A stretch of DNA of 56,940 nucleotides from a virus (lineage: Duplodnaviria > Caudoviricetes), in IMG/VR virus record IMGVR_UViG_3300048590_001377, positions 1 through 56,940 of that record; one strand, written 5' to 3'. Position 1 is the stretch's first letter. Every line of letters starts with the position of its first letter. This document shows positions 1-56,940 of the stretch, piece after piece. A program made the translations under genes and the position numbers. The notes under the pieces are model-generated. The model searched no databases, was not told the origin of the DNA, and saw only the letters and a program-made list of their open reading frames with translations.

Positions 1-219
1 TCACTTCCCCCGCCGGCGCAATGCCTGTGCAATGCTGCGAAACCTACTGGCCTCGTCCTCCAGCCGCCGCACTGCGTCGAACTTGCGGGCGGCACTGCGG
101 GTGGAGTCGGATGACGCCCACAGCACCTGCAATGCCCGCTGCTGCAAGTCCATCGCCTGGGCATCGGCCCATTCGGACTTCTTCACAAATCGGCGTGGCT
201 CGGCCTCAACCTGCATCAT
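1..219 (-). CDS. Hypothetical protein, 72 aa
   Basis: Start overlaps the stop of the giant gene (ATGA-type coupling); helical, charged sequence. Confidence 0.6.
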   Translation of the reverse strand: MMQVEAEPRRFVKKSEWADAQAMDLQQRALQVLWASSDSTRSAARKFDAVRRLEDEASRFRSIAQALRRRGK

Positions 220-3200
220 GGCGAACCTGCCCCGAAGCGCGCTTGCTCACGCGATCGATCCGCCAGATTCGGATTGAGTACCACCCCGCCCTGCGATCTG
301 TCCGAATACCGCTGCCGCGCCCGCAACGAGTTACGCAACGTGCTGGCTTTGATTCCAAGCTCCGGGTATTTGGCGTTGAACCGCCGGATGCCATCGAGCA
401 CCTTGGCATGAGCCTGTAGGTCATTCATGCGAAGCGCCATGGCGTAGGCATCCATCAATGCCTGCCTGCGCCCGATCACATGCGTCTCGAACTTCATGGC
501 AGCGTTGTTCGCCTCATACTGGGCCGACGCCTCAGCGAGTGAGAAGCCGGACGCCTGCGTCGCCAGTTGCCACGGACTCACGCCCTCGATCACCGGGTCA
601 CCACGCAAGGTGTTCACGCCCTCGGTGCCGAATCGGAACGCTTTGAGACCATCGCGAAACGCCTTGGGCAGGATTGTTTCCCAACCGCGCATGAGGTGGC
701 CTTCGTCCATCAGTTGCTTGCCGACGAACAGGTTCTTGCCCATGCCGAACACCGGGCCGGCCAACTGTTCCAAGTAGTAGGCGAAGGAGTCACGGCCTTC
801 CAGTTCGCGGTTTGGCTCACGAACCCACATGTCCGACAGTCCAACGCGGCCCGCAATGTTCGCACCGGTCAGTTCGTTCACCACGCCCTCAGTCACGATC
901 CGGCCACCACGCTGGCCCAGCACGTCGGCCAGGAAGTTGCGCAGCTCGGTTTCAGCGTCGAAATAGTCGTCATCGTCTCCGAAACTGGCGGCAACGGCAT
1001 TGAGCACCGTGAACACGATGGGCAACAACGGCATGCCCATGGCGCCGGCCATGATCCCGGTCATGCCCAGGGTGCCGGACAGGGTCTTGAGCGCCTGCCG
1101 GCGCACGGCCTTGGTCTCGCCCTTCAGGGCTTGGTAGGCGTTGCGGCCCAGGAACCAGGTCATGTTCTGGCTGTACTGCTTGAACAGGAACAACACCTTG
1201 GCGGTGTCCGACTGCATCCAGCGCGGGCGATTCGAATTTCCGTAGTTGAAGTGTGTCTTCCAGATCGCATCCGTCGCGAACTGCACGGCTTCATCGAAGC
1301 TCTTGCCGGCCAGGCGCATGGCCCGGAATGCGGCCATGCCGGTGGCCTCACGGTTCACCACCTCGGCCTTGTGGAACATGAAGGCGATGATCTCCATCGC
1401 CTTTGCATAGGCTGGGTTGTACTTGGTCGAGTCTCCTCCGCTCAGGCCCGCCAGGTTGTGGGCCAGGCTCTTGTCCAGCGCGCCGCGGTCCACCAGCATC
1501 CTGTATGCCCGGCGTTCTTCCGGTTTGGTCAGGGTCTTGCCGATGTTGCCGCCGGTGCGCAGCGCGTCCTTCATCGCCGATGTCAGCAGGGTGCTGGCCT
1601 TGGCCAGCCCGATGTCTGGATGGGCCGACAAGTGCGGGAGCGTGGTCTGCACCACCTGCGTCAGGTTCACCAGCGCGGTGGCCGGGGTCAGGCCCAGGTA
1701 GTAGACGAACCCCAGGCTGGTGGCCGTGCTGGCCGCGCGGGAGTTGGACGGGTTCATGATCCACTCGTGCCGCTTCTTCAGCTCGCTCAACATCGCGTCG
1801 GCCGCTGCAATCTGCTTCGGGTCGGCGTCGCCATGCTTGCGCACAGCATTGTTGTGCTTTTCGGCCCGGTTCACAAAGCCTTCGAGCTGGTGCGAATACT
1901 TCAAGCGCGCAATCTGATGGGCCTCGTGCAGCATGTTGCTGGCGAAGTTGCGGATCGCATCCTGCCCATAGCCTGAAACCGCCTTGCGGTGGATCGAGTG
2001 CTTGCGCTGACTCATTTCCGGCAGGGATTGCAGGTACATTTGGTAAATGTCGTCCTGCGCCTGTATCGGTGCGCCGGTCTTCTGTAGGTGCTGGATCACC
2101 TCGGTGATGAACTTCGCACTCGCACCTTCCAGCAAGCGCGCCTTCTCACCCTTGCGCCCGGTGGCCTTGATCTTGAAGCCTGCCGCCTTGAGTGCATCGA
2201 TCTCCTTCTGCCACTCGCCCACCTTCTCACGCATGATGTAGGTCGGCTCGCCTTCCGGGCTTTCGGCGGAAATCCAGAAATCACCCTGTCGCTGCAAGGG
2301 GAAATACGGCGCCTGCACCCGCTGGGCCTCGAACATCGCCTGAATCTTGGCGATGGTGGACTGCTTGCGCCGGTCGTCCATGTCCATGTCACGGATGCGC
2401 TGCTTCAACGCGGCTTCGCGCTGATCTCGGCGCTTGGCGTACATGTCCCGCGCCCGGCGGTACATGGCTTGGGCTTCCGGGCTGAGTGCCTGCCATTGCT
2501 CTTGCAGGGTCTTGTGGTCCTTCTCGCGCCGGGCGTTGCGCTTGATGAGTCCGCGCACTTCCTTGGCCCGTGCCAGCATCTCGCGCTTGGAGTCACCCGC
2601 ACGTCCACGCATCTGTTCACGGATGGCCAGCAACACCTGTTTCACGTTCTCCTTGTTGGCTTCCAGCTTCTGTCCACCGAACATGATCGGCAACGGCGCA
2701 AAGTCCTTAGCCGGATCCGTGCCGGCAATGGTGGCCTCGTGCATCAGGTCGTTCAGCGCGATGCTGTCCTCCCGGTGCTTGGCGGCCCACTTCTGCCACT
2801 CGTCGGCAAATGTGCCCGCCTCCTCCTGCATCACGTTCCGATCGACGTCCAGCTCCTGCAAGATGTCGGCGTAGTGCTTGATCTGCGGCAGACGCTTGCC
2901 AGCAAGTTCCACCAACTGATCCAGCGTGAACGCACCCAGCCACACCGGTCGGAACTGTTCCAACAGGTTCTTGGCGGCCTGCACCACGGCCTTGCCTGGG
3001 CGAAGCAGCTTCTCGAAGTTGCTGACGATGGCCGGCTCGTTGCCAACCAGCGGCGAGCCGGTTGGGTTGGATGGGGTGGGGTCTGGGCGGGAGAAAAACA
3101 CGGCAGCCTCACGGCCGGCCATGCCGCCCGTGGCCCCGGTGATACGCGACCAGTGCAGGCCGACGCGATCTTCCTTGCGGAGCGCCCGGTAGCGGGCATG

Positions 3201-6200
3201 AACATCCGCCAGCATGGGAAGAATCTGCCCCATCGGCAGTGATGCACTTCCGTCCGGATTGCGCAGCGCCGTCCAGCCCGCCGCAACTTCGCCATCCTGC
3301 CCGCGCGCATGATCGGCCCAGCCGCGCTTATGGAAGGCGCGGAACGTAGCGCGATCCGGGTTCGGCCCGTTCACATCCATTTCGCCCGTGCCAACGTGAA
3401 TCGTCCACGTCAGTGCAGGCTCCTCGTTCACTCCGGCCTCGACCTGCTCTTTGCCGAACACCTCAACCACCAAAGCCTCTTGCGGCATGCCTTGATTCTT
3501 GACCCTGGCGCGAGTCTGGTAGCCTGAGAACGGCCCTAGTCGTACAGAGAAATCCCGTGCCGCGTCATGTACGCCTCCAAGCTCTCGCGTCGCGGATTCC
3601 GAAAGTCTGCGAACCACGCGCTCAAGAGGGCGTGATTCCGCTCCGACAGCGGCGGAAGACTCAGGCGACGCGCCATCGGGTAGCTCGCCATAGGGCCGCC
3701 CCCATAGGCGAAGGTACGCGGCCTTGTCCTGTTCGGTGGTGATCCGTTCGCCCCATTCGTTGATTGGTCGCTCATCGCGGTTGCCCTGTTCTCGACCGGA
3801 GAGGTCGGCTTCCTGTTCCTGCGAGAGTAGGCCGAGCTGGCGCAGCACGTCCAGTTGATCCTGAGACAGATTGCCGACGCCGGATGGCATTTTCGTGGCA
3901 TCGTCTTTGCGGCTGAACATCGGCTGCCCAGCCAGCGCAGCGTCACGCATCTTCGGTGTCAGGTCGATGGCATGGACAGGTTTCAGCTTTGCCTCAACCG
4001 CCTTGATGCGATCTGAGGCCGGCATGGCGTCAAGTTCGGCCCTCGAATATCCGCTGGCGGCAGCGGCAGATTCAAGCTCTGCTGTGGTCGAACTGCCGAC
4101 AAGGCGCGTACTTCCAGCCCTTGCACCAAACGGCTTGGCCCACTTGTTCACGGCGGACGGCAGGATCTTGTCGTAGAAGCCGCGCATGCCGGAGCCGCCG
4201 ACTTTCAGGTCAACGCCTCGGAACTCGCGCTGCCCGCCATTGATCGCCTTGTCTGCGATCTCCTTCCCGACAATCTCCGCAAGCCCCTCCTTCGTCGTGC
4301 TGCGGATGTGTTCGAAGCCTTCGCCGTCACGCGCAACGCTAACCTCGATGGATTGATCGAAGTCGCCATCCAACCGGATCGCATCTACCTGCTTGCTCAG
4401 GTCATACCGCTCGGCCTGCTGCTCGCCCGTGGCCCAGGCGATCCGGTCAAAGCCGTTCTCTGCGGCCATGCGTACCATGCGCTTGAACGCGAGCATGGCC
4501 CACTCGTCGGTGGCCTTGAATGGGGCGTCGGGGACTGCGCCAAGCGCCGCGCGTAAATCTCGCCGGCCGAGCACCATCTGCGCAACCTGCGCGAGATTTG
4601 CGGCGAACTGATTTGGGGCGCTACCGCCGGCCAGCTTGTTCGTCACGGGCGAGCCATCCTTCGATGTCACCACCCAATTTGTGCCGTTGTGGGAAGCCGT
4701 ATAGCCGGCGTCCTCCAACAGCTTCAACACCTCGGCGTCAGGCCTGTCTGCTCGCGCATATCCCTGCTTCCGCCCCGCCTGGTGCCAGTCGCTCTGAATC
4801 TCCTCGAGGAACAGCACCTTCTTCCCATCCGCATCGGTGCGCTCGTTGAAGCGGACGTGGGCGAGGATGTTGGGCTGGTCGAAGTGGTTGGAGCGATAAA
4901 CACCTTGTCGAGTATCGTTACCAATAACTCGCTTGGAGCCATCGGGCATGGTTACATTGTAGGAGCCGTCTGCATTCTTCCAGTTGACCGTTCCACCACC
5001 AAGTTTGTCGCCAGCTTTTAACTCTTGAACGGGCAACGTCAGCAGCAGCTCGCGGTAGTTCTCGCCGCCGGGGAGTTGGTACTGGCCGAACTTGGTATCT
5101 GGCCCGCCCTCTGCGTACTGGGCAACCTCGTCACGATAGCGTTCGCGGGCATCGCGCCGCTCGGCATCGGTCAGTTCACTGTAGGGCGTTTCCTCGTTCG
5201 CGCCGCTCTCGTCGTTCCACCACGCCTCGACCTCGGCTTCAACTGCATCGTTGTCGCCCAGCACAACATCCTGCACCTGCACCTGATTGGCGCGGATGAA
5301 GTCGGTCAGATGATCGCGCGCCACAGCGCCGTCCTGCTTTGCCAGCCAGTCATCCACACCAAGCCAGTCACGTTCGGCCTGCTTCATCTCACCACGGCGA
5401 ATCGCACCATCCATCCAGCCCTTCCAGAATGCAGCATCGCCACCCTTCTTCGGCACGCCTTGCGCCTTGCTCACAGCATCAAGCATGGCGCTGTAGAAGG
5501 TCGGCGTGGATTGAGAGAACGCCATCTCGCGCGCCGGACGCCCCGTTGAGGCAGCCTGACCGCGTGGCGCCTGCGTCACCCGCTTGCGTCCACGGTACAG
5601 CGCATCCAGCAATTCCGCCTCACGGAACGCCTTGCTGATGTTCATGGGGATACCGAGCTTGGCAAGGAACTGGCGAATCTTCGCCACCACGCGCATGGTT
5701 AGGCCTGAGCGAATACCCTGCTCGGCCATGATCGCCAAGAACTCCTTGGCGAAGGTCTCGGCAGACTCATTGCCATAGCGCCGCTCGGCAGATTGCAGCG
5801 CCTTCCAAATCTTCGGCGACACATCGGATTGCTTGAGTCCGCGCAATCGCTTCACGTCAGCCACCAATCGTGCCCAGGCTTCCTTGCCCATCACCCGCTC
5901 GATGCCATAGTGGCCGATGGCCTCATGGCTCAGGGTTTCCAGGGCGCGAGCCACGTCACGGTTGTTGCCGGCCACGATCCAGACGGTTGAGCCGCCATCC
6001 CACCAGCCTTCTACGTCGCTCGGCGCATCGGCGGGCAGATTCGCGCCCTGCTTGCGAGCCTCGGCCACTGACCGCACTAACCGCACCACCGGCTTGTCGC
6101 CCTTCCAAGTGTCCAGCACATTGCGGACGGCAGCCTGCACGTCGGCGGCGCTGGTGAGAAAGCTGGATTTGTTGTTCTCCGCGCGCGAGTAGTACGGCGT

Positions 6201-9200
6201 GATCTGCGCCTTCTCTGGCGTCAAAAGGGCTTCGTCCCAGATCACATAGTTGTGACTGCCTTTGCCATCGCGGCGGCTGTTACCGTCCAGGTAGCGTAGG
6301 CCGGGGATGCCGATGGAGTTGAGTAGCGCCGAGCCAGCCTGCGGGTCTTTGCCATCGACGACGTAACGGCCAGCCTTCTCAGACGCCGAGTACGCACTGG
6401 CGGCGTCGTAGATGTCCCAGCCACTCATGAAGTCCAGCGCCTCAAATGGAGCGCGCTCCTTTATCGCCTTCCGCACCTTCTCCGGCTGCTCACTCAGCGG
6501 CTTGTCCCAATCCAACAGGTCGGAGTCTTCGGGGATTTCAGCGTGGTAGAGCTGGCCGCGCCCCTCCAACAACTGCTCCGCGCGCTCAATGGCAGCAACC
6601 GCCTGATCGTGCTCCGACTGCTCAATCTCACCGTCACGCAGGCTATCTGCGTACTGCCGACGAAGCACAGCAGGCGTGAGGTCTCCGGCCAGCAGTTCGT
6701 CGTACACCCCCGCCGCCATTCTGTCGCCGTTGCGGTCCGCCTCCTGCATCCAGCCACGAATCTTCTGTTCAACAGGCGTCGACAGGATCAGGGCACCGAA
6801 GGTCGCATCCGTCCTGACGTTCTCTGCGTACCACTCGGCAATCTCCCTACGGCTGGCAAAGTTCATGCCGTACCCATACGCCTGCGCCCCTGCGCCCGTA
6901 CCGATCTTGTTGAGCTTGAAGCCGGTCTGCTCGATGCCTCGATGCGGCGTGCCGTGCCACACCCTCTGCTCCAGCATGGAGCCATCCGCCGCCGTCCGCT
7001 GCACAGCCCCTTCGCGGATGCCCCGCGCAATCTCAGCGGCCAGCACACGCAGTTCCGACTTGGTGATCGGCCCAACAAGGCCCAGCTTGCGCAGTGCCGG
7101 TGTCAGGAAGTTGGCGATGAACCGATCCCACCACAGGCGCATGTTGCTCGGCGTGTCTTCGGCGATCCGCGCAAAGACTTCCTCGGCCTGCTCGATTTCG
7201 CTCTTGTCGGCGTACAGCGCCTTGATCTCCTTCCACACCCCTGACAGCGCCTTGCCGTCGCGGGTCCGGTTGATCCGATCAAGGATGTCCTGCTTTACCT
7301 TTGGCGGGAAAAGATTGAGGCCAAAGTGTCCCACCATCTCATGTATAAGCGCCTTGCGGGCGCTTCGTGCGTTCCGCACACGCATTGCCACGATGGCAAT
7401 GGTAGACGTTCCGGGGATGTATCCGGCGGTGAAGGTGTGGGGGCTTCCGTCCTCATTGGGCGGGAAGCCCGAGTAGTCTGGGACGACGACGACTTTGACC
7501 CCGTTCCGAGCCAAGCCGGCACGGCTAGATAGTCGGATTCCGGCAATGGCGTCTTCGACTTCCTGAACACTGAGCGGGTTCTCGATCGGATCGGTGGATT
7601 CGTTGTGGCGGGAGAATAGCACCACATTGCCGGTTTCCGGGTCGGTGCGGCTGAACATGCCCTCTGAACCACGCCGCGCTGCCAGCATTTCGTCGAGTGC
7701 GTCGCCGAGCCCGGCCTTGCGCAGCGCCTCGCGCTGGGTCTCCAGTCCGGCGTCTAGGGTCTTCTTGTCAGCAGCCTGCAGGTCCGGGCCCTTCATGAGC
7801 AGCAGGCGCTGGACGGACTTGAAGTCGCGACGCGCGCTGGCTAGGTTCTCTGCATCCGCGAATGGCTTGGCGGCTTCCTCGATGAACCGCTCCGCCTTGG
7901 TCCGTGCCTCCTCGATCTGTTCGGTCAGACTCGTCTTCTGCGCATCCAGCCTATCGACGGCATTGTTCATGCGCGTGATGAGACCGGAGGCAGAGAAACT
8001 GTCCGCTTCCTTGGCGACGAAGCTCAGAATGTCGCCAAGGTCGTTGCCAACATGCACGCTACCGAAGACGCCGGCCGTGACTTCGAACGACAGTCCGCGC
8101 CATTTGATGGTGAGGTCGTCTGGGTTGCGGCCAAGGACCACATCACGGGCGATCTCTCCAACAGCACGCGCGATGGCCTGAGTGAACTCCTTGCGATCGC
8201 TAATTTTCTTGCCACCCACGGCGCTCCCGGTCGGCACGCCTTCCTTGGTGTCCGGCAGGCGCTCTGCCAGCATCGTTTCGATTGTTTTGAGCTTGCGCGG
8301 CAGGTACTTTTCGGCGTCTTCCTTGGATCGCTGCGCGGCGCGGCGGGCAGCGACGACGTTGTCCGCATGCGCGGCTTCCAGGTTCTCCAGCCGCTTCACG
8401 TCGTTGCGGAGCTGGGTCTCGCGCAGGATCAGAGGATCGCCCGAGGCTGCGGCCTTCATGTCGGCGGCGTTGGACGCCTCGCCGTCGATGTCGTCGATCT
8501 CGTTGATGGTGCCGTCGAAGGTGCGGAGTTGCTCGATGCCGCGCGCCTTGTGTTCGAGGATCTGCCAGCGACGAGCGTCGTAGGTCTGCGCCGTGGCGTA
8601 GCGGTAGATTCCGACCTCGAACCCTTCCGGATCGCGGTCGTAGAGCTTGTTGCCACGTCGGATCACGCGGCCTTCGCGCTGTTCCAGGTCGGACGGCTTC
8701 CACGGGGCGTCGATGTGGTGCAGCGCGACGGCGCGTTCCTGCACATTGGTGCCGGCGCCCATCTTCGGTGTCGAGCCGAACAGAACGCGCACGTCGCCAC
8801 GGTTCACCGCCGCGAACAGCTTAGCCTTGGCGGACGGTGTACTGTAGTCGTGAATGAAGGCGATCTCCCGCTCCGGGATGCCGTTTTTTATCAGCTTCGC
8901 CCGCATATCGTCGTACACGCTGAAGCCGGCCGAGGCGCTCACGCCGGCAATGTCCTGTAGGGTGACCGCCTCAACTTCTGCGGTGTCGATCTCGTTGGCG
9001 TCGTTGTACTCGTCGATCTCCTCCTGTTGCAACTCACCAGAGGCTTCACGGTCTTTGACCCAGCGCGCGCGCGCGTCGGCTCCGGCCAGCGCAGACTCCG
9101 CCCATTCCTTCGCGGCGGCTCGGCTCGGCTGGTCATCTGCCATCAGGTGCCCGGTCGCGGCGTCGTACACGGCGAACGCCGCCGGGCGGTCCTTCGTTTT

Positions 9201-12200
9201 CGCACGCGCCTCGACGATCAGGAACGGCAGTTCCTCGGCACCTTCAAGCGAGTGCAGCGTCGCCCGCCTGTGGATCACAGAGCCGTCTGTGTCGCGCACG
9301 TAGGCACGCTTGGGCTTGTTCGCCAGCGCGGCACGCGCCGAGATCGGCACGCTCATGTCGCAGAACACCAACTGCGTGCCCTTGTCCTTCTTCCAAGCCT
9401 TGTACTCGGCGACGATGTTGTCCACCGCACGGTTGATCTTGGAATCCGGGAAGTCCGGCGCGTTCGGGTTGATCAGACGGTAATCAAGTCCAGCCTTGTT
9501 CGCTTCGCCGGTGAGCGAGAGCGCGTTGACCTTGCCCTTGGTTTCACGGGTCAGCTCGCGCACACGGGCAAAGCGACCAAGCACTGATTTCTCGTCGAGA
9601 TCGATCTCTGGCGTGAGCGCTGCCTCGACAGCACCAGCGCGCGCCTCCTCGGCATTTTCGTAGGTACCCAGCGCGATGGCTTGCGTATCGTCCCCCGCCT
9701 TGTGCATGCGCAGGAACACCTTGCCGTCCATGTCCTCGGTCTCGAAGGTATCGCCATGTGCAAGGTCGAGCTTGAACTTCGCTCCACCGTCCGGCCAGCG
9801 CGAGAGCTTTGGAACGCCCATGAAGTCAGCGACCAACGGCGAGCGTGGCGCGACGACCAATTGAGGGCGGCCGCCCTTCACCTTCGGCACCGGGAACCGC
9901 CCGCCGCGCGCCTCCTCCTGCACCTTGAGGTCGTCCAGCGTGATGACATCGGCAAAGGACAGGTAGTCGGCCATCAACGATGACAGGTTCTGGAACTTGG
10001 CGAAGCGGCTGGATGCACGGAAGCCGGAGCCCGACGGCGCGACCTCGTAGACATTTTCGACACTGCCGTAAGCGCGCGCCCATGCATCGAACATATGCAG
10101 GCCGTCGCGCTTCATCTGCGGGTACTGCATGTAGCGCTGGACGTTGTACATCTCCACCAGCGAATTGCTGACCGGCGTCCCGGTGGCCGTGATGAGCGGC
10201 GCCTGATCGCCGTAGGTCTTGAACAGCCACTGGGTCTTCATGAACAGGTCGAAGGCACGCGCCGAGCCCTTCGGATTGCCCATGCCGGGCACCTTGGTCA
10301 TGGTCGAACTGTAGGTCAGGTTCTTGAATTCGTGAAGTTCGTCCACTCCCAGAGCATCGAGGCCGAGCTCGTCGAAGGTCAGCACCTTGTCGCGGGGGCC
10401 CGCGGCGCTCAGCCGCTCCTTCATCTTGGCTTCGAGGTTCCTCTTGATCCCCTCCATGTCGCGGACAATGTTGCGGTCGCCGCGCTCACGCTTGATCTCC
10501 TCGATGGCCTTGGCAAGGTCGTCGATCTGCTCCTTCAGGATATTGGCCTCCACTTCCGACGGCAGTCCGATCTTCTTCAGCGAACTGTGGCCGAGGATGA
10601 CCGCATCCCAATCGCCGGTAACAATCTTGGAGAACAGCTTGGGTCGGTTCTCTTTGGAGAAATCCTCCGGGCGGGCAGCCAGCACGCGCGCTCCCGGATA
10701 GAGTCGAGTGAACTCACTACGCCATTGCAAGGTCAGGTGGTTGGGCACCGCCAGCACCGGCTTACGCGCGATGCCAAGCCGGCGCATCTCCATGATCATG
10801 CCGACGATCTGGAACGTCTTGCCAGCGCCAACGACGTGATCCAGCAAGATTTGGCGCGACTGAAGGCCGCGCCAAATCCCGTCGAGCTGGTGCTTGAGCA
10901 ACGTGATCGCAGGATTCTTGCCCGGCAAAGACAGGTGCGAACCGTCGTAGCTGCGACGCACCGTGCGATTCATCTTGTCGTTGTACTCGGCGAGCACCTT
11001 CTCCCCGCGCTCTGGGTCACGCCAGAGCCAGGACTTCCACTCATTGCGGATAGCGTTCTGCTTCTCGCGCGCGGCCTCGGTCTCGGCTTCCAGCACGATG
11101 GTGCGGGTCGAGTCGCCGACCTTCTCCGTCTTGGTGACGACCACGGTGCGCCCGTCGATGGTCTGCTGGATGATCTTGTCGGCACCAATGTGCGGCGTGC
11201 CCCAGGTCTGGGCGTTGCGCACCTCGTCAATGTGGCCGGTCTTGTTGAACATCCAGCGACCCAGCGACTTCACATAGCTGGTCGAAACCTTCGCGCCAGT
11301 GATGTGCTCAATGAAGTCTTCCACGATGGAACTCGGCACGAAGTGCGCGCCAAGAGAAATGTGGATCTCGCTGGGGCTCTTGTCCTTCGGGATAACGGCC
11401 TTGAGCGCCTTGACGTTGCGCGTGAACGCGGAATCGGCCTTAGCCGCAGCCTCGGCCTCCGCGAGCTTGGTCTTCACGTCGCCGGACAGGTAGGCGTCTG
11501 CGGTCTCAATACCGCCCTCCGGCGTCGAGTACACCAGATCGCCGAGTTCCGCGACGATGGCATCCTGATCCTTGCCGTAAACCCGCGCCATGTAAGCGGG
11601 GTCAACCGTGCCACGGTAATTGAGGCTGGCGATCAATGCGTCTTTGGCGCTGAACACCGCCTGCATATCGTTCTGCGGGAACGCGACCCGTCGCTCGAAG
11701 ATGTCGGCCTTCCTCGCCGATGCAGCGCGAGGCTCGATGCCTTCCCTGTCGGCAACCGCCTTGCTGATGCCATTGTCGTAGTCGAACTCCAGCGCCTGCA
11801 CGAGATCGCTGTCGCTGTCCTCCTTGAACAAGCGGTAATTGGTCGGCGAGTTCAGGTAGCCGTGCTCCTTCAGGAAGGTGTCGTAGGCTTTGTTCAGGCG
11901 ATTGCGGCTGGCGGCAATCGCTTTGTCTGTTGCCAGCGGGTCGCGTTCCAGAAGCATCTGCGCACGCAGGGCATCGCGCACGGCAATCATGCCACGCATG
12001 CGGGCTTCGGCCTTGGCGTTCGGCGGCGTCCACGCATCCGCAGTCTTCGCACCTGCGGTGTCCTCACCACGTTGCTGGATTACACCCTTGCCATCCACGT
12101 AGTAGCTGCCGACCTTGATCCCGTCCGGCACCTCGGCCTTCTGCATTGATTCGGTGCGGTCGATCGGCTGGTAGATGCCTTCTGGCAAGCGGTTGACCCA

Positions 12201-15200
12201 TTCCGTCAGTTGCGTGGCAAGATCGCCGCTTGCCTTCACCGTGTAGTCATTGGCGCGGTACATGCTGCCGCCTGCCGTCGGCTCACCCAGCACGTTCTCT
12301 GGGTGAGCGAGGAAGTATTGGCTAACGTTGTGCTCGCTCGATTCGCCAGTCTTTGGGTTCTCCAGCTTCTGCCTGCCCGAGTCCACCCATGCGCGTTCAC
12401 CATTCGGGATGCCGTTTTGGTGCTTCTGGAACACCAGCACGTCGGTGACGACTTCCGTGCCGGCGTTGCCCTTGAACGCGGTATCCGGCAGTCGTACAGC
12501 GGCGACCAGGCTGGCGCGTTCGGCGATCCACTTGCGTGCCCGGTTGTCGCGCGCGTCTAGGAAATTGTGCGAGACCACCATCATCGCAACGCCGCCGGGG
12601 CGCAGTTTGTCGATGGTCTTCGCTATGAAGTAGTTGTGAATGCTGAACCCTGAATACGGGCTGCGGTCGCTGTCCGCGATGGGTTCTTCGCCGAACGGTG
12701 GGTTGCCGATTGCAGCGTCAAAGAAGCCGCCCGGAACTTGGTAGTCCTCGAAGCCGCTGTTGGTAATCCGCGCGGACGGATACAGTCCAGCGGCGATCTT
12801 GGACGTGATCGGATCCAGCTCCACGCCAAACAGTTCGGCAGACTGGCGCAAGCGCGCCGGCATCATGCCGAAGAAGTTGCCTGTGCCGACGCTGGGCTCC
12901 AGTAGGCGTCCCTTGGTGAAGCCGAGGCGCTGAAGGCCATCGATCATCGGAGCCACGACTTCCTGACTTGTGAAGTGCGCATTGCGCGTGGACGCGCGCG
13001 CTGCGGCGTACTCGTCCGACGTCAACAGCTCCTTGAGTTCGGCATGCTGCTTGGCCCACTGCTTGTTGTTCTGGTCGAACACACCCTTGAGCGCGCCCCA
13101 GCCGACGTAGCGGGCAAGCTGCTTGCGTTCTTCAGGGGTGGCGACTCGGCCTTCAGCTTCGAGCGTCTTGACGATGCGGATAGCCGCGACGTTCTCGCGG
13201 TACTTTGTGGCCAGTCCGCCCTTGCCGAGGGCTTCCCCGGTGAGGTCGAAGTCCTCTACGGCGTCGGCGGTGCCGGGCTCAGCCCGTACAGTTCCGCGAT
13301 CTCGTGCTTCGCCAGATGCGTCATCGCGCGAGATTCGTACTGCACCTTGGCTTCCGTCTCTTCCTGCTCCCGAAGCGCCTGCAAAAAGATCCCCTGCGCC
13401 AGCAGCGCCTTCACCTGCTTCGGCCACCCCAGCATCCACCGATCCGCGATTTGCAGCGCCAGCGGCGGCATCGCTTCCATCTTCGCGAGCACGTCCGCCG
13501 GATACGAGCGGCGGCTGACCAGATTGTCGGTTTGCTTGGTCTGGAGCATCGACGGCCTCCTGTGCAGGATTATGCGCGTTTTCGGTGGTAGGTGCAACCG
13601 ACAGTGGGGCCTTCCCGGCGGCCGGTACCGCATCGGTCAAGCCATCCCGACCAATGACATTGACCGGGACGCGAACCGGCAAGGTGCCCTTGTTGCTGCC
13701 GTCCACCCACGGGTGACGCTGGACGTGGCTGGCCAGCTCGGCGGCCAGCTCGGCAGCGGTCAAGTCCGCCCGGCCCCACTGGTTGGCACCGCTCTTGCCC
13801 TGGGTGCCATTCGTGGTGCGGTACATCAGGGCAATGCCGCTGGTGGTGGAAGGCACCGCCCCGCGCAGTGTGGTGTCGCCGACATGCACGTAGATCCCGG
13901 TTCCATCCGGGGCGACCATGTGCAGGTACACGTCGCCAGAGCCGGCCATCCCGCTCTCGTTGACGCTCACGGCCTTGGCAGGCTTTCCCTTGCGGTCCAG
14001 CGTCACGGTGTAGCCCTGGTCCTCCAGCGCCTCGGCCACGGCCTTGAGGTAGGCGGACGCATCCTTCAGGAAGGCGTCCTTGGTGTCGTTGCCCTTCTCG
14101 CGGCTGCTCGTGTTCGAGTAGCCATTGATGTGGTCCACGCCCCAGTCGTCGCGCAGGGTGCGCGCGCCGCGGTCGGTGGTGGCCTTGGCGCGGGTCTTGC
14201 GCGGCGGCTTGGCATTGCCGATCGCATCCGCCTGCAGGTCGGCCGGGGTCAACAGCGCGTCGAACTCACGCTGGGCGTCGGCCGCGCTGTCCATCCCCTT
14301 GGCGTCGACGCCAGGGTAGTAGCGTACGCCCTCGTAGAAGCTCAGCAGGTACGGCTTGATCGCATCGCCCAGGTCATCCACCATCGCCTTGGCGTAGTCA
14401 GCGAACTTGCGCACTCCGGACTCAATGTAGGCACCGGCGATGGTCACGCCGTCCACGAACAACTCAGGATCCACACCGCTGTTGAGCTGGCCCAGCTTGG
14501 CCTTGAGCCGCGCTTTCGCGGCTGCAACCTTGTCGCTGGTGAACATCTTGTTGTTGGCGAACCGATCGGCGGTAGCCGCATCGTCGTCTACTATGTCAGC
14601 GTGCGTGGCTGCATCGCCAACCCCTTCAACAACGTAATCCTTCAAATCGCGTGGCCCAAGGATTGAGCGGAATACAGTTTTCTTCCCCTCCTGCGATGGC
14701 GTCGCCATTTCCTTCTTGGCCGAGTAGTCATCGGACCAGTAGATCCAGACATTCCCGCTGTTATCCACAGTGCGAACAACTCCACGAACCTTGGGATCGT
14801 GCACAGAATGGATGCGTCTCCCACGCATTCCCTCCACGCTGGCGTCAAGCTGGTCCAAATGCACATTGCCTGCGTCCTTGGATTCCTTCACGCGCTCGTC
14901 GTATTGCTCGTTGAAGCTCAGGTTGGTGTTTTTTGTTGGCGTGCCTTGCGTGGCGATACCAAGCACGCCATCCACCGCAGCGCGTGCAGATTTGTCGATA
15001 TACCGGATGTTCTTTGGCGTTCCGTCTCGGCTTCGCTCGAAGAGCGCCACCGCACGCCCATCCTCACCCACAACGGCGAACTCACCGCGCTTGGCGGCGC
15101 TGTTGTCTTCGATGCGGTATGTGGGTGTAGCCGGGTTGGCCTTGCCTCCGCCCTCGCTCGATGTCGCAACTTCTTGTCCCGCCTCGTCGTCTAAGATGTC

Positions 15201-18200
15201 TGCGTGCGTACCCTCCTTGAAGGGCGGGCCTGTGCGAACGCGCCCGTGCTCCACGGTGTAGTACGTGCCTGCTTTGCTCTTGCGGATGGGTGATCCATGG
15301 ATGTCCTCGCCGACAATGGGGTCGTTGGCTGGATCGACAGTCTCACGCGGGGTGCTCACAGCCTTCTGCACCGCCTTCGGCCCCACGCGCCCCGTGGAAC
15401 CATCATCAAAGGTGATGCCATAGTTCTTGCCAAGGCTGGTGACTGAGCCGGACTTGCCCTTGTGCGCGCCGCCCGTGATGTTCACGCGGTCGCCAACGAC
15501 GGGCGCGGCAGGTTCGGCGCTCGATTGGGCTGGCTGCGCGGCCTTTTGGTCGGCGTCCGATTTCCGAATTGCCACAAAGCCAGCGCCGTGCGCCGTGATC
15601 TCGTAGTCGTCAAGGTTCTGGCCGTCATCGGTCACGGCCTTCTTCGCCGCCCGCGCGGTCTTGAACGGCTTCTCGCCAGTGCGCGTCGTGATGGCGTAGT
15701 ACGGCAAGCCTGGGCCAGCCGCACGCTTGCTGCCGTCCAGATCAAGGTTCTCGCGGTGGATGGTCTGGTGTCGGTCTTTTGCGCGGTACTGTGTGCCACG
15801 GCTGGTGTACATCGGAAGCTGTGTCGCGCTTTCGTCAGCCAGCGCATCCTTGTGGACAAAGACGGTTTTCCCGTTCACGTCCTTCGTCTTCACCAAGTCC
15901 GAAGGCGAAACGTCACGCTGGTAATGCTTGAGGTGGATGGCCGTCTTGATGCCGGGGGGTGCGACCTGTGCATCAGGCTCGACCGCTTCCGGCGTTGCTG
16001 GCTCGGATGGCGTGGCGGGCTCGTCTTGGGTTTCATCAGGGGCAGCAAGGTCTGCATCAGGGGCAACAATGGGCGGCATGCCGGCACGCTGTTCGTCCGC
16101 GTTCTGCGGCAGGGGTCCATCGGGCGCGGCTGCAATCGAATCCGGTGCAGCATCAGGGAATGGCACGGCGGGCCGTACCGGCTCAGGCGCGGCCACTTCT
16201 GGGGATTGTGCGCTCGCCACTTCTGGCGCCCCGGCACTTTCTGCGGTTGGCGCTGCGGTCGCAGGCGTGAAGCCCTTGCGAATGTCGCGCGCCACCTTGG
16301 TGATGGCCGTGGGCGATACGTCAACGCCGCTGGCCTGCCATGCGTAGGCGATGGCGTCCGAATCCAGTGCTGTGTTTCCGTGCGCGGCAAACTGCGCCTG
16401 CATCTGCGATTCCAGCGCGGCGCGCATATCCTCGCGGCCTGGAATGGCGACTGCGCCGGTTTCCTGATTCACCCACGATGGCGTCAATGGCGCAACGATG
16501 CCATTTTGTGCAGGCGGTACGGCGCGTGGTGGCGCTTCTTCCGGCTGGGGTTCTGGAACTTGGGCTTGATCCTGGGCCGACGGCTCCGCAAGGTCGGCTC
16601 CCAACATGTTGGCCAGCATGGCCGGGTTGCCCATGTTGCGACGCAAGACGGTCTGCAACTCGGCTTCAGCGTCGGTCAGCCCGCCTTCGCCGGCGGCCCA
16701 AGCATCCAACTCGGCGAGCTTGGCTTGGGCGCGTCGCGTCACTTCGTCGGCGGCGATTTGCCGACGTTTCGGCGCGGCATTGGCGGGTGCCAGCGTCTGC
16801 ACCACAGCGGAAAGATCGCCCGAACCGGGTTGTGTCGTCGCCAGTGCGTTGACGGCATCCGATGCGGTACTTGGCTTGGCTCCGGGAAAGGGAATCTGCG
16901 GACGCACTGGCGTGCCGGTTGCCGCAGCATCGGTCACGCCGTTGGGTTTTTGGCTGGTCTGGCCGGTGGCGGGGTTGATGATTGCCGGGCGGGCTTTGTT
17001 CCCAGTCTGCACCAGATAGTCCGCAAGGTTCTGCTCTGCGTAGGCGCGTGTTTCAGGCGTCGGGGCCGAAGCCACATCTTCGCGCAGGCGTTTGATGGTT
17101 CCGGCTTGGATCGCCGCCGTGATGTCCGTAGGGTCGCGGCTCAGAACGCGATCCAATCGCTCGTTCGTATTCCCATCGCTCGGCGCTTGGAGCGCCCCCG
17201 CAGGAACGCCCATTCCAGCGCCCAGCACCGCGCCCAAGGCACCGGCCTTGCCGACACCCTCATCCCACGGGCGAAAGGTCCGCACGTTCTGACTGATTTG
17301 CTCACCGGACTCGGCGATGCCTTCCTCTGCCGCCTCACCCGCGCCACCCAACAAGGCGTTGCGCCAGCGTGATGCGCCCGCTGCGCCTTGCCCGAGCATC
17401 GCTTTTTCGATGGTCGCACCGTGCGGAATCAGGAATGGCGTGACCGCATTGATGGCAAACGACTCGGCAAAGGCGTTCGACTCGGCATTCTTGATGAGCC
17501 AGTCCCGAACATCCTCATCCGAATCCGTTTCCAGCGCCGCCTTGAGCCGCCCAAACTCAGGTTGCGCCTTGAGCTTCTCCATCGGCATGGCTTCGAGCGT
17601 TGCCCGAACCTCGTTGCCCTGGAGTGATCCCGCCATCGCCGCCTGCAATCCGACGTTGAAGGCCGTGGCTGCCCGCTCGCCCGCCAACGCCGACTGCGCG
17701 CCACGCGCCAGCGCACCCGCCGTGGTCGCACCCTTGGCCACCACGCCACCCGGCACCATCTGCGCCAACACCTTGGTGGCTTCCGTTGCCGTGTAGGCCG
17801 GGTTCGTCGCCAGAAACTTGGCGGTATCCCACGCGCCTTCGGTGTCGTTGAGCTGTTCGGCCTGCATTTGGTGGCCCACGGACATCTTGCTGCGCTGGTC
17901 GGCGGCAATGTCGTGGAACACGCCTGCCGCCTTCTTCACGACATCGGGTTGCTCGATATGCAGTGCCTTCTGGATACCCACGCCCGTGCTCGGGCTGAGT
18001 TTCTCGATCGCCATGCGCAAGGGCGAATACGCTACGGCGGCATTGACCAGCCCAACCGGCGCCTCGATCAATCCACCCACGGCGGACGCCACACCTTCGC
18101 CGGCGGCATGGCGCTGATCGGAGATGAACTCACCAAACGTCCGACCGACCGGCGCGGCCGACATGCCGGGGCCGTTGTACCCATCGGCCGCGGGCGGCAG

Positions 18201-18338
18201 CGGATCGCGTGTTGGCGGTTTTGAATCAGACTGCCCAACATCAGGCCGCTGAATCTTCGACCTCAGAACATCGTCGAACAAGCCCGGCGAGCTTTGTCTG
18301 TTGCCATCACCGAGAACATCGTCGAACAAGCCGGCCAT
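216..18338 (-). CDS. Giant polyvalent virion/ejection protein (~6040 aa): DarB-like N6-adenine methyltransferase + SNF2-type helicase, two metallopeptidase-like modules, ART-like module, PLxRFG-like C-terminal region
   Basis: Start re-called to MAGLFDD (ATG at 18338, AAGGA upstream). MTase motifs EPSVGTGNF (~12874-12900) and NPPF (12693-12704). Helicase motifs HVVGAGKT (~10815-10838), DELH, TGTP, QREGRVIRRGN. HEMVGH (~7326-7343) and HEAIGH (~5910-5927). WHGTPH..GTG..QAYG (~6870-6960). YFPLQRQG (~2284-2310). Confidence 0.9.
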   Translation of the reverse strand: MAGLFDDVLGDGNRQSSPGLFDDVLRSKIQRPDVGQSDSKPPTRDPLPPAADGYNGPGMSAAPVGRTFGEFISDQRHAAGEGVASAVGGLIEAPVGLVNAAVAYSPLRMAIEKLSPSTGVGIQKALHIEQPDVVKKAAGVFHDIAADQRSKMSVGHQMQAEQLNDTEGAWDTAKFLATNPAYTATEATKVLAQMVPGGVVAKGATTAGALARGAQSALAGERAATAFNVGLQAAMAGSLQGNEVRATLEAMPMEKLKAQPEFGRLKAALETDSDEDVRDWLIKNAESNAFAESFAINAVTPFLIPHGATIEKAMLGQGAAGASRWRNALLGGAGEAAEEGIAESGEQISQNVRTFRPWDEGVGKAGALGAVLGAGMGVPAGALQAPSDGNTNERLDRVLSRDPTDITAAIQAGTIKRLREDVASAPTPETRAYAEQNLADYLVQTGNKARPAIINPATGQTSQKPNGVTDAAATGTPVRPQIPFPGAKPSTASDAVNALATTQPGSGDLSAVVQTLAPANAAPKRRQIAADEVTRRAQAKLAELDAWAAGEGGLTDAEAELQTVLRRNMGNPAMLANMLGADLAEPSAQDQAQVPEPQPEEAPPRAVPPAQNGIVAPLTPSWVNQETGAVAIPGREDMRAALESQMQAQFAAHGNTALDSDAIAYAWQASGVDVSPTAITKVARDIRKGFTPATAAPTAESAGAPEVASAQSPEVAAPEPVRPAVPFPDAAPDSIAAAPDGPLPQNADEQRAGMPPIVAPDADLAAPDETQDEPATPSEPATPEAVEPDAQVAPPGIKTAIHLKHYQRDVSPSDLVKTKDVNGKTVFVHKDALADESATQLPMYTSRGTQYRAKDRHQTIHRENLDLDGSKRAAGPGLPYYAITTRTGEKPFKTARAAKKAVTDDGQNLDDYEITAHGAGFVAIRKSDADQKAAQPAQSSAEPAAPVVGDRVNITGGAHKGKSGSVTSLGKNYGITFDDGSTGRVGPKAVQKAVSTPRETVDPANDPIVGEDIHGSPIRKSKAGTYYTVEHGRVRTGPPFKEGTHADILDDEAGQEVATSSEGGGKANPATPTYRIEDNSAAKRGEFAVVGEDGRAVALFERSRDGTPKNIRYIDKSARAAVDGVLGIATQGTPTKNTNLSFNEQYDERVKESKDAGNVHLDQLDASVEGMRGRRIHSVHDPKVRGVVRTVDNSGNVWIYWSDDYSAKKEMATPSQEGKKTVFRSILGPRDLKDYVVEGVGDAATHADIVDDDAATADRFANNKMFTSDKVAAAKARLKAKLGQLNSGVDPELFVDGVTIAGAYIESGVRKFADYAKAMVDDLGDAIKPYLLSFYEGVRYYPGVDAKGMDSAADAQREFDALLTPADLQADAIGNAKPPRKTRAKATTDRGARTLRDDWGVDHINGYSNTSSREKGNDTKDAFLKDASAYLKAVAEALEDQGYTVTLDRKGKPAKAVSVNESGMAGSGDVYLHMVAPDGTGIYVHVGDTTLRGAVPSTTSGIALMYRTTNGTQGKSGANQWGRADLTAAELAAELASHVQRHPWVDGSNKGTLPVRVPVNVIGRDGLTDAVPAAGKAPLSVAPTTENAHNPAQEAVDAPDQANRQSGQPPLVSGGRAREDGSDAAAGAANRGSVDAGVAEAGEGAAGAGDLFAGASGAGRDGSQGAVRISRDDASGEARDRGTVRAEPGTADAVEDFDLTGEALGKGGLATKYRENVAAIRIVKTLEAEGRVATPEERKQLARYVGWGALKGVFDQNNKQWAKQHAELKELLTSDEYAAARASTRNAHFTSQEVVAPMIDGLQRLGFTKGRLLEPSVGTGNFFGMMPARLRQSAELFGVELDPITSKIAAGLYPSARITNSGFEDYQVPGGFFDAAIGNPPFGEEPIADSDRSPYSGFSIHNYFIAKTIDKLRPGGVAMMVVSHNFLDARDNRARKWIAERASLVAAVRLPDTAFKGNAGTEVVTDVLVFQKHQNGIPNGERAWVDSGRQKLENPKTGESSEHNVSQYFLAHPENVLGEPTAGGSMYRANDYTVKASGDLATQLTEWVNRLPEGIYQPIDRTESMQKAEVPDGIKVGSYYVDGKGVIQQRGEDTAGAKTADAWTPPNAKAEARMRGMIAVRDALRAQMLLERDPLATDKAIAASRNRLNKAYDTFLKEHGYLNSPTNYRLFKEDSDSDLVQALEFDYDNGISKAVADREGIEPRAASARKADIFERRVAFPQNDMQAVFSAKDALIASLNYRGTVDPAYMARVYGKDQDAIVAELGDLVYSTPEGGIETADAYLSGDVKTKLAEAEAAAKADSAFTRNVKALKAVIPKDKSPSEIHISLGAHFVPSSIVEDFIEHITGAKVSTSYVKSLGRWMFNKTGHIDEVRNAQTWGTPHIGADKIIQQTIDGRTVVVTKTEKVGDSTRTIVLEAETEAAREKQNAIRNEWKSWLWRDPERGEKVLAEYNDKMNRTVRRSYDGSHLSLPGKNPAITLLKHQLDGIWRGLQSRQILLDHVVGAGKTFQIVGMIMEMRRLGIARKPVLAVPNHLTLQWRSEFTRLYPGARVLAARPEDFSKENRPKLFSKIVTGDWDAVILGHSSLKKIGLPSEVEANILKEQIDDLAKAIEEIKRERGDRNIVRDMEGIKRNLEAKMKERLSAAGPRDKVLTFDELGLDALGVDELHEFKNLTYSSTMTKVPGMGNPKGSARAFDLFMKTQWLFKTYGDQAPLITATGTPVSNSLVEMYNVQRYMQYPQMKRDGLHMFDAWARAYGSVENVYEVAPSGSGFRASSRFAKFQNLSSLMADYLSFADVITLDDLKVQEEARGGRFPVPKVKGGRPQLVVAPRSPLVADFMGVPKLSRWPDGGAKFKLDLAHGDTFETEDMDGKVFLRMHKAGDDTQAIALGTYENAEEARAGAVEAALTPEIDLDEKSVLGRFARVRELTRETKGKVNALSLTGEANKAGLDYRLINPNAPDFPDSKINRAVDNIVAEYKAWKKDKGTQLVFCDMSVPISARAALANKPKRAYVRDTDGSVIHRRATLHSLEGAEELPFLIVEARAKTKDRPAAFAVYDAATGHLMADDQPSRAAAKEWAESALAGADARARWVKDREASGELQQEEIDEYNDANEIDTAEVEAVTLQDIAGVSASAGFSVYDDMRAKLIKNGIPEREIAFIHDYSTPSAKAKLFAAVNRGDVRVLFGSTPKMGAGTNVQERAVALHHIDAPWKPSDLEQREGRVIRRGNKLYDRDPEGFEVGIYRYATAQTYDARRWQILEHKARGIEQLRTFDGTINEIDDIDGEASNAADMKAAASGDPLILRETQLRNDVKRLENLEAAHADNVVAARRAAQRSKEDAEKYLPRKLKTIETMLAERLPDTKEGVPTGSAVGGKKISDRKEFTQAIARAVGEIARDVVLGRNPDDLTIKWRGLSFEVTAGVFGSVHVGNDLGDILSFVAKEADSFSASGLITRMNNAVDRLDAQKTSLTEQIEEARTKAERFIEEAAKPFADAENLASARRDFKSVQRLLLMKGPDLQAADKKTLDAGLETQREALRKAGLGDALDEMLAARRGSEGMFSRTDPETGNVVLFSRHNESTDPIENPLSVQEVEDAIAGIRLSSRAGLARNGVKVVVVPDYSGFPPNEDGSPHTFTAGYIPGTSTIAIVAMRVRNARSARKALIHEMVGHFGLNLFPPKVKQDILDRINRTRDGKALSGVWKEIKALYADKSEIEQAEEVFARIAEDTPSNMRLWWDRFIANFLTPALRKLGLVGPITKSELRVLAAEIARGIREGAVQRTAADGSMLEQRVWHGTPHRGIEQTGFKLNKIGTGAGAQAYGYGMNFASRREIAEWYAENVRTDATFGALILSTPVEQKIRGWMQEADRNGDRMAAGVYDELLAGDLTPAVLRRQYADSLRDGEIEQSEHDQAVAAIERAEQLLEGRGQLYHAEIPEDSDLLDWDKPLSEQPEKVRKAIKERAPFEALDFMSGWDIYDAASAYSASEKAGRYVVDGKDPQAGSALLNSIGIPGLRYLDGNSRRDGKGSHNYVIWDEALLTPEKAQITPYYSRAENNKSSFLTSAADVQAAVRNVLDTWKGDKPVVRLVRSVAEARKQGANLPADAPSDVEGWWDGGSTVWIVAGNNRDVARALETLSHEAIGHYGIERVMGKEAWARLVADVKRLRGLKQSDVSPKIWKALQSAERRYGNESAETFAKEFLAIMAEQGIRSGLTMRVVAKIRQFLAKLGIPMNISKAFREAELLDALYRGRKRVTQAPRGQAASTGRPAREMAFSQSTPTFYSAMLDAVSKAQGVPKKGGDAAFWKGWMDGAIRRGEMKQAERDWLGVDDWLAKQDGAVARDHLTDFIRANQVQVQDVVLGDNDAVEAEVEAWWNDESGANEETPYSELTDAERRDARERYRDEVAQYAEGGPDTKFGQYQLPGGENYRELLLTLPVQELKAGDKLGGGTVNWKNADGSYNVTMPDGSKRVIGNDTRQGVYRSNHFDQPNILAHVRFNERTDADGKKVLFLEEIQSDWHQAGRKQGYARADRPDAEVLKLLEDAGYTASHNGTNWVVTSKDGSPVTNKLAGGSAPNQFAANLAQVAQMVLGRRDLRAALGAVPDAPFKATDEWAMLAFKRMVRMAAENGFDRIAWATGEQQAERYDLSKQVDAIRLDGDFDQSIEVSVARDGEGFEHIRSTTKEGLAEIVGKEIADKAINGGQREFRGVDLKVGGSGMRGFYDKILPSAVNKWAKPFGARAGSTRLVGSSTTAELESAAAASGYSRAELDAMPASDRIKAVEAKLKPVHAIDLTPKMRDAALAGQPMFSRKDDATKMPSGVGNLSQDQLDVLRQLGLLSQEQEADLSGREQGNRDERPINEWGERITTEQDKAAYLRLWGRPYGELPDGASPESSAAVGAESRPLERVVRRLSESATRELGGVHDAARDFSVRLGPFSGYQTRARVKNQGMPQEALVVEVFGKEQVEAGVNEEPALTWTIHVGTGEMDVNGPNPDRATFRAFHKRGWADHARGQDGEVAAGWTALRNPDGSASLPMGQILPMLADVHARYRALRKEDRVGLHWSRITGATGGMAGREAAVFFSRPDPTPSNPTGSPLVGNEPAIVSNFEKLLRPGKAVVQAAKNLLEQFRPVWLGAFTLDQLVELAGKRLPQIKHYADILQELDVDRNVMQEEAGTFADEWQKWAAKHREDSIALNDLMHEATIAGTDPAKDFAPLPIMFGGQKLEANKENVKQVLLAIREQMRGRAGDSKREMLARAKEVRGLIKRNARREKDHKTLQEQWQALSPEAQAMYRRARDMYAKRRDQREAALKQRIRDMDMDDRRKQSTIAKIQAMFEAQRVQAPYFPLQRQGDFWISAESPEGEPTYIMREKVGEWQKEIDALKAAGFKIKATGRKGEKARLLEGASAKFITEVIQHLQKTGAPIQAQDDIYQMYLQSLPEMSQRKHSIHRKAVSGYGQDAIRNFASNMLHEAHQIARLKYSHQLEGFVNRAEKHNNAVRKHGDADPKQIAAADAMLSELKKRHEWIMNPSNSRAASTATSLGFVYYLGLTPATALVNLTQVVQTTLPHLSAHPDIGLAKASTLLTSAMKDALRTGGNIGKTLTKPEERRAYRMLVDRGALDKSLAHNLAGLSGGDSTKYNPAYAKAMEIIAFMFHKAEVVNREATGMAAFRAMRLAGKSFDEAVQFATDAIWKTHFNYGNSNRPRWMQSDTAKVLFLFKQYSQNMTWFLGRNAYQALKGETKAVRRQALKTLSGTLGMTGIMAGAMGMPLLPIVFTVLNAVAASFGDDDDYFDAETELRNFLADVLGQRGGRIVTEGVVNELTGANIAGRVGLSDMWVREPNRELEGRDSFAYYLEQLAGPVFGMGKNLFVGKQLMDEGHLMRGWETILPKAFRDGLKAFRFGTEGVNTLRGDPVIEGVSPWQLATQASGFSLAEASAQYEANNAAMKFETHVIGRRQALMDAYAMALRMNDLQAHAKVLDGIRRFNAKYPELGIKASTLRNSLRARQRYSDRSQGGVVLNPNLADRSREQARFGAGSP
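13256..13549 (-). CDS. Putative nested same-strand, alternative-frame gene inside the giant gene, 97 aa
   Basis: AGGAGG 6 nt before the ATG. The product (MLQTKQ...IADRWMLGWPKQVKALL...HLAKHEIAELYGLSPAPP) looks globular, while the host frame here is a G/A/R/D-rich linker. Confidence 0.65.
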   Translation of the reverse strand: MLQTKQTDNLVSRRSYPADVLAKMEAMPPLALQIADRWMLGWPKQVKALLAQGIFLQALREQEETEAKVQYESRAMTHLAKHEIAELYGLSPAPPTP

Positions 18339-18400
18339 CTTGATTCCTTGAGAAAGGGGCAGCCTTTCGGCGGCCATAAGTGTGCGTGAATTGAGCGCGA

Positions 18401-19447
18401 TTACAGCCCAGCGGTCGAGTACCCGGCACTACGCAGACGCTTCGCGGCTTCTTCTCTGGAGATGCCGCCCGACGCAATGGCTTGACGCGCCTGTGCGACG
18501 ACATCGGATTGGGACTGCCTCGCTCCCTGCCCGCCGTACCGGTCCGCGTTCGCCGCAAGCTGTGCGGCACGATCCTCTGGGTTCATGACGCTCTCCAAGG
18601 TGGCCGCGTCAGCACGCGCCAGTGCATTGATATTCGCAATCGACAAACGTGGATCAATCTGCGGCGGCGGGGCCAACACAGGATTTCCGCCATGATCGCG
18701 CAACGATGTGAACCCGCCTCCAGGCGTGGCGTAACCCATGACACCCCCATCCGCCGTGACAAGTTGGGGCGCGTTCTGTTGCGCCTGCATCTGCTGTTCG
18801 AACAGTGATCGCCGTAGGCTACGATCCGCCTCACCCTGCCCGGCCCGAAATGCACGGTTCGCCTCACCCTGCCCGGCTTGGAATGTGCGATCCGCCACCC
18901 CCTCAGCGGCGCGAGCGGCATTGTTCTCTGCTGCAATCGTCTGCTGATTCCCCAGCGACGCGCCGGTCTGCCTTTCTTGCGACCGCAATTTCTGCGCCTC
19001 AAGGAATCGCTGGTGCGCATCGCCAGAAATCGAACGCGCTTGATCCAGCCAGAAGTCCCGCCCTGCCCCGGCCACACTCGCAGCCGCCGCGAGCTGCGCC
19101 CGCGTATAGGTGCCCTTCGACGCACGCGCCATCCGCATAACGTCACTGCTGGCCATCTCGGCCCTGCGGGCCATCTCACCACTCACGCTGCGCGGATCGA
19201 GAATTGCCGCACGCGATCCGCTCGGATTCGGCTCCATGGGCGTGGCCCTGATCTCAACCCGCGGCTGAGAAATAGCACGCGCCATTGGCTGCGCGGTGCT
19301 GGGTTCTGCGATAGCCGGCGTTGCACCCGTGCCCGCGTCGGGTCTGCGAACCGCCGGCATGGAGCCAGTTTGCGTCCCAAGTTCTCGCCCTTTCGTGTCG
19401 AACTCGCGCCGGCGCCCGTCGCTCCCAATGAAATATCCGTTTGACAT
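18401..19447 (-). CDS. Putative internal virion/ejection protein, 348 aa
   Basis: GAGGA RBS; Ala/Gln/Arg-rich; short repeats (FQAGQGEANR/FRAGQGEADR); lies directly upstream of the giant gene. Confidence 0.6.
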   Translation of the reverse strand: MSNGYFIGSDGRRREFDTKGRELGTQTGSMPAVRRPDAGTGATPAIAEPSTAQPMARAISQPRVEIRATPMEPNPSGSRAAILDPRSVSGEMARRAEMASSDVMRMARASKGTYTRAQLAAAASVAGAGRDFWLDQARSISGDAHQRFLEAQKLRSQERQTGASLGNQQTIAAENNAARAAEGVADRTFQAGQGEANRAFRAGQGEADRSLRRSLFEQQMQAQQNAPQLVTADGGVMGYATPGGGFTSLRDHGGNPVLAPPPQIDPRLSIANINALARADAATLESVMNPEDRAAQLAANADRYGGQGARQSQSDVVAQARQAIASGGISREEAAKRLRSAGYSTAGL

Positions 19448-19456
19448 GTCGATTCC

Positions 19457-22027
19457 TCAATACTCGTAGTTGTGGGATTCGGAGAAGCTGACACTGCTGC
19501 TATTGCTGCCACTGCCGCTGATGCTGGCCGATGCGTGGACCGCACTCATCGCGCCCGCAGCCATTTGCGCCGACATTCGACCCGCCTCCTGAATTGCTGT
19601 GAGAATCTGCTGCGATACGATCATCAACCGTTGCATGCGGGCGTCGAACTGGCGATTCACGGTGTCGAAATAACCCAGGTTATTCCGTGCGTTGGCTTCA
19701 GCCACGCGCACCTTCAATTCTTCGCCCTGCGCCATGTAGCGCATCTGCTCGGCCATGTATCGCTGGTCAGCCTCGTATGAGGCTACGCGGGCCTTGAGCC
19801 GTTCAATTCTGGCGCGCAGCTTGGTTTCCTGTGCGGAAATGTCGGCCTGATACTTCCGTGCGGAGGCCTCGACAAGTCCGGCCTGCGTCTGGATGAACTT
19901 CATGCGAAGATCATCCTTGCTCGTGGTTGCCTGAACTTGTGCGGCAAACTGCCGTGCCTCGATCTCGCGGAACTGGACTTTCCCCAGCTCGACCTGCAAG
20001 TCTTGGGCGCGAGTGTCACGCTTGGCTTGAAGCTCACGGTCCCACGCTTCGAGTTGTAGCTTGCTGGTTTCCAGCATGCTGCGCTCGTGCTCTGACAGCA
20101 ACCTCGCGCCGTTCATTTTCTCACTGAACACGCTCGCCAGAACGCGCAATCTCTCAAGTTTCCCGAGGTAAAGTTTCAGATTCTGCTCATTGACCGTCCC
20201 CTTCAACCCTTCGGCATCGATCTTGGCTTTGATTTCGCCAAGATACTTGTTGAGGTTCAATTCGTTTATGTTGCCCTTCAACTTTTCCCGTTCAACGATG
20301 GCTTGGACTTCCCCAAGGAATAACTTGAGGTTTTGTTCGTTGACCGATGCCTTCAACCCTTCGGCATCGATCTTGGCTTTGATTTCGCCAAGATACCTGT
20401 TCAGATTTAGTTCGTTGACGGAGCCTTTCAACTTTTCGCGCTCGACGATGGCTTGCACTTCCCCGAGGAAAAGTTTGAGGTTTTGTTCATTGACCGTTGC
20501 TTTTAACCCTTCCACATCAATCTTGGCCTTGATCTGACCGAGGTATTTGTTGAGGTTCAGTTCGTTGACGGAGCCTTTCAGCTTTTCCCGCTCGACAATG
20601 GCTTGAACTTTTCCAAGGAACAGTTTGAGATTTTGTTCGTTGACTTGCCCTTTGGCCAACTCCAATTCCAGCACGCCGCGCCACTCTTCCAACTTGGCCG
20701 TTTGAACCTGCCACCGCGCCAGAAACAGATCACGCAGCGCGCCAATGCGGGCGATTGCAGTGGTGAACGCCAATGCACGCAGGTTGAACTGGTCCTTCAG
20801 GATGTCCACCTGCATCTTGGCAGCGGTCAACAACCGTGCCTCAACCGTGTTCCAGTGCTGGCTCCACATGGTTTCCGCCGCGATGCCCTGCGCCACGGCT
20901 GTCCGCAAGTTCTCTATTTGCCAGTCTGCCGCCTTGGCGAACACACTCCGGCTGTGATCGTTGGCCGCCAATGCAGCCTGTTCGCGCGCAGCATTGGCCT
21001 GCTCGATCAACATGCCCGGCGGCAAAAAGAAGCCGCGCCCAGCCCATTCCTCTGTCGCGGCATCCACCGCCCGGCGTGCAGTCGCGTCCTCACGATCTAC
21101 TGCTGCCGTCCACAGCGCATCCTGCACTGCCGCTGGCATCGCATAGCCACCATCAAGCATGGCCTTGATCGTGCCCGTCAACTCGTTAAGTGCCAGTGGC
21201 GTGTAGGTGCCGGCCGTCCATTGGGCCGATTGCAGGTCAGGAACATCGGCATCGAATGCCGGGACTTCCCCGTCATCAAACGGCGGCACGACAAGCGATG
21301 GACCCTCTGGCAGTGACAGCGAGATGAACGTGGGGCTTCCCGGCAAGTCATCGGCCGAAACAGACACAAACGTCGGCGCCGACGGCAGCCCATCGGCGGA
21401 TACCTGAATGAAGTTTGGGTGGGTCGGCAAATTACCTACCGAAACATCCACGAAGTCTGGAACCGACGGCAGCTCATCAGCGGATACCTGAATGAAATTT
21501 GGCGAGTCCGGCAAATCCAAGGATGGATCGATGAAGCCTGGCGCGTCAGGCAATCCACTCGCCGAGATCGTCTCAAAGGTTGGCTCGGAAGGTGCAGACT
21601 CGTCGAATGCCATCGGCACTTCCACGGCCGCTGGTTGGTAAATGTCTGGTGCTTCGCCAGCGTTAATCGCTTCCAGGTTGAACGTCGGAATCGGGCCAGT
21701 TGGCGTGAACTCCTGCGGCGCCTCCATTTCCAGTTCACTCAGTAGGGACAACAAAGACGAATCCCATACCGGCAGATCAATCTCTGGAATATCCTCCATG
21801 CTCTGTGGGGCTGGTGGGGATAGCTCCGGGAGCGGCGTGAATTGGACGCCGTTGACTTTCAGCGTCGGTGGAGCCTGTTCAGGCGCGGGTGCCCACGCCG
21901 CCATGCTTGCGATCGCGCCTTGCGTGCTGGCAGTCCAGCTTTCTGTCAACCCGGTAAGCCACTGAAACGTCGTATCGACGTGCCGGATCGCCTCGGGCAT
22001 TATGTATTTCGGTTCCTCGTATCCCAT
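19457..22027 (-). CDS. Virion structural/ejection protein with two internal tandem-repeat tracts, 856 aa
   Basis: Start re-called to MGYEEPKY (AAGGAG upstream); coiled-coil C-terminal half; located in the structural operon. Confidence 0.7.
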   Translation of the reverse strand: MGYEEPKYIMPEAIRHVDTTFQWLTGLTESWTASTQGAIASMAAWAPAPEQAPPTLKVNGVQFTPLPELSPPAPQSMEDIPEIDLPVWDSSLLSLLSELEMEAPQEFTPTGPIPTFNLEAINAGEAPDIYQPAAVEVPMAFDESAPSEPTFETISASGLPDAPGFIDPSLDLPDSPNFIQVSADELPSVPDFVDVSVGNLPTHPNFIQVSADGLPSAPTFVSVSADDLPGSPTFISLSLPEGPSLVVPPFDDGEVPAFDADVPDLQSAQWTAGTYTPLALNELTGTIKAMLDGGYAMPAAVQDALWTAAVDREDATARRAVDAATEEWAGRGFFLPPGMLIEQANAAREQAALAANDHSRSVFAKAADWQIENLRTAVAQGIAAETMWSQHWNTVEARLLTAAKMQVDILKDQFNLRALAFTTAIARIGALRDLFLARWQVQTAKLEEWRGVLELELAKGQVNEQNLKLFLGKVQAIVEREKLKGSVNELNLNKYLGQIKAKIDVEGLKATVNEQNLKLFLGEVQAIVEREKLKGSVNELNLNRYLGEIKAKIDAEGLKASVNEQNLKLFLGEVQAIVEREKLKGNINELNLNKYLGEIKAKIDAEGLKGTVNEQNLKLYLGKLERLRVLASVFSEKMNGARLLSEHERSMLETSKLQLEAWDRELQAKRDTRAQDLQVELGKVQFREIEARQFAAQVQATTSKDDLRMKFIQTQAGLVEASARKYQADISAQETKLRARIERLKARVASYEADQRYMAEQMRYMAQGEELKVRVAEANARNNLGYFDTVNRQFDARMQRLMIVSQQILTAIQEAGRMSAQMAAGAMSAVHASASISGSGSNSSSVSFSESHNYEY
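20150..20655 (-). repeat. Intragenic tandem repeat: alternating 25-aa A/B units, 150-bp period, about 3.3 copies
   Basis: cttcaacccttcggcatcgatcttggctttgatttcgccaagatac occurs at 20201 and 20351. Protein units are VNEQNLKLFLG.. and VNELNLNKYLG.. Confidence 0.9.
21308..21597 (-). repeat. Intragenic 14-aa (42-bp) repeat LPxxPxFxxVSxxx, about 6-7 copies
   Basis: LPDSPNFIQVSADE / LPSVPDFVDVSVGN / LPTHPNFIQVSADG / LPSAPTFVSVSADD; cggatacctgaatgaa occurs at 21397 and 21481. Confidence 0.85.
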
Positions 22028-22029
22028 GT

Positions 22030-23460
22030 TCACACTCTCCTTGAGCCAGCTTCGGCAAGTACCGAGAGCTGGTCGATAGTGAATGCCGCGCCGGACTGGT
22101 TGCCGACGGTGAATTGCAAATACCGCGCGCGCACGCCACGCCCAACCTTGCACCGAGTAGGAGCGAAATCGCCCGCATGGCGCGGCTCGAACGTGTAGGT
22201 GTAGAAGCTCGAAGCGCCCTGGATGACCGCATCCACGGTCAGTTGCAGCGCGCCATCGGTGGCCGCTCCCGCATATACCAGCGGCGCGGACTTCACCTGT
22301 TCTGCGCCGTAGTCTTGAAGGTCAGTCTGAATGTGCGCAAGAATCGGCTCACCAGCGTCATCCTGCGCATCGAGCCGCCACAGCCCCGTATCGTTCGCGC
22401 CCATCAGCACGCCATCCACAACGGCCAGCGAGTTGAACTCGAAGTTCGTGTAGCGGCTACAGCCCCATGTGTCGGTGTTCGCCGTCCATGCCGTGGCCCG
22501 CCCAACACGACCGGCGGTGTGTTCCGCGTTTGTCGGCAGTGCCGCAGGCAGAACATAGCGTTCATCCACAAACAATTCGTCGCCGACGACCGCCCTGGGC
22601 GCAAGGTGGGCTGAGTACACCTCGCCCACCGTGGCACCGTCTGCCAAGACCGTGCGCCCGATGTTGCGTTGAATGAAGGACTCAGCCACCCATGCCGAAT
22701 CGGCCAGCATGGCCACTGGATGCCCGAAGGGCGTGAACAGATCACCGGTTGCGGCCGTATCACCAATCGTGAAGCCCAAAGCGACTGACCAGGCGTCAGC
22801 CACGGTTGCGCTGTCCGCCAGAACATCCCTATGAACGTGCAGTAGGCGATCTTGCACCTGTACCGAGTCGCCCAGCGTTGCGGACGGGTGGCCGACTAGT
22901 GCATACGCCTCGTTGACCCCAAGGGGATCGACCAGCGCCAGCGTGCGCCCTAAGTGCCATCCCTCGACGACGGTCAGCGGCACCTCAACTACCAGACCAG
23001 TGCGCTCCTGAATGAGGTGCCCGGTTACGCGTAGCGACTCCGACAGCATCACCATCGGGTGTCGCACTGGGATCGCAGCGTCTGCCGCCAGCACACCATC
23101 GCCCAGCGTTGCGCTGGTGGTGATCGAGTAATCCTCACCTGCCGTCAGTGGGTCGGCCCATGCCGCACTGCGCGTGATGCTGAACCTGTCGGCCACGCGC
23201 GCCCAATCAGACAACACCTCATCCTGTTGCGCCAACAACAGGTACTGCTCACCCGTAGTCAGCGTGTCGCGCAGCCACTGCGTACGCGTGCCGTCGTATG
23301 CCTCGCCCACCGTCAGGGTGTCGCCGATGGCCTGCCCGCGCACGATGCCCACCAGCGCATCCAACGCGCGCACCTGATCGGACACTACGGCGGCACGGGC
23401 GACGATGTACACCTCGCTAAAGTACGCTGGGTCTTCGATTACCAAACACTGTTCAGCCAT
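22030..23460 (-). CDS. Putative tail/virion protein, 476 aa
   Basis: Beta-rich degenerate repeats (L.D...V.E); coupled to neighbouring genes. Confidence 0.65.
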   Translation of the reverse strand: MAEQCLVIEDPAYFSEVYIVARAAVVSDQVRALDALVGIVRGQAIGDTLTVGEAYDGTRTQWLRDTLTTGEQYLLLAQQDEVLSDWARVADRFSITRSAAWADPLTAGEDYSITTSATLGDGVLAADAAIPVRHPMVMLSESLRVTGHLIQERTGLVVEVPLTVVEGWHLGRTLALVDPLGVNEAYALVGHPSATLGDSVQVQDRLLHVHRDVLADSATVADAWSVALGFTIGDTAATGDLFTPFGHPVAMLADSAWVAESFIQRNIGRTVLADGATVGEVYSAHLAPRAVVGDELFVDERYVLPAALPTNAEHTAGRVGRATAWTANTDTWGCSRYTNFEFNSLAVVDGVLMGANDTGLWRLDAQDDAGEPILAHIQTDLQDYGAEQVKSAPLVYAGAATDGALQLTVDAVIQGASSFYTYTFEPRHAGDFAPTRCKVGRGVRARYLQFTVGNQSGAAFTIDQLSVLAEAGSRRV

Positions 23461-26173
23461 CCACCACCCCCACGAATGTCAATTCGCCCACCTTCATTTC
23501 CGGCCATTCCGGCCGACCCTTGATTTGGTTCGGGATGTCATTCATGTCCTTGGAGTACCGAATCACATCGCCCTCGCCGAGCACGTTGTGCGTCTCGTAG
23601 ATCGACATTTCCATGGGTGGATCAATCGATGGCGACGGCAACTCCCACGGCTCGAATCCATCATCGGACTCCGTGATCGGCTTCTCTTCGACCGTTCGGA
23701 TGGGGCCGTGCGACGAACTGGTCACCAGCCAAACGTCGTAAAACGCACGGTTTTCCTCAATGACCTCGGTGTCGGCCGGTAGTGGCGGCGCTGGGATTTC
23801 GTACGCCATGGGCGTGGCGTGCTCACAGCCGAACAGCCATGGACCTTCATCCGCCTCAGCGCAGTCGCCGGGGAAATACACTTTCCCGCTCTGCAGCCAC
23901 CACGAGTATTGGAGGTCGAATATCCAATACGGCACATCCGGGACAACCACCGTCCGAATCAGTGTCTTGCCGCAACCGGTCGGATGGTCTTGGAGTCGCT
24001 CCCAAACACCTGTCGCGCGGTCCTCATCGCCCTCGGACGGGCACATGGCGGTGGCGCTCCCGTGCGTGTTACACCACGCCAATCTGGGGTCATGGCTATC
24101 CACGTTGCACCGCGCTCGATTCCGCCAGTGCTGGTACGTGTACGGGTCCCATTGATAGGTGTGCCCGTGGTACACCGCATGTTCAAACCGCTCAGTCGAT
24201 TCGGCCTTGGCGTAGTAGTAACCCTCGCGCTCGCCGATGGGGATTGCGATCCCCGTGCGAATGCTTCGGCCCCACGTCGTCTTGACATCAGTGACCTGAT
24301 AGAACCGCTTGCGTCGTTTGACCGTGCCCGCATGCTGGAACCACCCCAGTCCATCTACCACTTGGCAAAGGTAATACCCGAGGTCTTCACTCTTGATGTT
24401 CGTGTGCCGTGAGAATCCTGCGATCTCCTCACGGTGATCCAGATCGTTGCTGTAGAACATCATCGGAATTTTCTTCTCTTCCGATTCCTCGTGTCTGTCC
24501 CACTCCCCGATGAACATGCACTGCTCGTAGTTGTCCTCGTTTCTGAACGGGATCGCTCTCCCATCCCAGAAGAACTTGACCCATTTCAGATCGTTGCCGG
24601 CAAAAAACACAAACATCGTTGTGTCGCACAGGCCAGGGTGCGGCATGTCCTCATCCCAGGCGCGCATGTCGTGCGACAGTAGATAATCCAAAGGGAGCGC
24701 CGGGCATTTCATGTTGTTGTTCCGCTGCACCCGCACCTTCGGCCAGCCGTACAAGAAGCCCTCACTCACCTTGCTGATGGACGCGCCACCTGTTGCCAAT
24801 GGCGAAACGGACGCCCCGCGAACTCTCTGGTAACAATCGACGGTGTATCTGGCGTCCGCCGCATGGCGCCGGTCTTGCTCACTGAGCAATCCACACTTCC
24901 ATCTGGCCGCGTCCAGATCATTCCCGTCAATGCCATCGACACCACGCAATGATTCGAGGCGCCCCGCCAACCCGTCCGCTGAGTCATATTCGCGGCATGG
25001 CCCAATGTGCATGGCGCACGCATAGTGCACCCCGCGCTGGTATCCGTCGTCCCCAAATCGCCATGCCGTGTTGTGCGCCTCGCTGCCGCGCAGGTTGAAT
25101 GCCCACCCCATGTCAATGGAATAGGCGCTGTGCTCGTAGTACGCCGCCATTGCGTCTGGCTCTAGCAACCGAAGCACCTTTCCCGCATCGATCCACGGAT
25201 CGACTGCCGATGGGAATGTCTCGCCTGTCGGAAACCCGCCAAACTCATCCAACAGCCGTAGCGCGTCCACATCGTTCTCTGATTCCAGCTTTTCCCGGAA
25301 CTCCGGCAACGTCGTGGCCGGGTGCAACGGAAGGCGCATCGCCACAATGCCGCGTGACTTGCTGATTTCAACCAGCCACCACGCACCATCCTCGGCGCGG
25401 GTCAGGCCATGTGTACGAACCCAGCGCCAGTCGTACTGCACCTGCAGCCCGTGCTCGCGTACATCCTGTGCGCGCATGGCGTCCTCGTCCGATACCGGCT
25501 CGATGCGCTCCCACAGGAAGTCTTTGTAGTCGTAAAGACTCACATCGCCCCGGCCAGTTCCGGGTTTCTTGCGCTGCCGTCCAAACCCCATCAACGCCTG
25601 CACGCACTTGCGCATCGTGCCGGAATACATCGTGGGCTTGAGCTTGGTGTACTGACTGAACGTGACGGTGCTGTTGGGGTCCGCATTCATCACCCCGCCC
25701 ATGCTGTTGTGCGGCTCCACCGCCAACCGCCGCACGTACGAATAGCCAGGCCTCAGCCAATTATCGTGGCCATCCTCTCGGTAGTACCGCCAGAAGCACC
25801 GATCCGTCGGCTTGAAGGTCGCCAGTTCGTCCGGCTGATTCGCAAGGTTCGGAAACTCCTTTCGGATATACCCGCCCCTCACCGCGCCGGACACAAAATC
25901 AGGTATCAGGTCGCGTGCAATTTCGCCGCCCTGTTCCACCGTGGCGGCGCCCGCCACGATATGCAGGATCGACATGCCGCCGCCCAAGGTGACGTAGCAA
26001 TACGCATCCTCGGCCAGTTCACGCGTGTACCGCATGATGTTCACGCCACCCGCCCGCTGCCGTTCTTGCGTGATCCTCAGCCACTGCATGGCAGCGGGCA
26101 GGTATTCCCTTGCCCGTTGCTCATCGCCGCTGTAGCGGATGCTGGTCGGCCCGTAGCGGACGCCCTCGCTCAT
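23453..26173 (-). CDS. Putative virion structural protein, 906 aa
   Basis: Long ORF coupled at both ends within the structural operon; no motif recognised. Confidence 0.7.
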   Translation of the reverse strand: MSEGVRYGPTSIRYSGDEQRAREYLPAAMQWLRITQERQRAGGVNIMRYTRELAEDAYCYVTLGGGMSILHIVAGAATVEQGGEIARDLIPDFVSGAVRGGYIRKEFPNLANQPDELATFKPTDRCFWRYYREDGHDNWLRPGYSYVRRLAVEPHNSMGGVMNADPNSTVTFSQYTKLKPTMYSGTMRKCVQALMGFGRQRKKPGTGRGDVSLYDYKDFLWERIEPVSDEDAMRAQDVREHGLQVQYDWRWVRTHGLTRAEDGAWWLVEISKSRGIVAMRLPLHPATTLPEFREKLESENDVDALRLLDEFGGFPTGETFPSAVDPWIDAGKVLRLLEPDAMAAYYEHSAYSIDMGWAFNLRGSEAHNTAWRFGDDGYQRGVHYACAMHIGPCREYDSADGLAGRLESLRGVDGIDGNDLDAARWKCGLLSEQDRRHAADARYTVDCYQRVRGASVSPLATGGASISKVSEGFLYGWPKVRVQRNNNMKCPALPLDYLLSHDMRAWDEDMPHPGLCDTTMFVFFAGNDLKWVKFFWDGRAIPFRNEDNYEQCMFIGEWDRHEESEEKKIPMMFYSNDLDHREEIAGFSRHTNIKSEDLGYYLCQVVDGLGWFQHAGTVKRRKRFYQVTDVKTTWGRSIRTGIAIPIGEREGYYYAKAESTERFEHAVYHGHTYQWDPYTYQHWRNRARCNVDSHDPRLAWCNTHGSATAMCPSEGDEDRATGVWERLQDHPTGCGKTLIRTVVVPDVPYWIFDLQYSWWLQSGKVYFPGDCAEADEGPWLFGCEHATPMAYEIPAPPLPADTEVIEENRAFYDVWLVTSSSHGPIRTVEEKPITESDDGFEPWELPSPSIDPPMEMSIYETHNVLGEGDVIRYSKDMNDIPNQIKGRPEWPEMKVGELTFVGVVDG

Positions 26174-26814
26174 CAGGTTGTCAGCGAAGTCTGGTAGCCC
26201 AGTTCAAACGTTTCACCGTTGAACAGTTCACGCTCAGCGTCAAAACGTGCGGCAGACCACAGCGTCCCGCTCGTGCCGCCGCGCGTGTCGCTGGACACGA
26301 TGAACGCGCCAGTCGCTGTGATACTGGTCGTTGCCACGATGTTGAACACCGCCTTGCTGGCGCTGCTGCTGATGACGTTCGCGGCCGGCGCCGAGGGTGT
26401 CCATGCCGGACGGGTCGCGTTCGAGAATCCCTCGGTCAGTGACGTGATCTCACTCATCGTCGCAGCCACGTTCGCGGCCGTCAGCGCGTTGGTCGGCGTT
26501 GCGGCACCGTTGAACATCGAGACATACCAATTGGCGATCTTGGTGTCGGTGTGAAACATCACGGCCAGCGCCTTCATGATGCCTTGGTCCACCACCAAGT
26601 TCCGATCGAACGCAAAATCACGCTCACGCTGTGGAACACGATGGAAGAACTGGCCGATCAGTCGTTTGTCATCAAACAGCACCACACCTTCCGGCGTCAC
26701 GGTGACGCCTTGGCCAGTCATCAGTGCATTGGCAATCTGGACTTCCCAGCGCCGCAACCAGTTGCGCAGCCCCTTGGTCGGGGTTTGGATCAGTGTTTCG
26801 AGCTTGGACAGCAT
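26173..26814 (-). CDS. Putative tail structural protein, 213 aa
   Basis: Start re-called to MLSKLET (AAGGAG upstream); Thr/Ser/Ala-rich beta-type sequence (NLVVDQG..., GTLWSAARF). Confidence 0.7.
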   Translation of the reverse strand: MLSKLETLIQTPTKGLRNWLRRWEVQIANALMTGQGVTVTPEGVVLFDDKRLIGQFFHRVPQRERDFAFDRNLVVDQGIMKALAVMFHTDTKIANWYVSMFNGAATPTNALTAANVAATMSEITSLTEGFSNATRPAWTPSAPAANVISSSASKAVFNIVATTSITATGAFIVSSDTRGGTSGTLWSAARFDAERELFNGETFELGYQTSLTT

Positions 26815-26834
26815 GAGTGTGTCTCCTTGGAGAT

Positions 26835-26862
26835 CGGCACTCATGCGCCTGGGTTCAGATTG
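26835..26862 (-). promoter_or_regulatory. Late-gene leader motif, copy 1 (hairpin GGCGC-AUGA-GUGCC preceded by CAATCTGAACCCA)
   Basis: 18-bp exact match to 35049-35066; the upstream part matches the capsid leader; stem ends 21 nt before the start codon. Confidence 0.7.
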
Positions 26863-26882
26863 AAAATCCCGTGGGGGATCGC

Positions 26883-28049
26883 CTACATGACGGCAGTCAA
26901 GACCCGTCGTTGATGGATGCACGTGGCGCCCGCCTCGTATTGAGGAAGCGCCAGCCTGGTTGATTGTGGGGCAATGACCTGCCCATCGCCAGTGCCAATG
27001 CAATATCCGGCGCGCGACAGCCACGTCACTGCGTCACCGGGAATATCCAGCCCCCGCTCATCAGGCCGAAGCGTCGCAACAGAGCGCGGAACGGGCGCAG
27101 CCGCGCCAGTCGATTCCTGCACCCAATCCTTTGGCTTGGCTCCGCGCAGGAACACCACCGTGGAGCGCAGCCCGACGAACAACCCACCCGAAACCGGCGC
27201 GATGAACGCGATGCGTTCGGCGAATTGGACGATGCCGTGCCTTGGCGAATGCAGCCCGTAGCGCAACGCCTCACCCACGATCAAGCGTTTGCCGCTCGCC
27301 ACCAACAAGCGACCGTTCCACGCCGCTACATGCTCGCCTGTCGGTAGCGGGCGCAGATTTCGCGTGCCAGCGTCGATCCCCAAGTCCGCGTTGCCCAACA
27401 CATAACCCGCCACACTGGCTGGCAAGTCGGCATGGCGGTACAGGGTCGCCCCTCCTGCCTGCGTGCGATACACCCGAAGGTGGGTGGCGCCTGTCGGAAG
27501 GTCCGCTGTCAACCCGATCCCGCCACCTGTATCTATAGTCACCGTGCGCAGGGGCGACAACGCGCCTTCTTCGCCATCGCGCATGGCCGCAACGGCGACT
27601 CCGTAACGACCGGCATGCAAGCCTCCCATTTCTACCGGCACCACCGTCGGCGCAGTCGCTACCGGAACAGCCACGGGGCGCACGGTATTGCCCTGAACAC
27701 GCAGGAGCGTTGTGCGGTTCGCCACCACCAACTCGTCGTTCAGCACCGCGTAGGTGCAGGGGTCGGCGCTATTGAGCGTGGTGATCGGCGTCAGGCCCGA
27801 CACGGACACGCGGCACAACTGGTCGCCAGCGACCGCGAAAGACCCCAGCGGGCATGACCACGCGCTATGCACACCGCCAGCCAGAACCTGCGATCGCCCG
27901 TGCCGACGCTGCGGTCGCCCATCGCGATTGATGTTGACGTTCGCGGCATCGGCCAGCGCCACAGGGATGCCGTCCTGATTGCGCCCCAGCGCGCCCCGGC
28001 CACTCAGGTTGTCAATGCCCAGCGGCCACGGCCCCAATTTCGTCGTCAT
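26883..28049 (-). CDS. Putative tail/head-closure (nozzle-like) protein, 388 aa
   Basis: N-terminal PLGIDN...ADAANVNINRDG pattern and beta-propeller-like composition; position in the tail module. Confidence 0.6.
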   Translation of the reverse strand: MTTKLGPWPLGIDNLSGRGALGRNQDGIPVALADAANVNINRDGRPQRRHGRSQVLAGGVHSAWSCPLGSFAVAGDQLCRVSVSGLTPITTLNSADPCTYAVLNDELVVANRTTLLRVQGNTVRPVAVPVATAPTVVPVEMGGLHAGRYGVAVAAMRDGEEGALSPLRTVTIDTGGGIGLTADLPTGATHLRVYRTQAGGATLYRHADLPASVAGYVLGNADLGIDAGTRNLRPLPTGEHVAAWNGRLLVASGKRLIVGEALRYGLHSPRHGIVQFAERIAFIAPVSGGLFVGLRSTVVFLRGAKPKDWVQESTGAAAPVPRSVATLRPDERGLDIPGDAVTWLSRAGYCIGTGDGQVIAPQSTRLALPQYEAGATCIHQRRVLTAVM

Positions 28050-31045
28050 GTCGTCACCGTCGCGTCGCCAAATTGCGCCATGTCACTGCCCTGCACCGCT
28101 ATCGCCTTGTCCCCACACCAGCGCGCCACGGCCACTGGATCACCTACGCCACTTGCATCCAAGCCCGTTGGAGCCACCGGCCTGGCGATGCGTGGCGCAC
28201 CAAACTCCCCCGCAAATCCTTGTGTGTGCATCACGCGGGACAGGATCGCCCTGCCCCATGTCGCCAGATCGTCCCCATGAGGCTTGACCTTGCCCGCTTC
28301 CCACCGTTGAACCTCTCCGAACACACACGCATCGAATCCATCCGGCTCGATCGTGGCTCGGCCAATGACCTGCGGGCGCGGCACGCCGCCACCGGGTCGC
28401 ACGCCGCGCGCCACAATCACGCGCTGGCCTTGCTCCACCCAGGCCGTACCGAACACCTCACCGCCGCCCAGTGTCACATCACGCACATAGTCACGTTTCC
28501 ACACGCGCATCCGCAGCGCGAACTCGCCCAGCGTGTATCCGTCCATGAGCGTCATGACCGTTCCCGCAGGCTCCACGGTGCGCGGTGAGTGGCTCACCCA
28601 CGCATCGCCCCATAGCGTATGCACCTCGCCACTGAACTCGAACGGCGGGTACTCGTGACTGACCCAGTGCGACGTGCGCGGCCATGCGGGCGCGGCGGGC
28701 GCGCTGATACGAAAAGAGTCCCATCCTTGGGGTGAAACCTCCCTGTGAAAATGTTCAACGCGATGCGCACCAAACCCGCCCGGCACAATTCCATTTGGCC
28801 GCGCCGTCTTGGGACCGGTATCCACCTCCACCACCGCCGCATTGCCATACAGCGCCATGTCGAAGCCGGCAGCCACAACTTTCGGCTCGCCCACCTTAGG
28901 GAACCCCGTCCGCAAGGAACGAATGCCGTCCGGCCTGACGAACTGCCACCTGAGCGAGACACGGGGAGAACCGAAATCTGCCGTCTCGGTTGCCAAAAAT
29001 CCGGACGGAAGAACACTGCGAATCCGATGCTCAACCCGAATCGCGCCGAATGACGGCCGCGTATCCGACTGGCCGTGCACGTAGTAGTCAATCGTGTGCT
29101 CCCATGAGGTTGCGCCCACGCCGTAGGGGTAGCCCTTTGGCGCCCATATATAGTGCGGCCAGAACTGATGCCCCTCTGATGCGGGTGGGGGATCGATACC
29201 TACCGGCATGATCCACTGCGTTGCGTTCAGGCTTGGCCGTCCGAACTGCGACCCGGCCGGATCGTAGGGCGGGGTGATGCCAACCGGGATGATGCCCATC
29301 AAGGTTACGATCGGCTCGCCCCACTCGACGAAATGGCTACCTATGGGCCGAATTACCTTGCCACCGACGATCAGCCCGCCATCGTTCTGCCTTGTTCCGA
29401 ATCGCTGCGAGTCCCAGCCTATACCGCCAACCGGCTGCGGCGCCGGCGGGTCAGGGATCACATTGCGCACCTGGTGCAGTGGGCTGATCGGACGTGGCGC
29501 GATGCCATTCGGTAATACCCAAGACCTGCGATCACGCACGATGGGCCTGCCCCACCACACAGCGTTGAAGCCCTGCAACTCGTACCGCTCGAACTGATTG
29601 CGCACCTGCGTGGCGCCCCACTCTGTCGCCACCCAGCCAAATGCGTGCAGCTCAGGCGTCCGATTCCAAACCCGTGTCTCACTGCCCCACCGTGTGCGCG
29701 ACAGGATCGAGTTGGGCGCGATGATCGTGAAATGCTCGCGCACATTCGCCAAACCGTGTCGCCACGCATCGAATCCCGGCGGCTGGACGAAGCGTTGCAA
29801 GTGTTGCACCGTGGCCACGCCGAGCGGCGGTGGACGCGGCAATGAGAAAGGCGCGACAGTGCGCTCCCCAAATGCCACCATCGGCACCCCGAATGCTTGC
29901 GAATCCCAATGCGCAGGCCTCGTCGTCTGCTGGTTGCTCCACACTGGGCCGTGCGCACCAAACACCTGCGAATTCCATCCAGCCGGGGCCAGAACACGCG
30001 CATCGTTGTGGACCGCAAGCCAGTGGCCGAGCGTGAACGAATCCCACCCAGCCGGTCGCAGTTCGCGGTTCGCATCCGCCACCAGCGCATTACCCCACAG
30101 CGTGCACTCCACGCCATACTCAAGCTCGACGATGCGTGCCTTGTTGGCCACCTCGGGCCTACCAAACTTGCTTGACCGCCAGCCTTCCGGGTGCGGCGTC
30201 TTGTTGCGATTCTCCACATAGGTGAACGTGCCAAACACCCCGCCGTCGTTTGGTGCTGGCTCATTGATCTGCGTCAGGTATTGCGTCAGGTTGTACGCCT
30301 CTGGCCTCCCGAACCGCGACTGTTCATCGAGACCGCCATCCCGCCATCCACTCGGCTTGGCATACTGCGTCCAGTTCGAAACGGCCGGCTGTCCGTAGCC
30401 GCCCGCGACAAACCCCGCGTTGGCCAGATCGAGTGCAATTCGCGGTGTGTGAACTTCATGCCCGCCAAACACTTTCGATTCCCAACCCACCGGATCAACA
30501 GGATGGTCGTGATCTACCCTCGGCAAACCAGAAAGCGTGGCTACATCACCTTGCGGAAACACCTGCCGCTCGCTGAACCACACATTGGAGGTGCCAAACG
30601 GCCCTGACACGATGCCATGACCCGCAAGATCGATCTCGCGCACGCCACTGGCCACCATGGCATCGCCCCACTTGGTTTGCACCCCCAGCGACGCATAGAT
30701 CCTTCGCGTCCCCAGGCTCACCCAGTGCTCACCCCACCCAACAAACGCACTCAACCCGCCCGTAGGGCCGATTGTTTGGTGAAAATTCCAGACCAGCGTG
30801 CCGAGGTAGCTCCCCCAGCCCAGCGCATCAAACCCGGCCGGTGCCACATACTCATGTGCGTTGCGGATCGCCGTTGCGCCGAACGCCAGGCCAATAAAGG
30901 CATACGGGTAAACATACTGATCTTCCCCCGCCACCGCGTCCCGACGAAACTCCAGCGGAACGGCACTGCCAGACGGCGGGGTGTATGGCCCACCGATGAA
31001 GTCCATCGGGACTGCGTTACCGGGCGGTGGGGTGTAGGTACTCAC
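28046..31045 (-). CDS. Putative tail protein with degenerate internal repeats, 999 aa
   Basis: Many P-x-G-[WF]-D-S-x-x-[FW]-G units; duplicated N-terminal YTPPxGxAVP. Confidence 0.7.
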   Translation of the reverse strand: MSTYTPPPGNAVPMDFIGGPYTPPSGSAVPLEFRRDAVAGEDQYVYPYAFIGLAFGATAIRNAHEYVAPAGFDALGWGSYLGTLVWNFHQTIGPTGGLSAFVGWGEHWVSLGTRRIYASLGVQTKWGDAMVASGVREIDLAGHGIVSGPFGTSNVWFSERQVFPQGDVATLSGLPRVDHDHPVDPVGWESKVFGGHEVHTPRIALDLANAGFVAGGYGQPAVSNWTQYAKPSGWRDGGLDEQSRFGRPEAYNLTQYLTQINEPAPNDGGVFGTFTYVENRNKTPHPEGWRSSKFGRPEVANKARIVELEYGVECTLWGNALVADANRELRPAGWDSFTLGHWLAVHNDARVLAPAGWNSQVFGAHGPVWSNQQTTRPAHWDSQAFGVPMVAFGERTVAPFSLPRPPPLGVATVQHLQRFVQPPGFDAWRHGLANVREHFTIIAPNSILSRTRWGSETRVWNRTPELHAFGWVATEWGATQVRNQFERYELQGFNAVWWGRPIVRDRRSWVLPNGIAPRPISPLHQVRNVIPDPPAPQPVGGIGWDSQRFGTRQNDGGLIVGGKVIRPIGSHFVEWGEPIVTLMGIIPVGITPPYDPAGSQFGRPSLNATQWIMPVGIDPPPASEGHQFWPHYIWAPKGYPYGVGATSWEHTIDYYVHGQSDTRPSFGAIRVEHRIRSVLPSGFLATETADFGSPRVSLRWQFVRPDGIRSLRTGFPKVGEPKVVAAGFDMALYGNAAVVEVDTGPKTARPNGIVPGGFGAHRVEHFHREVSPQGWDSFRISAPAAPAWPRTSHWVSHEYPPFEFSGEVHTLWGDAWVSHSPRTVEPAGTVMTLMDGYTLGEFALRMRVWKRDYVRDVTLGGGEVFGTAWVEQGQRVIVARGVRPGGGVPRPQVIGRATIEPDGFDACVFGEVQRWEAGKVKPHGDDLATWGRAILSRVMHTQGFAGEFGAPRIARPVAPTGLDASGVGDPVAVARWCGDKAIAVQGSDMAQFGDATVTT

Positions 31046-31048
31046 GGG

Positions 31049-32317
31049 TCACCGAGGGTACGTGCGGGTCTCGTTATCGACCCAGCCACTTTCCCCAGCC
31101 ACGCTCCATTCGTCCGTCCATGTCGTGCCATCATCTGACGATTGGATGGTGAAGGCCGTAGGTGCTTGGGATGCCACCGAGATCGTAATCCGTACCGCGT
31201 CAAAATCAACTGCTGACGGGTACTCAATCGCAATCCAAGCTGGGGGGGCACTATTTGCTGGAGTCCACCGATTCGAATCGAACGTGTTATCGAACGCATA
31301 CCCCGGCGCGATGCCCGAATATGAATATGTGGAGGACGCGGTGATTGTCGCACCAGATGTCGATAGACGCACACCAGCCTCAAGGAACTCGATCTCGCGC
31401 ATCGTCCCGTAAGAGTTCGCCGCCGTCACATACACCCGCCAATACTTGTGCGGTGGCGTCGGTGTCGACACGGTGAACGACGCATACGCTTCCCTGCCGT
31501 TAGTATCCACAGCCTTGATTTGGAACGTACACGTTCCGCTCCCGGCTGTCAGCGTGCCGGGCAACGTAGCCGTGCTGGCATCGAAGCTCAGGCCCGTAGG
31601 CAACGTGCCAGAATCAAGGCTGTAGGTGTACGGCCCAATGCCGCCCGTGGCTGCAAAGACCACGCTCACGGTATCGCCGATAGCCAGCTCCTCGGGCACG
31701 GCCGGGCGTGGCAGACTGAGCTGCGCTACCCGCACCACAATGTCCAGCGTGTGCGTGTACGTGTCGATGCTGTCAGTCAGGTCGTAGGTGATCGTGTAGG
31801 TGCCAGCCGTCGAGCCGACGGCTGATGCCTGTAGTCGGCCCGCCGAGAGCGTCACCCCGGTCGGGTATGTGCCCGACACATAGGCTGCTGTGACCGTACC
31901 CGCACCACCCTCGATCGGCAGCGGCACATCAAGCGCTGCGCCTGCGGTTGCCTTGATTGTTGTGGTTGAGAAACGCGGCGTGAAGTACGGCTGCACGTTG
32001 GACTGCAGTGCATCGTTCTCACCGGCCAAACGCGCGGACACGTCGTAGCGCAGTCGGTGATCCAGCCCTGTGATCGACCACTCCCCGGCGACGGAGGATG
32101 TCGTCGTGGCCGCCAGCGCCCCGTCCCCGTACTGCCCCGGCACTGGCGCGCGCCAGCGCACCATGACCGTAGCCGCTGTGGGTACGCCATCGACGGTAGT
32201 CAACGCCGAAGGGTTCTTGCTCGACAGCGTGCCGTCGCCCCGGAACGAGCGGACGCGCTCCTTCCGACCCAGCAGTGGGATCTTGAGCACATGCACCTTG
32301 CGGCCGATATAGTCCAT
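31049..32317 (-). CDS. Tail fibre/adhesin: two putative Ig (He_PIG-like) domains plus a C-terminal discoidin/F5-8C-like domain, 422 aa
   Basis: ATGGIGPYTYSLDSGTLPTGLSF (Ig signature); KYWRVYVT..EIEF, AFD..W and FTIQSSDDGTTWT (discoidin-like). Confidence 0.75.
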   Translation of the reverse strand: MDYIGRKVHVLKIPLLGRKERVRSFRGDGTLSSKNPSALTTVDGVPTAATVMVRWRAPVPGQYGDGALAATTTSSVAGEWSITGLDHRLRYDVSARLAGENDALQSNVQPYFTPRFSTTTIKATAGAALDVPLPIEGGAGTVTAAYVSGTYPTGVTLSAGRLQASAVGSTAGTYTITYDLTDSIDTYTHTLDIVVRVAQLSLPRPAVPEELAIGDTVSVVFAATGGIGPYTYSLDSGTLPTGLSFDASTATLPGTLTAGSGTCTFQIKAVDTNGREAYASFTVSTPTPPHKYWRVYVTAANSYGTMREIEFLEAGVRLSTSGATITASSTYSYSGIAPGYAFDNTFDSNRWTPANSAPPAWIAIEYPSAVDFDAVRITISVASQAPTAFTIQSSDDGTTWTDEWSVAGESGWVDNETRTYPR

Positions 32318-32322
32318 AGCCG

Positions 32323-33279
32323 TTACTCGAACAACATGGCCACGCCGGCGTAATGCGCTTCCTCACTGTCTACGGCAAGACACGTCTCGCGGCCGAGTGC
32401 GATGAAGTTGCGCGCGGCCCCGACCACAGGCTGGAACTCGAACTGCTGCCCCTCGGCGATCGTGGTGTGGTAGTAGCTCACCATGAATGGGAACGGCTGC
32501 GGCGGGCTGGATGGGTAGTGCAGCGGGTCGAGTAGCAGGCCGTCGACGCCTGCTGCAATATCCGAACGACCGATCCGAGGGCACACACTGTCTTTGGCGA
32601 CAGGTGTCCCGCCCGCCGAAAACGCTGCTACGGATCGCTGTAGTTTGGTGCCCCAATCCTGCCCGGTGGTTGTAAGGGTTGGGTAATACACCCCCAGCCC
32701 CTCGCCTGTCGGTACGCCAGAAGCATCCAGCGTGCGCTGGATGAACAGCGATAGCGTTGCGCCGTAATACACTCCGTAGCCAGATGAAAACGGCTTGTTT
32801 CGCGAACCCGCCCCATAGCACAACCCGAGAAACCCGTCGGCTTCCGAGTAACAGAGATATGATTGGCCGGCGGAGGTGAGCTGCGACGTTGTTGAGCTGC
32901 CAGTGTTGTAGGCCTGCGGGCACTGGAACGTCGCAACGGCGGTACCCTTGAAAGACACCGTGGCGCGAATCCGTGGCGTGCGAGTACGGTTCGTACTCGA
33001 ATTGTAGAGACCTTCAATCCCACACCCGAACTCCAGCTTGATGATGACCGGAGCCGTGGCTTGCAGTACATCATCAAACCGATACTCTCGGAACCCCTCG
33101 AACGTACCGTCTGCAGGCAGCGCTGAAACCGCACTGATGTCAAGCTGCCCAGCCGTCGCGGTCTGTACCAGCCCCGCGTCGATCAGGCAATCGTGTACAT
33201 CGGTGAACAGCGTCTTCCATGCGGGCAGATCATCCCGTAGCGGGATCGTCGGCGGGGTCCATTGTTTGGCGTAGCCCAT
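32323..33279 (-). CDS. Putative tail-associated protein, 318 aa
   Basis: Start re-called to MGYAKQW (TAATG overlap, GGAGG RBS); adjacent to the adhesin. Confidence 0.65.
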   Translation of the reverse strand: MGYAKQWTPPTIPLRDDLPAWKTLFTDVHDCLIDAGLVQTATAGQLDISAVSALPADGTFEGFREYRFDDVLQATAPVIIKLEFGCGIEGLYNSSTNRTRTPRIRATVSFKGTAVATFQCPQAYNTGSSTTSQLTSAGQSYLCYSEADGFLGLCYGAGSRNKPFSSGYGVYYGATLSLFIQRTLDASGVPTGEGLGVYYPTLTTTGQDWGTKLQRSVAAFSAGGTPVAKDSVCPRIGRSDIAAGVDGLLLDPLHYPSSPPQPFPFMVSYYHTTIAEGQQFEFQPVVGAARNFIALGRETCLAVDSEEAHYAGVAMLFE

Positions 33280-33722
33280 TATTCGTTGCCTCCAAGAATC
33301 CAATCGCGGATCGCGCGTGCGTCCATGTTTGTCCTCAACCCACACGCGGCCAGATCGGCCACCATTACATCCATCATCTCCGCCCGATTGCCAAGCAGGC
33401 CATGATGGGCAAAATCGGCGCCGCTCATCTGCACCAGCGCCCCGACCGTCGAAATGCCAATCGATGCCAGCCGTTTCGCCAGGGCCAGACCAAACACGCC
33501 CGCCGATTCGATTGGCGCGTTCAGTAGTGCATTGCGGCCCGCTCGGGTTTTCAGGTCGCGGGGTGACTCATCGTCCGCATCCAGATCGATCCCTGCCGTC
33601 ACCACGGTCAACACCTTGGGGAACATCGTGTCAAAGTCCTGCGGCGCGGCCTGCAACACCATGCGTGCCACCTCCATGCGCACACCCAGCTTGGCCTGCC
33701 GCTTTTGGCTGCCACAGCTCAT
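33279..33722 (-). CDS. Hypothetical protein, 147 aa
   Basis: Start re-called at the ATGA overlap; the C-terminus (LASIGISTVGALV) resembles a helix-hairpin-helix. Confidence 0.6.
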   Translation of the reverse strand: MSCGSQKRQAKLGVRMEVARMVLQAAPQDFDTMFPKVLTVVTAGIDLDADDESPRDLKTRAGRNALLNAPIESAGVFGLALAKRLASIGISTVGALVQMSGADFAHHGLLGNRAEMMDVMVADLAACGLRTNMDARAIRDWILGGNE

Positions 33723-34021
33723 GCCGCCCCTCGTATTGGGTCTTCGCCCTTCCAGTAACCTTTCGCCGAATGCCACGCGACGTACTTCTCCAGCCACTGC
33801 GGCAACTCACCGCGATGGATCGCCTGCTGCGTGCGTTGCTGCGCGTAGGCATCCGCAGGCATGCCGACGAAGTTCGGTTCGCGTTCCTCGACGTACATCT
33901 GATAAGGCGGATAGCGGCACAGCCGCGCCAGATCGAGTTGCCCGTCTGGCGTGTGTACCGGCTTGGCTTCGATCCCGGATGGTGCGACGACAATGGGCGG
34001 TGGTTTGACTGCTTCGGTCAT
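33719..34021 (-). CDS. Hypothetical protein, 100 aa
   Basis: ATGA overlaps on both sides. Confidence 0.7.
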   Translation of the reverse strand: MTEAVKPPPIVVAPSGIEAKPVHTPDGQLDLARLCRYPPYQMYVEEREPNFVGMPADAYAQQRTQQAIHRGELPQWLEKYVAWHSAKGYWKGEDPIRGAA

Positions 34022-34590
34022 TGATTCGCTCCAATCAGTTTGGCCCGCTTCGGTGCATCCACCGAGGTGTACCTGCCCTGCCCGCCGGACAACTGCGCCG
34101 TCAAGGCGCGCACCGCCTCCACGCCGACAACCGGCTCACGCAACGCGGCCGTGATGTCCGAAAGCATCTCCCGAATGTCATCTGGCGTGATCCCATCACC
34201 CACACGGGCAAGAAACTCGGTCAGGTTCGCGTTCAGCGCCTGCGACTGCTGCAACTGGTTCTGCAACTGCCGTGACTGCTCAACCCAGAAGTCACGCTCC
34301 AGCTTGGCGCGGCTCAGCGCCACCGCCTCTATCCGCGAGCGAGATGATCCACCGCGATCAAACAGTTCCCGCACGGCCGCATACGCCCTTTGTGAAGCCT
34401 TCACGATCAAATCTTTCTCCTTCTCAAGCCCGCGCACACCCAGTTCATGCGCGGCGTCCAATATCCCAAGGGCACGCGCACGCGCCCAATCAACTTCCCG
34501 CTCAGTCTTGGCTACATTCATTTCGGTGATTCTGTCCAAAACCAACCCATGGATAGTTGCGTTTTTGCTTGGTTGCCTCATTGCACTCAT
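34018..34590 (-). CDS. Hypothetical coiled-coil protein, about 190 aa (start uncertain between 34581 and 34620)
   Basis: AGGAG lies 7 nt before the ATG at 34590; coiled-coil centre. Confidence 0.6.
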   Translation of the reverse strand: MSAMRQPSKNATIHGLVLDRITEMNVAKTEREVDWARARALGILDAAHELGVRGLEKEKDLIVKASQRAYAAVRELFDRGGSSRSRIEAVALSRAKLERDFWVEQSRQLQNQLQQSQALNANLTEFLARVGDGITPDDIREMLSDITAALREPVVGVEAVRALTAQLSGGQGRYTSVDAPKRAKLIGANQ

Positions 34591-34595
34591 GCGCA
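34582..34595 (-). promoter_or_regulatory. Late-gene hairpin motif, copy 2 (UGCGC-AUGA-GUGCA)
   Basis: 12-nt core GCGCATGAGTGC identical to the other copies; outer pair is U-A instead of G-C; the loop AUG is the likely start codon. Confidence 0.55.
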
Positions 34596-34616
34596 TGCTC
34601 CTATTCGGAAAAGATG

Positions 34617-35030
34617 TCACAACTTGAATATTTTATTCGCCCCGTTGTCCCACGTGACGATGATGTCGCCGCCGTTCGGCGTGATCGGCAAACCCGTCGC
34701 CGTATCGATATAGGCAATCAGCGGACTCGTGCCCTCCGTGCCCGTATCCATGAACAACACCAGCGCCTCAATGCTCGCGCCAGTCACGCTACTGAACGTG
34801 ATGTCCGCCGCGTCCGCAGCACCACCGGTCGTGGTCTTGCTGGTCAACGTCACGCCGGTTGACGTGCCCACTCGCGCCGACGCGGAAATGTCGGACAAAA
34901 ACTCGTGCGTCGTGAAATTTGGGGTGTAGGCGCCGGTGTCCACCAACAGACACTTGATCGCATCGCTCATCCAGTTGAGCTGCGCCTCAAGAAATCGTTG
35001 CCGGCCCTTGTCGTACAGGGTGTTTGCCAT
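34617..35030 (-). CDS. Virion/tail structural protein, 137 aa
   Basis: Start MANTLYDKG with GGAGAG RBS; C-terminal LPITPNGGDIIVTWD recognised from phage tail-associated proteins. Confidence 0.75.
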   Translation of the reverse strand: MANTLYDKGRQRFLEAQLNWMSDAIKCLLVDTGAYTPNFTTHEFLSDISASARVGTSTGVTLTSKTTTGGAADAADITFSSVTGASIEALVLFMDTGTEGTSPLIAYIDTATGLPITPNGGDIIVTWDNGANKIFKL

Positions 35031-35205
35031 GAGTACTCTCCATCGTTGCGGCACTCATGCGCCTGGTCTTGTCGTGCTTGATCTTGATCTCGGCCGGCGC
35101 GGTAACCACGATCCGTGCACGCGCGCCCGTCTTGTATTCCAATGAAAGTTCCACGCCGCCCGCGATAATCCGGTCGCCGGGTGAAATGTCGAAACAGGCC
35201 GGCAT
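34987..35205 (-). CDS. Small CsrA/RsmA-fold-like protein (paralog B), 72 aa
   Basis: FDISPGDRIIAGGVELSLEYKTGARARIVVTAPAEIKI aligns by eye with CsrA ([39 protein letters not shown]); GGAG upstream. Confidence 0.6.
   Translation of the reverse strand: MPACFDISPGDRIIAGGVELSLEYKTGARARIVVTAPAEIKIKHDKTRRMSAATMESTHGKHPVRQGPATIS
35049..35066 (-). promoter_or_regulatory. Late-gene leader motif, copy 3 (CCAGGCGCATGAGTGCCG)
   Basis: 18-bp exact match to 26835-26852; stem ends 19 nt before the ATG at 35030. Confidence 0.7.
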
Positions 35206-35207
35206 CG

Positions 35208-35888
35208 TCAGACGAACTCCGCCTGCACGCCGACAATGGGTGAAATCCCCCACAGCCGTATTTCCGTCATGCTCGGGAGCCGCCCCACCTTGGCCGCGAA
35301 CCGCTGCGCGTAATCCACTGCACGTTGATCGCTGCGCGTGTCGGCGTCGATCAGGCTGAAAGCCAAATGCGCAGCCCAGTCAAGAAGGTTTTCGCGCCAA
35401 TGGCTCGGAATGGCGGGCACGTCACCGTCAGCCGCCATGACCTCCGACTCCAACGGCGTGCGCCAGACGTTGAGGTGCAACACGCCGGCACTATCCACAG
35501 GACGATCCAGGTACAGCCGCCCATCGTGGTAGTCGGGAATCCAATAGTCCGGGGAGCCGGCCTCACTGTTTTCCCAATCTGGCTTCTCCTTCCACAACCG
35601 TTTTGCCGTGATGCCGGCCAGCCCGTGACAATGCCCAACGATGCGCGCATGGCGGACGGCGAGAATGGCTGGATGCAGGGTGATGTAGCGGTCACCCTCG
35701 GCGAGTGCGTACTGCGTCACCTCCGGCGTTTCGGTGTCCACCAAACAGCGGGCGCGGAGACACACCTGAGTCACGGCGGCGTTGAGATGGTCGATCAGCG
35801 CCGCGTCGCTCCACAACTGGCCAGGCGTAGTCGTGTCGTCCAGATAGTCCCGACGAAGCCGCGTCAGAAGGGTTTCAAGGTTCATCAC
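35208..35888 (-). CDS. Head-tail adaptor/connector-like protein, 226 aa
   Basis: LRRDYLDD...WSDAALIDHLN pattern typical of podoviral adaptors; located after the capsid genes. Confidence 0.65.
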   Translation of the reverse strand: MMNLETLLTRLRRDYLDDTTTPGQLWSDAALIDHLNAAVTQVCLRARCLVDTETPEVTQYALAEGDRYITLHPAILAVRHARIVGHCHGLAGITAKRLWKEKPDWENSEAGSPDYWIPDYHDGRLYLDRPVDSAGVLHLNVWRTPLESEVMAADGDVPAIPSHWRENLLDWAAHLAFSLIDADTRSDQRAVDYAQRFAAKVGRLPSMTEIRLWGISPIVGVQAEFV

Positions 35889-36358
35889 CGATCGCCCACG
35901 TGCGCCTCAACCACGTCGATCCAGCTCTTGCGCGGATCACCGGACGCCCTTTCCGCTTCGAGTGCTGATTTCAACACTTCAATGGGTTTTGTGTTGATCG
36001 TGGCCTTGAGCGCGCGCACCGTCAGTTCGCGGACCTCGGCAACCATTTCAATAAACTCGGGAGAATCGGCAGTCGGTTCGGTCTGCGGCTGCGCAGAGGG
36101 CGCAATCGGCGCCACCGTCGCGGCGGGTCGCTGAATCTGCACCTGCACGCCACCATCCTGCGCCATTCGGAAGCTGCCCGTCATAGTCAGCAACCTTTGG
36201 ATGTGTGCTTCCTCGATCACCTCGCACACATACGGCGCGTTCGGGTCGTCGGTCTCCGGCGCGAAGTGATATTGCCCAGCAGGCCACGGCCAGCGATCAC
36301 CCGCCGAGAACGTCACATGCGTTCCGCCGCTGCGGCGCAAAATACTTTCTATTTTCAT
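35885..36358 (-). CDS. Hypothetical head-module protein, 157 aa
   Basis: GAGGAGG RBS; coupled to the adaptor gene. Confidence 0.7.
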   Translation of the reverse strand: MKIESILRRSGGTHVTFSAGDRWPWPAGQYHFAPETDDPNAPYVCEVIEEAHIQRLLTMTGSFRMAQDGGVQVQIQRPAATVAPIAPSAQPQTEPTADSPEFIEMVAEVRELTVRALKATINTKPIEVLKSALEAERASGDPRKSWIDVVEAHVGDR

Positions 36359-36368
36359 TCTGCCTCCT

Positions 36369-36399
36369 CAAAACGAAGGGGCGCACGATGCGCCCCTTC
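36369..36399 (-). terminator. Intrinsic terminator-like hairpin
   Basis: gaaggggcgca/tgcgccccttc 11-bp stem followed by GTTTT on the minus strand. Confidence 0.65.
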
Positions 36400-36421
36400 A
36401 ACCTCACTGCCCTGCGAAGGA

Positions 36422-36886
36422 TCAGCCGTCGATGGTCGCGTCGTACGGCCGAGTCACCAAGTTGGCAACGATCTTGCCGGTCGTCGCCACCGTGGCGTGG
36501 GCCGCCAGCGCGTGGACGTAGAGCAACACCGGCGCATTCGGGCTGCCGATCATGCCCGACACCAGAATGTCCTCGCCAGTCAGCACCACGGCCGTTTCGG
36601 ATGCGGCCGTGCCTTTCAGCGCGTCCGCATCGTCCGCCGTACCAATGGAATAGTCACCGGTCGGCACGCCGTCGGCGTCAATGGCCGGGAGGCTAATGCT
36701 GGACAGGTGCTGCACCAGCACTTCGCCTGCCGGGATAGTCGCGAAATGAATCTTGTCGGTGGTGACGCTCGTGAACGTCGCTGGGCCGTCTTTTGCGAAG
36801 TCGAACACCTGCTGGTTCAGCGTCAACTGCCCGGCGTCCTCGCCCGTGCGCAGGCTCGTGATGCCACTGTTGGAATAGGTAGCCAT
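36422..36886 (-). CDS. Putative capsid decoration/minor capsid protein, 154 aa
   Basis: Start re-called to MATYSNSG (AAGGAG RBS); immediately follows the major capsid gene. Confidence 0.65.
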   Translation of the reverse strand: MATYSNSGITSLRTGEDAGQLTLNQQVFDFAKDGPATFTSVTTDKIHFATIPAGEVLVQHLSSISLPAIDADGVPTGDYSIGTADDADALKGTAASETAVVLTGEDILVSGMIGSPNAPVLLYVHALAAHATVATTGKIVANLVTRPYDATIDG

Positions 36887-36901
36887 GAAAATTCTCCTTG
36901 C

Positions 36902-36936
36902 GAAAAGATGAGGCCCGGAACGCGCGTCCGGGCCTC
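36902..36936 (-). terminator. Intrinsic terminator-like hairpin after the major capsid gene
   Basis: gaggcccgga/tccgggcctc 10-bp stem followed by ATCTTTT on the minus strand. Confidence 0.65.
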
Positions 36937-36942
36937 GATGGG

Positions 36943-38055
36943 TCAGGCGACCTCGGGCGAATACACGTCCGCCGCGATCGAACCGTAACGCTTGCCGCCG
37001 AACGTCGTCGCCGCAAGGCCCGTGATGCAGTCCGTGGTGATGACGATCTCGTTGCCGCGATCGTCCTCTTCTTCCTGCCAACCCATACGCAGGCCGCCAC
37101 CACCTGAGCCATAGGCCTGCACCAGCGCCTGCATGCCAATGAACAGGTTGCGGGACGCTTCAAGGTTGAGACCAACACCGTAATCGTTGAAGCGGATGAT
37201 GCCGTCGTGTTCGTGCAACACCACGTTGTTGTACAACCCAAGACCGCCCTTGAAGATCGGCGACTGCTTGCCGATGGCCGTTGCCAGCGCCTTCTGCAAG
37301 TCCTGCCAACTGCCCACCGTTGTGACCGTACGCAGGCGGTATTCGTCCTGTGGCGACATGATGTACAGGTAGTGGTTCTCGCCCTCGATCATGATCGGGC
37401 GAATCTTCTGCACGTCGTTGACGCCCGCGCCACCCATCGTCTTGGCCTTCACCACCAGACGATCGATCAGGTTCAACGAAATCCCGTCCGTGTTCGCCAG
37501 GTTGTTCTTTGCCGTGGCCGAGCCGCCATACACCTGATGATCGGCGTCAGGCGTGTGCAGGCCGGTGGCGTCGGGGATACCCGTGAAGCTCGTGTCCTCG
37601 ATGAAATCGGCGTTGATGCCGCGTGCGCCTGCCAGATAGATGCTGGTCGTCTCATCGTTCCATCTCTGCCACCAGTCCGCCATCAGCTTGCGCGCAACCA
37701 GACGCAGGTCGTGCAGCACGCGCTTGCGCGTCATGCGGCCACCCGCCGAAACACTGGCGCGCACCTGGTTGATGCGCACCGAGCCGGTGAGCTTGCGCAG
37801 CGCCTCCTGCTTGCCCTTGATGCGGTCATCGCCGTAGGTCGGCTTGCCGCGAAGCTGCGCGAACAGGTCGAAGCTGATTTCGTCGCCCGCGTCGCTTTCC
37901 AGTTCCGTCAGAATCTGGATCGGTACTTCCGCGTCGCGGCCCTTCTTTGCAAACCGATTGTCCCAATAGGACTTGCGGGCCTTGTCCGCGAATAGCGTCG
38001 CGGAAAACCGCTTGACGGCGCTGGGATCACCCACGCCAAAGACAGTACGTGCCAT
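36943..38055 (-). CDS. Major capsid protein, N4-gp56/DUF4043-like, 370 aa
   Basis: ELESDAGDEISFDL, SAGGRMTRKR, PIFKGGLG, WQEEEDDRGN; follows portal and scaffold. Confidence 0.88.
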   Translation of the reverse strand: MARTVFGVGDPSAVKRFSATLFADKARKSYWDNRFAKKGRDAEVPIQILTELESDAGDEISFDLFAQLRGKPTYGDDRIKGKQEALRKLTGSVRINQVRASVSAGGRMTRKRVLHDLRLVARKLMADWWQRWNDETTSIYLAGARGINADFIEDTSFTGIPDATGLHTPDADHQVYGGSATAKNNLANTDGISLNLIDRLVVKAKTMGGAGVNDVQKIRPIMIEGENHYLYIMSPQDEYRLRTVTTVGSWQDLQKALATAIGKQSPIFKGGLGLYNNVVLHEHDGIIRFNDYGVGLNLEASRNLFIGMQALVQAYGSGGGGLRMGWQEEEDDRGNEIVITTDCITGLAATTFGGKRYGSIAADVYSPEVA

Positions 38056-38075
38056 GTTTCACCTCGTGGTGTTGT

Positions 38076-38102
38076 AGGCACTCCTGACCTTGGGTTCAAT
38101 TG
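38076..38102 (-). promoter_or_regulatory. Late-gene leader motif, copy 4 (capsid variant AGGUC-AGGA-GUGCCU preceded by CAATTGAACCCA)
   Basis: Aligns with the 26835-26862 leader; the GUGCC ends 21 nt before the capsid ATG. Confidence 0.65.
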
Positions 38103-38144
38103 TTCCCCGGAATGGGGACAGCCAGTCTTGGGCTGAAAGGAAAG

Positions 38145-38348
38145 CTATTCGGGCCGCTTGATGCCGGCTGCCGGAACCGGCCCAATCTTGCGCTCGAATC
38201 TCGGTGCGGTGGCCGCTTCACGCGTGACGCGGTATTCGCTCTCGATCATGACGCGCGTCGCACGTCCTGATTTTTCCACAACGCGCACCACGGTGCCACT
38301 CCCGATGCGTACCACGTCGCCTGGAACGAGATCGAGACGAAGGGCCAT
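38145..38348 (-). CDS. Small CsrA/RsmA-fold-like protein (paralog A), 67 aa
   Basis: MALRLDLVPGDVVRIGSGTVVRVVEKSGRATRVMIES shows the CsrA five-strand pattern and resembles 34987-35205 (DxxPGD, K[ST]G..xR). Confidence 0.6.
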   Translation of the reverse strand: MALRLDLVPGDVVRIGSGTVVRVVEKSGRATRVMIESEYRVTREAATAPRFERKIGPVPAAGIKRPE

Positions 38349-38351
38349 CGG

Positions 38352-39278
38352 TTACGCCGCACGCGGGTTATCTCGCAGCCCGCCCGGCGCGTCCGCAAGA
38401 TATTCGTCCAGCTCGGATTCGGACATGCGCGCAATCCGATCTTCGAGCGAGTCGATGTCCAGATCGTCCAGCGATTGGAACTTTTCGGCGCGAACCATCG
38501 ATGCCGAACCGGCCTGCGGCGCTCGGGAAAGATCGGGCGGTACATTCTGCGCAGCGGCGCGTCGTTCTGCGACCGCTTTATCGATCGCGGCCTTCGCACC
38601 CTGCGCAGCGTCCTGCGCCACGCCGAACTTCGCCTGCGTGCGCGCCAGCGCCTCAGCGAGCATCGTGTCGTAGCTCGCACCCGGTGATTCCTTCCAGATC
38701 GCGCTCAAGTTCATATTGAACACAGCGGTATGCGCCGGATCAGCCAGAAACTTTTCGTTCGCTGGATTGCCCAGGAACGAATTGAGGCTGCGATCCCACG
38801 ATGCCGTTTGGTCGGCCTGCCGCTGCTGCTGGAACCGCGCCTCGACCCGCTGTTCGGCTTTCCACTCAGCCCGCTGCTCAAGCAAGGCCTCGCGTGCGTC
38901 TTCGTACTCGTCATCGTCCATCTCGCCGTCGCTGTGCTTGGCCCTGAGTTCTGCGCGCAGTGCGTCCCAGTCTGGCTCCTTCGCCGGCTCGGGCTTCGGC
39001 GCTCCTTGCTGCTGTTCTGGCAGCACCTTGCTCGCCACCGCCGCCAGCACGTCCGCTGTGCGCGCCTGCTGCTGCGCCAGCGTTTGCAGCGCCTCGGCGG
39101 TCGCGTCGTGCTTTTCTGGTTCCGATTGTGGTTCCAGCTCTGCCTTGGCAGGCTGCTTCTGCTCCGTGTTCTTGGCTGCCTCCGCCGCCTCGGCATCCAG
39201 TTCTGCGCGCTCGGCAGCCGTCAGGCCGTCCGCATCCGCGCTGTCGATGTTCAAATCCGCTTCATTACCGTGAATCAT
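38352..39278 (-). CDS. Putative capsid scaffolding protein, 308 aa
   Basis: Acidic helical protein between portal and capsid; GGAGG RBS. Confidence 0.75.
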   Translation of the reverse strand: MIHGNEADLNIDSADADGLTAAERAELDAEAAEAAKNTEQKQPAKAELEPQSEPEKHDATAEALQTLAQQQARTADVLAAVASKVLPEQQQGAPKPEPAKEPDWDALRAELRAKHSDGEMDDDEYEDAREALLEQRAEWKAEQRVEARFQQQRQADQTASWDRSLNSFLGNPANEKFLADPAHTAVFNMNLSAIWKESPGASYDTMLAEALARTQAKFGVAQDAAQGAKAAIDKAVAERRAAAQNVPPDLSRAPQAGSASMVRAEKFQSLDDLDIDSLEDRIARMSESELDEYLADAPGGLRDNPRAA

Positions 39279-41443
39279 TGTGCAACCTCCATGCCTGCGC
39301 CAAATCCGTCGCCCAACGGCGGCGGGTACTCGGCCAGCCGATCAGCGGCTGGCGCTCGATGAATCCCTTGTTCCAGCCCCGCGACCACGTTCAGGGCTTC
39401 GCCCTTCGTCTGGACTCGGATGCGGTTCGCTTCCTCTTTCAGCTTGTCGGCCTGTGCGGATTCCTTCTTGATCCTCACCTGCGCGGCCTGTTGCTCCAAG
39501 GCCTGCGCGGCCTGTTGGGCTTGTTGCTGCGCCTGTTGCTGCGCTGGGTCGGCCGGTTGGCCCACACCCGTGATGGACCGAATGCGTTGCGTGATCTCCT
39601 GCCGGTTCGGCAGGTCGGTCAGGTCAACAGCCAGATCGAGCAATTGTATCCCCAGCTCTGGCGGCATCTTGGAAATGCTCTCCATCAGCATTTCCGCCAT
39701 CGCCATGCGCGTGGTTTCGCGGTAGTCCTGCTGGTCCACGACAAAATCCGCCTTGCTCTGCTGGATGTCGTTCTCGAACACAACGCGCCCACTGATCGGG
39801 TCGAACACAGGCTGGTTGATGCCGATGAACTCCGCGCCTTGCTGCCCCAGCACACGCACAAACATCGGGAACCCAATGTATTGCTCGGCCAGCGACAGTG
39901 TTTTCTCACCGCTCGTCTGGATCGCACGCCGGTAGTTGTCGAACAATTCGGCGGTTGTGACCGCACCTTGTTGCTGCTTGGCCAGAATCGCACGCCCACT
40001 CTGCGAACTGCTGTCCAGCCCAAGGTTTTCACGGGTCACGCCAGACGCCTGAAAGATGTGCCGCTCCGACTGTTCCATGAGCCGAATGTGTCCCTCGGCC
40101 ACCTGCAACCCGGATTCGATCTTGACTGCACCCTTCGCCATCGCGCCTGCAGCCAGCTTGATCTGGCCGTTCGGCTTCGCTACTTCGTCAAGGAAATCTT
40201 CTTCATCCACGCCATTGGCGATAGCGTCCTCTTCGTACAGGACGCGGTTTACGCTCGCCGCGAACAACGCCTTGGAGCGACGCTTGTTGTATTCATCCTG
40301 CGGGTCGCGGATACCGCGAATCACCCCATACGGCAGCCCGTCGCGGTCGCGTCGGTAACACCAAACCGGCGTCAAACTGAACTTGTCGTGTCGATATGGC
40401 CTTTGTTCGTGCAGGCACATGATCTTTGTGCCTGGCACCCAGATCGCCACCCACATGCGTTCCACGGGTCGATCATCAACCGTGATGATCTTCCGGTTCT
40501 GCAAGTCGGCCAGTTCGCCGTCCGTGTCGTCCCACGAAATACCCGAAAGCTCTGCGTAGTCCGAAGTCAGTGCACGTACACGCTTTTCAGTCACCACGCG
40601 CCGATACTCGGTCTCGACCAAATGCACACGCGCCCGCTGCCGCCCGCCGCGCCGGTTCGATGCCGAATAGACGCCACCGGTCGTCGATTGTCGCCCGTGG
40701 AACAGACTAGGAACCGTCCAATCATCCTGCAAATACTCGTAGCCACTATCGATGCAATGCGAACTAGCCTCGCGCAACGAACTCGCCAAACGCGGGAACA
40801 TGCCGATGGCGTAGTCCAAATCAACGAACCGGTCGATGTTCATGCTCCGGCAGTCGCGCAGATCATCCGCCCGGCTGAACTCGTCCCATCGCACGCATTT
40901 CCAATCCACGCGCTGCACCGTAACCGGCACGTCGTCATGATCCATCTGCGCGAACTCACGCATCCAACCAACACCGCACTTCACCGCATCCTTGAACGCC
41001 TGACTGCGCTCCCAGCTAATTTGGCCGGCATCCGTGATGTACTTGAGCAACTGCGTCTTGACGTTCGCCGCGTCCGTATCCTCCGGGCCACGCGGAAACA
41101 CCTTCCAATCGACGCGAGTCCGGCGTTCCGTTCCTGCGATCCAGTCGATGACAGCGTGCGTCATGTCAAATTGCAGCGGTGCCTGATTCCGGGCCTCAAG
41201 AACCCGGCGCGTGCGCTCGTCCAGTTGCTCGTGGTCGTAGTAGTTGCAGTCCAGCAACTGTTCGCGGCGGTTTTCGGCATGCGCGTCCACTTGGTCCTGA
41301 TACCAGCCTTCCAGCGTCGCCAGTGCTTCCTCTTCTTCGTGCCTGGCCGACTTCGTGCGCCCCCCCGGCTTTTTCGTCGGCCCACTGAAATCCAGTGGTC
41401 TCGGATCACGGCGGATCGGTGAGAACTCCAGATCGAAGGCCAT
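39275..41443 (-). CDS. Portal protein (P22/N4-like), 722 aa
   Basis: YYDHEQ, PYGVIRGIRDPQDEYNKRRSK, SGRAILAKQQQG; Gln-rich barrel-type C-terminus. Confidence 0.88.
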   Translation of the reverse strand: MAFDLEFSPIRRDPRPLDFSGPTKKPGGRTKSARHEEEEALATLEGWYQDQVDAHAENRREQLLDCNYYDHEQLDERTRRVLEARNQAPLQFDMTHAVIDWIAGTERRTRVDWKVFPRGPEDTDAANVKTQLLKYITDAGQISWERSQAFKDAVKCGVGWMREFAQMDHDDVPVTVQRVDWKCVRWDEFSRADDLRDCRSMNIDRFVDLDYAIGMFPRLASSLREASSHCIDSGYEYLQDDWTVPSLFHGRQSTTGGVYSASNRRGGRQRARVHLVETEYRRVVTEKRVRALTSDYAELSGISWDDTDGELADLQNRKIITVDDRPVERMWVAIWVPGTKIMCLHEQRPYRHDKFSLTPVWCYRRDRDGLPYGVIRGIRDPQDEYNKRRSKALFAASVNRVLYEEDAIANGVDEEDFLDEVAKPNGQIKLAAGAMAKGAVKIESGLQVAEGHIRLMEQSERHIFQASGVTRENLGLDSSSQSGRAILAKQQQGAVTTAELFDNYRRAIQTSGEKTLSLAEQYIGFPMFVRVLGQQGAEFIGINQPVFDPISGRVVFENDIQQSKADFVVDQQDYRETTRMAMAEMLMESISKMPPELGIQLLDLAVDLTDLPNRQEITQRIRSITGVGQPADPAQQQAQQQAQQAAQALEQQAAQVRIKKESAQADKLKEEANRIRVQTKGEALNVVAGLEQGIHRAPAADRLAEYPPPLGDGFGAGMEVAQ

Positions 41444-41925
41444 CAGTTCACCTCCTGCCCTTTGTGGCGTACCGTGAAACCATCCTGCGCCAGCGCCTCA
41501 AGCCATTGTTGCGTGCCCAGTCGTTGTGCCGGCTTGGCCTTCTGCAAGTCCTCTGCGAACTCGAACAGCACGTCGGCAACACGGAACAGGTCTTCGCGTG
41601 TCACAAAGCTGTAGAGCTTTTTCGCGAGCTTCGGCGCAACGTCGGCCATCACTTCAGGCACGATCACCTGATACAACTGCGACAACAGGATGAATGCGTG
41701 CCGATGTGTCGGGTCGCGTTTGTTGGCGATAACCATGGCTGGCTCTTCCTTTCCTGATACCGGGTTCTTGCCCTGCGTCACAATGACGACCAGATCGCCC
41801 TTGCGGCCTACGATCTGGTAGCGCGACAGGCCGATTGCGGTCGCCTCGACGCTCGGCAGAATCTCCGCCTGCAGCGTGTCGGTCTTCGTCGGCTCGATGA
41901 CCTCAAACTTTGGTGCTGTGCTCAT
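41443..41925 (-). CDS. Hypothetical protein, 160 aa
   Basis: Start re-called to MSTAPKF (GGAGG RBS, ATGA overlap with terL). Confidence 0.7.
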   Translation of the reverse strand: MSTAPKFEVIEPTKTDTLQAEILPSVEATAIGLSRYQIVGRKGDLVVIVTQGKNPVSGKEEPAMVIANKRDPTHRHAFILLSQLYQVIVPEVMADVAPKLAKKLYSFVTREDLFRVADVLFEFAEDLQKAKPAQRLGTQQWLEALAQDGFTVRHKGQEVN

Positions 41926-43322
41926 GCTGTCCTCCATCCATCTCCACTGCTGGCGCGTCGTCGCGCCGAACTGCGCGCCTCGACCGGCGCGACAAACCCT
42001 TGGCCCCACTGCCGGAACGCATCCGCATAATTCGAGTAGCGGTCGTGCACCGCTTCGTCGCGAAAAACCTCGCTTCGCTCGTCCCACTTCTTTCGATACG
42101 CATCAAGCGCGGCCACCAACCCAATGCACTCGTCCGCGTCAATCCACGCCGCCGACATGGCCGCACGGGTCTGATTGACGCCTACAGCCACATGCTCGAC
42201 ACGCGGCACCACCACAAACCGGTGCCCCGGCAACAGCGCCCGAAGCAGATCCAGGGCTGACTTACCCGTCTGCAAACTCTTGTTCTCGGCGTCATGTGGC
42301 AGGTAGTGCGTGCCGTACACATAGCCGCGTTCGGCGCTTAACCTCGACAGGTACGCCGCGTAATGCTCCAGCGACTCACCACTGTTTTCATAGCCGTGGA
42401 TGAACCGATCCGCCAACGCCGCACGCTGGTGGAACACCAACGCCGTGGTGTCGTTCCAGCCCAAATCCCAAAACGTATTGACCGGCTGGCCAGACAGGTG
42501 CGGCACGTTCGTGATCCGCCCCTGTTGCCGCAGGCGCGCCATCTCGTTCGCGTACCACGCACCACGCACCTTGTTGCCCGTCCAGCGGCCAAGCAACAAC
42601 GAATCACGAACATCGGGTGGCAGCTCCGAAAACTGCTCTCGGTAGCCCGTGCCAAACAGGTGCGGGTTGTCGCTCAGTCGCGCCGGGATGAACCGGCGAC
42701 GCACAGCGCGCTTGACCAACACCTGCCGCCCAGCGTCGTCCAAATCCTCAAAATCGCGCTCGAACTCCTGCAGCGTCGGCGATCCATCCTCACCAATGCC
42801 CCACCGCTGCATCACCCACAACTGCCCCGGCCCATCCGGGTTCGTCGTGGCGCGGATGTACCGTGGCAGCGTGCGATCCGTGCTCCGGCAGCGCGTCATC
42901 AGGTACAGGTACGGCACCTCGGACGGCCAGAGCGTCAGTTCTTCCCATCCGATGTAGTTCCAGGCTCGACCGCGATACTTGAACCGGTCTGACTCGTTCT
43001 CCAAGTACGCCAGTTCGAGCTTCGCGCCCTGCGGCGTCGTGAACACGTGATCGGTCTTGTGGTACGTGATGTCGGGAATGAACTTCGGGAACAGCTCATT
43101 TCCTCGATCGATCAAGTCACGCAGGTCCGGGAACGACTTTCGGAAAATCACGGCGCGGTGGTTTGGATTCGATGCCCCCCCGTGCTGTAAACACCACGCA
43201 TCGATCAGCATCGCATCGGACTTGCCGCCACCCGCTGCACCGCCGTACAGAACTTCCCAATCGTTGCACGCAAGGAACTCAGTCTGTTTTTCAGACGGCT
43301 CCCACACGACCTGTTGATCCAT
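41922..43322 (-). CDS. terL: Terminase large subunit
   Basis: Walker A YGGAAGGGKS, Walker B IGWEE, ATTNP coupling motif, nuclease WDLG..D and HD..S.YADAFR. Confidence 0.93.
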   Translation of the reverse strand: MDQQVVWEPSEKQTEFLACNDWEVLYGGAAGGGKSDAMLIDAWCLQHGGASNPNHRAVIFRKSFPDLRDLIDRGNELFPKFIPDITYHKTDHVFTTPQGAKLELAYLENESDRFKYRGRAWNYIGWEELTLWPSEVPYLYLMTRCRSTDRTLPRYIRATTNPDGPGQLWVMQRWGIGEDGSPTLQEFERDFEDLDDAGRQVLVKRAVRRRFIPARLSDNPHLFGTGYREQFSELPPDVRDSLLLGRWTGNKVRGAWYANEMARLRQQGRITNVPHLSGQPVNTFWDLGWNDTTALVFHQRAALADRFIHGYENSGESLEHYAAYLSRLSAERGYVYGTHYLPHDAENKSLQTGKSALDLLRALLPGHRFVVVPRVEHVAVGVNQTRAAMSAAWIDADECIGLVAALDAYRKKWDERSEVFRDEAVHDRYSNYADAFRQWGQGFVAPVEARSSARRRASSGDGWRTA

Positions 43323-43891
43323 TACATCTGCTTCGGTGGAATCATCACCACGCCGACGCGCCCGGCGGCGCCGTCAGCGCCATTCAAACCCGGCTGCTCC
43401 TTTGCATCCAGCGACCACGCCTTTCGCTCCGCCGCCTGCTTGATGGAAGTCACCTCGGCCATGATCTTCGCCAGCTTGGCCTTGTTGAACGCCTTGTCTG
43501 TTCCACTCACCACTCGTCCATCGGGAAACACCTCCGTTTCCTGTGTTCTGGCTTTCATCGCTTCCGTGCGCAGGGTGGAAACTTCGTCCCATTCTGCTTG
43601 ATGTTTCAGCACGATTGCAGCGCGACGATCTGCTGCTGCATCAATGGCTTCCGCTCTTTTAGCTTGGTTTCCAGTGGAAACCACATTGGAAACCTTGGCG
43701 GAAACCTTGCGCCGGATTACCTCGTCCAAATCCTCCGGTTCCGGCCAGTCCTCAACCCGCTTCCGCTTGTTGATCGCCGTGTGTGAAATGCCGTGTCGAG
43801 TCGCAATCGAACGGATGGAATTGTCTGGACCGCCGATCCCGTACTCGGCGCGGATCATCTCCCAATCCGGTCTACCCTTCTTGTCGCTCAT
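43322..43891 (-). CDS. terS: Terminase small subunit, 189 aa
   Basis: PDWEMIRAEY..SIRSIATRHGISHTAINKR HTH; TAATG coupling to terL. Confidence 0.75.
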   Translation of the reverse strand: MSDKKGRPDWEMIRAEYGIGGPDNSIRSIATRHGISHTAINKRKRVEDWPEPEDLDEVIRRKVSAKVSNVVSTGNQAKRAEAIDAAADRRAAIVLKHQAEWDEVSTLRTEAMKARTQETEVFPDGRVVSGTDKAFNKAKLAKIMAEVTSIKQAAERKAWSLDAKEQPGLNGADGAAGRVGVVMIPPKQM

Positions 43892-44373
43892 CGATCGCCC
43901 CTCACTGCTCCGGCGTACCGCTGCCAGGCACGGATGCTGGCGTCGCACTCGGCTCCGACTCGAACAAGATCACCCGCACCCTTTGCTCGTAGTTTGGCGG
44001 CGTCATCAACGCGACTGGCGGCCTCGGCGGCTCGGGACAGATCGTTTGTGGCTTGGCATCCTTGCCAGTGCCTGCGCAAGCTGAGAGCGCCAGCACGCAG
44101 GTCGCGGACAACAACCGCATGTGCGGATTCTGCATTTGTCATTTCCTGAAAGTGTTTTGCCGCGATGTCGGCCATGGCCTCGCCCTGGGCGCGTTCAATC
44201 TCAAGCACACGCGATCGAGCGCGAGCCTCAACATCCAGCGCCGTGGCTACCATCTCGGCCCGCTCCAGCCGTGCGCGGTCGCGCTGCGCGACAAGCGCCA
44301 TGGCGTAAAACGCCCACAACACGTTGCTCACAATCAGCGCGGCCACGGCCACGAGTGCGATACGCGGGATCAT
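43888..44373 (-). CDS. Inner-membrane spanin (Rz-like)
   Basis: N-terminal transmembrane segment, coiled coil, conserved Cys; downstream of the endolysin. Confidence 0.8.
   Translation of the reverse strand: MIPRIALVAVAALIVSNVLWAFYAMALVAQRDRARLERAEMVATALDVEARARSRVLEIERAQGEAMADIAAKHFQEMTNAESAHAVVVRDLRAGALSLRRHWQGCQATNDLSRAAEAASRVDDAAKLRAKGAGDLVRVGAECDASIRAWQRYAGAVRGDR
43902..44120 (-). CDS. Outer-membrane spanin lipoprotein (Rz1-like), embedded in Rz
   Basis: MRLLSATCVLALSA-C lipobox; Pro-rich mature part; alternative frame within Rz. Confidence 0.75.
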   Translation of the reverse strand: MRLLSATCVLALSACAGTGKDAKPQTICPEPPRPPVALMTPPNYEQRVRVILFESEPSATPASVPGSGTPEQ

Positions 44374-44462
44374 CGGTCACGATCCTTGCGCGCAGATTCC
44401 GCCCCCGCCCACGCGGCAAAGGCGAAGATCGCAGCACCCAGCGTGGCCAGCACGCTCACCAT
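44370..44462 (-). CDS. Putative small membrane peptide, about 30 aa
   Basis: MVSVLATLGAAIFAFAAWAGAESARKDRDR; stop overlaps the Rz start. Confidence 0.35.
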   Translation of the reverse strand: MVSVLATLGAAIFAFAAWAGAESARKDRDR

Positions 44463-44572
44463 CGCGCCCACCATGCGATGATGCGTCGCCAGAACGTGCG
44501 CCGTAGCGCCGGCATGTCCTCGGTATTCGAGTCAGCCCGCTGCATGGCCCTGCTGTGGATCACACTGTTCAT
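44456..44572 (-). CDS. Putative small protein, 38 aa
   Basis: GAGG/GGA upstream; ATGA overlap with the upstream gene; Trp/Arg-rich C-terminus. Confidence 0.4.
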   Translation of the reverse strand: MNSVIHSRAMQRADSNTEDMPALRRTFWRRIIAWWARW

Positions 44573-44778
44573 GCGATTCCGCCTCGATAGTGTGTGCATC
44601 GGATCGCTTCGCCTGGGTGGCCATTGCCGCATGGCGGTAGCACTTCAATCGCACCGCCGCGAGCAATGAAGCTATCCACGGACTCATGTTTCACGTTCCG
44701 CACCGCTTCGGCGCGTGCTGCAGCCATCGCCTCCAGCCGGTTATTGGCGATGTCGATCGCCTTTTTTGTCACACTCAC
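44569..44778 (-). CDS. Hypothetical protein, 69 aa
   Basis: AAGGAG RBS; VDSFIARGGAIEVLP motif; coupled to the endolysin. Confidence 0.6.
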   Translation of the reverse strand: MSVTKKAIDIANNRLEAMAAARAEAVRNVKHESVDSFIARGGAIEVLPPCGNGHPGEAIRCTHYRGGIA

Positions 44779-45332
44779 GTCGTCTCCTTGTTTTCCACCG
44801 CATCCACCGCTTCAATGCAGGCGTCATGCCGCGCCAGTTGTCGCTCCCAACTCCCCCAACACCGCTTGTTCGGCTCGCCATTGATCCGCGTGGAACAGTC
44901 GTATCCAGCGGCAAACCGCCAGCGCAGCAAGGCATCGCACGCCTGCCGATACTCGCCCGCCAAAACATGCCGACGCATGCTGGATGTCTTCCAGTTCCCG
45001 ATGCCGTACTGCCCCACGAAATCCATGTAAGTGTCGTACTCACCCTGAGTCAGGTACGCGCCCGGCAAGGATCGCCGAAATGCAATCTCATCCTGAGTCA
45101 TCAGGTGCCACGCCAACTGTTCCGCCCGCTCCCGACTGATGGGTGGGTCCGTCATCCTGACCGGCGTCCCGTCCTCGTAGTGGGTTGATCCATGCCCGAT
45201 CGTCGGCACGTCGCCTTTCGTTGGGATCACTGGGTTTGCCGTGTACCCCTCTCGGGCCTTCCACATGCCGAACGCGCCCAGGCTGAACACCAGAACGCCC
45301 ACAGCCACACGATTCTTGATGTCACCGCTCAT
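44775..45332 (-). CDS. Endolysin, GH24 lysozyme with a SAR-like N-terminus, 185 aa
   Basis: Hydrophobic N-terminus, then EG...GDVPTIGHGST catalytic E/D/T pattern. Confidence 0.88.
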   Translation of the reverse strand: MSGDIKNRVAVGVLVFSLGAFGMWKAREGYTANPVIPTKGDVPTIGHGSTHYEDGTPVRMTDPPISRERAEQLAWHLMTQDEIAFRRSLPGAYLTQGEYDTYMDFVGQYGIGNWKTSSMRRHVLAGEYRQACDALLRWRFAAGYDCSTRINGEPNKRCWGSWERQLARHDACIEAVDAVENKETT

Positions 45333-45711
45333 GCCGGCTCGCCGCTCCATTGGCCTTGATCAGCTCAAGCAAAGTTCCGATATGCGCCTCCAGTGGCGCC
45401 ACCCCTGCCCGGACAATCTCACTCATGTCCTTTCGTGTGGGCAGGTTCTGCACGCGCTCATCCAGCATCGCAATCTCCTTGTCCTGCCGTGCGGTCTGCT
45501 CGAAGACTTGGCTGCGCATGATCGTCACGTCGTCAGACAGCCGCCGCGACTCTTTCTGAAAGTCGTAGATCGCCGCCCGCAATGCGTCGTCGCGTCGCTC
45601 CAACTGACGCGACAGCCACCGGTGCGCGCCCCAAATCTGGGCCGCCAGCGCCACCATGAAGCCAAGCAGCGTCAGCACGTCGGCAATTGAAACAACCTGT
45701 AACTCGGTCAT
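45322..45711 (-). CDS. Putative holin/lysis membrane protein, 129 aa
   Basis: Single N-terminal transmembrane segment plus coiled coil; directly upstream of the endolysin. Confidence 0.55.
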   Translation of the reverse strand: MTELQVVSIADVLTLLGFMVALAAQIWGAHRWLSRQLERRDDALRAAIYDFQKESRRLSDDVTIMRSQVFEQTARQDKEIAMLDERVQNLPTRKDMSEIVRAGVAPLEAHIGTLLELIKANGAASRHER

Positions 45712-45770
45712 GCGTCATCTATCCGTCGTCCCGTGGTAAAGGCCCGGCTTGCCCGATCCTTCCTGTCGAG

Positions 45771-45846
45771 TGGTAGCGGCGGCAGGAGTCGAACCCGCGA
45801 CATCCAGGGTATGAACCCGGCGCTCTTCCGCCTGAGCTACGCCGCA
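45771..45846 (-). tRNA. tRNA with anticodon CAU (Met; fMet-like or Ile2 identity unresolved)
   Basis: 76-nt cloverleaf: D stem GCTC/GAGC, anticodon loop TTCATAC, TTCGA T-loop, encoded CCA. Confidence 0.92.
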
Positions 45847-45877
45847 AAACAAGAACGCCCGGCGTTAGGCCGGGCGT
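45846..45877 (-). terminator. tR'-like intrinsic terminator at the head of the late operon
   Basis: acgcccggc/gccgggcgt stem followed by TCTTGTTTT; lies between the Q-like gene and the tRNA. Confidence 0.75.
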
Positions 45878-45986
45878 GTTGTGGGGTGGTCACAACTAGT
45901 TTCTGAGCTGCCTACGCGGCAGTAGCGTCGGTGCCAGCTATCCCACTGTTTCAGTTAAGCACAACAAGTGCGCCTAAAAATACGGT

Positions 45987-46676
45987 TCACCCCATTGCAT
46001 GGCTCAGTTCACGCGCCGCGATGGCCGCCTCGTCGGTGACCAAGCGGAAAACGAACTCGTACAACCCTGCCCATGCGCGCCGGTATTCGGTCGGGCTGAC
46101 ACCCAGCGCCGCCGCACGCTTCCGGTCCGATACCGGCACGACACCGTGTTTTTGGCACGCCGGGCAGTCCATCAGAAGCTCTCCCAGCAACACCTCGCCA
46201 CGCCCCGCACACGTTTCGCAATGGTTCGGGCGCTTGAACTCATTGACCGCTGCCTCACGGATTCGGACGTGCATCTTGGCGTCGTAGCGCCACGCATCCG
46301 CTTTGGCTGCATCCACTGCCCGACATAGGCGCTCGATCTCACGCCTGTCCCAATCTGTCAGTGCGCGCCGCGCTTCGGCGTTTTCCTGCGCGATATGCAG
46401 CTCCAGCCGAGCTATCTGCAACACGCGATGGCGGCGATCCATTTCAGCCCGCACTTTGACCGCAATGGCATCGTCCAGCTTACGTGGCGTCAGGCGCGCC
46501 CCGTGTGGCCACGCCGCCGCAATCAAGATTTCACGCCCAACCCCAGGCGGCACCATCGCCAGCGCGGCCGCAACATCCTGTGGCGTCATCGGTGGTGCGC
46601 CACCGCCACGACCCACGTCATAACGCACCGCCGATGGGTTCAGCCAAGCCAGCAATCTGAAAATGCGCTCCATCAT
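45987..46676 (-). CDS. Q-like late antiterminator with a zinc finger
   Basis: CETCAGRG...CPAC..HG plus C-terminal HTH (RAAALGVS); last early gene before the lysis cassette. Confidence 0.75.
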   Translation of the reverse strand: MMERIFRLLAWLNPSAVRYDVGRGGGAPPMTPQDVAAALAMVPPGVGREILIAAAWPHGARLTPRKLDDAIAVKVRAEMDRRHRVLQIARLELHIAQENAEARRALTDWDRREIERLCRAVDAAKADAWRYDAKMHVRIREAAVNEFKRPNHCETCAGRGEVLLGELLMDCPACQKHGVVPVSDRKRAAALGVSPTEYRRAWAGLYEFVFRLVTDEAAIAARELSHAMG

Positions 46677-47053
46677 CCCCTCCCTTTTATTGCTGTCGCC
46701 GCCTGATATGCCTCGATCATCGCGCTTTGTGCAGCCATCAACACATCATCATCGCCGAACGTGCTGCGAAACTCCGCCGGTTCGAGCGCATAGCTCGGCC
46801 CCAGCCACACCCGCGAACGCCGCTCACTCACCGCCGCCGGCACTCCACGGTGATGCCACGCGCACAGCCCGATGGTCGCGTCGTGCCCGCGTCGCACCTG
46901 CCCATGCAGGCCACCTACGGTCAAGTGGTGGATTTCACACGCCATGTGCAGTCCTGGATGCCTCAGCCTGCACGCCACACACCCCACGTCACGGATCGCA
47001 TCCCAGCGCAATCGCTGGGCCAGCGTCGGCGCGCCTGTGGATGCTCCAATCAT
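46673..47053 (-). CDS. Ref-like/HNH-type nuclease
   Basis: GCVAC...EIHH...IGLCAWHHRG. Confidence 0.7.
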   Translation of the reverse strand: MIGASTGAPTLAQRLRWDAIRDVGCVACRLRHPGLHMACEIHHLTVGGLHGQVRRGHDATIGLCAWHHRGVPAAVSERRSRVWLGPSYALEPAEFRSTFGDDDVLMAAQSAMIEAYQAATAIKGRG

Positions 47054-47238
47054 TTGGGTTCACCCGCCCTGCCCGCCGGCACTGAGGCGCGTTCATCCCG
47101 TTTACGGCGCCGAATCTCCCGCCGCACCGCCGCAAGGTCCGATTGCACCCGGCGCGCATCCCGATCCATCGTGCGTTCGGCGATCAACAGCGTGCTGAGG
47201 TCCACATCGCGCAGCATGTCGGCGCGGCTTGTCTTCAT
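47050..47238 (-). CDS. Hypothetical protein, about 62 aa
   Basis: Fills the gap between coupled genes; start uncertain. Confidence 0.5.
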   Translation of the reverse strand: MKTSRADMLRDVDLSTLLIAERTMDRDARRVQSDLAAVRREIRRRKRDERASVPAGRAGEPK

Positions 47239-47239
47239 C

Positions 47240-47728
47240 TCAGCATCCGATCCCAAGGTACTCAGCGATCAATTGCCATGCCGCATTCGCGCCGCGCACC
47301 ACCTCAGCCCGATAGCCCATTTCACGCAGCCGGCTGATCCATTGCGTCTGCTCGCGGCTCGGATAGCCCGTCAGGCTCTTGAGTTCGATGTACAGCCCGT
47401 GGTGTTCCCCTCTCGGCACAGGCAAAAAGTAGTCCGGCACGCCCGCCCGCTGCCCTTCGGCCCGCATCTTCCCTGCCGTGGCCTTATGCCGGTCCCCGCC
47501 GTTGGGGATCGCGTGGAACAGCGCCAACTCCGGCCATTGCCCCTCAAGCGAACGAACCCTGGCCATCAACGCGACCGCTTCCTCATGCTCACTGGGGTGC
47601 TGGCGGGCTGCCGGTCGGTGCCCCTTCGCCCCAGCGTCCGCCACGGCCTGCGCCTGCTGGCAGGCTCGTTCGTAGAGCCGTCGCATCCCTTCCGGCATCG
47701 TGGCCGTACTGGCGTGGCGTAGGCTCAT
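47240..47728 (-). CDS. VRR-NUC domain nuclease
   Basis: HAIPNGG, GVPD, LYIELK, S.EQ..W. Confidence 0.85.
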   Translation of the reverse strand: MSLRHASTATMPEGMRRLYERACQQAQAVADAGAKGHRPAARQHPSEHEEAVALMARVRSLEGQWPELALFHAIPNGGDRHKATAGKMRAEGQRAGVPDYFLPVPRGEHHGLYIELKSLTGYPSREQTQWISRLREMGYRAEVVRGANAAWQLIAEYLGIGC

Positions 47729-48057
47729 GCGTCCGCCTCGATCTCGGCCTCGTACATCAACAGGTCCACGTAGTCATCCAGGCTGCGCATCGGAGCCATG
47801 TTCTCGCCCCAGCCCGCCGAGTGGCCTCTTGCCCCGCAGTCGTTCTCGAAAATCCACCAGTCCAGACTGACCGGATCAACCCCAATGGCCCGCGCCAACA
47901 AGCTGGTCGAAAGCCCGAACAGGTCAAACATCGCCTGTCGCAGTGCACAACTCGGGTCCGTCATCAACACCGCATCCAGCGCCTGAAACTGCTTCTTCAT
48001 CCGCAGGTAGCTCTGTTCCCACACCCGCAACAACGCCAACATCTCCGTCCTGCTCAT
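47725..48057 (-). CDS. Hypothetical protein, 110 aa
   Basis: Start re-called to MSRTEML (GAGG upstream); LDWWIFENDCG motif. Confidence 0.6.
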   Translation of the reverse strand: MSRTEMLALLRVWEQSYLRMKKQFQALDAVLMTDPSCALRQAMFDLFGLSTSLLARAIGVDPVSLDWWIFENDCGARGHSAGWGENMAPMRSLDDYVDLLMYEAEIEADA

Positions 48058-48658
48058 CGTCAGCCTCATCAAATTCACCAAACAATCTCGCCATCTCGGC
48101 CTTGACTTGCGCCACCGTCTCGGGACTGGCCGGCTTGTTGGGTGGTGGCGCGTGCTGTGCAATCTCCACCAGCGCAGGCGGCAAGTCGCCGCCCTGCATC
48201 ACATGCTCACGAGCCAAGCCGTACGCATCGCGCACCATGCGGTCAGCATCTGCCGCCCCAGCCTGCCCAAGCCGCCACGTATCCACGAACTGCCACACCA
48301 GCCGCGTGAAGGGCGTCCTTGATGCCGTGCGCGATCGCAATTCCCGCAACACCGCCGCAAACTCAGGAATGCCCAGGCACAACGCCCGGAACTGCGCGCT
48401 CGATGGTGGCCACTCCGCACCACGCATCACGTCCGCACTCAGCCCGCACGCGACCTGACGTGACGTGATGCCTGCCAATGCCTCACGCCACTCCACCATC
48501 GCCAGCCGCGCCAGCTCGTGGTCCTGCACGTACTGGCTCGTCCAGCGGTGCCCGTAACGGGTCGTCATCCTCGCCCACAGACGCGCCATGGCTGCGTCGG
48601 TCAATACCGCCGCTGTCGTGGATTTCCCGGATGATTCGCATGGTTTTGCCAATTGCAC
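47924..48658 (-). CDS. Replication protein P-like (helicase loader-like); start uncertain
   Basis: LWARMTTRYGHRWTSQY, WPPSSAQFRALC; follows the initiator. Confidence 0.6.
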   Translation of the reverse strand: MQLAKPCESSGKSTTAAVLTDAAMARLWARMTTRYGHRWTSQYVQDHELARLAMVEWREALAGITSRQVACGLSADVMRGAEWPPSSAQFRALCLGIPEFAAVLRELRSRTASRTPFTRLVWQFVDTWRLGQAGAADADRMVRDAYGLAREHVMQGGDLPPALVEIAQHAPPPNKPASPETVAQVKAEMARLFGEFDEADDEQDGDVGVVAGVGTELPADEEAVSGAGCGVDDGPELCTATGDV

Positions 48659-49412
48659 TTTCCTGCCTCCCGTGGTTCGCCGATCCCGCCGCAGCGCCAG
48701 CCATCGGCCCGTCGCGAATCCACGCCGCTTTCAGCCCTTGGCTTCCGCGCAGGCACCACTCGACGAAGAACGCCTCCAGCGTCATGCCCGCTTTCTCGGC
48801 CTCGGCTTTGGCCGCTGCCACTACCGTCGCCGTCACCTCGGCGCGCTTTCGCTTTCGCAGTGCCAGCCAGTCGCGCCATGTGGCGTCGGTCACCTCGGCG
48901 GGTTGCTCGATGGGTTTGGCTTTCGGCTCCGGCTTCGGCGTCGGCAGGTCGCCATCCCCATCGGATCGCTCGGCGGGTTGCCCGCGCACGCGGGCGTTGC
49001 TTTTCTTATTGACGGTTATTGATGGTTCTTGACGGTTAGAGTCCGCCTGCCGGACGGGTCCAGTCCGCTTGCCGGACGGGTAGAGTCCGCTTGGCGTACC
49101 GGTTTGGCAGCCGGACCGGTCCGCCTGCCGGACGGGTTTTGCCACCTGGAACAGTTCTTGGTTGCGCACCAAAACCGTGTACCGGGTGTGCCGTCCATTC
49201 GTCCTGTCGGCCCCCAAATAACCGGCTTGTTCCAACCACTTGATGGCGTCAATCACCGCTGTGCGGCCAAGGCATGTCCGATCGCAGATCGTCGGGATCG
49301 ACGGCCAGCATTCGCCATGGTCATTGGCATTGTCAGCCAGCGACACCAGCACCGCTTTCGGGCTGGGCGGCATCTGCAACGGCCAGCACATCGACATGAT
49401 GATCGTGCTCAT
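48483..49412 (-). CDS. Replication initiator (lambda O-like, N-terminal winged HTH), 309 aa
   Basis: KAVLVSLADNANDHGECWPSIPTI; internal iterons; ATGA-coupled start. Confidence 0.85.
   Translation of the reverse strand: MSTIIMSMCWPLQMPPSPKAVLVSLADNANDHGECWPSIPTICDRTCLGRTAVIDAIKWLEQAGYLGADRTNGRHTRYTVLVRNQELFQVAKPVRQADRSGCQTGTPSGLYPSGKRTGPVRQADSNRQEPSITVNKKSNARVRGQPAERSDGDGDLPTPKPEPKAKPIEQPAEVTDATWRDWLALRKRKRAEVTATVVAAAKAEAEKAGMTLEAFFVEWCLRGSQGLKAAWIRDGPMAGAAAGSANHGRQESAIGKTMRIIREIHDSGGIDRRSHGASVGEDDDPLRAPLDEPVRAGPRAGAAGDGGVA
49001..49136. repeat. Replication origin: iterons plus an adjacent AT-rich tract
   Basis: gtccgcYtgccggacggg at 49041, 49063 and 49119; degenerate copy at 49085; AT-rich 49001-49040 with ttgaYggtt three times. 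Confidence 0.8.
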
Positions 49413-49639
49413 TCCCTCACGCTCCCTTGAGCGCCGTGCCCCGTGGAACCCAATCCCTCGGATTCCAGCCGGCGAAGCAGTACCGTCGCCATGTCGATCC
49501 GTGACATGGCCCATTGATGAAGCACATCTCGAACAATCTCCGACCGATCCCGGCCCGTGGTGCGAGCTTCCGCATCCAGTGCCGCGTCGGCTTCGACGGT
49601 GACTTTTGCCCGCAGATCGCGCAGATCAGCCATCACCAT
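49409..49639 (-). CDS. Small DNA-binding protein (ribbon-helix-helix-like, cII position)
   Basis: LRAKVT..ADAALDAEARTTGRDRSEIVRDVL. Confidence 0.65.
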   Translation of the reverse strand: MVMADLRDLRAKVTVEADAALDAEARTTGRDRSEIVRDVLHQWAMSRIDMATVLLRRLESEGLGSTGHGAQGSVRE

Positions 49640-49699
49640 GACCCCATGCGCGACGAAGTAACCGCGCTCATTGCCTGTTCCAACGCAGTCTTGACGCCA

Positions 49700-49957
49700 T
49701 CAAACAGCATCGCCCACCTCCACCGTCTGGCCGGACTCGGCCTGGGTGGGTTGCTCGGTGGGCCAGATGTCAGGTCTGAGGTCTTGGCGGGTCACTGCGC
49801 CGTTGGTGGCGCGCTCGATGGCGATAGCCATGACGCGCGATGCGCGCTTGCCGCGCCAGCCCACTGCCATCTGCCAGAGGTATTCAGGGGATGTGCCAAC
49901 GTCATCGGCGAGTTGTCGCCGGACGGACGTATCCTCGATGTAGGTATGCAGGTTCAC
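49700..49957 (-). CDS. cro: Cro/YdaS-like repressor
   Basis: HTH RQLADDVGTSPEYLWQMA; ATNGAVTRQDLRPDIW; divergent from cI. Confidence 0.85.
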   Translation of the reverse strand: MNLHTYIEDTSVRRQLADDVGTSPEYLWQMAVGWRGKRASRVMAIAIERATNGAVTRQDLRPDIWPTEQPTQAESGQTVEVGDAV

Positions 49958-49963
49958 GCACGC

Positions 49964-50039
49964 ACAATAGCCGGGCTATGCGAAAAGATCAATAGCCCAG
50001 CTCTTTGCAGTCGCGCGACCCGAGGAATAGCCTAGCTAC
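49964..50039. promoter_or_regulatory. OR switch: three operators plus PR and PRM
   Basis: ATAGC-N3-GCTAT-type sites at 49967-49979, 49992-50004 and 50027-50039. PR (-): TTGATC-17-TATTGT. PRM (+): TTGCAG-17-TAGCCT. Confidence 0.8.
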
Positions 50040-50786
50040 ATGGCAAGCCGCACCCTTTCCACTGCTGACTTTGAGGCCGCCCGCGTTTTTGCGGAGGCGG
50101 TCGTGTCCTGCGGGAAGACCCATGAGCAGTTGGGTGAAGATATAGGCGTAACCGCCGGCATGATTCACCAGTGGTCCAAGCCGTTGCGCGCGATCTCGGC
50201 AAAGCGCGCCCCCGCCGCTGCACTTGCTGTTGGCATAGATGACCCATCGTGCATTAGCGTTGCATATGCGCAACTGATGGAGTTCGCCCAGGACGCCAGG
50301 CGCATCAAGGCCACCGCTCCACCGGGTTCCGCGCCACCTTCACCCATCTCACCCCCTGAGATAGCCCCGGCCTATGTTCGCGTCGAACAGATGGGAGAGG
50401 CGGACATGGGGGATGGGCGCGTCAACGACGACTACCCGGAAGTGATCCGGTCGGTGGACTTCGAGCTGCCGTACATCCGGGCGCTGATGGGCTTTGTGCC
50501 GCCGCCTGGCCGGCTCAAGTTGGTCACTGGCCGAAACGACTCGATGATGCCCACGATCATGCCGGGAGACGTGGTGCTGGTCGATACCGGCATCACTTGG
50601 TTTGACGGCGATGGCTTGTATCTCGTGAACAGCGGCAACGGCCAGCAGATCAAGCGCCTGCATGACAAAGGCGGCGTCATCCACGTGGTCAGCGACAACA
50701 CCTTTTACACACCGGAGCCTGTCAACGAACGGACAATCATTGGCGGCAAGGTCTACCTGCGCAACCGGCTGGATCGGATGGCATGA
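50040..50786 (+). CDS. cI: CI-like repressor (HTH + S24 peptidase)
   Basis: HTH THEQLGEDIGVTAGMIHQW; GRNDSMMP (catalytic Ser) and IKRL (catalytic Lys). Confidence 0.9.
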   Translation: MASRTLSTADFEAARVFAEAVVSCGKTHEQLGEDIGVTAGMIHQWSKPLRAISAKRAPAAALAVGIDDPSCISVAYAQLMEFAQDARRIKATAPPGSAPPSPISPPEIAPAYVRVEQMGEADMGDGRVNDDYPEVIRSVDFELPYIRALMGFVPPPGRLKLVTGRNDSMMPTIMPGDVVLVDTGITWFDGDGLYLVNSGNGQQIKRLHDKGGVIHVVSDNTFYTPEPVNERTIIGGKVYLRNRLDRMA

Positions 50787-51091
50787 GGGCTGAAGCCATG
50801 ATATTTAAGTGTCACAACACAGGTTTGGTTTTGATCATGCTGTCGGTCTGCATGAAAGTGAACGCTCAGGATCCAATGAAGTGGATAGACGACGAGCCGG
50901 CCACTGGTCCAGCGACAACCTGGCCGGTAACTGTTGTCTTCCTGCTGGGGTTCGTAATTGCGTTCTGGCTCTCCTTGTCAGAACGTAGCCCATTGCACAA
51001 CTGGTTCAATGAACATCACGGCTGGGCCGCAATCTTCCTGTGGCTGTTCCCGCTGGTCTTCGGCTTCATCTTTGCTTCCATGCTCCGATGA
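50783..51091 (+). CDS. Small membrane protein (accessory, cI operon)
   Basis: ATGA overlap with cI; signal-like segment plus two transmembrane helices; more AT-rich than its neighbours. Confidence 0.6.
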   Translation: MRAEAMIFKCHNTGLVLIMLSVCMKVNAQDPMKWIDDEPATGPATTWPVTVVFLLGFVIAFWLSLSERSPLHNWFNEHHGWAAIFLWLFPLVFGFIFASMLR

Positions 51092-51141
51092 ACTTCCTTT
51101 GGATTGGCCGATGGGTCGAGTAACGCGACCAGCAACCGCCC

Positions 51142-51948
51142 ATGCCTCAATGCGCCATCTGCCTACAGGATCGGGGACGCCTCAAGTTCAGAACCGGACG
51201 GCTGTCGATCTGTAGCTATTGCGTCAAGACACTCAACACCACCGAGCTGTCACCGCGCATCGCCGAAACGAAGTGGTGCGCAAAGCTGCGCGAAGCCACT
51301 CTTGCCGCTCACCCGGATGGAGCTTCATGGGTGGATGGATGGGTTGGCAGGAAACTGGCATCGGCGGTAGATGATGCAAAACAAGTGCGCCGCTCTCCCG
51401 AACTCAAGGTGCTTCGCGCCTATCGTCGCAGTCTGATCTGCGCTGATCGCCAAACGCTGGATTACCCGAAGAATTGGGACTTCAAGCGATACCGCCTCAA
51501 ACATTGGCATGGCTATGCCTGCTACCGCTGCAAGAAGCTGGAGTCGCCAGCGACCATGCTCGATGCACACCACATCATCCACCTCACCAACTGCGGAACC
51601 AACAACTACGCCAACCTGGTGGTGCTGTGCAGGGGCTGTCACCAGAAGGAACACCCTAGCATCGACCTTGCAGCCATTGGCGGTGAGGTGGGGGGGCAGC
51701 AATCCGATCCATCCATCGAAAGCGATGATGTTCTGGCACTACCCGAGACAGAATGGGGGAACATCGCGCCGCCCATCCTTGCTATCACCAGATCGCAACC
51801 TGTTCCACTGCCGCAGACCGTGACGTTAAGGTCTGCGCCCGGCTCCCAAACCAAGCCGCCGCCGCCGTCGATATGGGGCATGCTGCTGGTGGCTGCCGTT
51901 TGGGTATCCGCAATTGGGGTCATCATCTTCTCCGTCTTCGGGGACTGA
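51142..51948 (+). CDS. HNH endonuclease with an N-terminal Cys cluster and a C-terminal transmembrane anchor
   Basis: CAIC..CSYC; CYRC..DAHH...GTNNYANLVVLCRGCHQKEH; C-terminal IWGMLLVAAVWVSAIGVIIFSVF. Confidence 0.75.
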   Translation: MPQCAICLQDRGRLKFRTGRLSICSYCVKTLNTTELSPRIAETKWCAKLREATLAAHPDGASWVDGWVGRKLASAVDDAKQVRRSPELKVLRAYRRSLICADRQTLDYPKNWDFKRYRLKHWHGYACYRCKKLESPATMLDAHHIIHLTNCGTNNYANLVVLCRGCHQKEHPSIDLAAIGGEVGGQQSDPSIESDDVLALPETEWGNIAPPILAITRSQPVPLPQTVTLRSAPGSQTKPPPPSIWGMLLVAAVWVSAIGVIIFSVFGD

Positions 51949-52025
51949 CCCAGGTGGATTGCCACGTCTGGGTGTACCCATATGAAAAATGCTTGAAGCG
52001 ATAGGAACAAGCGCAAACAAATCAG

Positions 52026-52066
52026 ATAGCCCGGCTATTGACATAGCTGCATAGCTTGGCTATTGT
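52026..52066 (+). promoter_or_regulatory. PL promoter with OL operators
   Basis: TTGACA (52038)-17-TATTGT (52061); operators ATAGCCCGGCTAT (52026-52038) and ATAGCTTGGCTAT (52051-52063) match OR. Confidence 0.85.
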
Positions 52067-52119
52067 TGCTTGCAAGCCCACCGAACCCGGCATTCGCCGG
52101 CAGGGGCAGGGAGACTGCC

Positions 52120-52314
52120 ATGTACCTACTGCTACACATCCGAGGCGACGAAGCCCCACTAAGGATCACCCTCGATCAAGATGGCACCATCTGGCTGCGG
52201 GGTGGTGGCTCGACCAGCGTGTCACTGGTCCTCACCCCGGCGCAACGGGCCACACTGGCCCAGCATCTGGCAGACGTGTCTGCGGGCGATGACGCCGAGC
52301 CGGTGCCGGCATGA
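52120..52314 (+). CDS. Hypothetical early protein, 64 aa
   Basis: GGGAG RBS; first gene after PL. Confidence 0.6.
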   Translation: MYLLLHIRGDEAPLRITLDQDGTIWLRGGGSTSVSLVLTPAQRATLAQHLADVSAGDDAEPVPA

Positions 52315-52535
52315 GCGTCATCAACCTCCACGAAACCCGCGCCGCCAAGCTGCGGGCCGTGGCCCAAGCCGCTTTCCTCGTGGGTGAACGCATCACCGGG
52401 TCCGAATCCTTGGCTCGGCACATCAGCGCCATGGCCGTTCGGCGGTTTTCAGCAGGCAAATGCAGCCCAGGCCGCGCTTTGGCCATTGCCCGCCACGAAG
52501 CCCGTGCCTTGGGCGCTGCCGACCAAACGAGGTAA
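52311..52535 (+). CDS. Hypothetical early protein, 74 aa
   Basis: ATGA overlap with the upstream gene. Confidence 0.55.
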   Translation: MSVINLHETRAAKLRAVAQAAFLVGERITGSESLARHISAMAVRRFSAGKCSPGRALAIARHEARALGAADQTR

Positions 52536-52540
52536 CTCCC

Positions 52541-53449
52541 ATGCTCTTTCGCAATCTCACCCTGTTTCGTTTCCCTGCATCCATGCAAGCCGCATGGAGC
52601 GACCTGAACGACAAGCTCGCCAGCCACCCGCTCAAGCCGGTTGGTGCGCTGGAACTGTCCAGCCAAGGATTTGTTTCTCCCTTTGGCCGTGGCCACGAGG
52701 CCTTGTGCCATCGCGTCGGTGATTGCGTGCTGTTGCAGCTTGGCACCGAAACCAAAATCCTGCCGATCGCCGTGATCAACGAGGCGTTGTCGGCCAAACT
52801 CGACACCATCCGCGACGAGGAAGGTCGCACTCCCGGCGCCCGCGAACGCAAGCGCATCAAGGATGAAGTCCTCACCAACCTTCTGCCTCGTGCGTTTTCA
52901 CGCCCAGGGCGCATTCCCGCCTATCTCGATCTGAGCACCCATTGGCTGGTGGTGGACAGCAGCAGTCGGAAGAATGCCGAAGCGGTGGTGTCGGCCATCC
53001 GCGAAGCCCTGGGTTCGTTCCCGGCGCTGCCCGTCACCGCCGAATCCAGCCCGCGTGCCGTCATGACCGAATGGCTGGCAGGTTCACGGTTGCCGGATGG
53101 TTTCGCCTTGGGTGATGAGTTTGAACTGATCGAGCCTGTAGATGGCGGTGCCATCGGCAAGTTCCGCAGGCAAGAAGCCGACGCCGACGAAATCCATGGG
53201 CACCTGCAAGCAGGCAAGCAGTGTGTCCGCCTGTCCCTGACGTTTTGTGATCGCCTGTCGTTCGTGCTGGATGAAGGTATGGCGATCCGCAAGCTCAGGT
53301 TCCTGGAATCCGCCACGGCAGAACTCGACAGCGATGACCACGAGTCCATCGAAGCTGAAATGGCCGCCACCTTCGCCCTGATGAGCGGCGAATTGCGCCT
53401 GCTTCTGGATCGGTTGAACGCCGTGTTTCACCTCAGTGAGGCCGAGTGA
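52541..53449 (+). CDS. rdgC: Recombination-associated protein RdgC
   Basis: MLFRNLTLFRF, GFVSP, KILP, LLPRAF, LGSFPALP; GAGG RBS. Confidence 0.92.
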   Translation: MLFRNLTLFRFPASMQAAWSDLNDKLASHPLKPVGALELSSQGFVSPFGRGHEALCHRVGDCVLLQLGTETKILPIAVINEALSAKLDTIRDEEGRTPGARERKRIKDEVLTNLLPRAFSRPGRIPAYLDLSTHWLVVDSSSRKNAEAVVSAIREALGSFPALPVTAESSPRAVMTEWLAGSRLPDGFALGDEFELIEPVDGGAIGKFRRQEADADEIHGHLQAGKQCVRLSLTFCDRLSFVLDEGMAIRKLRFLESATAELDSDDHESIEAEMAATFALMSGELRLLLDRLNAVFHLSEAE

Positions 53450-53697
53450 TGACCCCTGACATGCACACCATCACCTACACCCAGCACATCCTTGGCCGTC
53501 GCCTGTCGAGCTACGCCGATCGGGTGAAACCCTATCGCCAGGCCGACCCGTTGGCCTTCCGCCAACGCGAACAGCGCGGCATCGCCATCATCAAACACCT
53601 TCAACACCTTTGGTCTGAGGCCACGGCGCGGCAGGACGACTCCCCACGTCTCCCCCCTACTGCCGCGCCGTGTGCCTCATCTTCGGAGGCTCGCTGA
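53446..53697 (+). CDS. Hypothetical protein, 83 aa
   Basis: Coupled at both ends. Confidence 0.55.
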   Translation: MMTPDMHTITYTQHILGRRLSSYADRVKPYRQADPLAFRQREQRGIAIIKHLQHLWSEATARQDDSPRLPPTAAPCASSSEAR

Positions 53698-54191
53698 TGC
53701 CACCGCCCACAGGCTTCGCACTTGGCCAACTGGTCAAGCGCCCACGGAACCCCGGCGATTGCTGGGAGTGGATCGGTCACCGCACCGAAGACGGTGGCGG
53801 CAACAAGACGTTCTTGGGCAAGACCTACCCTGCGGCACGCTGGGTCTGGCTGGTCCTCATGGGGCCAATTCCCGAAGGCATGGTGTGCTTCAACACCTGC
53901 GGCACGCCTGGATGCGTCAACCCCTTTCACTTGGCCATCGGCACACAGGCCGAGAACGTGCGCCAAGGCAGCAATTCCAAGCTATTGCCCGAGGATGTCC
54001 GAGAGATTCGCCGAACCATGCGCGATGCCGGTGTCAGCGCAAACACCGTGCGCCACCTCGCCACCCGGTATGGATGCACCACGGCCACCATCCGTGACGT
54101 GGCAGCCCGCAGGTCATGGCGAAAGGCTGCGCCATTCCACGGCCCAACCACTCCCCGCAACCAACACACCAAGGCCACCGGCAATGACTGA
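53697..54191 (+). CDS. HNH_3-type endonuclease-like protein with a C-terminal HTH (possibly inactive)
   Basis: CWEWIG, GPIPEGM, CVNPFHL..GT..EN; LATRYGCTTATIRDV. Confidence 0.7.
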   Translation: MPPPTGFALGQLVKRPRNPGDCWEWIGHRTEDGGGNKTFLGKTYPAARWVWLVLMGPIPEGMVCFNTCGTPGCVNPFHLAIGTQAENVRQGSNSKLLPEDVREIRRTMRDAGVSANTVRHLATRYGCTTATIRDVAARRSWRKAAPFHGPTTPRNQHTKATGND

Positions 54192-54534
54192 ACCCGAACC
54201 CCGCACCCGCACCCCACGACTCAACCCCTACCTCATCACCATCGACATCCCGGATGGCGGGCCTGCCGTTGTCCTGGTCGAAGCCAACTCGATCACCGAG
54301 GCTCGCGCTTGGTTCATGGAGCACATGCTCACCATCGACCGCGCCGATCACCGCAGCATGCACTTTCACGGCGCCGCCGGCACGCCCCTGTTCAACGCCT
54401 ACGAGCCACTCGGCCAACAGGCCGTGGAGCAGGAATCGCCCTCAGACAGTTGGCTCATGCCGTTGCCAATGCCAATGCCGCCCGAATGCGACGCCGAAGA
54501 CGGCGCAACGTCAGAACCAAGTATCGATCCATAA
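54184..54534 (+). CDS. Hypothetical protein, 116 aa
   Basis: Start re-called to MTEPEPR; globular centre (VVLVEANSITEARAW). Confidence 0.5.
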   Translation: MTEPEPRTRTPRLNPYLITIDIPDGGPAVVLVEANSITEARAWFMEHMLTIDRADHRSMHFHGAAGTPLFNAYEPLGQQAVEQESPSDSWLMPLPMPMPPECDAEDGATSEPSIDP

Positions 54535-54562
54535 GCCAACACCCATGAATCCCGCCACGCCA

Positions 54563-54853
54563 TCAAGCCGGAACTGCCGTCAAGCGCACGCCCAGCGCCG
54601 CCATTACGCGCTGGATGGTTTCAAAACGCGGCTGTGCGTCGGCGCGCAGGGCCTTGTAAAGTGCTTCGCGCGCAATACCAGCGCCTTCGGCCACCTGGGT
54701 CATGCCGCGTGCACGGGCCACCGTACCAAGCGCACGCGCCAGCTCGGACGGGTCGTTTTCCTCCAGAACGATGGTCAGGTATTCGGCAATGGCTTGCTCG
54801 CTGTCGAGCATTTCAGCCATGTCGAAAGTTTTGAGTTCGGAAATCTTGGTCAT
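54563..54853 (-). CDS. Addiction module antitoxin (HI1420-like HTH)
   Basis: FDMAEMLDSE, ALGTVARARGMTQVA..GIAREALYKAL, PRFETI. Confidence 0.9.
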   Translation of the reverse strand: MTKISELKTFDMAEMLDSEQAIAEYLTIVLEENDPSELARALGTVARARGMTQVAEGAGIAREALYKALRADAQPRFETIQRVMAALGVRLTAVPA

Positions 54854-54856
54854 GCG

Positions 54857-55153
54857 TCAATCCTCCAAGGTTGCGGCCAGTTTCTTCGCATCGGCGATGT
54901 CCCGATCCTGCGTGGACTTGTCGCCACCGCCCAGCATCACGATCAGCACCGCTCCACGCTGCACGTAATACATGCGCCAGCCGGGGCCGAAATGCTCGCG
55001 CATCTCGCTCACCCCATCGCCGACCGGTGCCACGTCGCCAAAGTTGCCGCGTTCGGCCTTTTCCAGCCTGCGGCCAAGGCGACGGCGCGTCAGGCCATCC
55101 TTGATCCCGTCGATCCATGCGGTGAACGCGCCGGTCTGCTTGATCGTGTACAT
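54857..55153 (-). CDS. Addiction module toxin (HI1419-like, RelE/ParE superfamily)
   Basis: GNFGDVAPVGDGVSEMREHFGPGWRMYY, LGGGDKSTQDRDI. Confidence 0.9.
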   Translation of the reverse strand: MYTIKQTGAFTAWIDGIKDGLTRRRLGRRLEKAERGNFGDVAPVGDGVSEMREHFGPGWRMYYVQRGAVLIVMLGGGDKSTQDRDIADAKKLAATLED

Positions 55154-55160
55154 GCTACAC

Positions 55161-55189
55161 ACTGTAATCATTCGATTACAGTAAAGCAA
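55161..55189 (-). promoter_or_regulatory. Toxin-antitoxin promoter with a palindromic operator
   Basis: ACTGTAATC-attc-GATTACAGT perfect 9-bp inverted repeat (55161-55182) overlapping TTGCTT-17-TACAGT. Confidence 0.75.
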
Positions 55190-55195
55190 GCCAGG

Positions 55196-55224
55196 TTGAC
55201 GCGGCAAGCGCACTGGCGTACCGT
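55196..55224 (+). promoter_or_regulatory. Sigma70 promoter of the c4/antirepressor operon
   Basis: TTGACG-17-TACCGT. Confidence 0.65.
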
Positions 55225-55307
55225 CTGCGGCAAGGAGTCTAGAAGCTCCGAAGCAAGCGGCATCCGCGAACCGACACGCGGTTTTTTTGTGCCCGTCCGT
55301 GCTCTAC

Positions 55308-55389
55308 GGCGGGAAGGGTGGCGGGAATACAACACCCGAAAGGGGAATACCGCCCGCCGACTTGCTTCGGCTTCTAGCCTTCCCGCCAC
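55308..55389 (+). ncRNA. C4-type antisense RNA
   Basis: Closing stem ggcgggaagg/ccttcccgcc and a ccc-GAAA-ggg hairpin, preceded by GGTTTTTTTGTGCCCG. Internal cttgcttcgg and gcttctag are complementary to the upstream sites 55239-55257 and to the downstream ctagaag at 55404-55410. Confidence 0.8.
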
Positions 55390-55450
55390 CTTGCGGGCCG
55401 CATCTAGAAGTGCTCCCGCAAGGCTCATCAGCCTCAGCAAGGAGCACATC

Positions 55451-56212
55451 ATGTCGCAGTCCGTCACCCCATTTAACTTCCGCAATCACCCCGTCCGCAT
55501 TGTCATGCAGGACGGCGAGCCGTGGTTTGTTGCCACCGATGTTGCCGAAGCACTCGGCTATCGCAACGCGCCGGACGCTACCCGGCATCTGGGCGACCAC
55601 CAGAAAGCTGATACGCAGATTGTGCGTACCAGCTCCAACGGCACCGAGCAGGCTCGCGCCCTCACCCTCATCAACGAATCCGGCCTGTACCGCCTCGTGC
55701 TGCGCTCGCGCAAGCCCGAAGCCGTTCCCTTTTCCGATTGGGTCACAGGCACCGTGCTGCCATCCATCCGCAAAACAGGCAGCTACGCCACCACGCCCAA
55801 ACCCACCACACCGGCGATCCCGGCCCTCACCGCCACCAGCATTCGCACCGCCATCGAAGCATCCGGCGCCGATCCCGTCGCCCTGCCCGATGCCGTAAAT
55901 GCTGCGATTGACGCCAAATCTGCCGCCTTCGCCGTCGAAATGATGGCCATCACCCGCCAGTACCTCGCCCGCCGCGTCGCCGATGCCGCACTCAGCGGCT
56001 ACCCCAAGCCCACCCTGGACGTGGACATCGCACTCGATGCCATTGCCGAAACCACCCTGGGCGAAGTCCTCACCCCGCACCACATGGCTCAACTGCGCAT
56101 GATTCGCAGCCTCTCGCAGGCCTTCGCCGCCACCGCCTGCGCCGTGCGTGACCAGATCGAAACCCAATTCCCATCCGCGCTGCCCGCCACCGCCATGGAG
56201 GTTTCCGTATGA
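55451..56212 (+). CDS. Bro-N domain antirepressor, 253 aa
   Basis: AAGGAG RBS; FNFRNHPVRIV..GEPWFVATDVAEALGY, INESGLYRLVLRSRKPEA..F..WVT..VLPSIRKTGSY. Confidence 0.88.
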   Translation: MSQSVTPFNFRNHPVRIVMQDGEPWFVATDVAEALGYRNAPDATRHLGDHQKADTQIVRTSSNGTEQARALTLINESGLYRLVLRSRKPEAVPFSDWVTGTVLPSIRKTGSYATTPKPTTPAIPALTATSIRTAIEASGADPVALPDAVNAAIDAKSAAFAVEMMAITRQYLARRVADAALSGYPKPTLDVDIALDAIAETTLGEVLTPHHMAQLRMIRSLSQAFAATACAVRDQIETQFPSALPATAMEVSV

Positions 56213-56940
56213 ACGCCCTTGTCACAATGACCAACGGCCAAGCTGTCAGCATCACCAGCGCCGAGATTGCCGATCTTGTTGGCAAGCGCCACGACAACGT
56301 GAAGCGCACCATCGAAGCCCTGATTGAACAAGAGATTGTCGTCCATCCTCAAATTGAGGACGAACCCGGCACTGATGCCCTTGGTCGTCCACGCGCCACG
56401 CAGGTGTACCGATTCACCGGCGAACGCGGCAAGCGCGACAGCATCGTGGTCGTGGCCCAGCTCTCGCCCGAGTTCACCGCCCGGTTGGTAGACCGCTGGC
56501 ATGAACTGGAACAACAAACCGCACTGGCCGAGTTCAAACTGCCCAAGACCATGGCCGAAGCCCTGCGACTGGCCGCCGACCAAGCCGACCGCATCGAAGC
56601 CCTGGAACACAAAGTCTCCGAGGACGCCCCCAAGGTGGCCGCGCTGGAACGCTTCGCCAGCCACGAAGGCCAGCACAACGTCCGCAACGCCGCCAAGCTG
56701 CTTGGCATCCGCGAACGCTTGCTTATCACATGGCTGATCGCCCACGACTGGATGTATCGCGACCACGCCGCTCGCCTGTGCGCCAAGTCCGGCAGGCTGG
56801 CCGATGGCTGCCTCAACACCGCTTCACCGTTTCAACCTTCTGATGTTGCAAGCCTCAACTCATGCAAGCGTGTCGGTCCCCGAAGCAGCCAAGCCGATAA
56901 CAATGTTGATCCTCGTGATCGTTTGAACGTCTGGCCCTGC
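56209..56940 (+). CDS. Rha-family regulator with a KilAC/ANT-like C-terminus; 3' partial
   Basis: GGAGG RBS; ITSAEIADLVGKRHDNVKRTIE, VVAQLSPEFTARLVDRWHELE, LPKTMAEALRLAAD, APKV; no stop before the window end. Confidence 0.8.
   Translation, partial: MNALVTMTNGQAVSITSAEIADLVGKRHDNVKRTIEALIEQEIVVHPQIEDEPGTDALGRPRATQVYRFTGERGKRDSIVVVAQLSPEFTARLVDRWHELEQQTALAEFKLPKTMAEALRLAADQADRIEALEHKVSEDAPKVAALERFASHEGQHNVRNAAKLLGIRERLLITWLIAHDWMYRDHAARLCAKSGRLADGCLNTASPFQPSDVASLNSCKRVGPRSSQADNNVDPRDRLNVWPC

Follow-up and report, generated by a model that had tools for sequence, protein, structure and literature searches.

The locus described here raises the question of whether a short open reading frame that lies inside a giant phage gene is itself a gene, and if so what its product contributes to the methylase-helicase module that follows it. 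The window, by which we mean the whole stretch of DNA that was analysed, comprises 56,940 nucleotides of a virus of the Caudoviricetes (positions 1 to 56,940 of IMG/VR record IMGVR_UViG_3300048590_001377), and its public sequencing-run sources are contigs, i.e., sequence only. We suggest that the small ORF is a genuine embedded gene, dual-coded with the giant gene, and we put the probability of this reading at roughly 0.85.

The giant gene occupies positions 216..18377 on the minus strand (a 6053-codon ORF). It belongs to a provirus and is found at the end of an operon for terminase, portal and head closure, and its homologue in Pseudomonas phage 8P, on which our literature search found no paper, is annotated as 'structural protein'. 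The gene is predicted to encode a polyvalent DarB-like protein, as it combines the polyvalent-protein marker LPD39 (2304..2990, minus strand; Pfam E 2.8e-40, 138.5 bits against a cut-off of 27) with a methylase-SF2 helicase pair. The adenine methylase core (12495..12728, minus strand; residues 1884-1961) carries an NPPF motif and an Eco57I-type Pfam match (E 7e-07, 29.9 bits against a cut-off of 25.3), and the SF2 helicase region (8652..10865, minus strand) extends from a ResIII match below its cut-off (residues 2505-2580, 17.9 bits against 22.5) to a Helicase_C match above its own (residues 3162-3242, 25.5 bits against 23.5). The conserved module starts at 13074..13255 (minus strand; EDFDLTGEALGKGGL...YVGWGALKGVFD) with a GxG(G/A/S) motif that is conserved in the giant frame across loci. 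In the available text of PMC5512222, LPD36 is described as four helices plus a GxG(G/A/S) motif, N-terminal to the methylase; the words 'overlapping', 'frameshift', 'TnpV' and 'linker' are absent from that text. Here the linker is followed directly by a GKGG motif and by a helical segment that is conserved, and we use the name LPD36 for them by motif alone; the Pfam search of the giant protein did not match LPD36.

The small ORF (13256..13549, minus strand) has 97 codons plus a TAG stop, with its ATG at 13549-13547 and the TAG at 13258-13256, and lies wholly inside the giant ORF, on the same strand and in the +1 frame. As a preliminary description of the locus had pointed out, an AGGAGG Shine-Dalgarno sequence (13556..13561, minus strand) stands 6 nt upstream of the ATG, with CCGTCG as the spacer, and the ORF ends just before the DarB-like module, its stop being one codon ahead of the giant-frame motif EDFDLTGEALGKGGL with which the module opens. 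The sense strand of the giant gene contains 13 AGGAGG sequences, and only that of the small gene has an ATG 3-10 nt downstream. The length of the ORF is by itself not above chance, since alternative-frame ORFs of 100-170 codons are numerous in this DNA of 63% GC; two alternative-frame ORFs, at 15890-16390 and 2831-3310, were set aside as junk-like on translation. Three independent assemblies span the stretch with zero indels, and the small ORF is thus not an assembly frameshift. One assembly variant carries 9 substitutions in the 294-nt small ORF versus 20 in the upstream 201 nt.

The codon signature at this position is exceptional, as the normal codon-position pattern of GC moves to the nested frame at the small ORF. 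Taken as a whole, the giant gene shows GC1/2/3 values of 0.66/0.46/0.77, and over 13577-13278 these values are 0.85/0.66/0.38 in the giant frame and 0.66/0.38/0.85 in the nested frame. The giant-frame GC3 of 0.38 is the minimum among 5957 windows of 291 nt, and in none of the other intervals listed is it under 0.56.

Homologues of the small ORF, which we refer to as family 1, were found at 40 other loci with 34-60% identity (37 loci, 21 of them viral and 16 genomic, together with three annotated records, namely phage 8P and two plasmids); these loci share descent, and their counts do not represent independent events. The ATG, the Shine-Dalgarno sequence and the stop are conserved. All 41 family 1 sequences have an ATG (in one case GTG) about 29-35 codons upstream of an invariant RW, and in most of them GGAG, AGGA or GAGG is found within 20 nt 5' of the aligned start, as judged by eye and not counted by script, the motif being weak in L005, L006, L008 and L011. 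In L003, L020-L022, L025, L030 and L037 a small-frame stop lies at most six codons upstream of the start, and core indels in a 32-sequence alignment of the family are all of one codon. The preliminary description had proposed to look for homologues at the same place in DarB-like genes and for stop codons in the nested frame of relatives; the homologues are indeed present there, and no stop interrupts the frame. It had also supposed that the small gene travels with the methylase-helicase module, and we find the two linked in phages and in plasmids as well. In the plasmids the methylase frame is uninterrupted both upstream of the small gene and across it, and ahead of the small gene this frame encodes a conserved peptide, RLK[VL]TG.EL. 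Four of the 37 loci (L023, L025, L033 and L037) have an intact small ORF in a giant frame of just 135-367 codons, with the methylase module missing or cut, so that the small protein may act without the module, or these loci may be recent remnants.

Among 1.84 billion cluster representatives, 141 matched the family 1 profile at E <= 0.001, all of them 38-431 aa long, and no giant protein containing a family 1 domain was among them. Longer proteins with a fused family 1 domain were not found by word-index search either, where a blank is weak evidence. That standard annotation would miss the small gene had been anticipated, and in GenBank phage records the giant gene alone is annotated; the small gene is present and unannotated in phage isolates that include 8P, PEp14, Pavtok, SopranoGao, LASTA, VvAW1, PBC5 and Atu_ph08. 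We attribute the fact that a conserved family went unrecorded in phages to annotation pipelines, which disallow same-strand genes within genes.

The two frames differ in what appears to be selected. The giant frame reads the bases of the small ORF (13256..13549, minus strand) as residues ~1610-1707, an interdomain linker rich in Gly, Ala, Asp, Arg and Ser, and its low complexity, already remarked upon in the preliminary description, is evident in the translation. The nested frame had been expected to bear the selective constraint, and the comparison between loci agrees with this: for 341 pairs with 50-65% nucleotide identity, the small, the giant and the third, non-coding frame have mean amino-acid identities of 0.47, 0.29 and 0.31, respectively, and their NG86 dN/dS values over 42 pairs are, in the same order, 0.31, 1.64 and 1.12. 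The giant frame is nonetheless open across the whole small ORF in all 34 distinct family 1 sequences, and in 33 of 37 loci it runs on into ORFs of 600 to >3900 codons. When simulated from the codon usage of the flanks, the chance of an open giant frame is at most 0.38 (0.11-0.21 for the window alone), and at most 0.004 in the eight loci with a GC content of 0.39-0.48. As low-GC loci are included among those with an open frame, we conclude that both frames are kept. Judged from these alignments, the small frame is kept for its sequence and the giant frame only as an open, low-complexity linker.

The arrangement extends to a wider clade. Among 80 loci found via the downstream methylase region, 26 have family 1 and 49 have a second, distantly similar and TnpV-like family (family 2) in the same place and the same +1 frame. 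The giant frame is open over the family 2 ORF at all 49 loci (46/46 distinct sequences). Of the 26 loci whose methylase is at least 52% identical, 25 have family 1 and the other one is without upstream DNA; below 52% there is one family 1 locus (at 47%), and family 2 is found in the remainder. The type of small family thus follows the identity of the methylase, which is the pattern of vertical inheritance. The two families are weakly linked by hhalign (probability 35%, E 4e-4, 58 columns), and their predicted models have a matching helix order. The position of the small ORF varies: at some loci it immediately precedes the LPD36 motif, and at others it is placed ~500 nt farther upstream and an additional domain intervenes. 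L050 and L051 contain tandem copies.

The AlphaFold2 model of the small protein (~95 residues) has five helices, with a pLDDT of 80.4 and a pTM of 0.70. The small protein of the window has no match among Pfam and PHROG families, and Pfam searches with 27 family 1 members gave scattered matches only, the most frequent being DUF6365 (4/27). Foldseek found no relative of the family 1 model at E < 1 in PDB and BFVD, and for the family 2 model its best PDB match was 2apl (E 1.3). PDB sequence searches with profiles of both families gave nothing convincing, and the ESM Atlas returned only clusters of hypothetical proteins, none of them named. The small protein has no profile similarity to the downstream methylase region (probability 0.5%), and the predicted complex with the 790-residue LPD36-methylase region scored 0.00, which is uninformative either way.

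Several other explanations of the nested ORF have to be weighed. The giant ORF could in principle be three genes, the small gene standing between an N-terminal and a methylase-helicase gene, with a connecting frame that is open by chance. Relative to a GC3-rich gene, no other frame is open by chance as often as this one, and the simulated chance for the window (0.11-0.21) leaves room for this; furthermore, PGAP splits the plasmid versions into separate genes, and in L009 and L026 an in-frame stop cuts the giant ORF ~440 nt past the small ORF. We nevertheless hold a chance-open frame to be very improbable, as the frame is open in 34/34 and 46/46 distinct sequences, with a chance of at most 0.004 in low-GC loci, as the N-terminal and methylase parts are in one frame in 33/37 loci with core indels of one codon only, and as the N-terminal part in the window runs on without a stop and the interval from the small stop to the conserved module contains no ATG, GTG or TTG. 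The records of phages 8P and PEp14 also give a single CDS, of 5145 and 4914 codons, respectively. We see just as slim a chance that a programmed +1 shift makes the small domain as the C-terminal end of a truncated isoform. Such a shift is brought to mind by PBC5, a phage with family 2, where the annotated upstream gene continues in frame through the small ORF and shares its stop, and by P0146, a metagenomic protein of 238 aa in which an N-terminal domain is fused in frame to a family 2 domain and which was the sole such match in the word-index search. However, the ATG and the Shine-Dalgarno sequence are conserved, and the small-frame stops 0-6 codons before the ATG in several loci leave no room for a frameshift site. 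L101 and L103, close relatives of PBC5, carry the N-terminal part in the methylase frame, which makes PBC5 look like a one-off frameshift or a sequencing error.

Alternatively, the small ORF and the linker could together be a selfish in-frame insertion element and not a partner of the giant protein, for which phage ShiLan provides a precedent in the portion of PMC11855218 available. The interdomain site with its variable position, the tandem copies in L050/L051 and the persistence of the small ORF where the methylase gene is gone would all be in keeping with such an element, but we find no nuclease or recombinase signature and an all-helical model, the small-family type tracks methylase identity as expected from vertical descent, and close relatives show no presence/absence difference, why we give a selfish element little credence. 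Finally, the small frame could be a dead relic or a chance ORF that is conserved via constraint on the giant protein. ORFs of such length are common in alternative frames here, but a relic is barely conceivable when the giant-frame peptide is no more conserved (0.29) than that of the third frame (0.31), the small frame stands at 0.47, dN/dS is 0.31 for the small frame against 1.64 for the giant frame, conservation includes the start, the Shine-Dalgarno sequence and the stop, and AlphaFold2 models the protein with confidence.

We thus favor an embedded, dual-coded gene. Ribosomes would initiate independently at the internal Shine-Dalgarno sequence and ATG within the giant-gene mRNA and read the 97 codons in the +1 frame to give a small four- to five-helix protein, and for ribosomes on the giant gene this stretch, in frame 0, would encode a disordered linker before the LPD36-methylase-helicase module. 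Selection would then act on the sequence of the small protein and, in the giant frame, on the absence of stops only. The normal codon signature in the small frame leads us to infer that this frame is the older one, in which case the giant gene would have been joined across a once-separate small gene by read-through in the other frame.

What the small protein does is a more tentative matter. The preliminary description had taken it for a small partner (an inhibitor, chaperone or packaging factor); its interpretation stands with regard to constraint, placement, missed annotation and linkage to the module, but a role through binding to the module would be hypothetical. The mechanism and helpers of DarB-type methylase-helicases are poorly understood outside phage P1, and the location of the small gene at the entrance of the module makes it a concrete candidate for a missing accessory factor. 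We consider it possible, at somewhat less than even odds, that the small protein serves the DarB-like module as an accessory factor, e.g., a regulator or a transport chaperone; the presence of the small gene in plasmids argues against a purely capsid-packaging role. A more far-reaching proposal, which we regard as rather unlikely in its entirety, is that the hidden gene is ancient and near-universal in a large DarB-like clade of phages and plasmids, that the giant genes are overprinting fusions, and that the TnpV-like product is an obligatory cofactor. If this were true, an upstream effector gene would have been fused to a methylase-helicase gene via the alternative frame of the small gene, and the cofactor could, e.g., hold the delivered methylase-helicase inactive or transport-competent in the donor cell. 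Irrespective of function, the locus would be an unusually clean and deeply conserved case of dual coding in a bacterial virus, with one frame constrained in sequence and the other only kept open, and it suggests a route to giant polyvalent genes that span an intervening gene.

A familiar example of such embedding is Rz1 in Rz of lambda and many other phages, a small gene in the +1 frame on the same strand inside a larger one, with its own ribosome-binding site and with both products used. The small gene described here shares this arrangement, including strand, +1 frame and a Shine-Dalgarno sequence of its own; an interaction of the two products would be hypothetical here. The two cases differ in that both overlapping frames of Rz1/Rz encode ordered functional sequence, whereas the host frame here is an unconserved linker, and in that Rz1 is a lipoprotein, whereas the embedded product here is a predicted soluble helical protein whose frame is apparently the older one.

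With regard to the product itself, there is a resemblance to TnpV (Pfam PF14198) of Tn4451-type clostridial elements, which is likewise small, helical and encoded by mobile elements. The TnpV model is matched at E <= 1 by 14 of the 24 family 2 proteins, the best at 1e-4; the first family 2 member, the only one with a score shown, reaches 16.6 bits, below the curated cut-off of 27. A motif of the form W/H-x-x-x-x-P-K-x-[YFV]-x-x-L-x-x-x-G-x-L is common to family 2 and TnpV. The window protein and the 27 family 1 members did not match TnpV, and a six-frame search of the window gave no TnpV match at E <= 10. The link to TnpV is a weak one, as is that between the two families. In the part of PMC3158075 available, TnpV has a gene of its own next to a serine recombinase and its Xis-like role is only postulated, and our literature search found no paper joining TnpV with DarB.

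The arrangement also resembles that of ShiLan, where, according to the accessible part of PMC11855218, an actively homing in-frame insertion in a phage methylase hides an out-of-frame nuclease. In both cases a stop-free stretch in the frame of a methylase gene conceals a second protein in another frame, but the product here is without a nuclease signature (by Pfam, PHROG and the all-helical model), and its inheritance follows the methylase clade. A functional comparison can be made with phage P1. Ulx (146 aa) is encoded by a separate gene downstream of P1 darB, whereas the small gene here is nested; Ulx and the nested protein have no profile similarity (hhalign probability 0.6%), and a nested ORF of family 1 or 2 was not found in P1 darB at E <= 10. 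As far as the available portion of PMC12810830 describes it, Ulx works in concert with DarB and DdrB to counter EcoB and EcoK restriction, and the likeness would lie in a virion-delivered methylase-helicase anti-restriction protein that needs small co-encoded proteins. If it is an accessory factor, the nested protein would be a candidate for the functional counterpart of Ulx beside DarB.

The 56,940-base provirus record carries a morphogenesis operon on its minus strand (terminase, portal, head-closure, and tail or virion proteins), and the last gene of this operon is a giant ORF of 6053 codons (216-18377, minus strand). It matches an Eco57I-type adenine methylase, Helicase_C and LPD39 above the Pfam cut-offs and ResIII below the cut-off, so that its domain content makes the giant ORF a DarB-like polyvalent protein as PMC5512222 uses the term. 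Inside it, in the +1 frame on the same strand, lies an ORF of 97 codons with its ATG at 13549 and its TAG at 13258-13256, preceded by the Shine-Dalgarno sequence AGGAGG (13561-13556, minus strand) at a spacing of 6 nt, just as the preliminary description had it. The sense strand of the giant gene contains 13 AGGAGG sequences, and this is the only one followed by an ATG after 3-10 nt. Starting instead at an upstream ATG, at 13633, would extend the product by 28 junk-like residues, and this ATG is not conserved.

The length of the nested ORF alone is not above chance, as this DNA of 63% GC contains many alternative-frame ORFs of 100-170 codons, and two alternative-frame ORFs of the window translate into Arg/Pro/Ser-rich junk. 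Unlike the length, the codon signature at the nested ORF is exceptional. For the giant gene overall GC1/2/3 is 0.66/0.46/0.77; at 13577-13278 it is 0.85/0.66/0.38 in the giant frame and 0.66/0.38/0.85, a normal coding pattern, in the nested frame. This giant-frame GC3 of 0.38 is the minimum over 5957 windows of 291 nt, and among the intervals listed no other region falls below 0.56. The second-lowest GC3 (0.56) is that of a Pro/Ala/Glu-rich linker of the giant protein (15765-16475, minus strand), which we regard as a linker without a nested gene because its 166-codon +1-frame ORF (15890-16390) reads as junk. An assembly frameshift as the origin of the nested frame is excluded, since three independent assemblies have no indels over 13100-13750 (substitutions 2, 34 and 19). 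A 95%-identical variant has 9 substitutions within the 294-nt ORF versus 20 within the 201 nt directly upstream.

Relatives of the small protein (family 1) are numerous. A word-index search gave two small proteins that stand alone, 95 and 92 aa long (54% and 43% identity), and no family-1 relative among longer proteins. Pattern scans gave loci at 34-60% identity, 21 of them viral and 16 genomic, the latter including Lysobacter, Variovorax, Rubrivivax, Methylotenera, Methylophilaceae and Porticoccaceae. When 1.84 billion cluster representatives were searched with a profile, 141 matched at E <= 0.001, 83 of them at E <= 1e-10; as all 141 are 38-431 aa long, the domain was never found within a giant protein in this search. 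The alignment of 32 distinct members is clean, with core indels of one codon only. In all 41 sequences a start codon (ATG, once GTG) lies about 29-35 codons upstream of an invariant RW, preceded by GGAG, AGGA or GAGG in most, by eye; the signal is weak in L005, L006, L008 and L011. Two loci (L050 and L051, 1716-2366) have two tandem family-1 ORFs in one frame inside the giant gene, the first divergent and apparently truncated (HMM positions 6-61) and the second complete, with the giant frame open across both.

Both frames are maintained, in different ways. In all 34 distinct nucleotide sequences no stop interrupts the giant frame, +2 relative to the small frame, over the entire small ORF. In simulations that re-encoded the same small protein using flank codon usage, the chance of an open giant frame was at most 0.38 everywhere and at most 0.004 in eight loci of GC 0.39-0.48. 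In 33 of 37 loci the giant frame runs on to form ORFs with lengths from 600 to >3900 codons, which often stop only where the contig does. Sequence constraint, on the other hand, is in the small frame only: amino acid identity over 341 pairs at 50-65% nucleotide identity is 0.47 for the small, 0.29 for the giant and 0.31 for the third frame, and the corresponding NG86 dN/dS values, from 42 pairs at 70-97% identity, are 0.31, 1.64 and 1.12. The earlier expectation that the nested frame carries the constraint over a low-complexity giant frame thus held, the giant-frame peptide being a Gly/Ala/Asp/Arg/Ser/Thr-rich linker also in phages of 39% GC. The small ORF ends 0-45 codons upstream of a conserved giant-frame motif, D-F-D-L-x-G-E-x-I-G-K-G-G-L-x-K-Y-R-D-N, which fits the LPD36 motif given as GxG(G/A/S) in PMC5512222.

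Homologs at the same place in DarB-like genes, and their omission from standard annotation, had both been predicted. Tblastn matched Pseudomonas phage 8P and two MOBP plasmids (Acidovorax carolinensis, Cupriavidus metallidurans). In phage 8P a single 5145-codon CDS annotated as 'structural protein' covers the match, whose offset of 5155 nt corresponds to the +1 frame; the small gene itself carries no annotation. The plasmids differ: in both, PGAP labels the small gene hypothetical protein and starts an 'N-6 DNA methylase' 177-300 nt downstream of it. In both, the methylase frame is already open 430-450 nt before the small gene, with several start codons there, and this stretch encodes a peptide, RLK[VL]TG.EL, common to the two plasmids and a Methylotenera locus (L030), so nesting also holds in the plasmids.

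Of 251 confirmed relatives from a search with the 790 residues that follow the small ORF, 80 viral loci (38-62% identity) were kept. Family 1 occurs in 26 of these, namely in 25 of the 26 loci with methylase identity >= 52%, the 26th (L047) being without upstream DNA, and in L083 (47%). A second, distantly similar family of 80-130 codons (family 2, e.g. MNLQNWISQAREHWKEHQPKRF...) occupies the same place in 49 loci, always in the +1 frame with the giant frame open, and with ATG and Shine-Dalgarno sequence in loci where starts were picked; no stop breaks the giant frame in any of the 46 distinct sequences (simulated chance 0-0.26). The HMMs found neither family in five loci (L047, L104, L110, L114 and L120); look-alike +1 ORFs are seen by eye in L104, L110 and L114, and L120 has no such small ORF by HMM or by eye. 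In about 12 loci another domain intervenes and the small ORF is found about 500 nt further upstream. The two families align by hhalign at 35% probability (E 4e-4, 58 columns), and the four helices shared by their AlphaFold2 models (pLDDT 80.4 and 76.6) follow one another in the same order, family 1 having one more helix at its N-terminus. Pfam TnpV is matched by 14 of 24 family-2 members at E <= 1 (best 1e-4; the only score shown, that of the first member, is 16.6 bits, below the 27-bit cut-off) and not by family 1. Most family-2 members, as well as L032, L034 and L035, have a conserved PP motif near the end and then a variable and strongly acidic tail, for which the family-2 model predicts disorder.

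Tblastn with a family-2 protein gave 21 phage records, each match with one listed product, or 12 phages after merging GenBank/RefSeq twins. CDS coordinates were compared in three of the 21: in PEp14 and VvAW1 the ORF is in the +1 frame of the giant CDS, and in Sinorhizobium phage PBC5 it is in frame with the upstream gene gp22. In the PBC5 loci (L096 and L126) the frame of the small ORF also encodes the N-terminal part of the giant protein, the annotated gp22 terminates at the stop codon of the small ORF, and only the last 580 nt or so before this stop are open in the methylase frame; as the close relatives L101 and L103 have a single continuous giant frame, we take this as a one-off frameshift or an old sequencing error. 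A metagenomic protein (P0146, 238 aa) has, as in PBC5, an N-terminal domain fused in frame to a family-2 domain, and this N-terminal domain resembles the giant-protein part upstream of the linker. In Pseudomonas phage Itty13 (L123, MW460249, 5006-11419), long hypothetical CDSs are annotated opposite in strand to the family-2 ORF, probably a wrong-strand call over the giant gene.

The small gene has a start signal of its own, both frames are maintained, and in phages as well as plasmids it accompanies the methylase-helicase module. This linkage agrees with the earlier proposal of a small partner travelling with that module. Four loci (L023, L025, L033 and L037) are exceptions. Here the giant frame has only 135-367 codons and the module is missing, or cut directly after a remnant of the first motif, with the small ORF intact and the other frame still open over it. 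The small protein may thus have a role of its own, or these loci may be recent remnants. Two cultured Lysobacter genomes are among them. In L009/L026 a single in-frame stop (approximately 6726-6728), about 440 nt past the small ORF, divides the giant ORF in two, and beyond this stop the same frame runs for 1837 further codons. In L027, after 6285, the first LPD36-like helices are followed directly by AGLGEALDELLA..., which in the window lies far downstream in the giant frame, suggesting that the methylase-helicase part was lost by internal deletion.

We suggest that ribosomes would initiate independently and internally at the nested ATG. Production of the small protein via a frameshift is unlikely, because small-frame stops lie 0-6 codons upstream of the ATG in several loci. 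Along with internal initiation, we suggest that the giant gene was probably joined across an older small gene; the small gene is probably older than the giant frame over the same bases, since the normal codon signature is there and the giant frame is an unconstrained linker. The constant position before the methylase-helicase module suggests a candidate accessory factor of that module, and its occurrence on plasmids speaks against a role confined to the capsid. The small protein may also bind DNA, as an Xis-like action has been postulated, though no more than that, for TnpV (PMC3158075). A literature search, mostly outside subscription journals, gave no paper linking TnpV with DarB, and the main text of the polyvalent-protein paper (PMC5512222) does not mention an overlapping gene.

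The small protein is comparable to Ulx of phage P1 (described in PMC12810830) in proposed role, not in sequence (hhalign probability 0.6%). For Bcep22-like phages, PMC9144972 reports no homologues of Ulx or the other P1 helpers beside their DarB-like genes. The darB gene of phage P1 has no such small ORF at E <= 10. Embedded genes are a known kind, as with Rz1 in Rz; new here is the combination of this small-protein family, its host gene, and a pattern in which sequence is kept in one frame and openness in the other.

Follow-up and report, generated by a model that had tools for sequence, protein, structure and literature searches.

The window analysed here, a stretch of 56,940 nt, is a Bcep22/F116-like podophage provirus. 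It carries two small CsrA-like genes and, on the strand of the genes, several copies of a short hairpin next to translation starts. The features discussed below are listed by position; bit scores refer to R1, a covariance model built from the hairpins of 62 relatives.

26173 to 26814, minus strand: gene after site 1, 213 aa, phrog_8123, function unknown
26811 to 26819, minus strand: CACUCAUGC, containing the start codon 26814-26812; 9-nt perfect complement of GCAUGAGUG in hairpin 1
26836 to 26849, minus strand: hairpin site 1, GGCGC-AUGA-GUGCC; R1 24.1 bits; local fold -7.9 kcal/mol
34018 to 34590, minus strand: gene after site 4, about 190 aa, no PHROG match; start ATG at 34590 or 34581
34582 to 34595, minus strand: hairpin site 4, UGCGC-AUGA-GUGCA; R1 19.2 bits; local fold -5.6 kcal/mol
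34617 to 35030, minus strand: gene after site 2, 137 aa, phrog_644; counterpart of H66 gp50
34987 to 35205, minus strand: CsrA-like gene 2, 72 aa, in the position of H66 gp49; 44-nt overlap with the next gene; hairpin 2 lies inside
35028 to 35034, minus strand: ACUCAUG, containing the start codon 35030-35028; 7-nt complement of CAUGAGU in hairpin 2
35050 to 35063, minus strand: hairpin site 2, 14 nt identical to site 1; R1 21.5 bits; local fold -7.9 kcal/mol
36943 to 38055, minus strand: major capsid gene, 370 aa, phrog_334; ATG at 38055
38076 to 38090, minus strand: degenerate bulged copy (site 3) in the capsid leader, 20 nt before the capsid ATG at 38055; unsupported member
38145 to 38348, minus strand: CsrA-like gene 1, 67 aa, immediately before the major capsid gene, in the position of Bcep22/BcepIL02 gp49

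The three strong copies (sites 1, 2 and 4) lie on the gene strand and share an AUGA loop closed by C-G on a GC-rich stem with a G·U pair; folded in isolation, each forms a 5-bp stem with this loop. The 18-mer CCAGGCGCATGAGTGCCG, reported by the first-pass annotation as identical at two places, is indeed exact at 26835-26852 and 35049-35066 of the minus strand. With up to 3 mismatches it has 3 matches in the window against 0.15 expected, and none of 100 shuffles reaches 3. Its 12-mer core GCGCATGAGTGC occurs exactly three times, always on the minus strand (26837-26848, 34583-34594 and 35051-35062), and the backwards-read control has no match in the window. Site 1 is located in a 68-nt gap behind the Hc3 head-closure gene, its stem ending 21 nt before ATG 26814, and site 2 within the 3' end of CsrA-like gene 2, its stem ending 19 nt before ATG 35030. 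At site 4, the outer pair is U-A where sites 1 and 2 have G-C. There ATG 34590 lies in the loop and a second ATG (34581) just past the stem, so that the hairpin overlaps the translation start of its own gene; the fourth copy described in the first-pass annotation is thereby confirmed.

The variant in the capsid leader, counted by that annotation as a further member, did not hold up. Site 3 needs a bulge, folds at -3.1 kcal/mol (97 of 200 shuffles are equally stable) and is undetected by R1 at E ≤ 10; the three best window matches of this model are sites 1, 2 and 4. The proposed spacing of 19-21 nt between stem end and start codon applies to sites 1 and 2, but at the third copy (20 nt) there is no supported hairpin. 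Likewise, a short C-G-closed stem with an AUGA or AGGA loop describes sites 1, 2 and 4 but not site 3, whose predicted loop is GGAG rather than AGGA. As for the suggested GGA loops of canonical CsrA type, only the degenerate site 3 contains AGGA; the AUGA loops of the other three lack GGA, and sites 1, 2 and 4 are therefore not canonical CsrA sites. In the closest relative (L006), two intact hairpins stand at the place of the window's site 3. Sites 1 and 3 also have extra upstream sequence in common. An in-frame ATG or GTG within the motif was considered as the true start of the downstream genes and rejected, because the 18-nt identity covers 9 nt upstream and because the distance and frame of the motif vary among relatives.

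The Rfam search proposed in the first-pass annotation assigned the hairpins to no family: at gathering score the window contains only a tRNA and sRNA-Xcc1, with no match on the hairpins, and at E ≤ 1 the hairpin and leader in the loci of four relatives match no curated model. No decoy RNA of the CsrB/RsmZ/RsmY type with many sites was found in the window, either in the Rfam scan or as a cluster of R1 sites. A promoter and terminator scan of the window placed none near any hairpin copy, and the number of sites was not above that in shuffles.

Relatives were chosen by capsid homology alone, through a capsid alignment; 568 were confirmed and the best 80 kept. In the capsid leaders of 78 relatives, a strict C-A-N-G-A-G hairpin is present on the sense strand in 61 and on the antisense strand in none, and control windows within coding sequence contain it in 2 of 312 cases. 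Covariation over 62 hairpins is 0.395 versus 0.155 for shuffled alignments (0 of 500 shuffles reach it) and 0.075-0.152 for slid controls, so that the predicted conservation with covariation is borne out. Pair 7-20, which the selection does not enforce, is GC in 25 hairpins, CG in 13, UG in 5, AU in 4, GU in 2, UA in 1 and unpaired in 12. Pair 10-17 is G·U in 47, G-C in 10, U·G in 3 and U-A in 2, a conserved wobble that points to sense-strand RNA. Five loop and closing positions are invariant over the 62 hairpins, and the stems vary.

In 5 related records, R1 has 18 matches, every one of them on the strand of the capsid gene and 7 in a single phage, a spread that appears regulon-like. Judged from the leaders of the relatives, the capsid gene is the main gene under putative hairpin control. 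R1 misses variants with 5-nt loops (POI1126) as well as the window's site 3, and its counts are therefore lower bounds. Among CsrA-positive leaders, 14 of 72 fail the strict hairpin definition, with loop variants of 5-6 nt. Loops in relatives include AGGA (H66, Alix) and GGAUG (BcepIL02), and tandem hairpins are 25-32 nt apart. In Pseudomonas phage H66, covarying AGGA-loop hairpins are found at three junctions equivalent to sites 1, 2 and 4; the one at the site-4 junction has the annotated ribosome-binding site in its loop.

Both small proteins match the phrog_8397 'CsrA-like regulator' profile (protein 1, E 1.8e-6; protein 2, E 1.8e-4). With the Pfam CsrA profile PF02599, protein 1 scores 13.9 bits (E 0.056), below the cut-off of 27, and protein 2 has no match; 17 of 25 members of the phage CsrA-like family match the same profile at E < 1, the best at 4.6e-7. 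The family profile A1 matches RsmE 2jpp at E 3.1e-9 and CsrA 1y00 at 1.8e-7, and the subfamily profiles A4 (protein 1) and A5 (protein 2) match RsmE 2jpp (E 1.2e-5) and CsrA 2bti (E 2.2e-6), respectively. Single-sequence PDB searches with proteins 1 and 2 found no CsrA. AF2 monomer models have a pLDDT of 84.6 (protein 1) and 75.7 (protein 2). Among the Foldseek matches listed, the top 13 for protein 1 are all CsrA/RsmA/RsmE chains and the top 12 for protein 2 are all chains of the CsrA family; crystal and cryo-EM chains superpose with an rmsd of 0.7-1.6 Å over 39-45 columns, with a TM of 0.48-0.60 by query length and an E of only 0.01-0.3 for both models. By family profile and predicted fold, both small ORFs are CsrA homologues, as the first-pass annotation had supposed, though both fall short of the Pfam cut-off. 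Its description of two small CsrA-like paralogues is correct as to the ORFs, their profile and their fold, but proteins 1 and 2 are only 20% identical and, on sequence, belong to one family without being close paralogues.

By homology, each protein would form an interlocked homodimer with two RNA-binding faces. A predicted complex of two copies of protein 1 residues 1-50 (alignment A1) scored 0.40, with a mark of 0.42 and controls at 0.00, and no reading is drawn from it. Arg44 of E. coli CsrA and of RsmE is a conserved RNA-contact arginine. In our alignments, which are uncertain in this region, its column is occupied by Ala in protein 1 and by His in protein 2; an Arg or Lys stands two and one positions before it. 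A word-index search for homologues of protein 1 returned only the protein itself and one 91% identical protein. With tblastn against phages, which proved too insensitive, three Burkholderia records were found for protein 1 and none for protein 2, and CsrA-like genes were sought by whole-record profile searches instead.

A CsrA-like ORF is located just upstream of the capsid gene in 72 of the 80 capsid-selected loci, although this count, like the others for co-occurrence, is inflated by linkage through common descent. The whole-record search also finds such an ORF in the record of L163. Among loci found by the exact 14-mer only, 26 of 118 carry one, and in 20 of these 26 the motif lies at most 60 nt from the ORF end or inside the ORF. 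The predicted co-occurrence in capsid relatives extends to an unlinked case: in the capsid leader of Agrobacterium phage Atu_ph08, the hairpin and CACUCAUG are both retained, with the CsrA-like gene 27 kb away. In Alix, an opposite-strand gene separates the hairpin from the CsrA-like gene. Four distant phages, with capsids 28-30% identical, have neither a CsrA-like match at E ≤ 1 nor an R1 match at E ≤ 0.05, and in one relative (L175) the hairpin is present but no CsrA-like ORF was detected.

The predicted ground state of sites 1 and 2 is not the small hairpin, which is rivalled by a longer helix burying the SD and AUG. The hairpin loop and 3' arm are complementary to the start-codon region (ACUCAUG), so the leader has two exclusive folds. 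This complementarity is newly found here. On the gene strand of the window, ACTCATG occurs only twice, each time at the start that follows site 1 or site 2, and the MFE fold of the site 1 leader is the long helix (-21.4 kcal/mol, z -3.2). Watson-Crick duplexes of at least 7 bp between hairpin and start window are found in 15 of 56 leaders versus 3 of 1624 control windows; no more than a quarter to a half of leaders have a long-range complement. Compensatory variants occur, pairing an AAGA loop with GCACUCUU in L149, GGAGUGUG with CACACUCC in Alix, GGAUGUG with CACAUCC in BcepIL02 and CAUGACGUG with CACGUCAUG in POI1126. In tandem pairs, the distal hairpin is stable and has no other pairing partner.

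When the small hairpin is locked, the predicted cost of opening the translation start falls by at least 2 kcal/mol in 49 of 58 leaders and rises in none. With the upstream part shuffled, the median opening cost is still 6.4 versus 10.6 kcal/mol observed, and for other genes of this GC-rich window the cost ranges from 2.6 to 14.5 kcal/mol. The modelled sequestration signal is only moderately above controls, and the argument for a switch therefore rests on the sequence complementarity. Under these models, the logic at sites 1 and 2 is likely to be that of a switch, possibly an activating one, rather than simple occlusion.

Taken with the distribution in relatives, these features suggest that the CsrA-like proteins of the prophage and the leader hairpin probably constitute a phage-owned translational switch. 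The operator would be a sense-strand hairpin on virion-gene messages, with an A-N-G-A loop closed by C-G on a variable, GC-rich stem that includes a G·U (or G-C, or U·G) pair, most likely bound by the CsrA-fold proteins of the phage (38145-38348 and 34987-35205), presumably as dimers. This binding, the direction in which each site is regulated and the choice of paralogue are our inferences. At sites 1 and 2, the leader would adopt either the small hairpin with an open start or the longer helix burying the SD and AUG; once the protein had captured the small hairpin, the start would become accessible and translation would be activated, in the manner of CsrA at E. coli ymdA. The start codon of site 4 is part of the hairpin itself, so that binding there would occlude the start instead. 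With somewhat better than even confidence, we favour a reading in which a CsrA-like dimer, bound to the hairpin, governs the access of ribosomes to virion genes, with activation probable at sites 1 and 2 and occlusion at site 4; the AUGA loops without GGA, the lack of a Pfam match above the cut-off and the Arg44 column, not conserved in our own alignment reading, weigh against it.

Canonical CsrA needs GGA, which its operators present in a short hairpin loop placed at the SD or overlapping it; CsrA at glgC is a known example of a hairpin operator. The elements described here resemble the CsrA/RsmA/RsmE systems (for example RsmE-hcnA, PDB 2jpp) in the small beta-strand protein of the same fold and in the short purine-rich-loop hairpins beside ribosome-binding sites, and the tandem spacing in relatives would suit a two-faced dimer. 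However, the proteins are phage-encoded and fall under the Pfam cut-off, the presumed targets are the phage's own virion genes, the 4-nt A-N-G-A (AUGA) loops over C-G and G·U lack GGA, no CsrB/RsmZ-type decoy RNA accompanies them in the window, and the operator, except at site 4, does not cover the SD but sits 5' of it, with complementarity to the start codon. Phage translational operators are known from Mu Com-mom activation, the MS2 coat-replicase hairpin and T4 RegA, and Mu Com activates by opening an inhibitory stem. As in those cases, a small phage protein on a leader hairpin would here decide access to the start; the folds are unrelated, and one motif is found at several virion genes and in hundreds of phages. 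The mechanism favoured for sites 1 and 2 is that of E. coli ymdA, which is activated by CsrA according to footprints and toeprints (Renda et al. 2020, PMC7492729): a regulator bound at leader sites would destabilise a ribosome-blocking structure. Unlike the present case, known from sequence and predicted energies, ymdA is a host gene with canonical sites; predicted folds and complementarity fit features of this type, and the energy control is weak.

Part of this evidence could also be read without the phage proteins. The hairpins might be self-contained cis elements with a role in throttling or coupling translation or in message stability, the CsrA-like proteins acting on host mRNAs, as in the host manipulation proposed for phage CsrA (PMC11879866). 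The long helix burying the SD and AUG is the predicted ground state without protein, and the CsrA-like ORF extends across the hairpin at site 2, as it does in several relatives, so that ribosomes alone could open it by translational coupling. However, coupling cannot hold in general, because the upstream stop codon precedes the hairpin in many relatives and at site 1; invariant loop and closing positions with variable stems (62 hairpins) fit recognition by a factor better than stability alone, the stable distal tandem hairpins have no other partner, and hairpin and CsrA-like gene co-occur even 27 kb apart. We regard this account as unlikely.

If a factor does recognise the hairpins, it could be another one, for example the host's CsrA/RsmA, a different phage protein or a ribonuclease, with the CsrA-like gene merely sharing the module. 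The AGGA-loop variants of H66, Alix and others resemble host CsrA/RsmA sites, and shared descent could explain much of the co-occurrence of mostly adjacent elements. Against this improbable explanation stand the AUGA and AAGA loops without GGA, the persistence of the pairing when unlinked, the joint absence of both elements from four distant relatives, and the report that Burkholderia hosts of csrA-positive phages lack a chromosomal csrA (PMC7366521). That the repeat acts as DNA, as a late promoter or an operator for a DNA-binding protein, seems very improbable given its strict strand bias (61 versus 0, and 18 of 18), the conserved G·U that would be an A-C mismatch on the opposite strand, the position of site 2 within a coding region and the lack of a promoter-like site near any copy; the intergenic hairpins of Atu_ph08 and Alix, at the head of a transcription unit, and the upstream sequence shared by sites 1 and 3 would fit it.

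A more elaborate form of the CsrA-like switch is conceivable but doubtful. The proteins would have their own specificity for A-N-G-A tetraloops on a C-G and G·U platform and would act as activators pulling the metastable hairpin out of the helix that buries the start codon. A phage-autonomous late translational regulon would then cover capsid and other virion genes in a large podophage group, and the two diverged paralogues of this phage would share out the sites or heterodimerise.

Phage csrA genes have been on record since at least 2011-2020, without a known target. Annotated homologues include BcepIL02 gp49, DC1, CSP3 orf23, PEp14 gp9, H66 gp49 ('RsmM' type) and coliphage PTXU04 gp28 (PMC10269572, PMC7366521), of the same gene family and likewise placed in front of the capsid gene or between virion genes; as annotations, these reports give the gene only, without mention of an RNA partner. 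Those beside capsid genes (BcepIL02 gp49, H66 gp49, PEp14) are surveyed in PMC7366521, which asks for loss-of-function tests of phage csrA. Knock-down of a phage CsrA results in small plaques, and its role in the phage cycle is stated as previously untested (PMC11879866). The first-pass annotation's view that the pairing is not a described system is supported: literature searches found no published description of a phage CsrA-like protein paired with a leader hairpin, but the phage csrA-like genes themselves are already annotated and surveyed.

The conserved, covarying hairpin in capsid and virion leaders, which travels with the CsrA-like gene even if unlinked, is a concrete candidate target for phage CsrA-like proteins. 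Cultured relatives (BcepIL02, PEp14, SopranoGao, Atu_ph08 and H66) make the idea directly testable. If true, recognition of a non-GGA loop and competition between hairpin and start codon would widen the known recognition and action of the CsrA fold. The finding suggests translational timing or dosing of virion proteins in many podophages of Burkholderia, Pseudomonas, Ralstonia, Erwinia, Klebsiella, Agrobacterium and uncultured hosts.

Nearly all genes of the provirus record (IMG/VR; 56,940 bases, completeness estimate 92%) lie on the minus strand, where a virion module was assigned by PHROG matches. The closest cultured phages are the Burkholderia Bcep22/BcepIL02 group and F116-like Pseudomonas phages such as H66, with just 64-74% DNA identity, in short stretches only.

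Virion module of the window
41922-43322, minus: large terminase (PHROG match)
39275-41443, minus: portal (PHROG match)
38352-39278, minus: 308-aa protein of the module
38145-38348, minus: ORF 1, small CsrA-like gene of the module
36943-38055, minus: major capsid protein, phrog_334 (PHROG match)
after the capsid gene, down to 35208, minus: structural proteins
34987-35205, minus: ORF 2, small CsrA-like gene of the module
34617-35030, minus: phrog_644 protein (PHROG match)
between 28049 and 34617, minus: additional virion genes
26883-28049, minus: Hc3 head-closure homologue (PHROG match)
26173-26814, minus: phrog_8123 protein (PHROG match)
216-18377, minus: giant ORF of 6053 aa, ending the module

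The 6053-aa protein is encoded by a single ORF that closes the module and recalls the giant virion-associated proteins of Bcep22-like phages. It is also reminiscent of the 2198-aa 'polyvalent protein' that the available part of one report describes in phage PTXU04 (PMC11879866). A strong terminator-like hairpin (36910-36936, minus; 8 of its 10 pairs G-C, with a T-rich tail following) lies right past the capsid stop codon; the head genes of H66 are flanked by annotated terminators. Rfam matches in the window include sRNA-Xcc1 (55308-55395, plus; 79.7 bits against a gathering score of 53) and a tRNA gene (45774-45846, minus; 55.3 bits).

The first-pass annotation had proposed four hairpin copies in leaders of this module. 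Three are good copies and the fourth, that of the capsid leader, is decayed.

Hairpin sites of the window
26836-26849, minus: site 1, AUGA loop, ending 21 nt before the start codon at 26814
35050-35063, minus: site 2, AUGA loop, ending 19 nt before the start codon at 35030
38076-38090, minus: site 3, capsid leader, decayed
34582-34595, minus: site 4, AUGA loop

An 18-mer is identical at 26835-26852 and 35049-35066 on the minus strand, where 0.15 matches with at most 3 mismatches are expected, and its 12-mer core has three exact occurrences, none of them on the plus strand. Sites 1, 2 and 4, read directly in the sequence, each consist of a 5-bp stem and an AUGA loop, with isolated fold energies of -7.9, -7.9 and -5.6 kcal/mol. 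In site 4 the outer G-C pair is replaced by U-A and an ATG lies within the loop. Site 3 was rejected as a fourth intact copy: it requires a bulge, its fold energy of -3.1 kcal/mol is equalled by 97 of 200 shuffles, and it was undetected at E ≤ 10 by the covariance model of the motif, built from the hairpins of relatives.

Sites 1 and 3 share a stretch directly 5' of the motif (TGAACCCA; 26851-26873 and 38091-38117, minus), and a small C-run/G-run hairpin lies ahead of it in both places (UCCC-CCAC-GGGA and UCCCC-AUUCC-GGGGA). A perfect palindromic hairpin, GGGGCGCA-UCG-UGCGCCCC followed by UUCGUUUU, is located at 36374-36400 (minus), 16 nt 5' of an ATG at 36358. It gives weak model matches on both strands (13.2 and 12.3 bits); its core is motif-like, yet it has the appearance of a terminator. 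A further match (3613-3638, plus; 17.3 bits, E 0.02) belongs to the 'UCAAGAG' variant class found in the related loci L177 and L192. It lies on the strand opposite the giant ORF, no gene being apparent downstream, and may be due to chance.

The hairpin is a genuine feature, and its conservation is wide. Scanning viral contigs for an exact 14-mer yielded at least 118 loci. Among the matches listed, 26 of 118 have a CsrA-like ORF, with the motif at most 60 nt past this ORF or within its 3' end in 20 cases and 177-786 nt downstream in the remaining 6. Many of the 14-mer loci carry a second hairpin 25-32 nt upstream, with a different stem and a conserved core (G-C-A-N-G-A-G-Y). For a second scan, 18 capsid proteins were aligned and relatives were fetched by capsid homology alone, the RNA not being used. 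A CsrA-like ORF ends just 5' of the capsid gene in 72 of the best 80 of 568 confirmed capsid relatives. A strict hairpin (C-A-N-G-A-G with at least 3 flanking pairs), scored in the 78 of these 80 loci with at least 150 nt upstream, is present on the sense strand of 61 capsid leaders, on the antisense strand of none (0/78) and in 2 of 312 control windows taken from within the capsid gene. Five related, largely complete records give 18 model matches, every one on the strand of the capsid gene and seven of them in one phage. Phage H66, chosen independently of the motif, has three hairpins with AGGA loops and stems unlike those of the window, and their positions are conserved.

Hairpins of phage H66 and their counterparts in the window
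within the 3' end of the CsrA-like gene, before gp50: counterpart of site 2
gp50/gp51 junction, annotated ribosome-binding site in the loop: counterpart of site 4
between the Hc3 gene and gp55: counterpart of site 1

Covariation in the stem is borne out in a gapless alignment of 62 non-identical hairpins (2 from the window, 3 from H66 and 57 from capsid-selected leaders). Five columns, those of the closing C and G and of three loop bases out of four, do not vary. For the stem, the covariation score is 0.395, versus 0.155 for shuffled alignments, and none of 500 shuffles reaches the observed value; slid-partner controls score 0.075-0.152. The three innermost flanking pairs were imposed by selection and are therefore informative only in pair type. 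One of them is G·U in 47 hairpins, G-C in 10, U·G in 3 and U-A in 2. One step further out, where pairing was not imposed, 50 of the 62 are still paired, with six pair types. The conserved wobble together with the strict strand bias points to an element acting at the RNA rather than the DNA level. No Rfam family matched the motif in the window or in the loci of four relatives.

The CsrA-like nature attributed to the two small proteins is supported by several searches. Both match phrog_8397, 'CsrA-like regulator' (E 1.8e-6 for ORF 1, 1.8e-4 for ORF 2). The Pfam CsrA cut-off of 27 bits was not reached (13.9 bits for ORF 1, no match for ORF 2), and single-sequence PDB searches with either protein did not find CsrA. 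A profile of 25 phage family members matches RsmE (2jpp, E 3.1e-9) and several CsrA entries (about 1e-7), as do profiles from the nearest relatives of each protein (1.2e-5 for ORF 1, 2.2e-6 for ORF 2). The best PDB matches of both AlphaFold models (pLDDT 84.6 for ORF 1, 75.7 for ORF 2) are exclusively CsrA/RsmA/RsmE chains, with an rmsd of 0.7-1.6 Å across 39-45 columns for the crystal and cryo-EM chains among them and modest Foldseek E-values (0.01-0.3). From these profile and model matches, both ORFs are predicted to encode CsrA-fold proteins of a diverged phage branch. They share 20% identity. ORF 1 occupies the position of BcepIL02 gp49 and PEp14 gp9, immediately 5' of the capsid gene, and ORF 2, which overlaps the phrog_644 gene, that of H66 gp49. 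A second CsrA-like match in H66 (NC_042342.1, 16900-17052, minus; E 6e-10) is distant from the virion module and additional to gp49.

Such genes are not new. Copies in relatives had been annotated before, and besides such annotation phage csrA genes have been covered by one survey, the available part of which counts 30 csrA-positive phages and calls for loss-of-function tests (PMC7366521). In the accessible portions of two other papers, the csrA copy of CSP3 is classed among 'moron genes' (PMC10269572), and knock-down of the PTXU04 homologue leads to small plaques, its role in the phage cycle being described as untested (PMC11879866). Searches of full-text literature found neither the hairpin nor its association with the protein described.

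The suggested association of hairpin and CsrA-like gene extends to the relatives. The 78 capsid-selected loci comprise 58 with both, 14 with the gene and no strict hairpin, 2 with the hairpin and no CsrA-like gene, 2 with neither and 2 borderline cases. The 14 leaders carry variants with 5-6-nt loops, and one of the two hairpin-only loci (L163) has a CsrA-like gene elsewhere in the same record. An opposite-strand gene separates the CsrA-like and capsid genes in Ralstonia phage Alix, and 27 kb separate them in Agrobacterium phage Atu_ph08; both keep the capsid-leader hairpin. In phage POI1126 the CsrA-like gene is 1.4 kb away and the hairpin is a variant with a 5-nt loop. Neither partner is present in four phages whose capsids are 28-30% identical, namely Aeromonas phiARM81mr, Shigella Ss-VASD and two Vibrio phages, with no CsrA-like match at E ≤ 1 and no model match at E ≤ 0.05. 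Three capsid relatives without the hairpin (L168, L204, L205) have no CsrA-like gene within fragments of 10-28%. AUGA hairpins are used by relatives with a single CsrA-like gene, whichever of the two types it is (L052, L049). Atu_ph08 (NC_070876.1) has three extra model matches, at 40443-40468 (plus), 14424-14449 (plus) and 31598-31623 (minus), one of them on the strand of the endolysin gene, the divergently transcribed neighbour of the capsid gene.

The RNA element seems better described as a two-state leader. ACTCATG, the reverse complement of the hairpin segment CATGAGT, occurs only twice on the gene strand of the window, at the start codons following sites 1 and 2. The complementarity at site 1, between 26838-26846 and 26811-26819, is 9 nt long (GCAUGAGUG with CACUCAUGC), and the RNAfold optimum of this leader is not the small hairpin but a long helix (-21.4 kcal/mol; z -3.2, equalled by 1 of 200 shuffles), in which the start codon pairs with the hairpin and the Shine-Dalgarno sequence (SD) with an upstream CUCC. 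The same folding behaviour is seen at site 2 and for the leaders of L014, L052, BcepIL02 and H66. Contiguous Watson-Crick duplexes between the hairpin (loop and 3' arm) and positions -12 to +6 were sought in 56 non-identical capsid leaders. They reach at least 7 bp in 15 leaders versus 3 of 1624 control windows, at least 8 bp in 9 versus none, and at least 5 bp in about half of the leaders (29/56). The feature is not universal, the capsid leader of the window itself being without start-codon complementarity; in some other leaders the SD is paired instead with the 3' flank of the hairpin (CCUUGG with CCAAGG). The complement at the start changes in step with the hairpin, and the extra loop base of POI1126 is mirrored by an extra base 5' of its AUG.

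Hairpin segments and their complements at the start
L149 (related locus, AAGA loop): AAGAGUGC, complement GCACUCUU
Alix: GGAGUGUG, complement CACACUCC
BcepIL02: GGAUGUG, complement CACAUCC
POI1126: CAUGACGUG, complement CACGUCAUG

The enterobacterial loci L206 (PEp14, 590-700) and L207 (SopranoGao, 600-700) have a 5-nt-loop hairpin, CUGCGC-A(U/A)GAC-GUGCGG, whose 3' arm is complementary to CCGCACGU, sited before the SD rather than at the AUG. In this arrangement the switch may be wired in another way.

Constraining the leader to the small hairpin takes a median of 5.7 kcal/mol, and under this constraint the median energy needed to open positions -13 to +3 drops from 10.6 to 4.9 kcal/mol. Opening becomes easier by 2 kcal/mol or more in 49 of 58 leaders and harder in none. 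The contrast with controls is only moderate: leaders whose upstream part was shuffled still need a median of 6.4 kcal/mol, 22 of 56 real leaders lie above the 95th percentile of their shuffles, and values for other genes of the GC-rich window span 2.6 to 14.5. The switch is therefore argued from complementarity and compensatory changes, not from energies.

The elements in hand are a sense-strand hairpin that is conserved and covaries in the leaders of virion genes, a co-travelling CsrA-fold family and an alternative pairing with the translation start. The core of the first-pass annotation, CsrA-fold proteins acting on leader hairpins, is retained as regards the conserved hairpins and the proteins and revised as regards the number of copies and the nature of the element. 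The phage proteins share the fold of CsrA and RsmE and are presumed to work alike. They differ as a diverged branch in which, from our reading of the alignments, the Arg44 column of RsmE appears not to be conserved. Canonical CsrA sites are defined by a GGA, which the loops in the window lack. The Rfam scan found no decoy sRNA in the window. E. coli CsrA is reported, in the available part of one study, to activate ymdA by destabilising a ribosome-blocking structure (PMC7492729); the activation proposed at sites 1 and 2 would follow the same principle, as predicted here from sequence.

It is proposed that the hairpin is bound by the phage CsrA-like protein, which homology suggests to be a dimer with two RNA faces. 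At sites 1 and 2, as in most capsid leaders of relatives, the protein would trap the metastable hairpin, leaving the SD and AUG accessible and so activating translation. Some leaders have a stable distal hairpin, which could recruit the dimer. In site 4 and its H66 counterpart the start codon or SD is itself part of the hairpin, so that binding there would repress. In ORF 2 (34987-35205) and in L068, L092 and L112, the CsrA-like ORF runs through the hairpin, and the C-terminal tails thus carry the motif-encoded peptide R-M-S-A; ribosomes translating the regulator gene would therefore open up the presumed operator that it carries. Control may well be positive, in that an activator would better account for a capsid gene whose start is shut by default.
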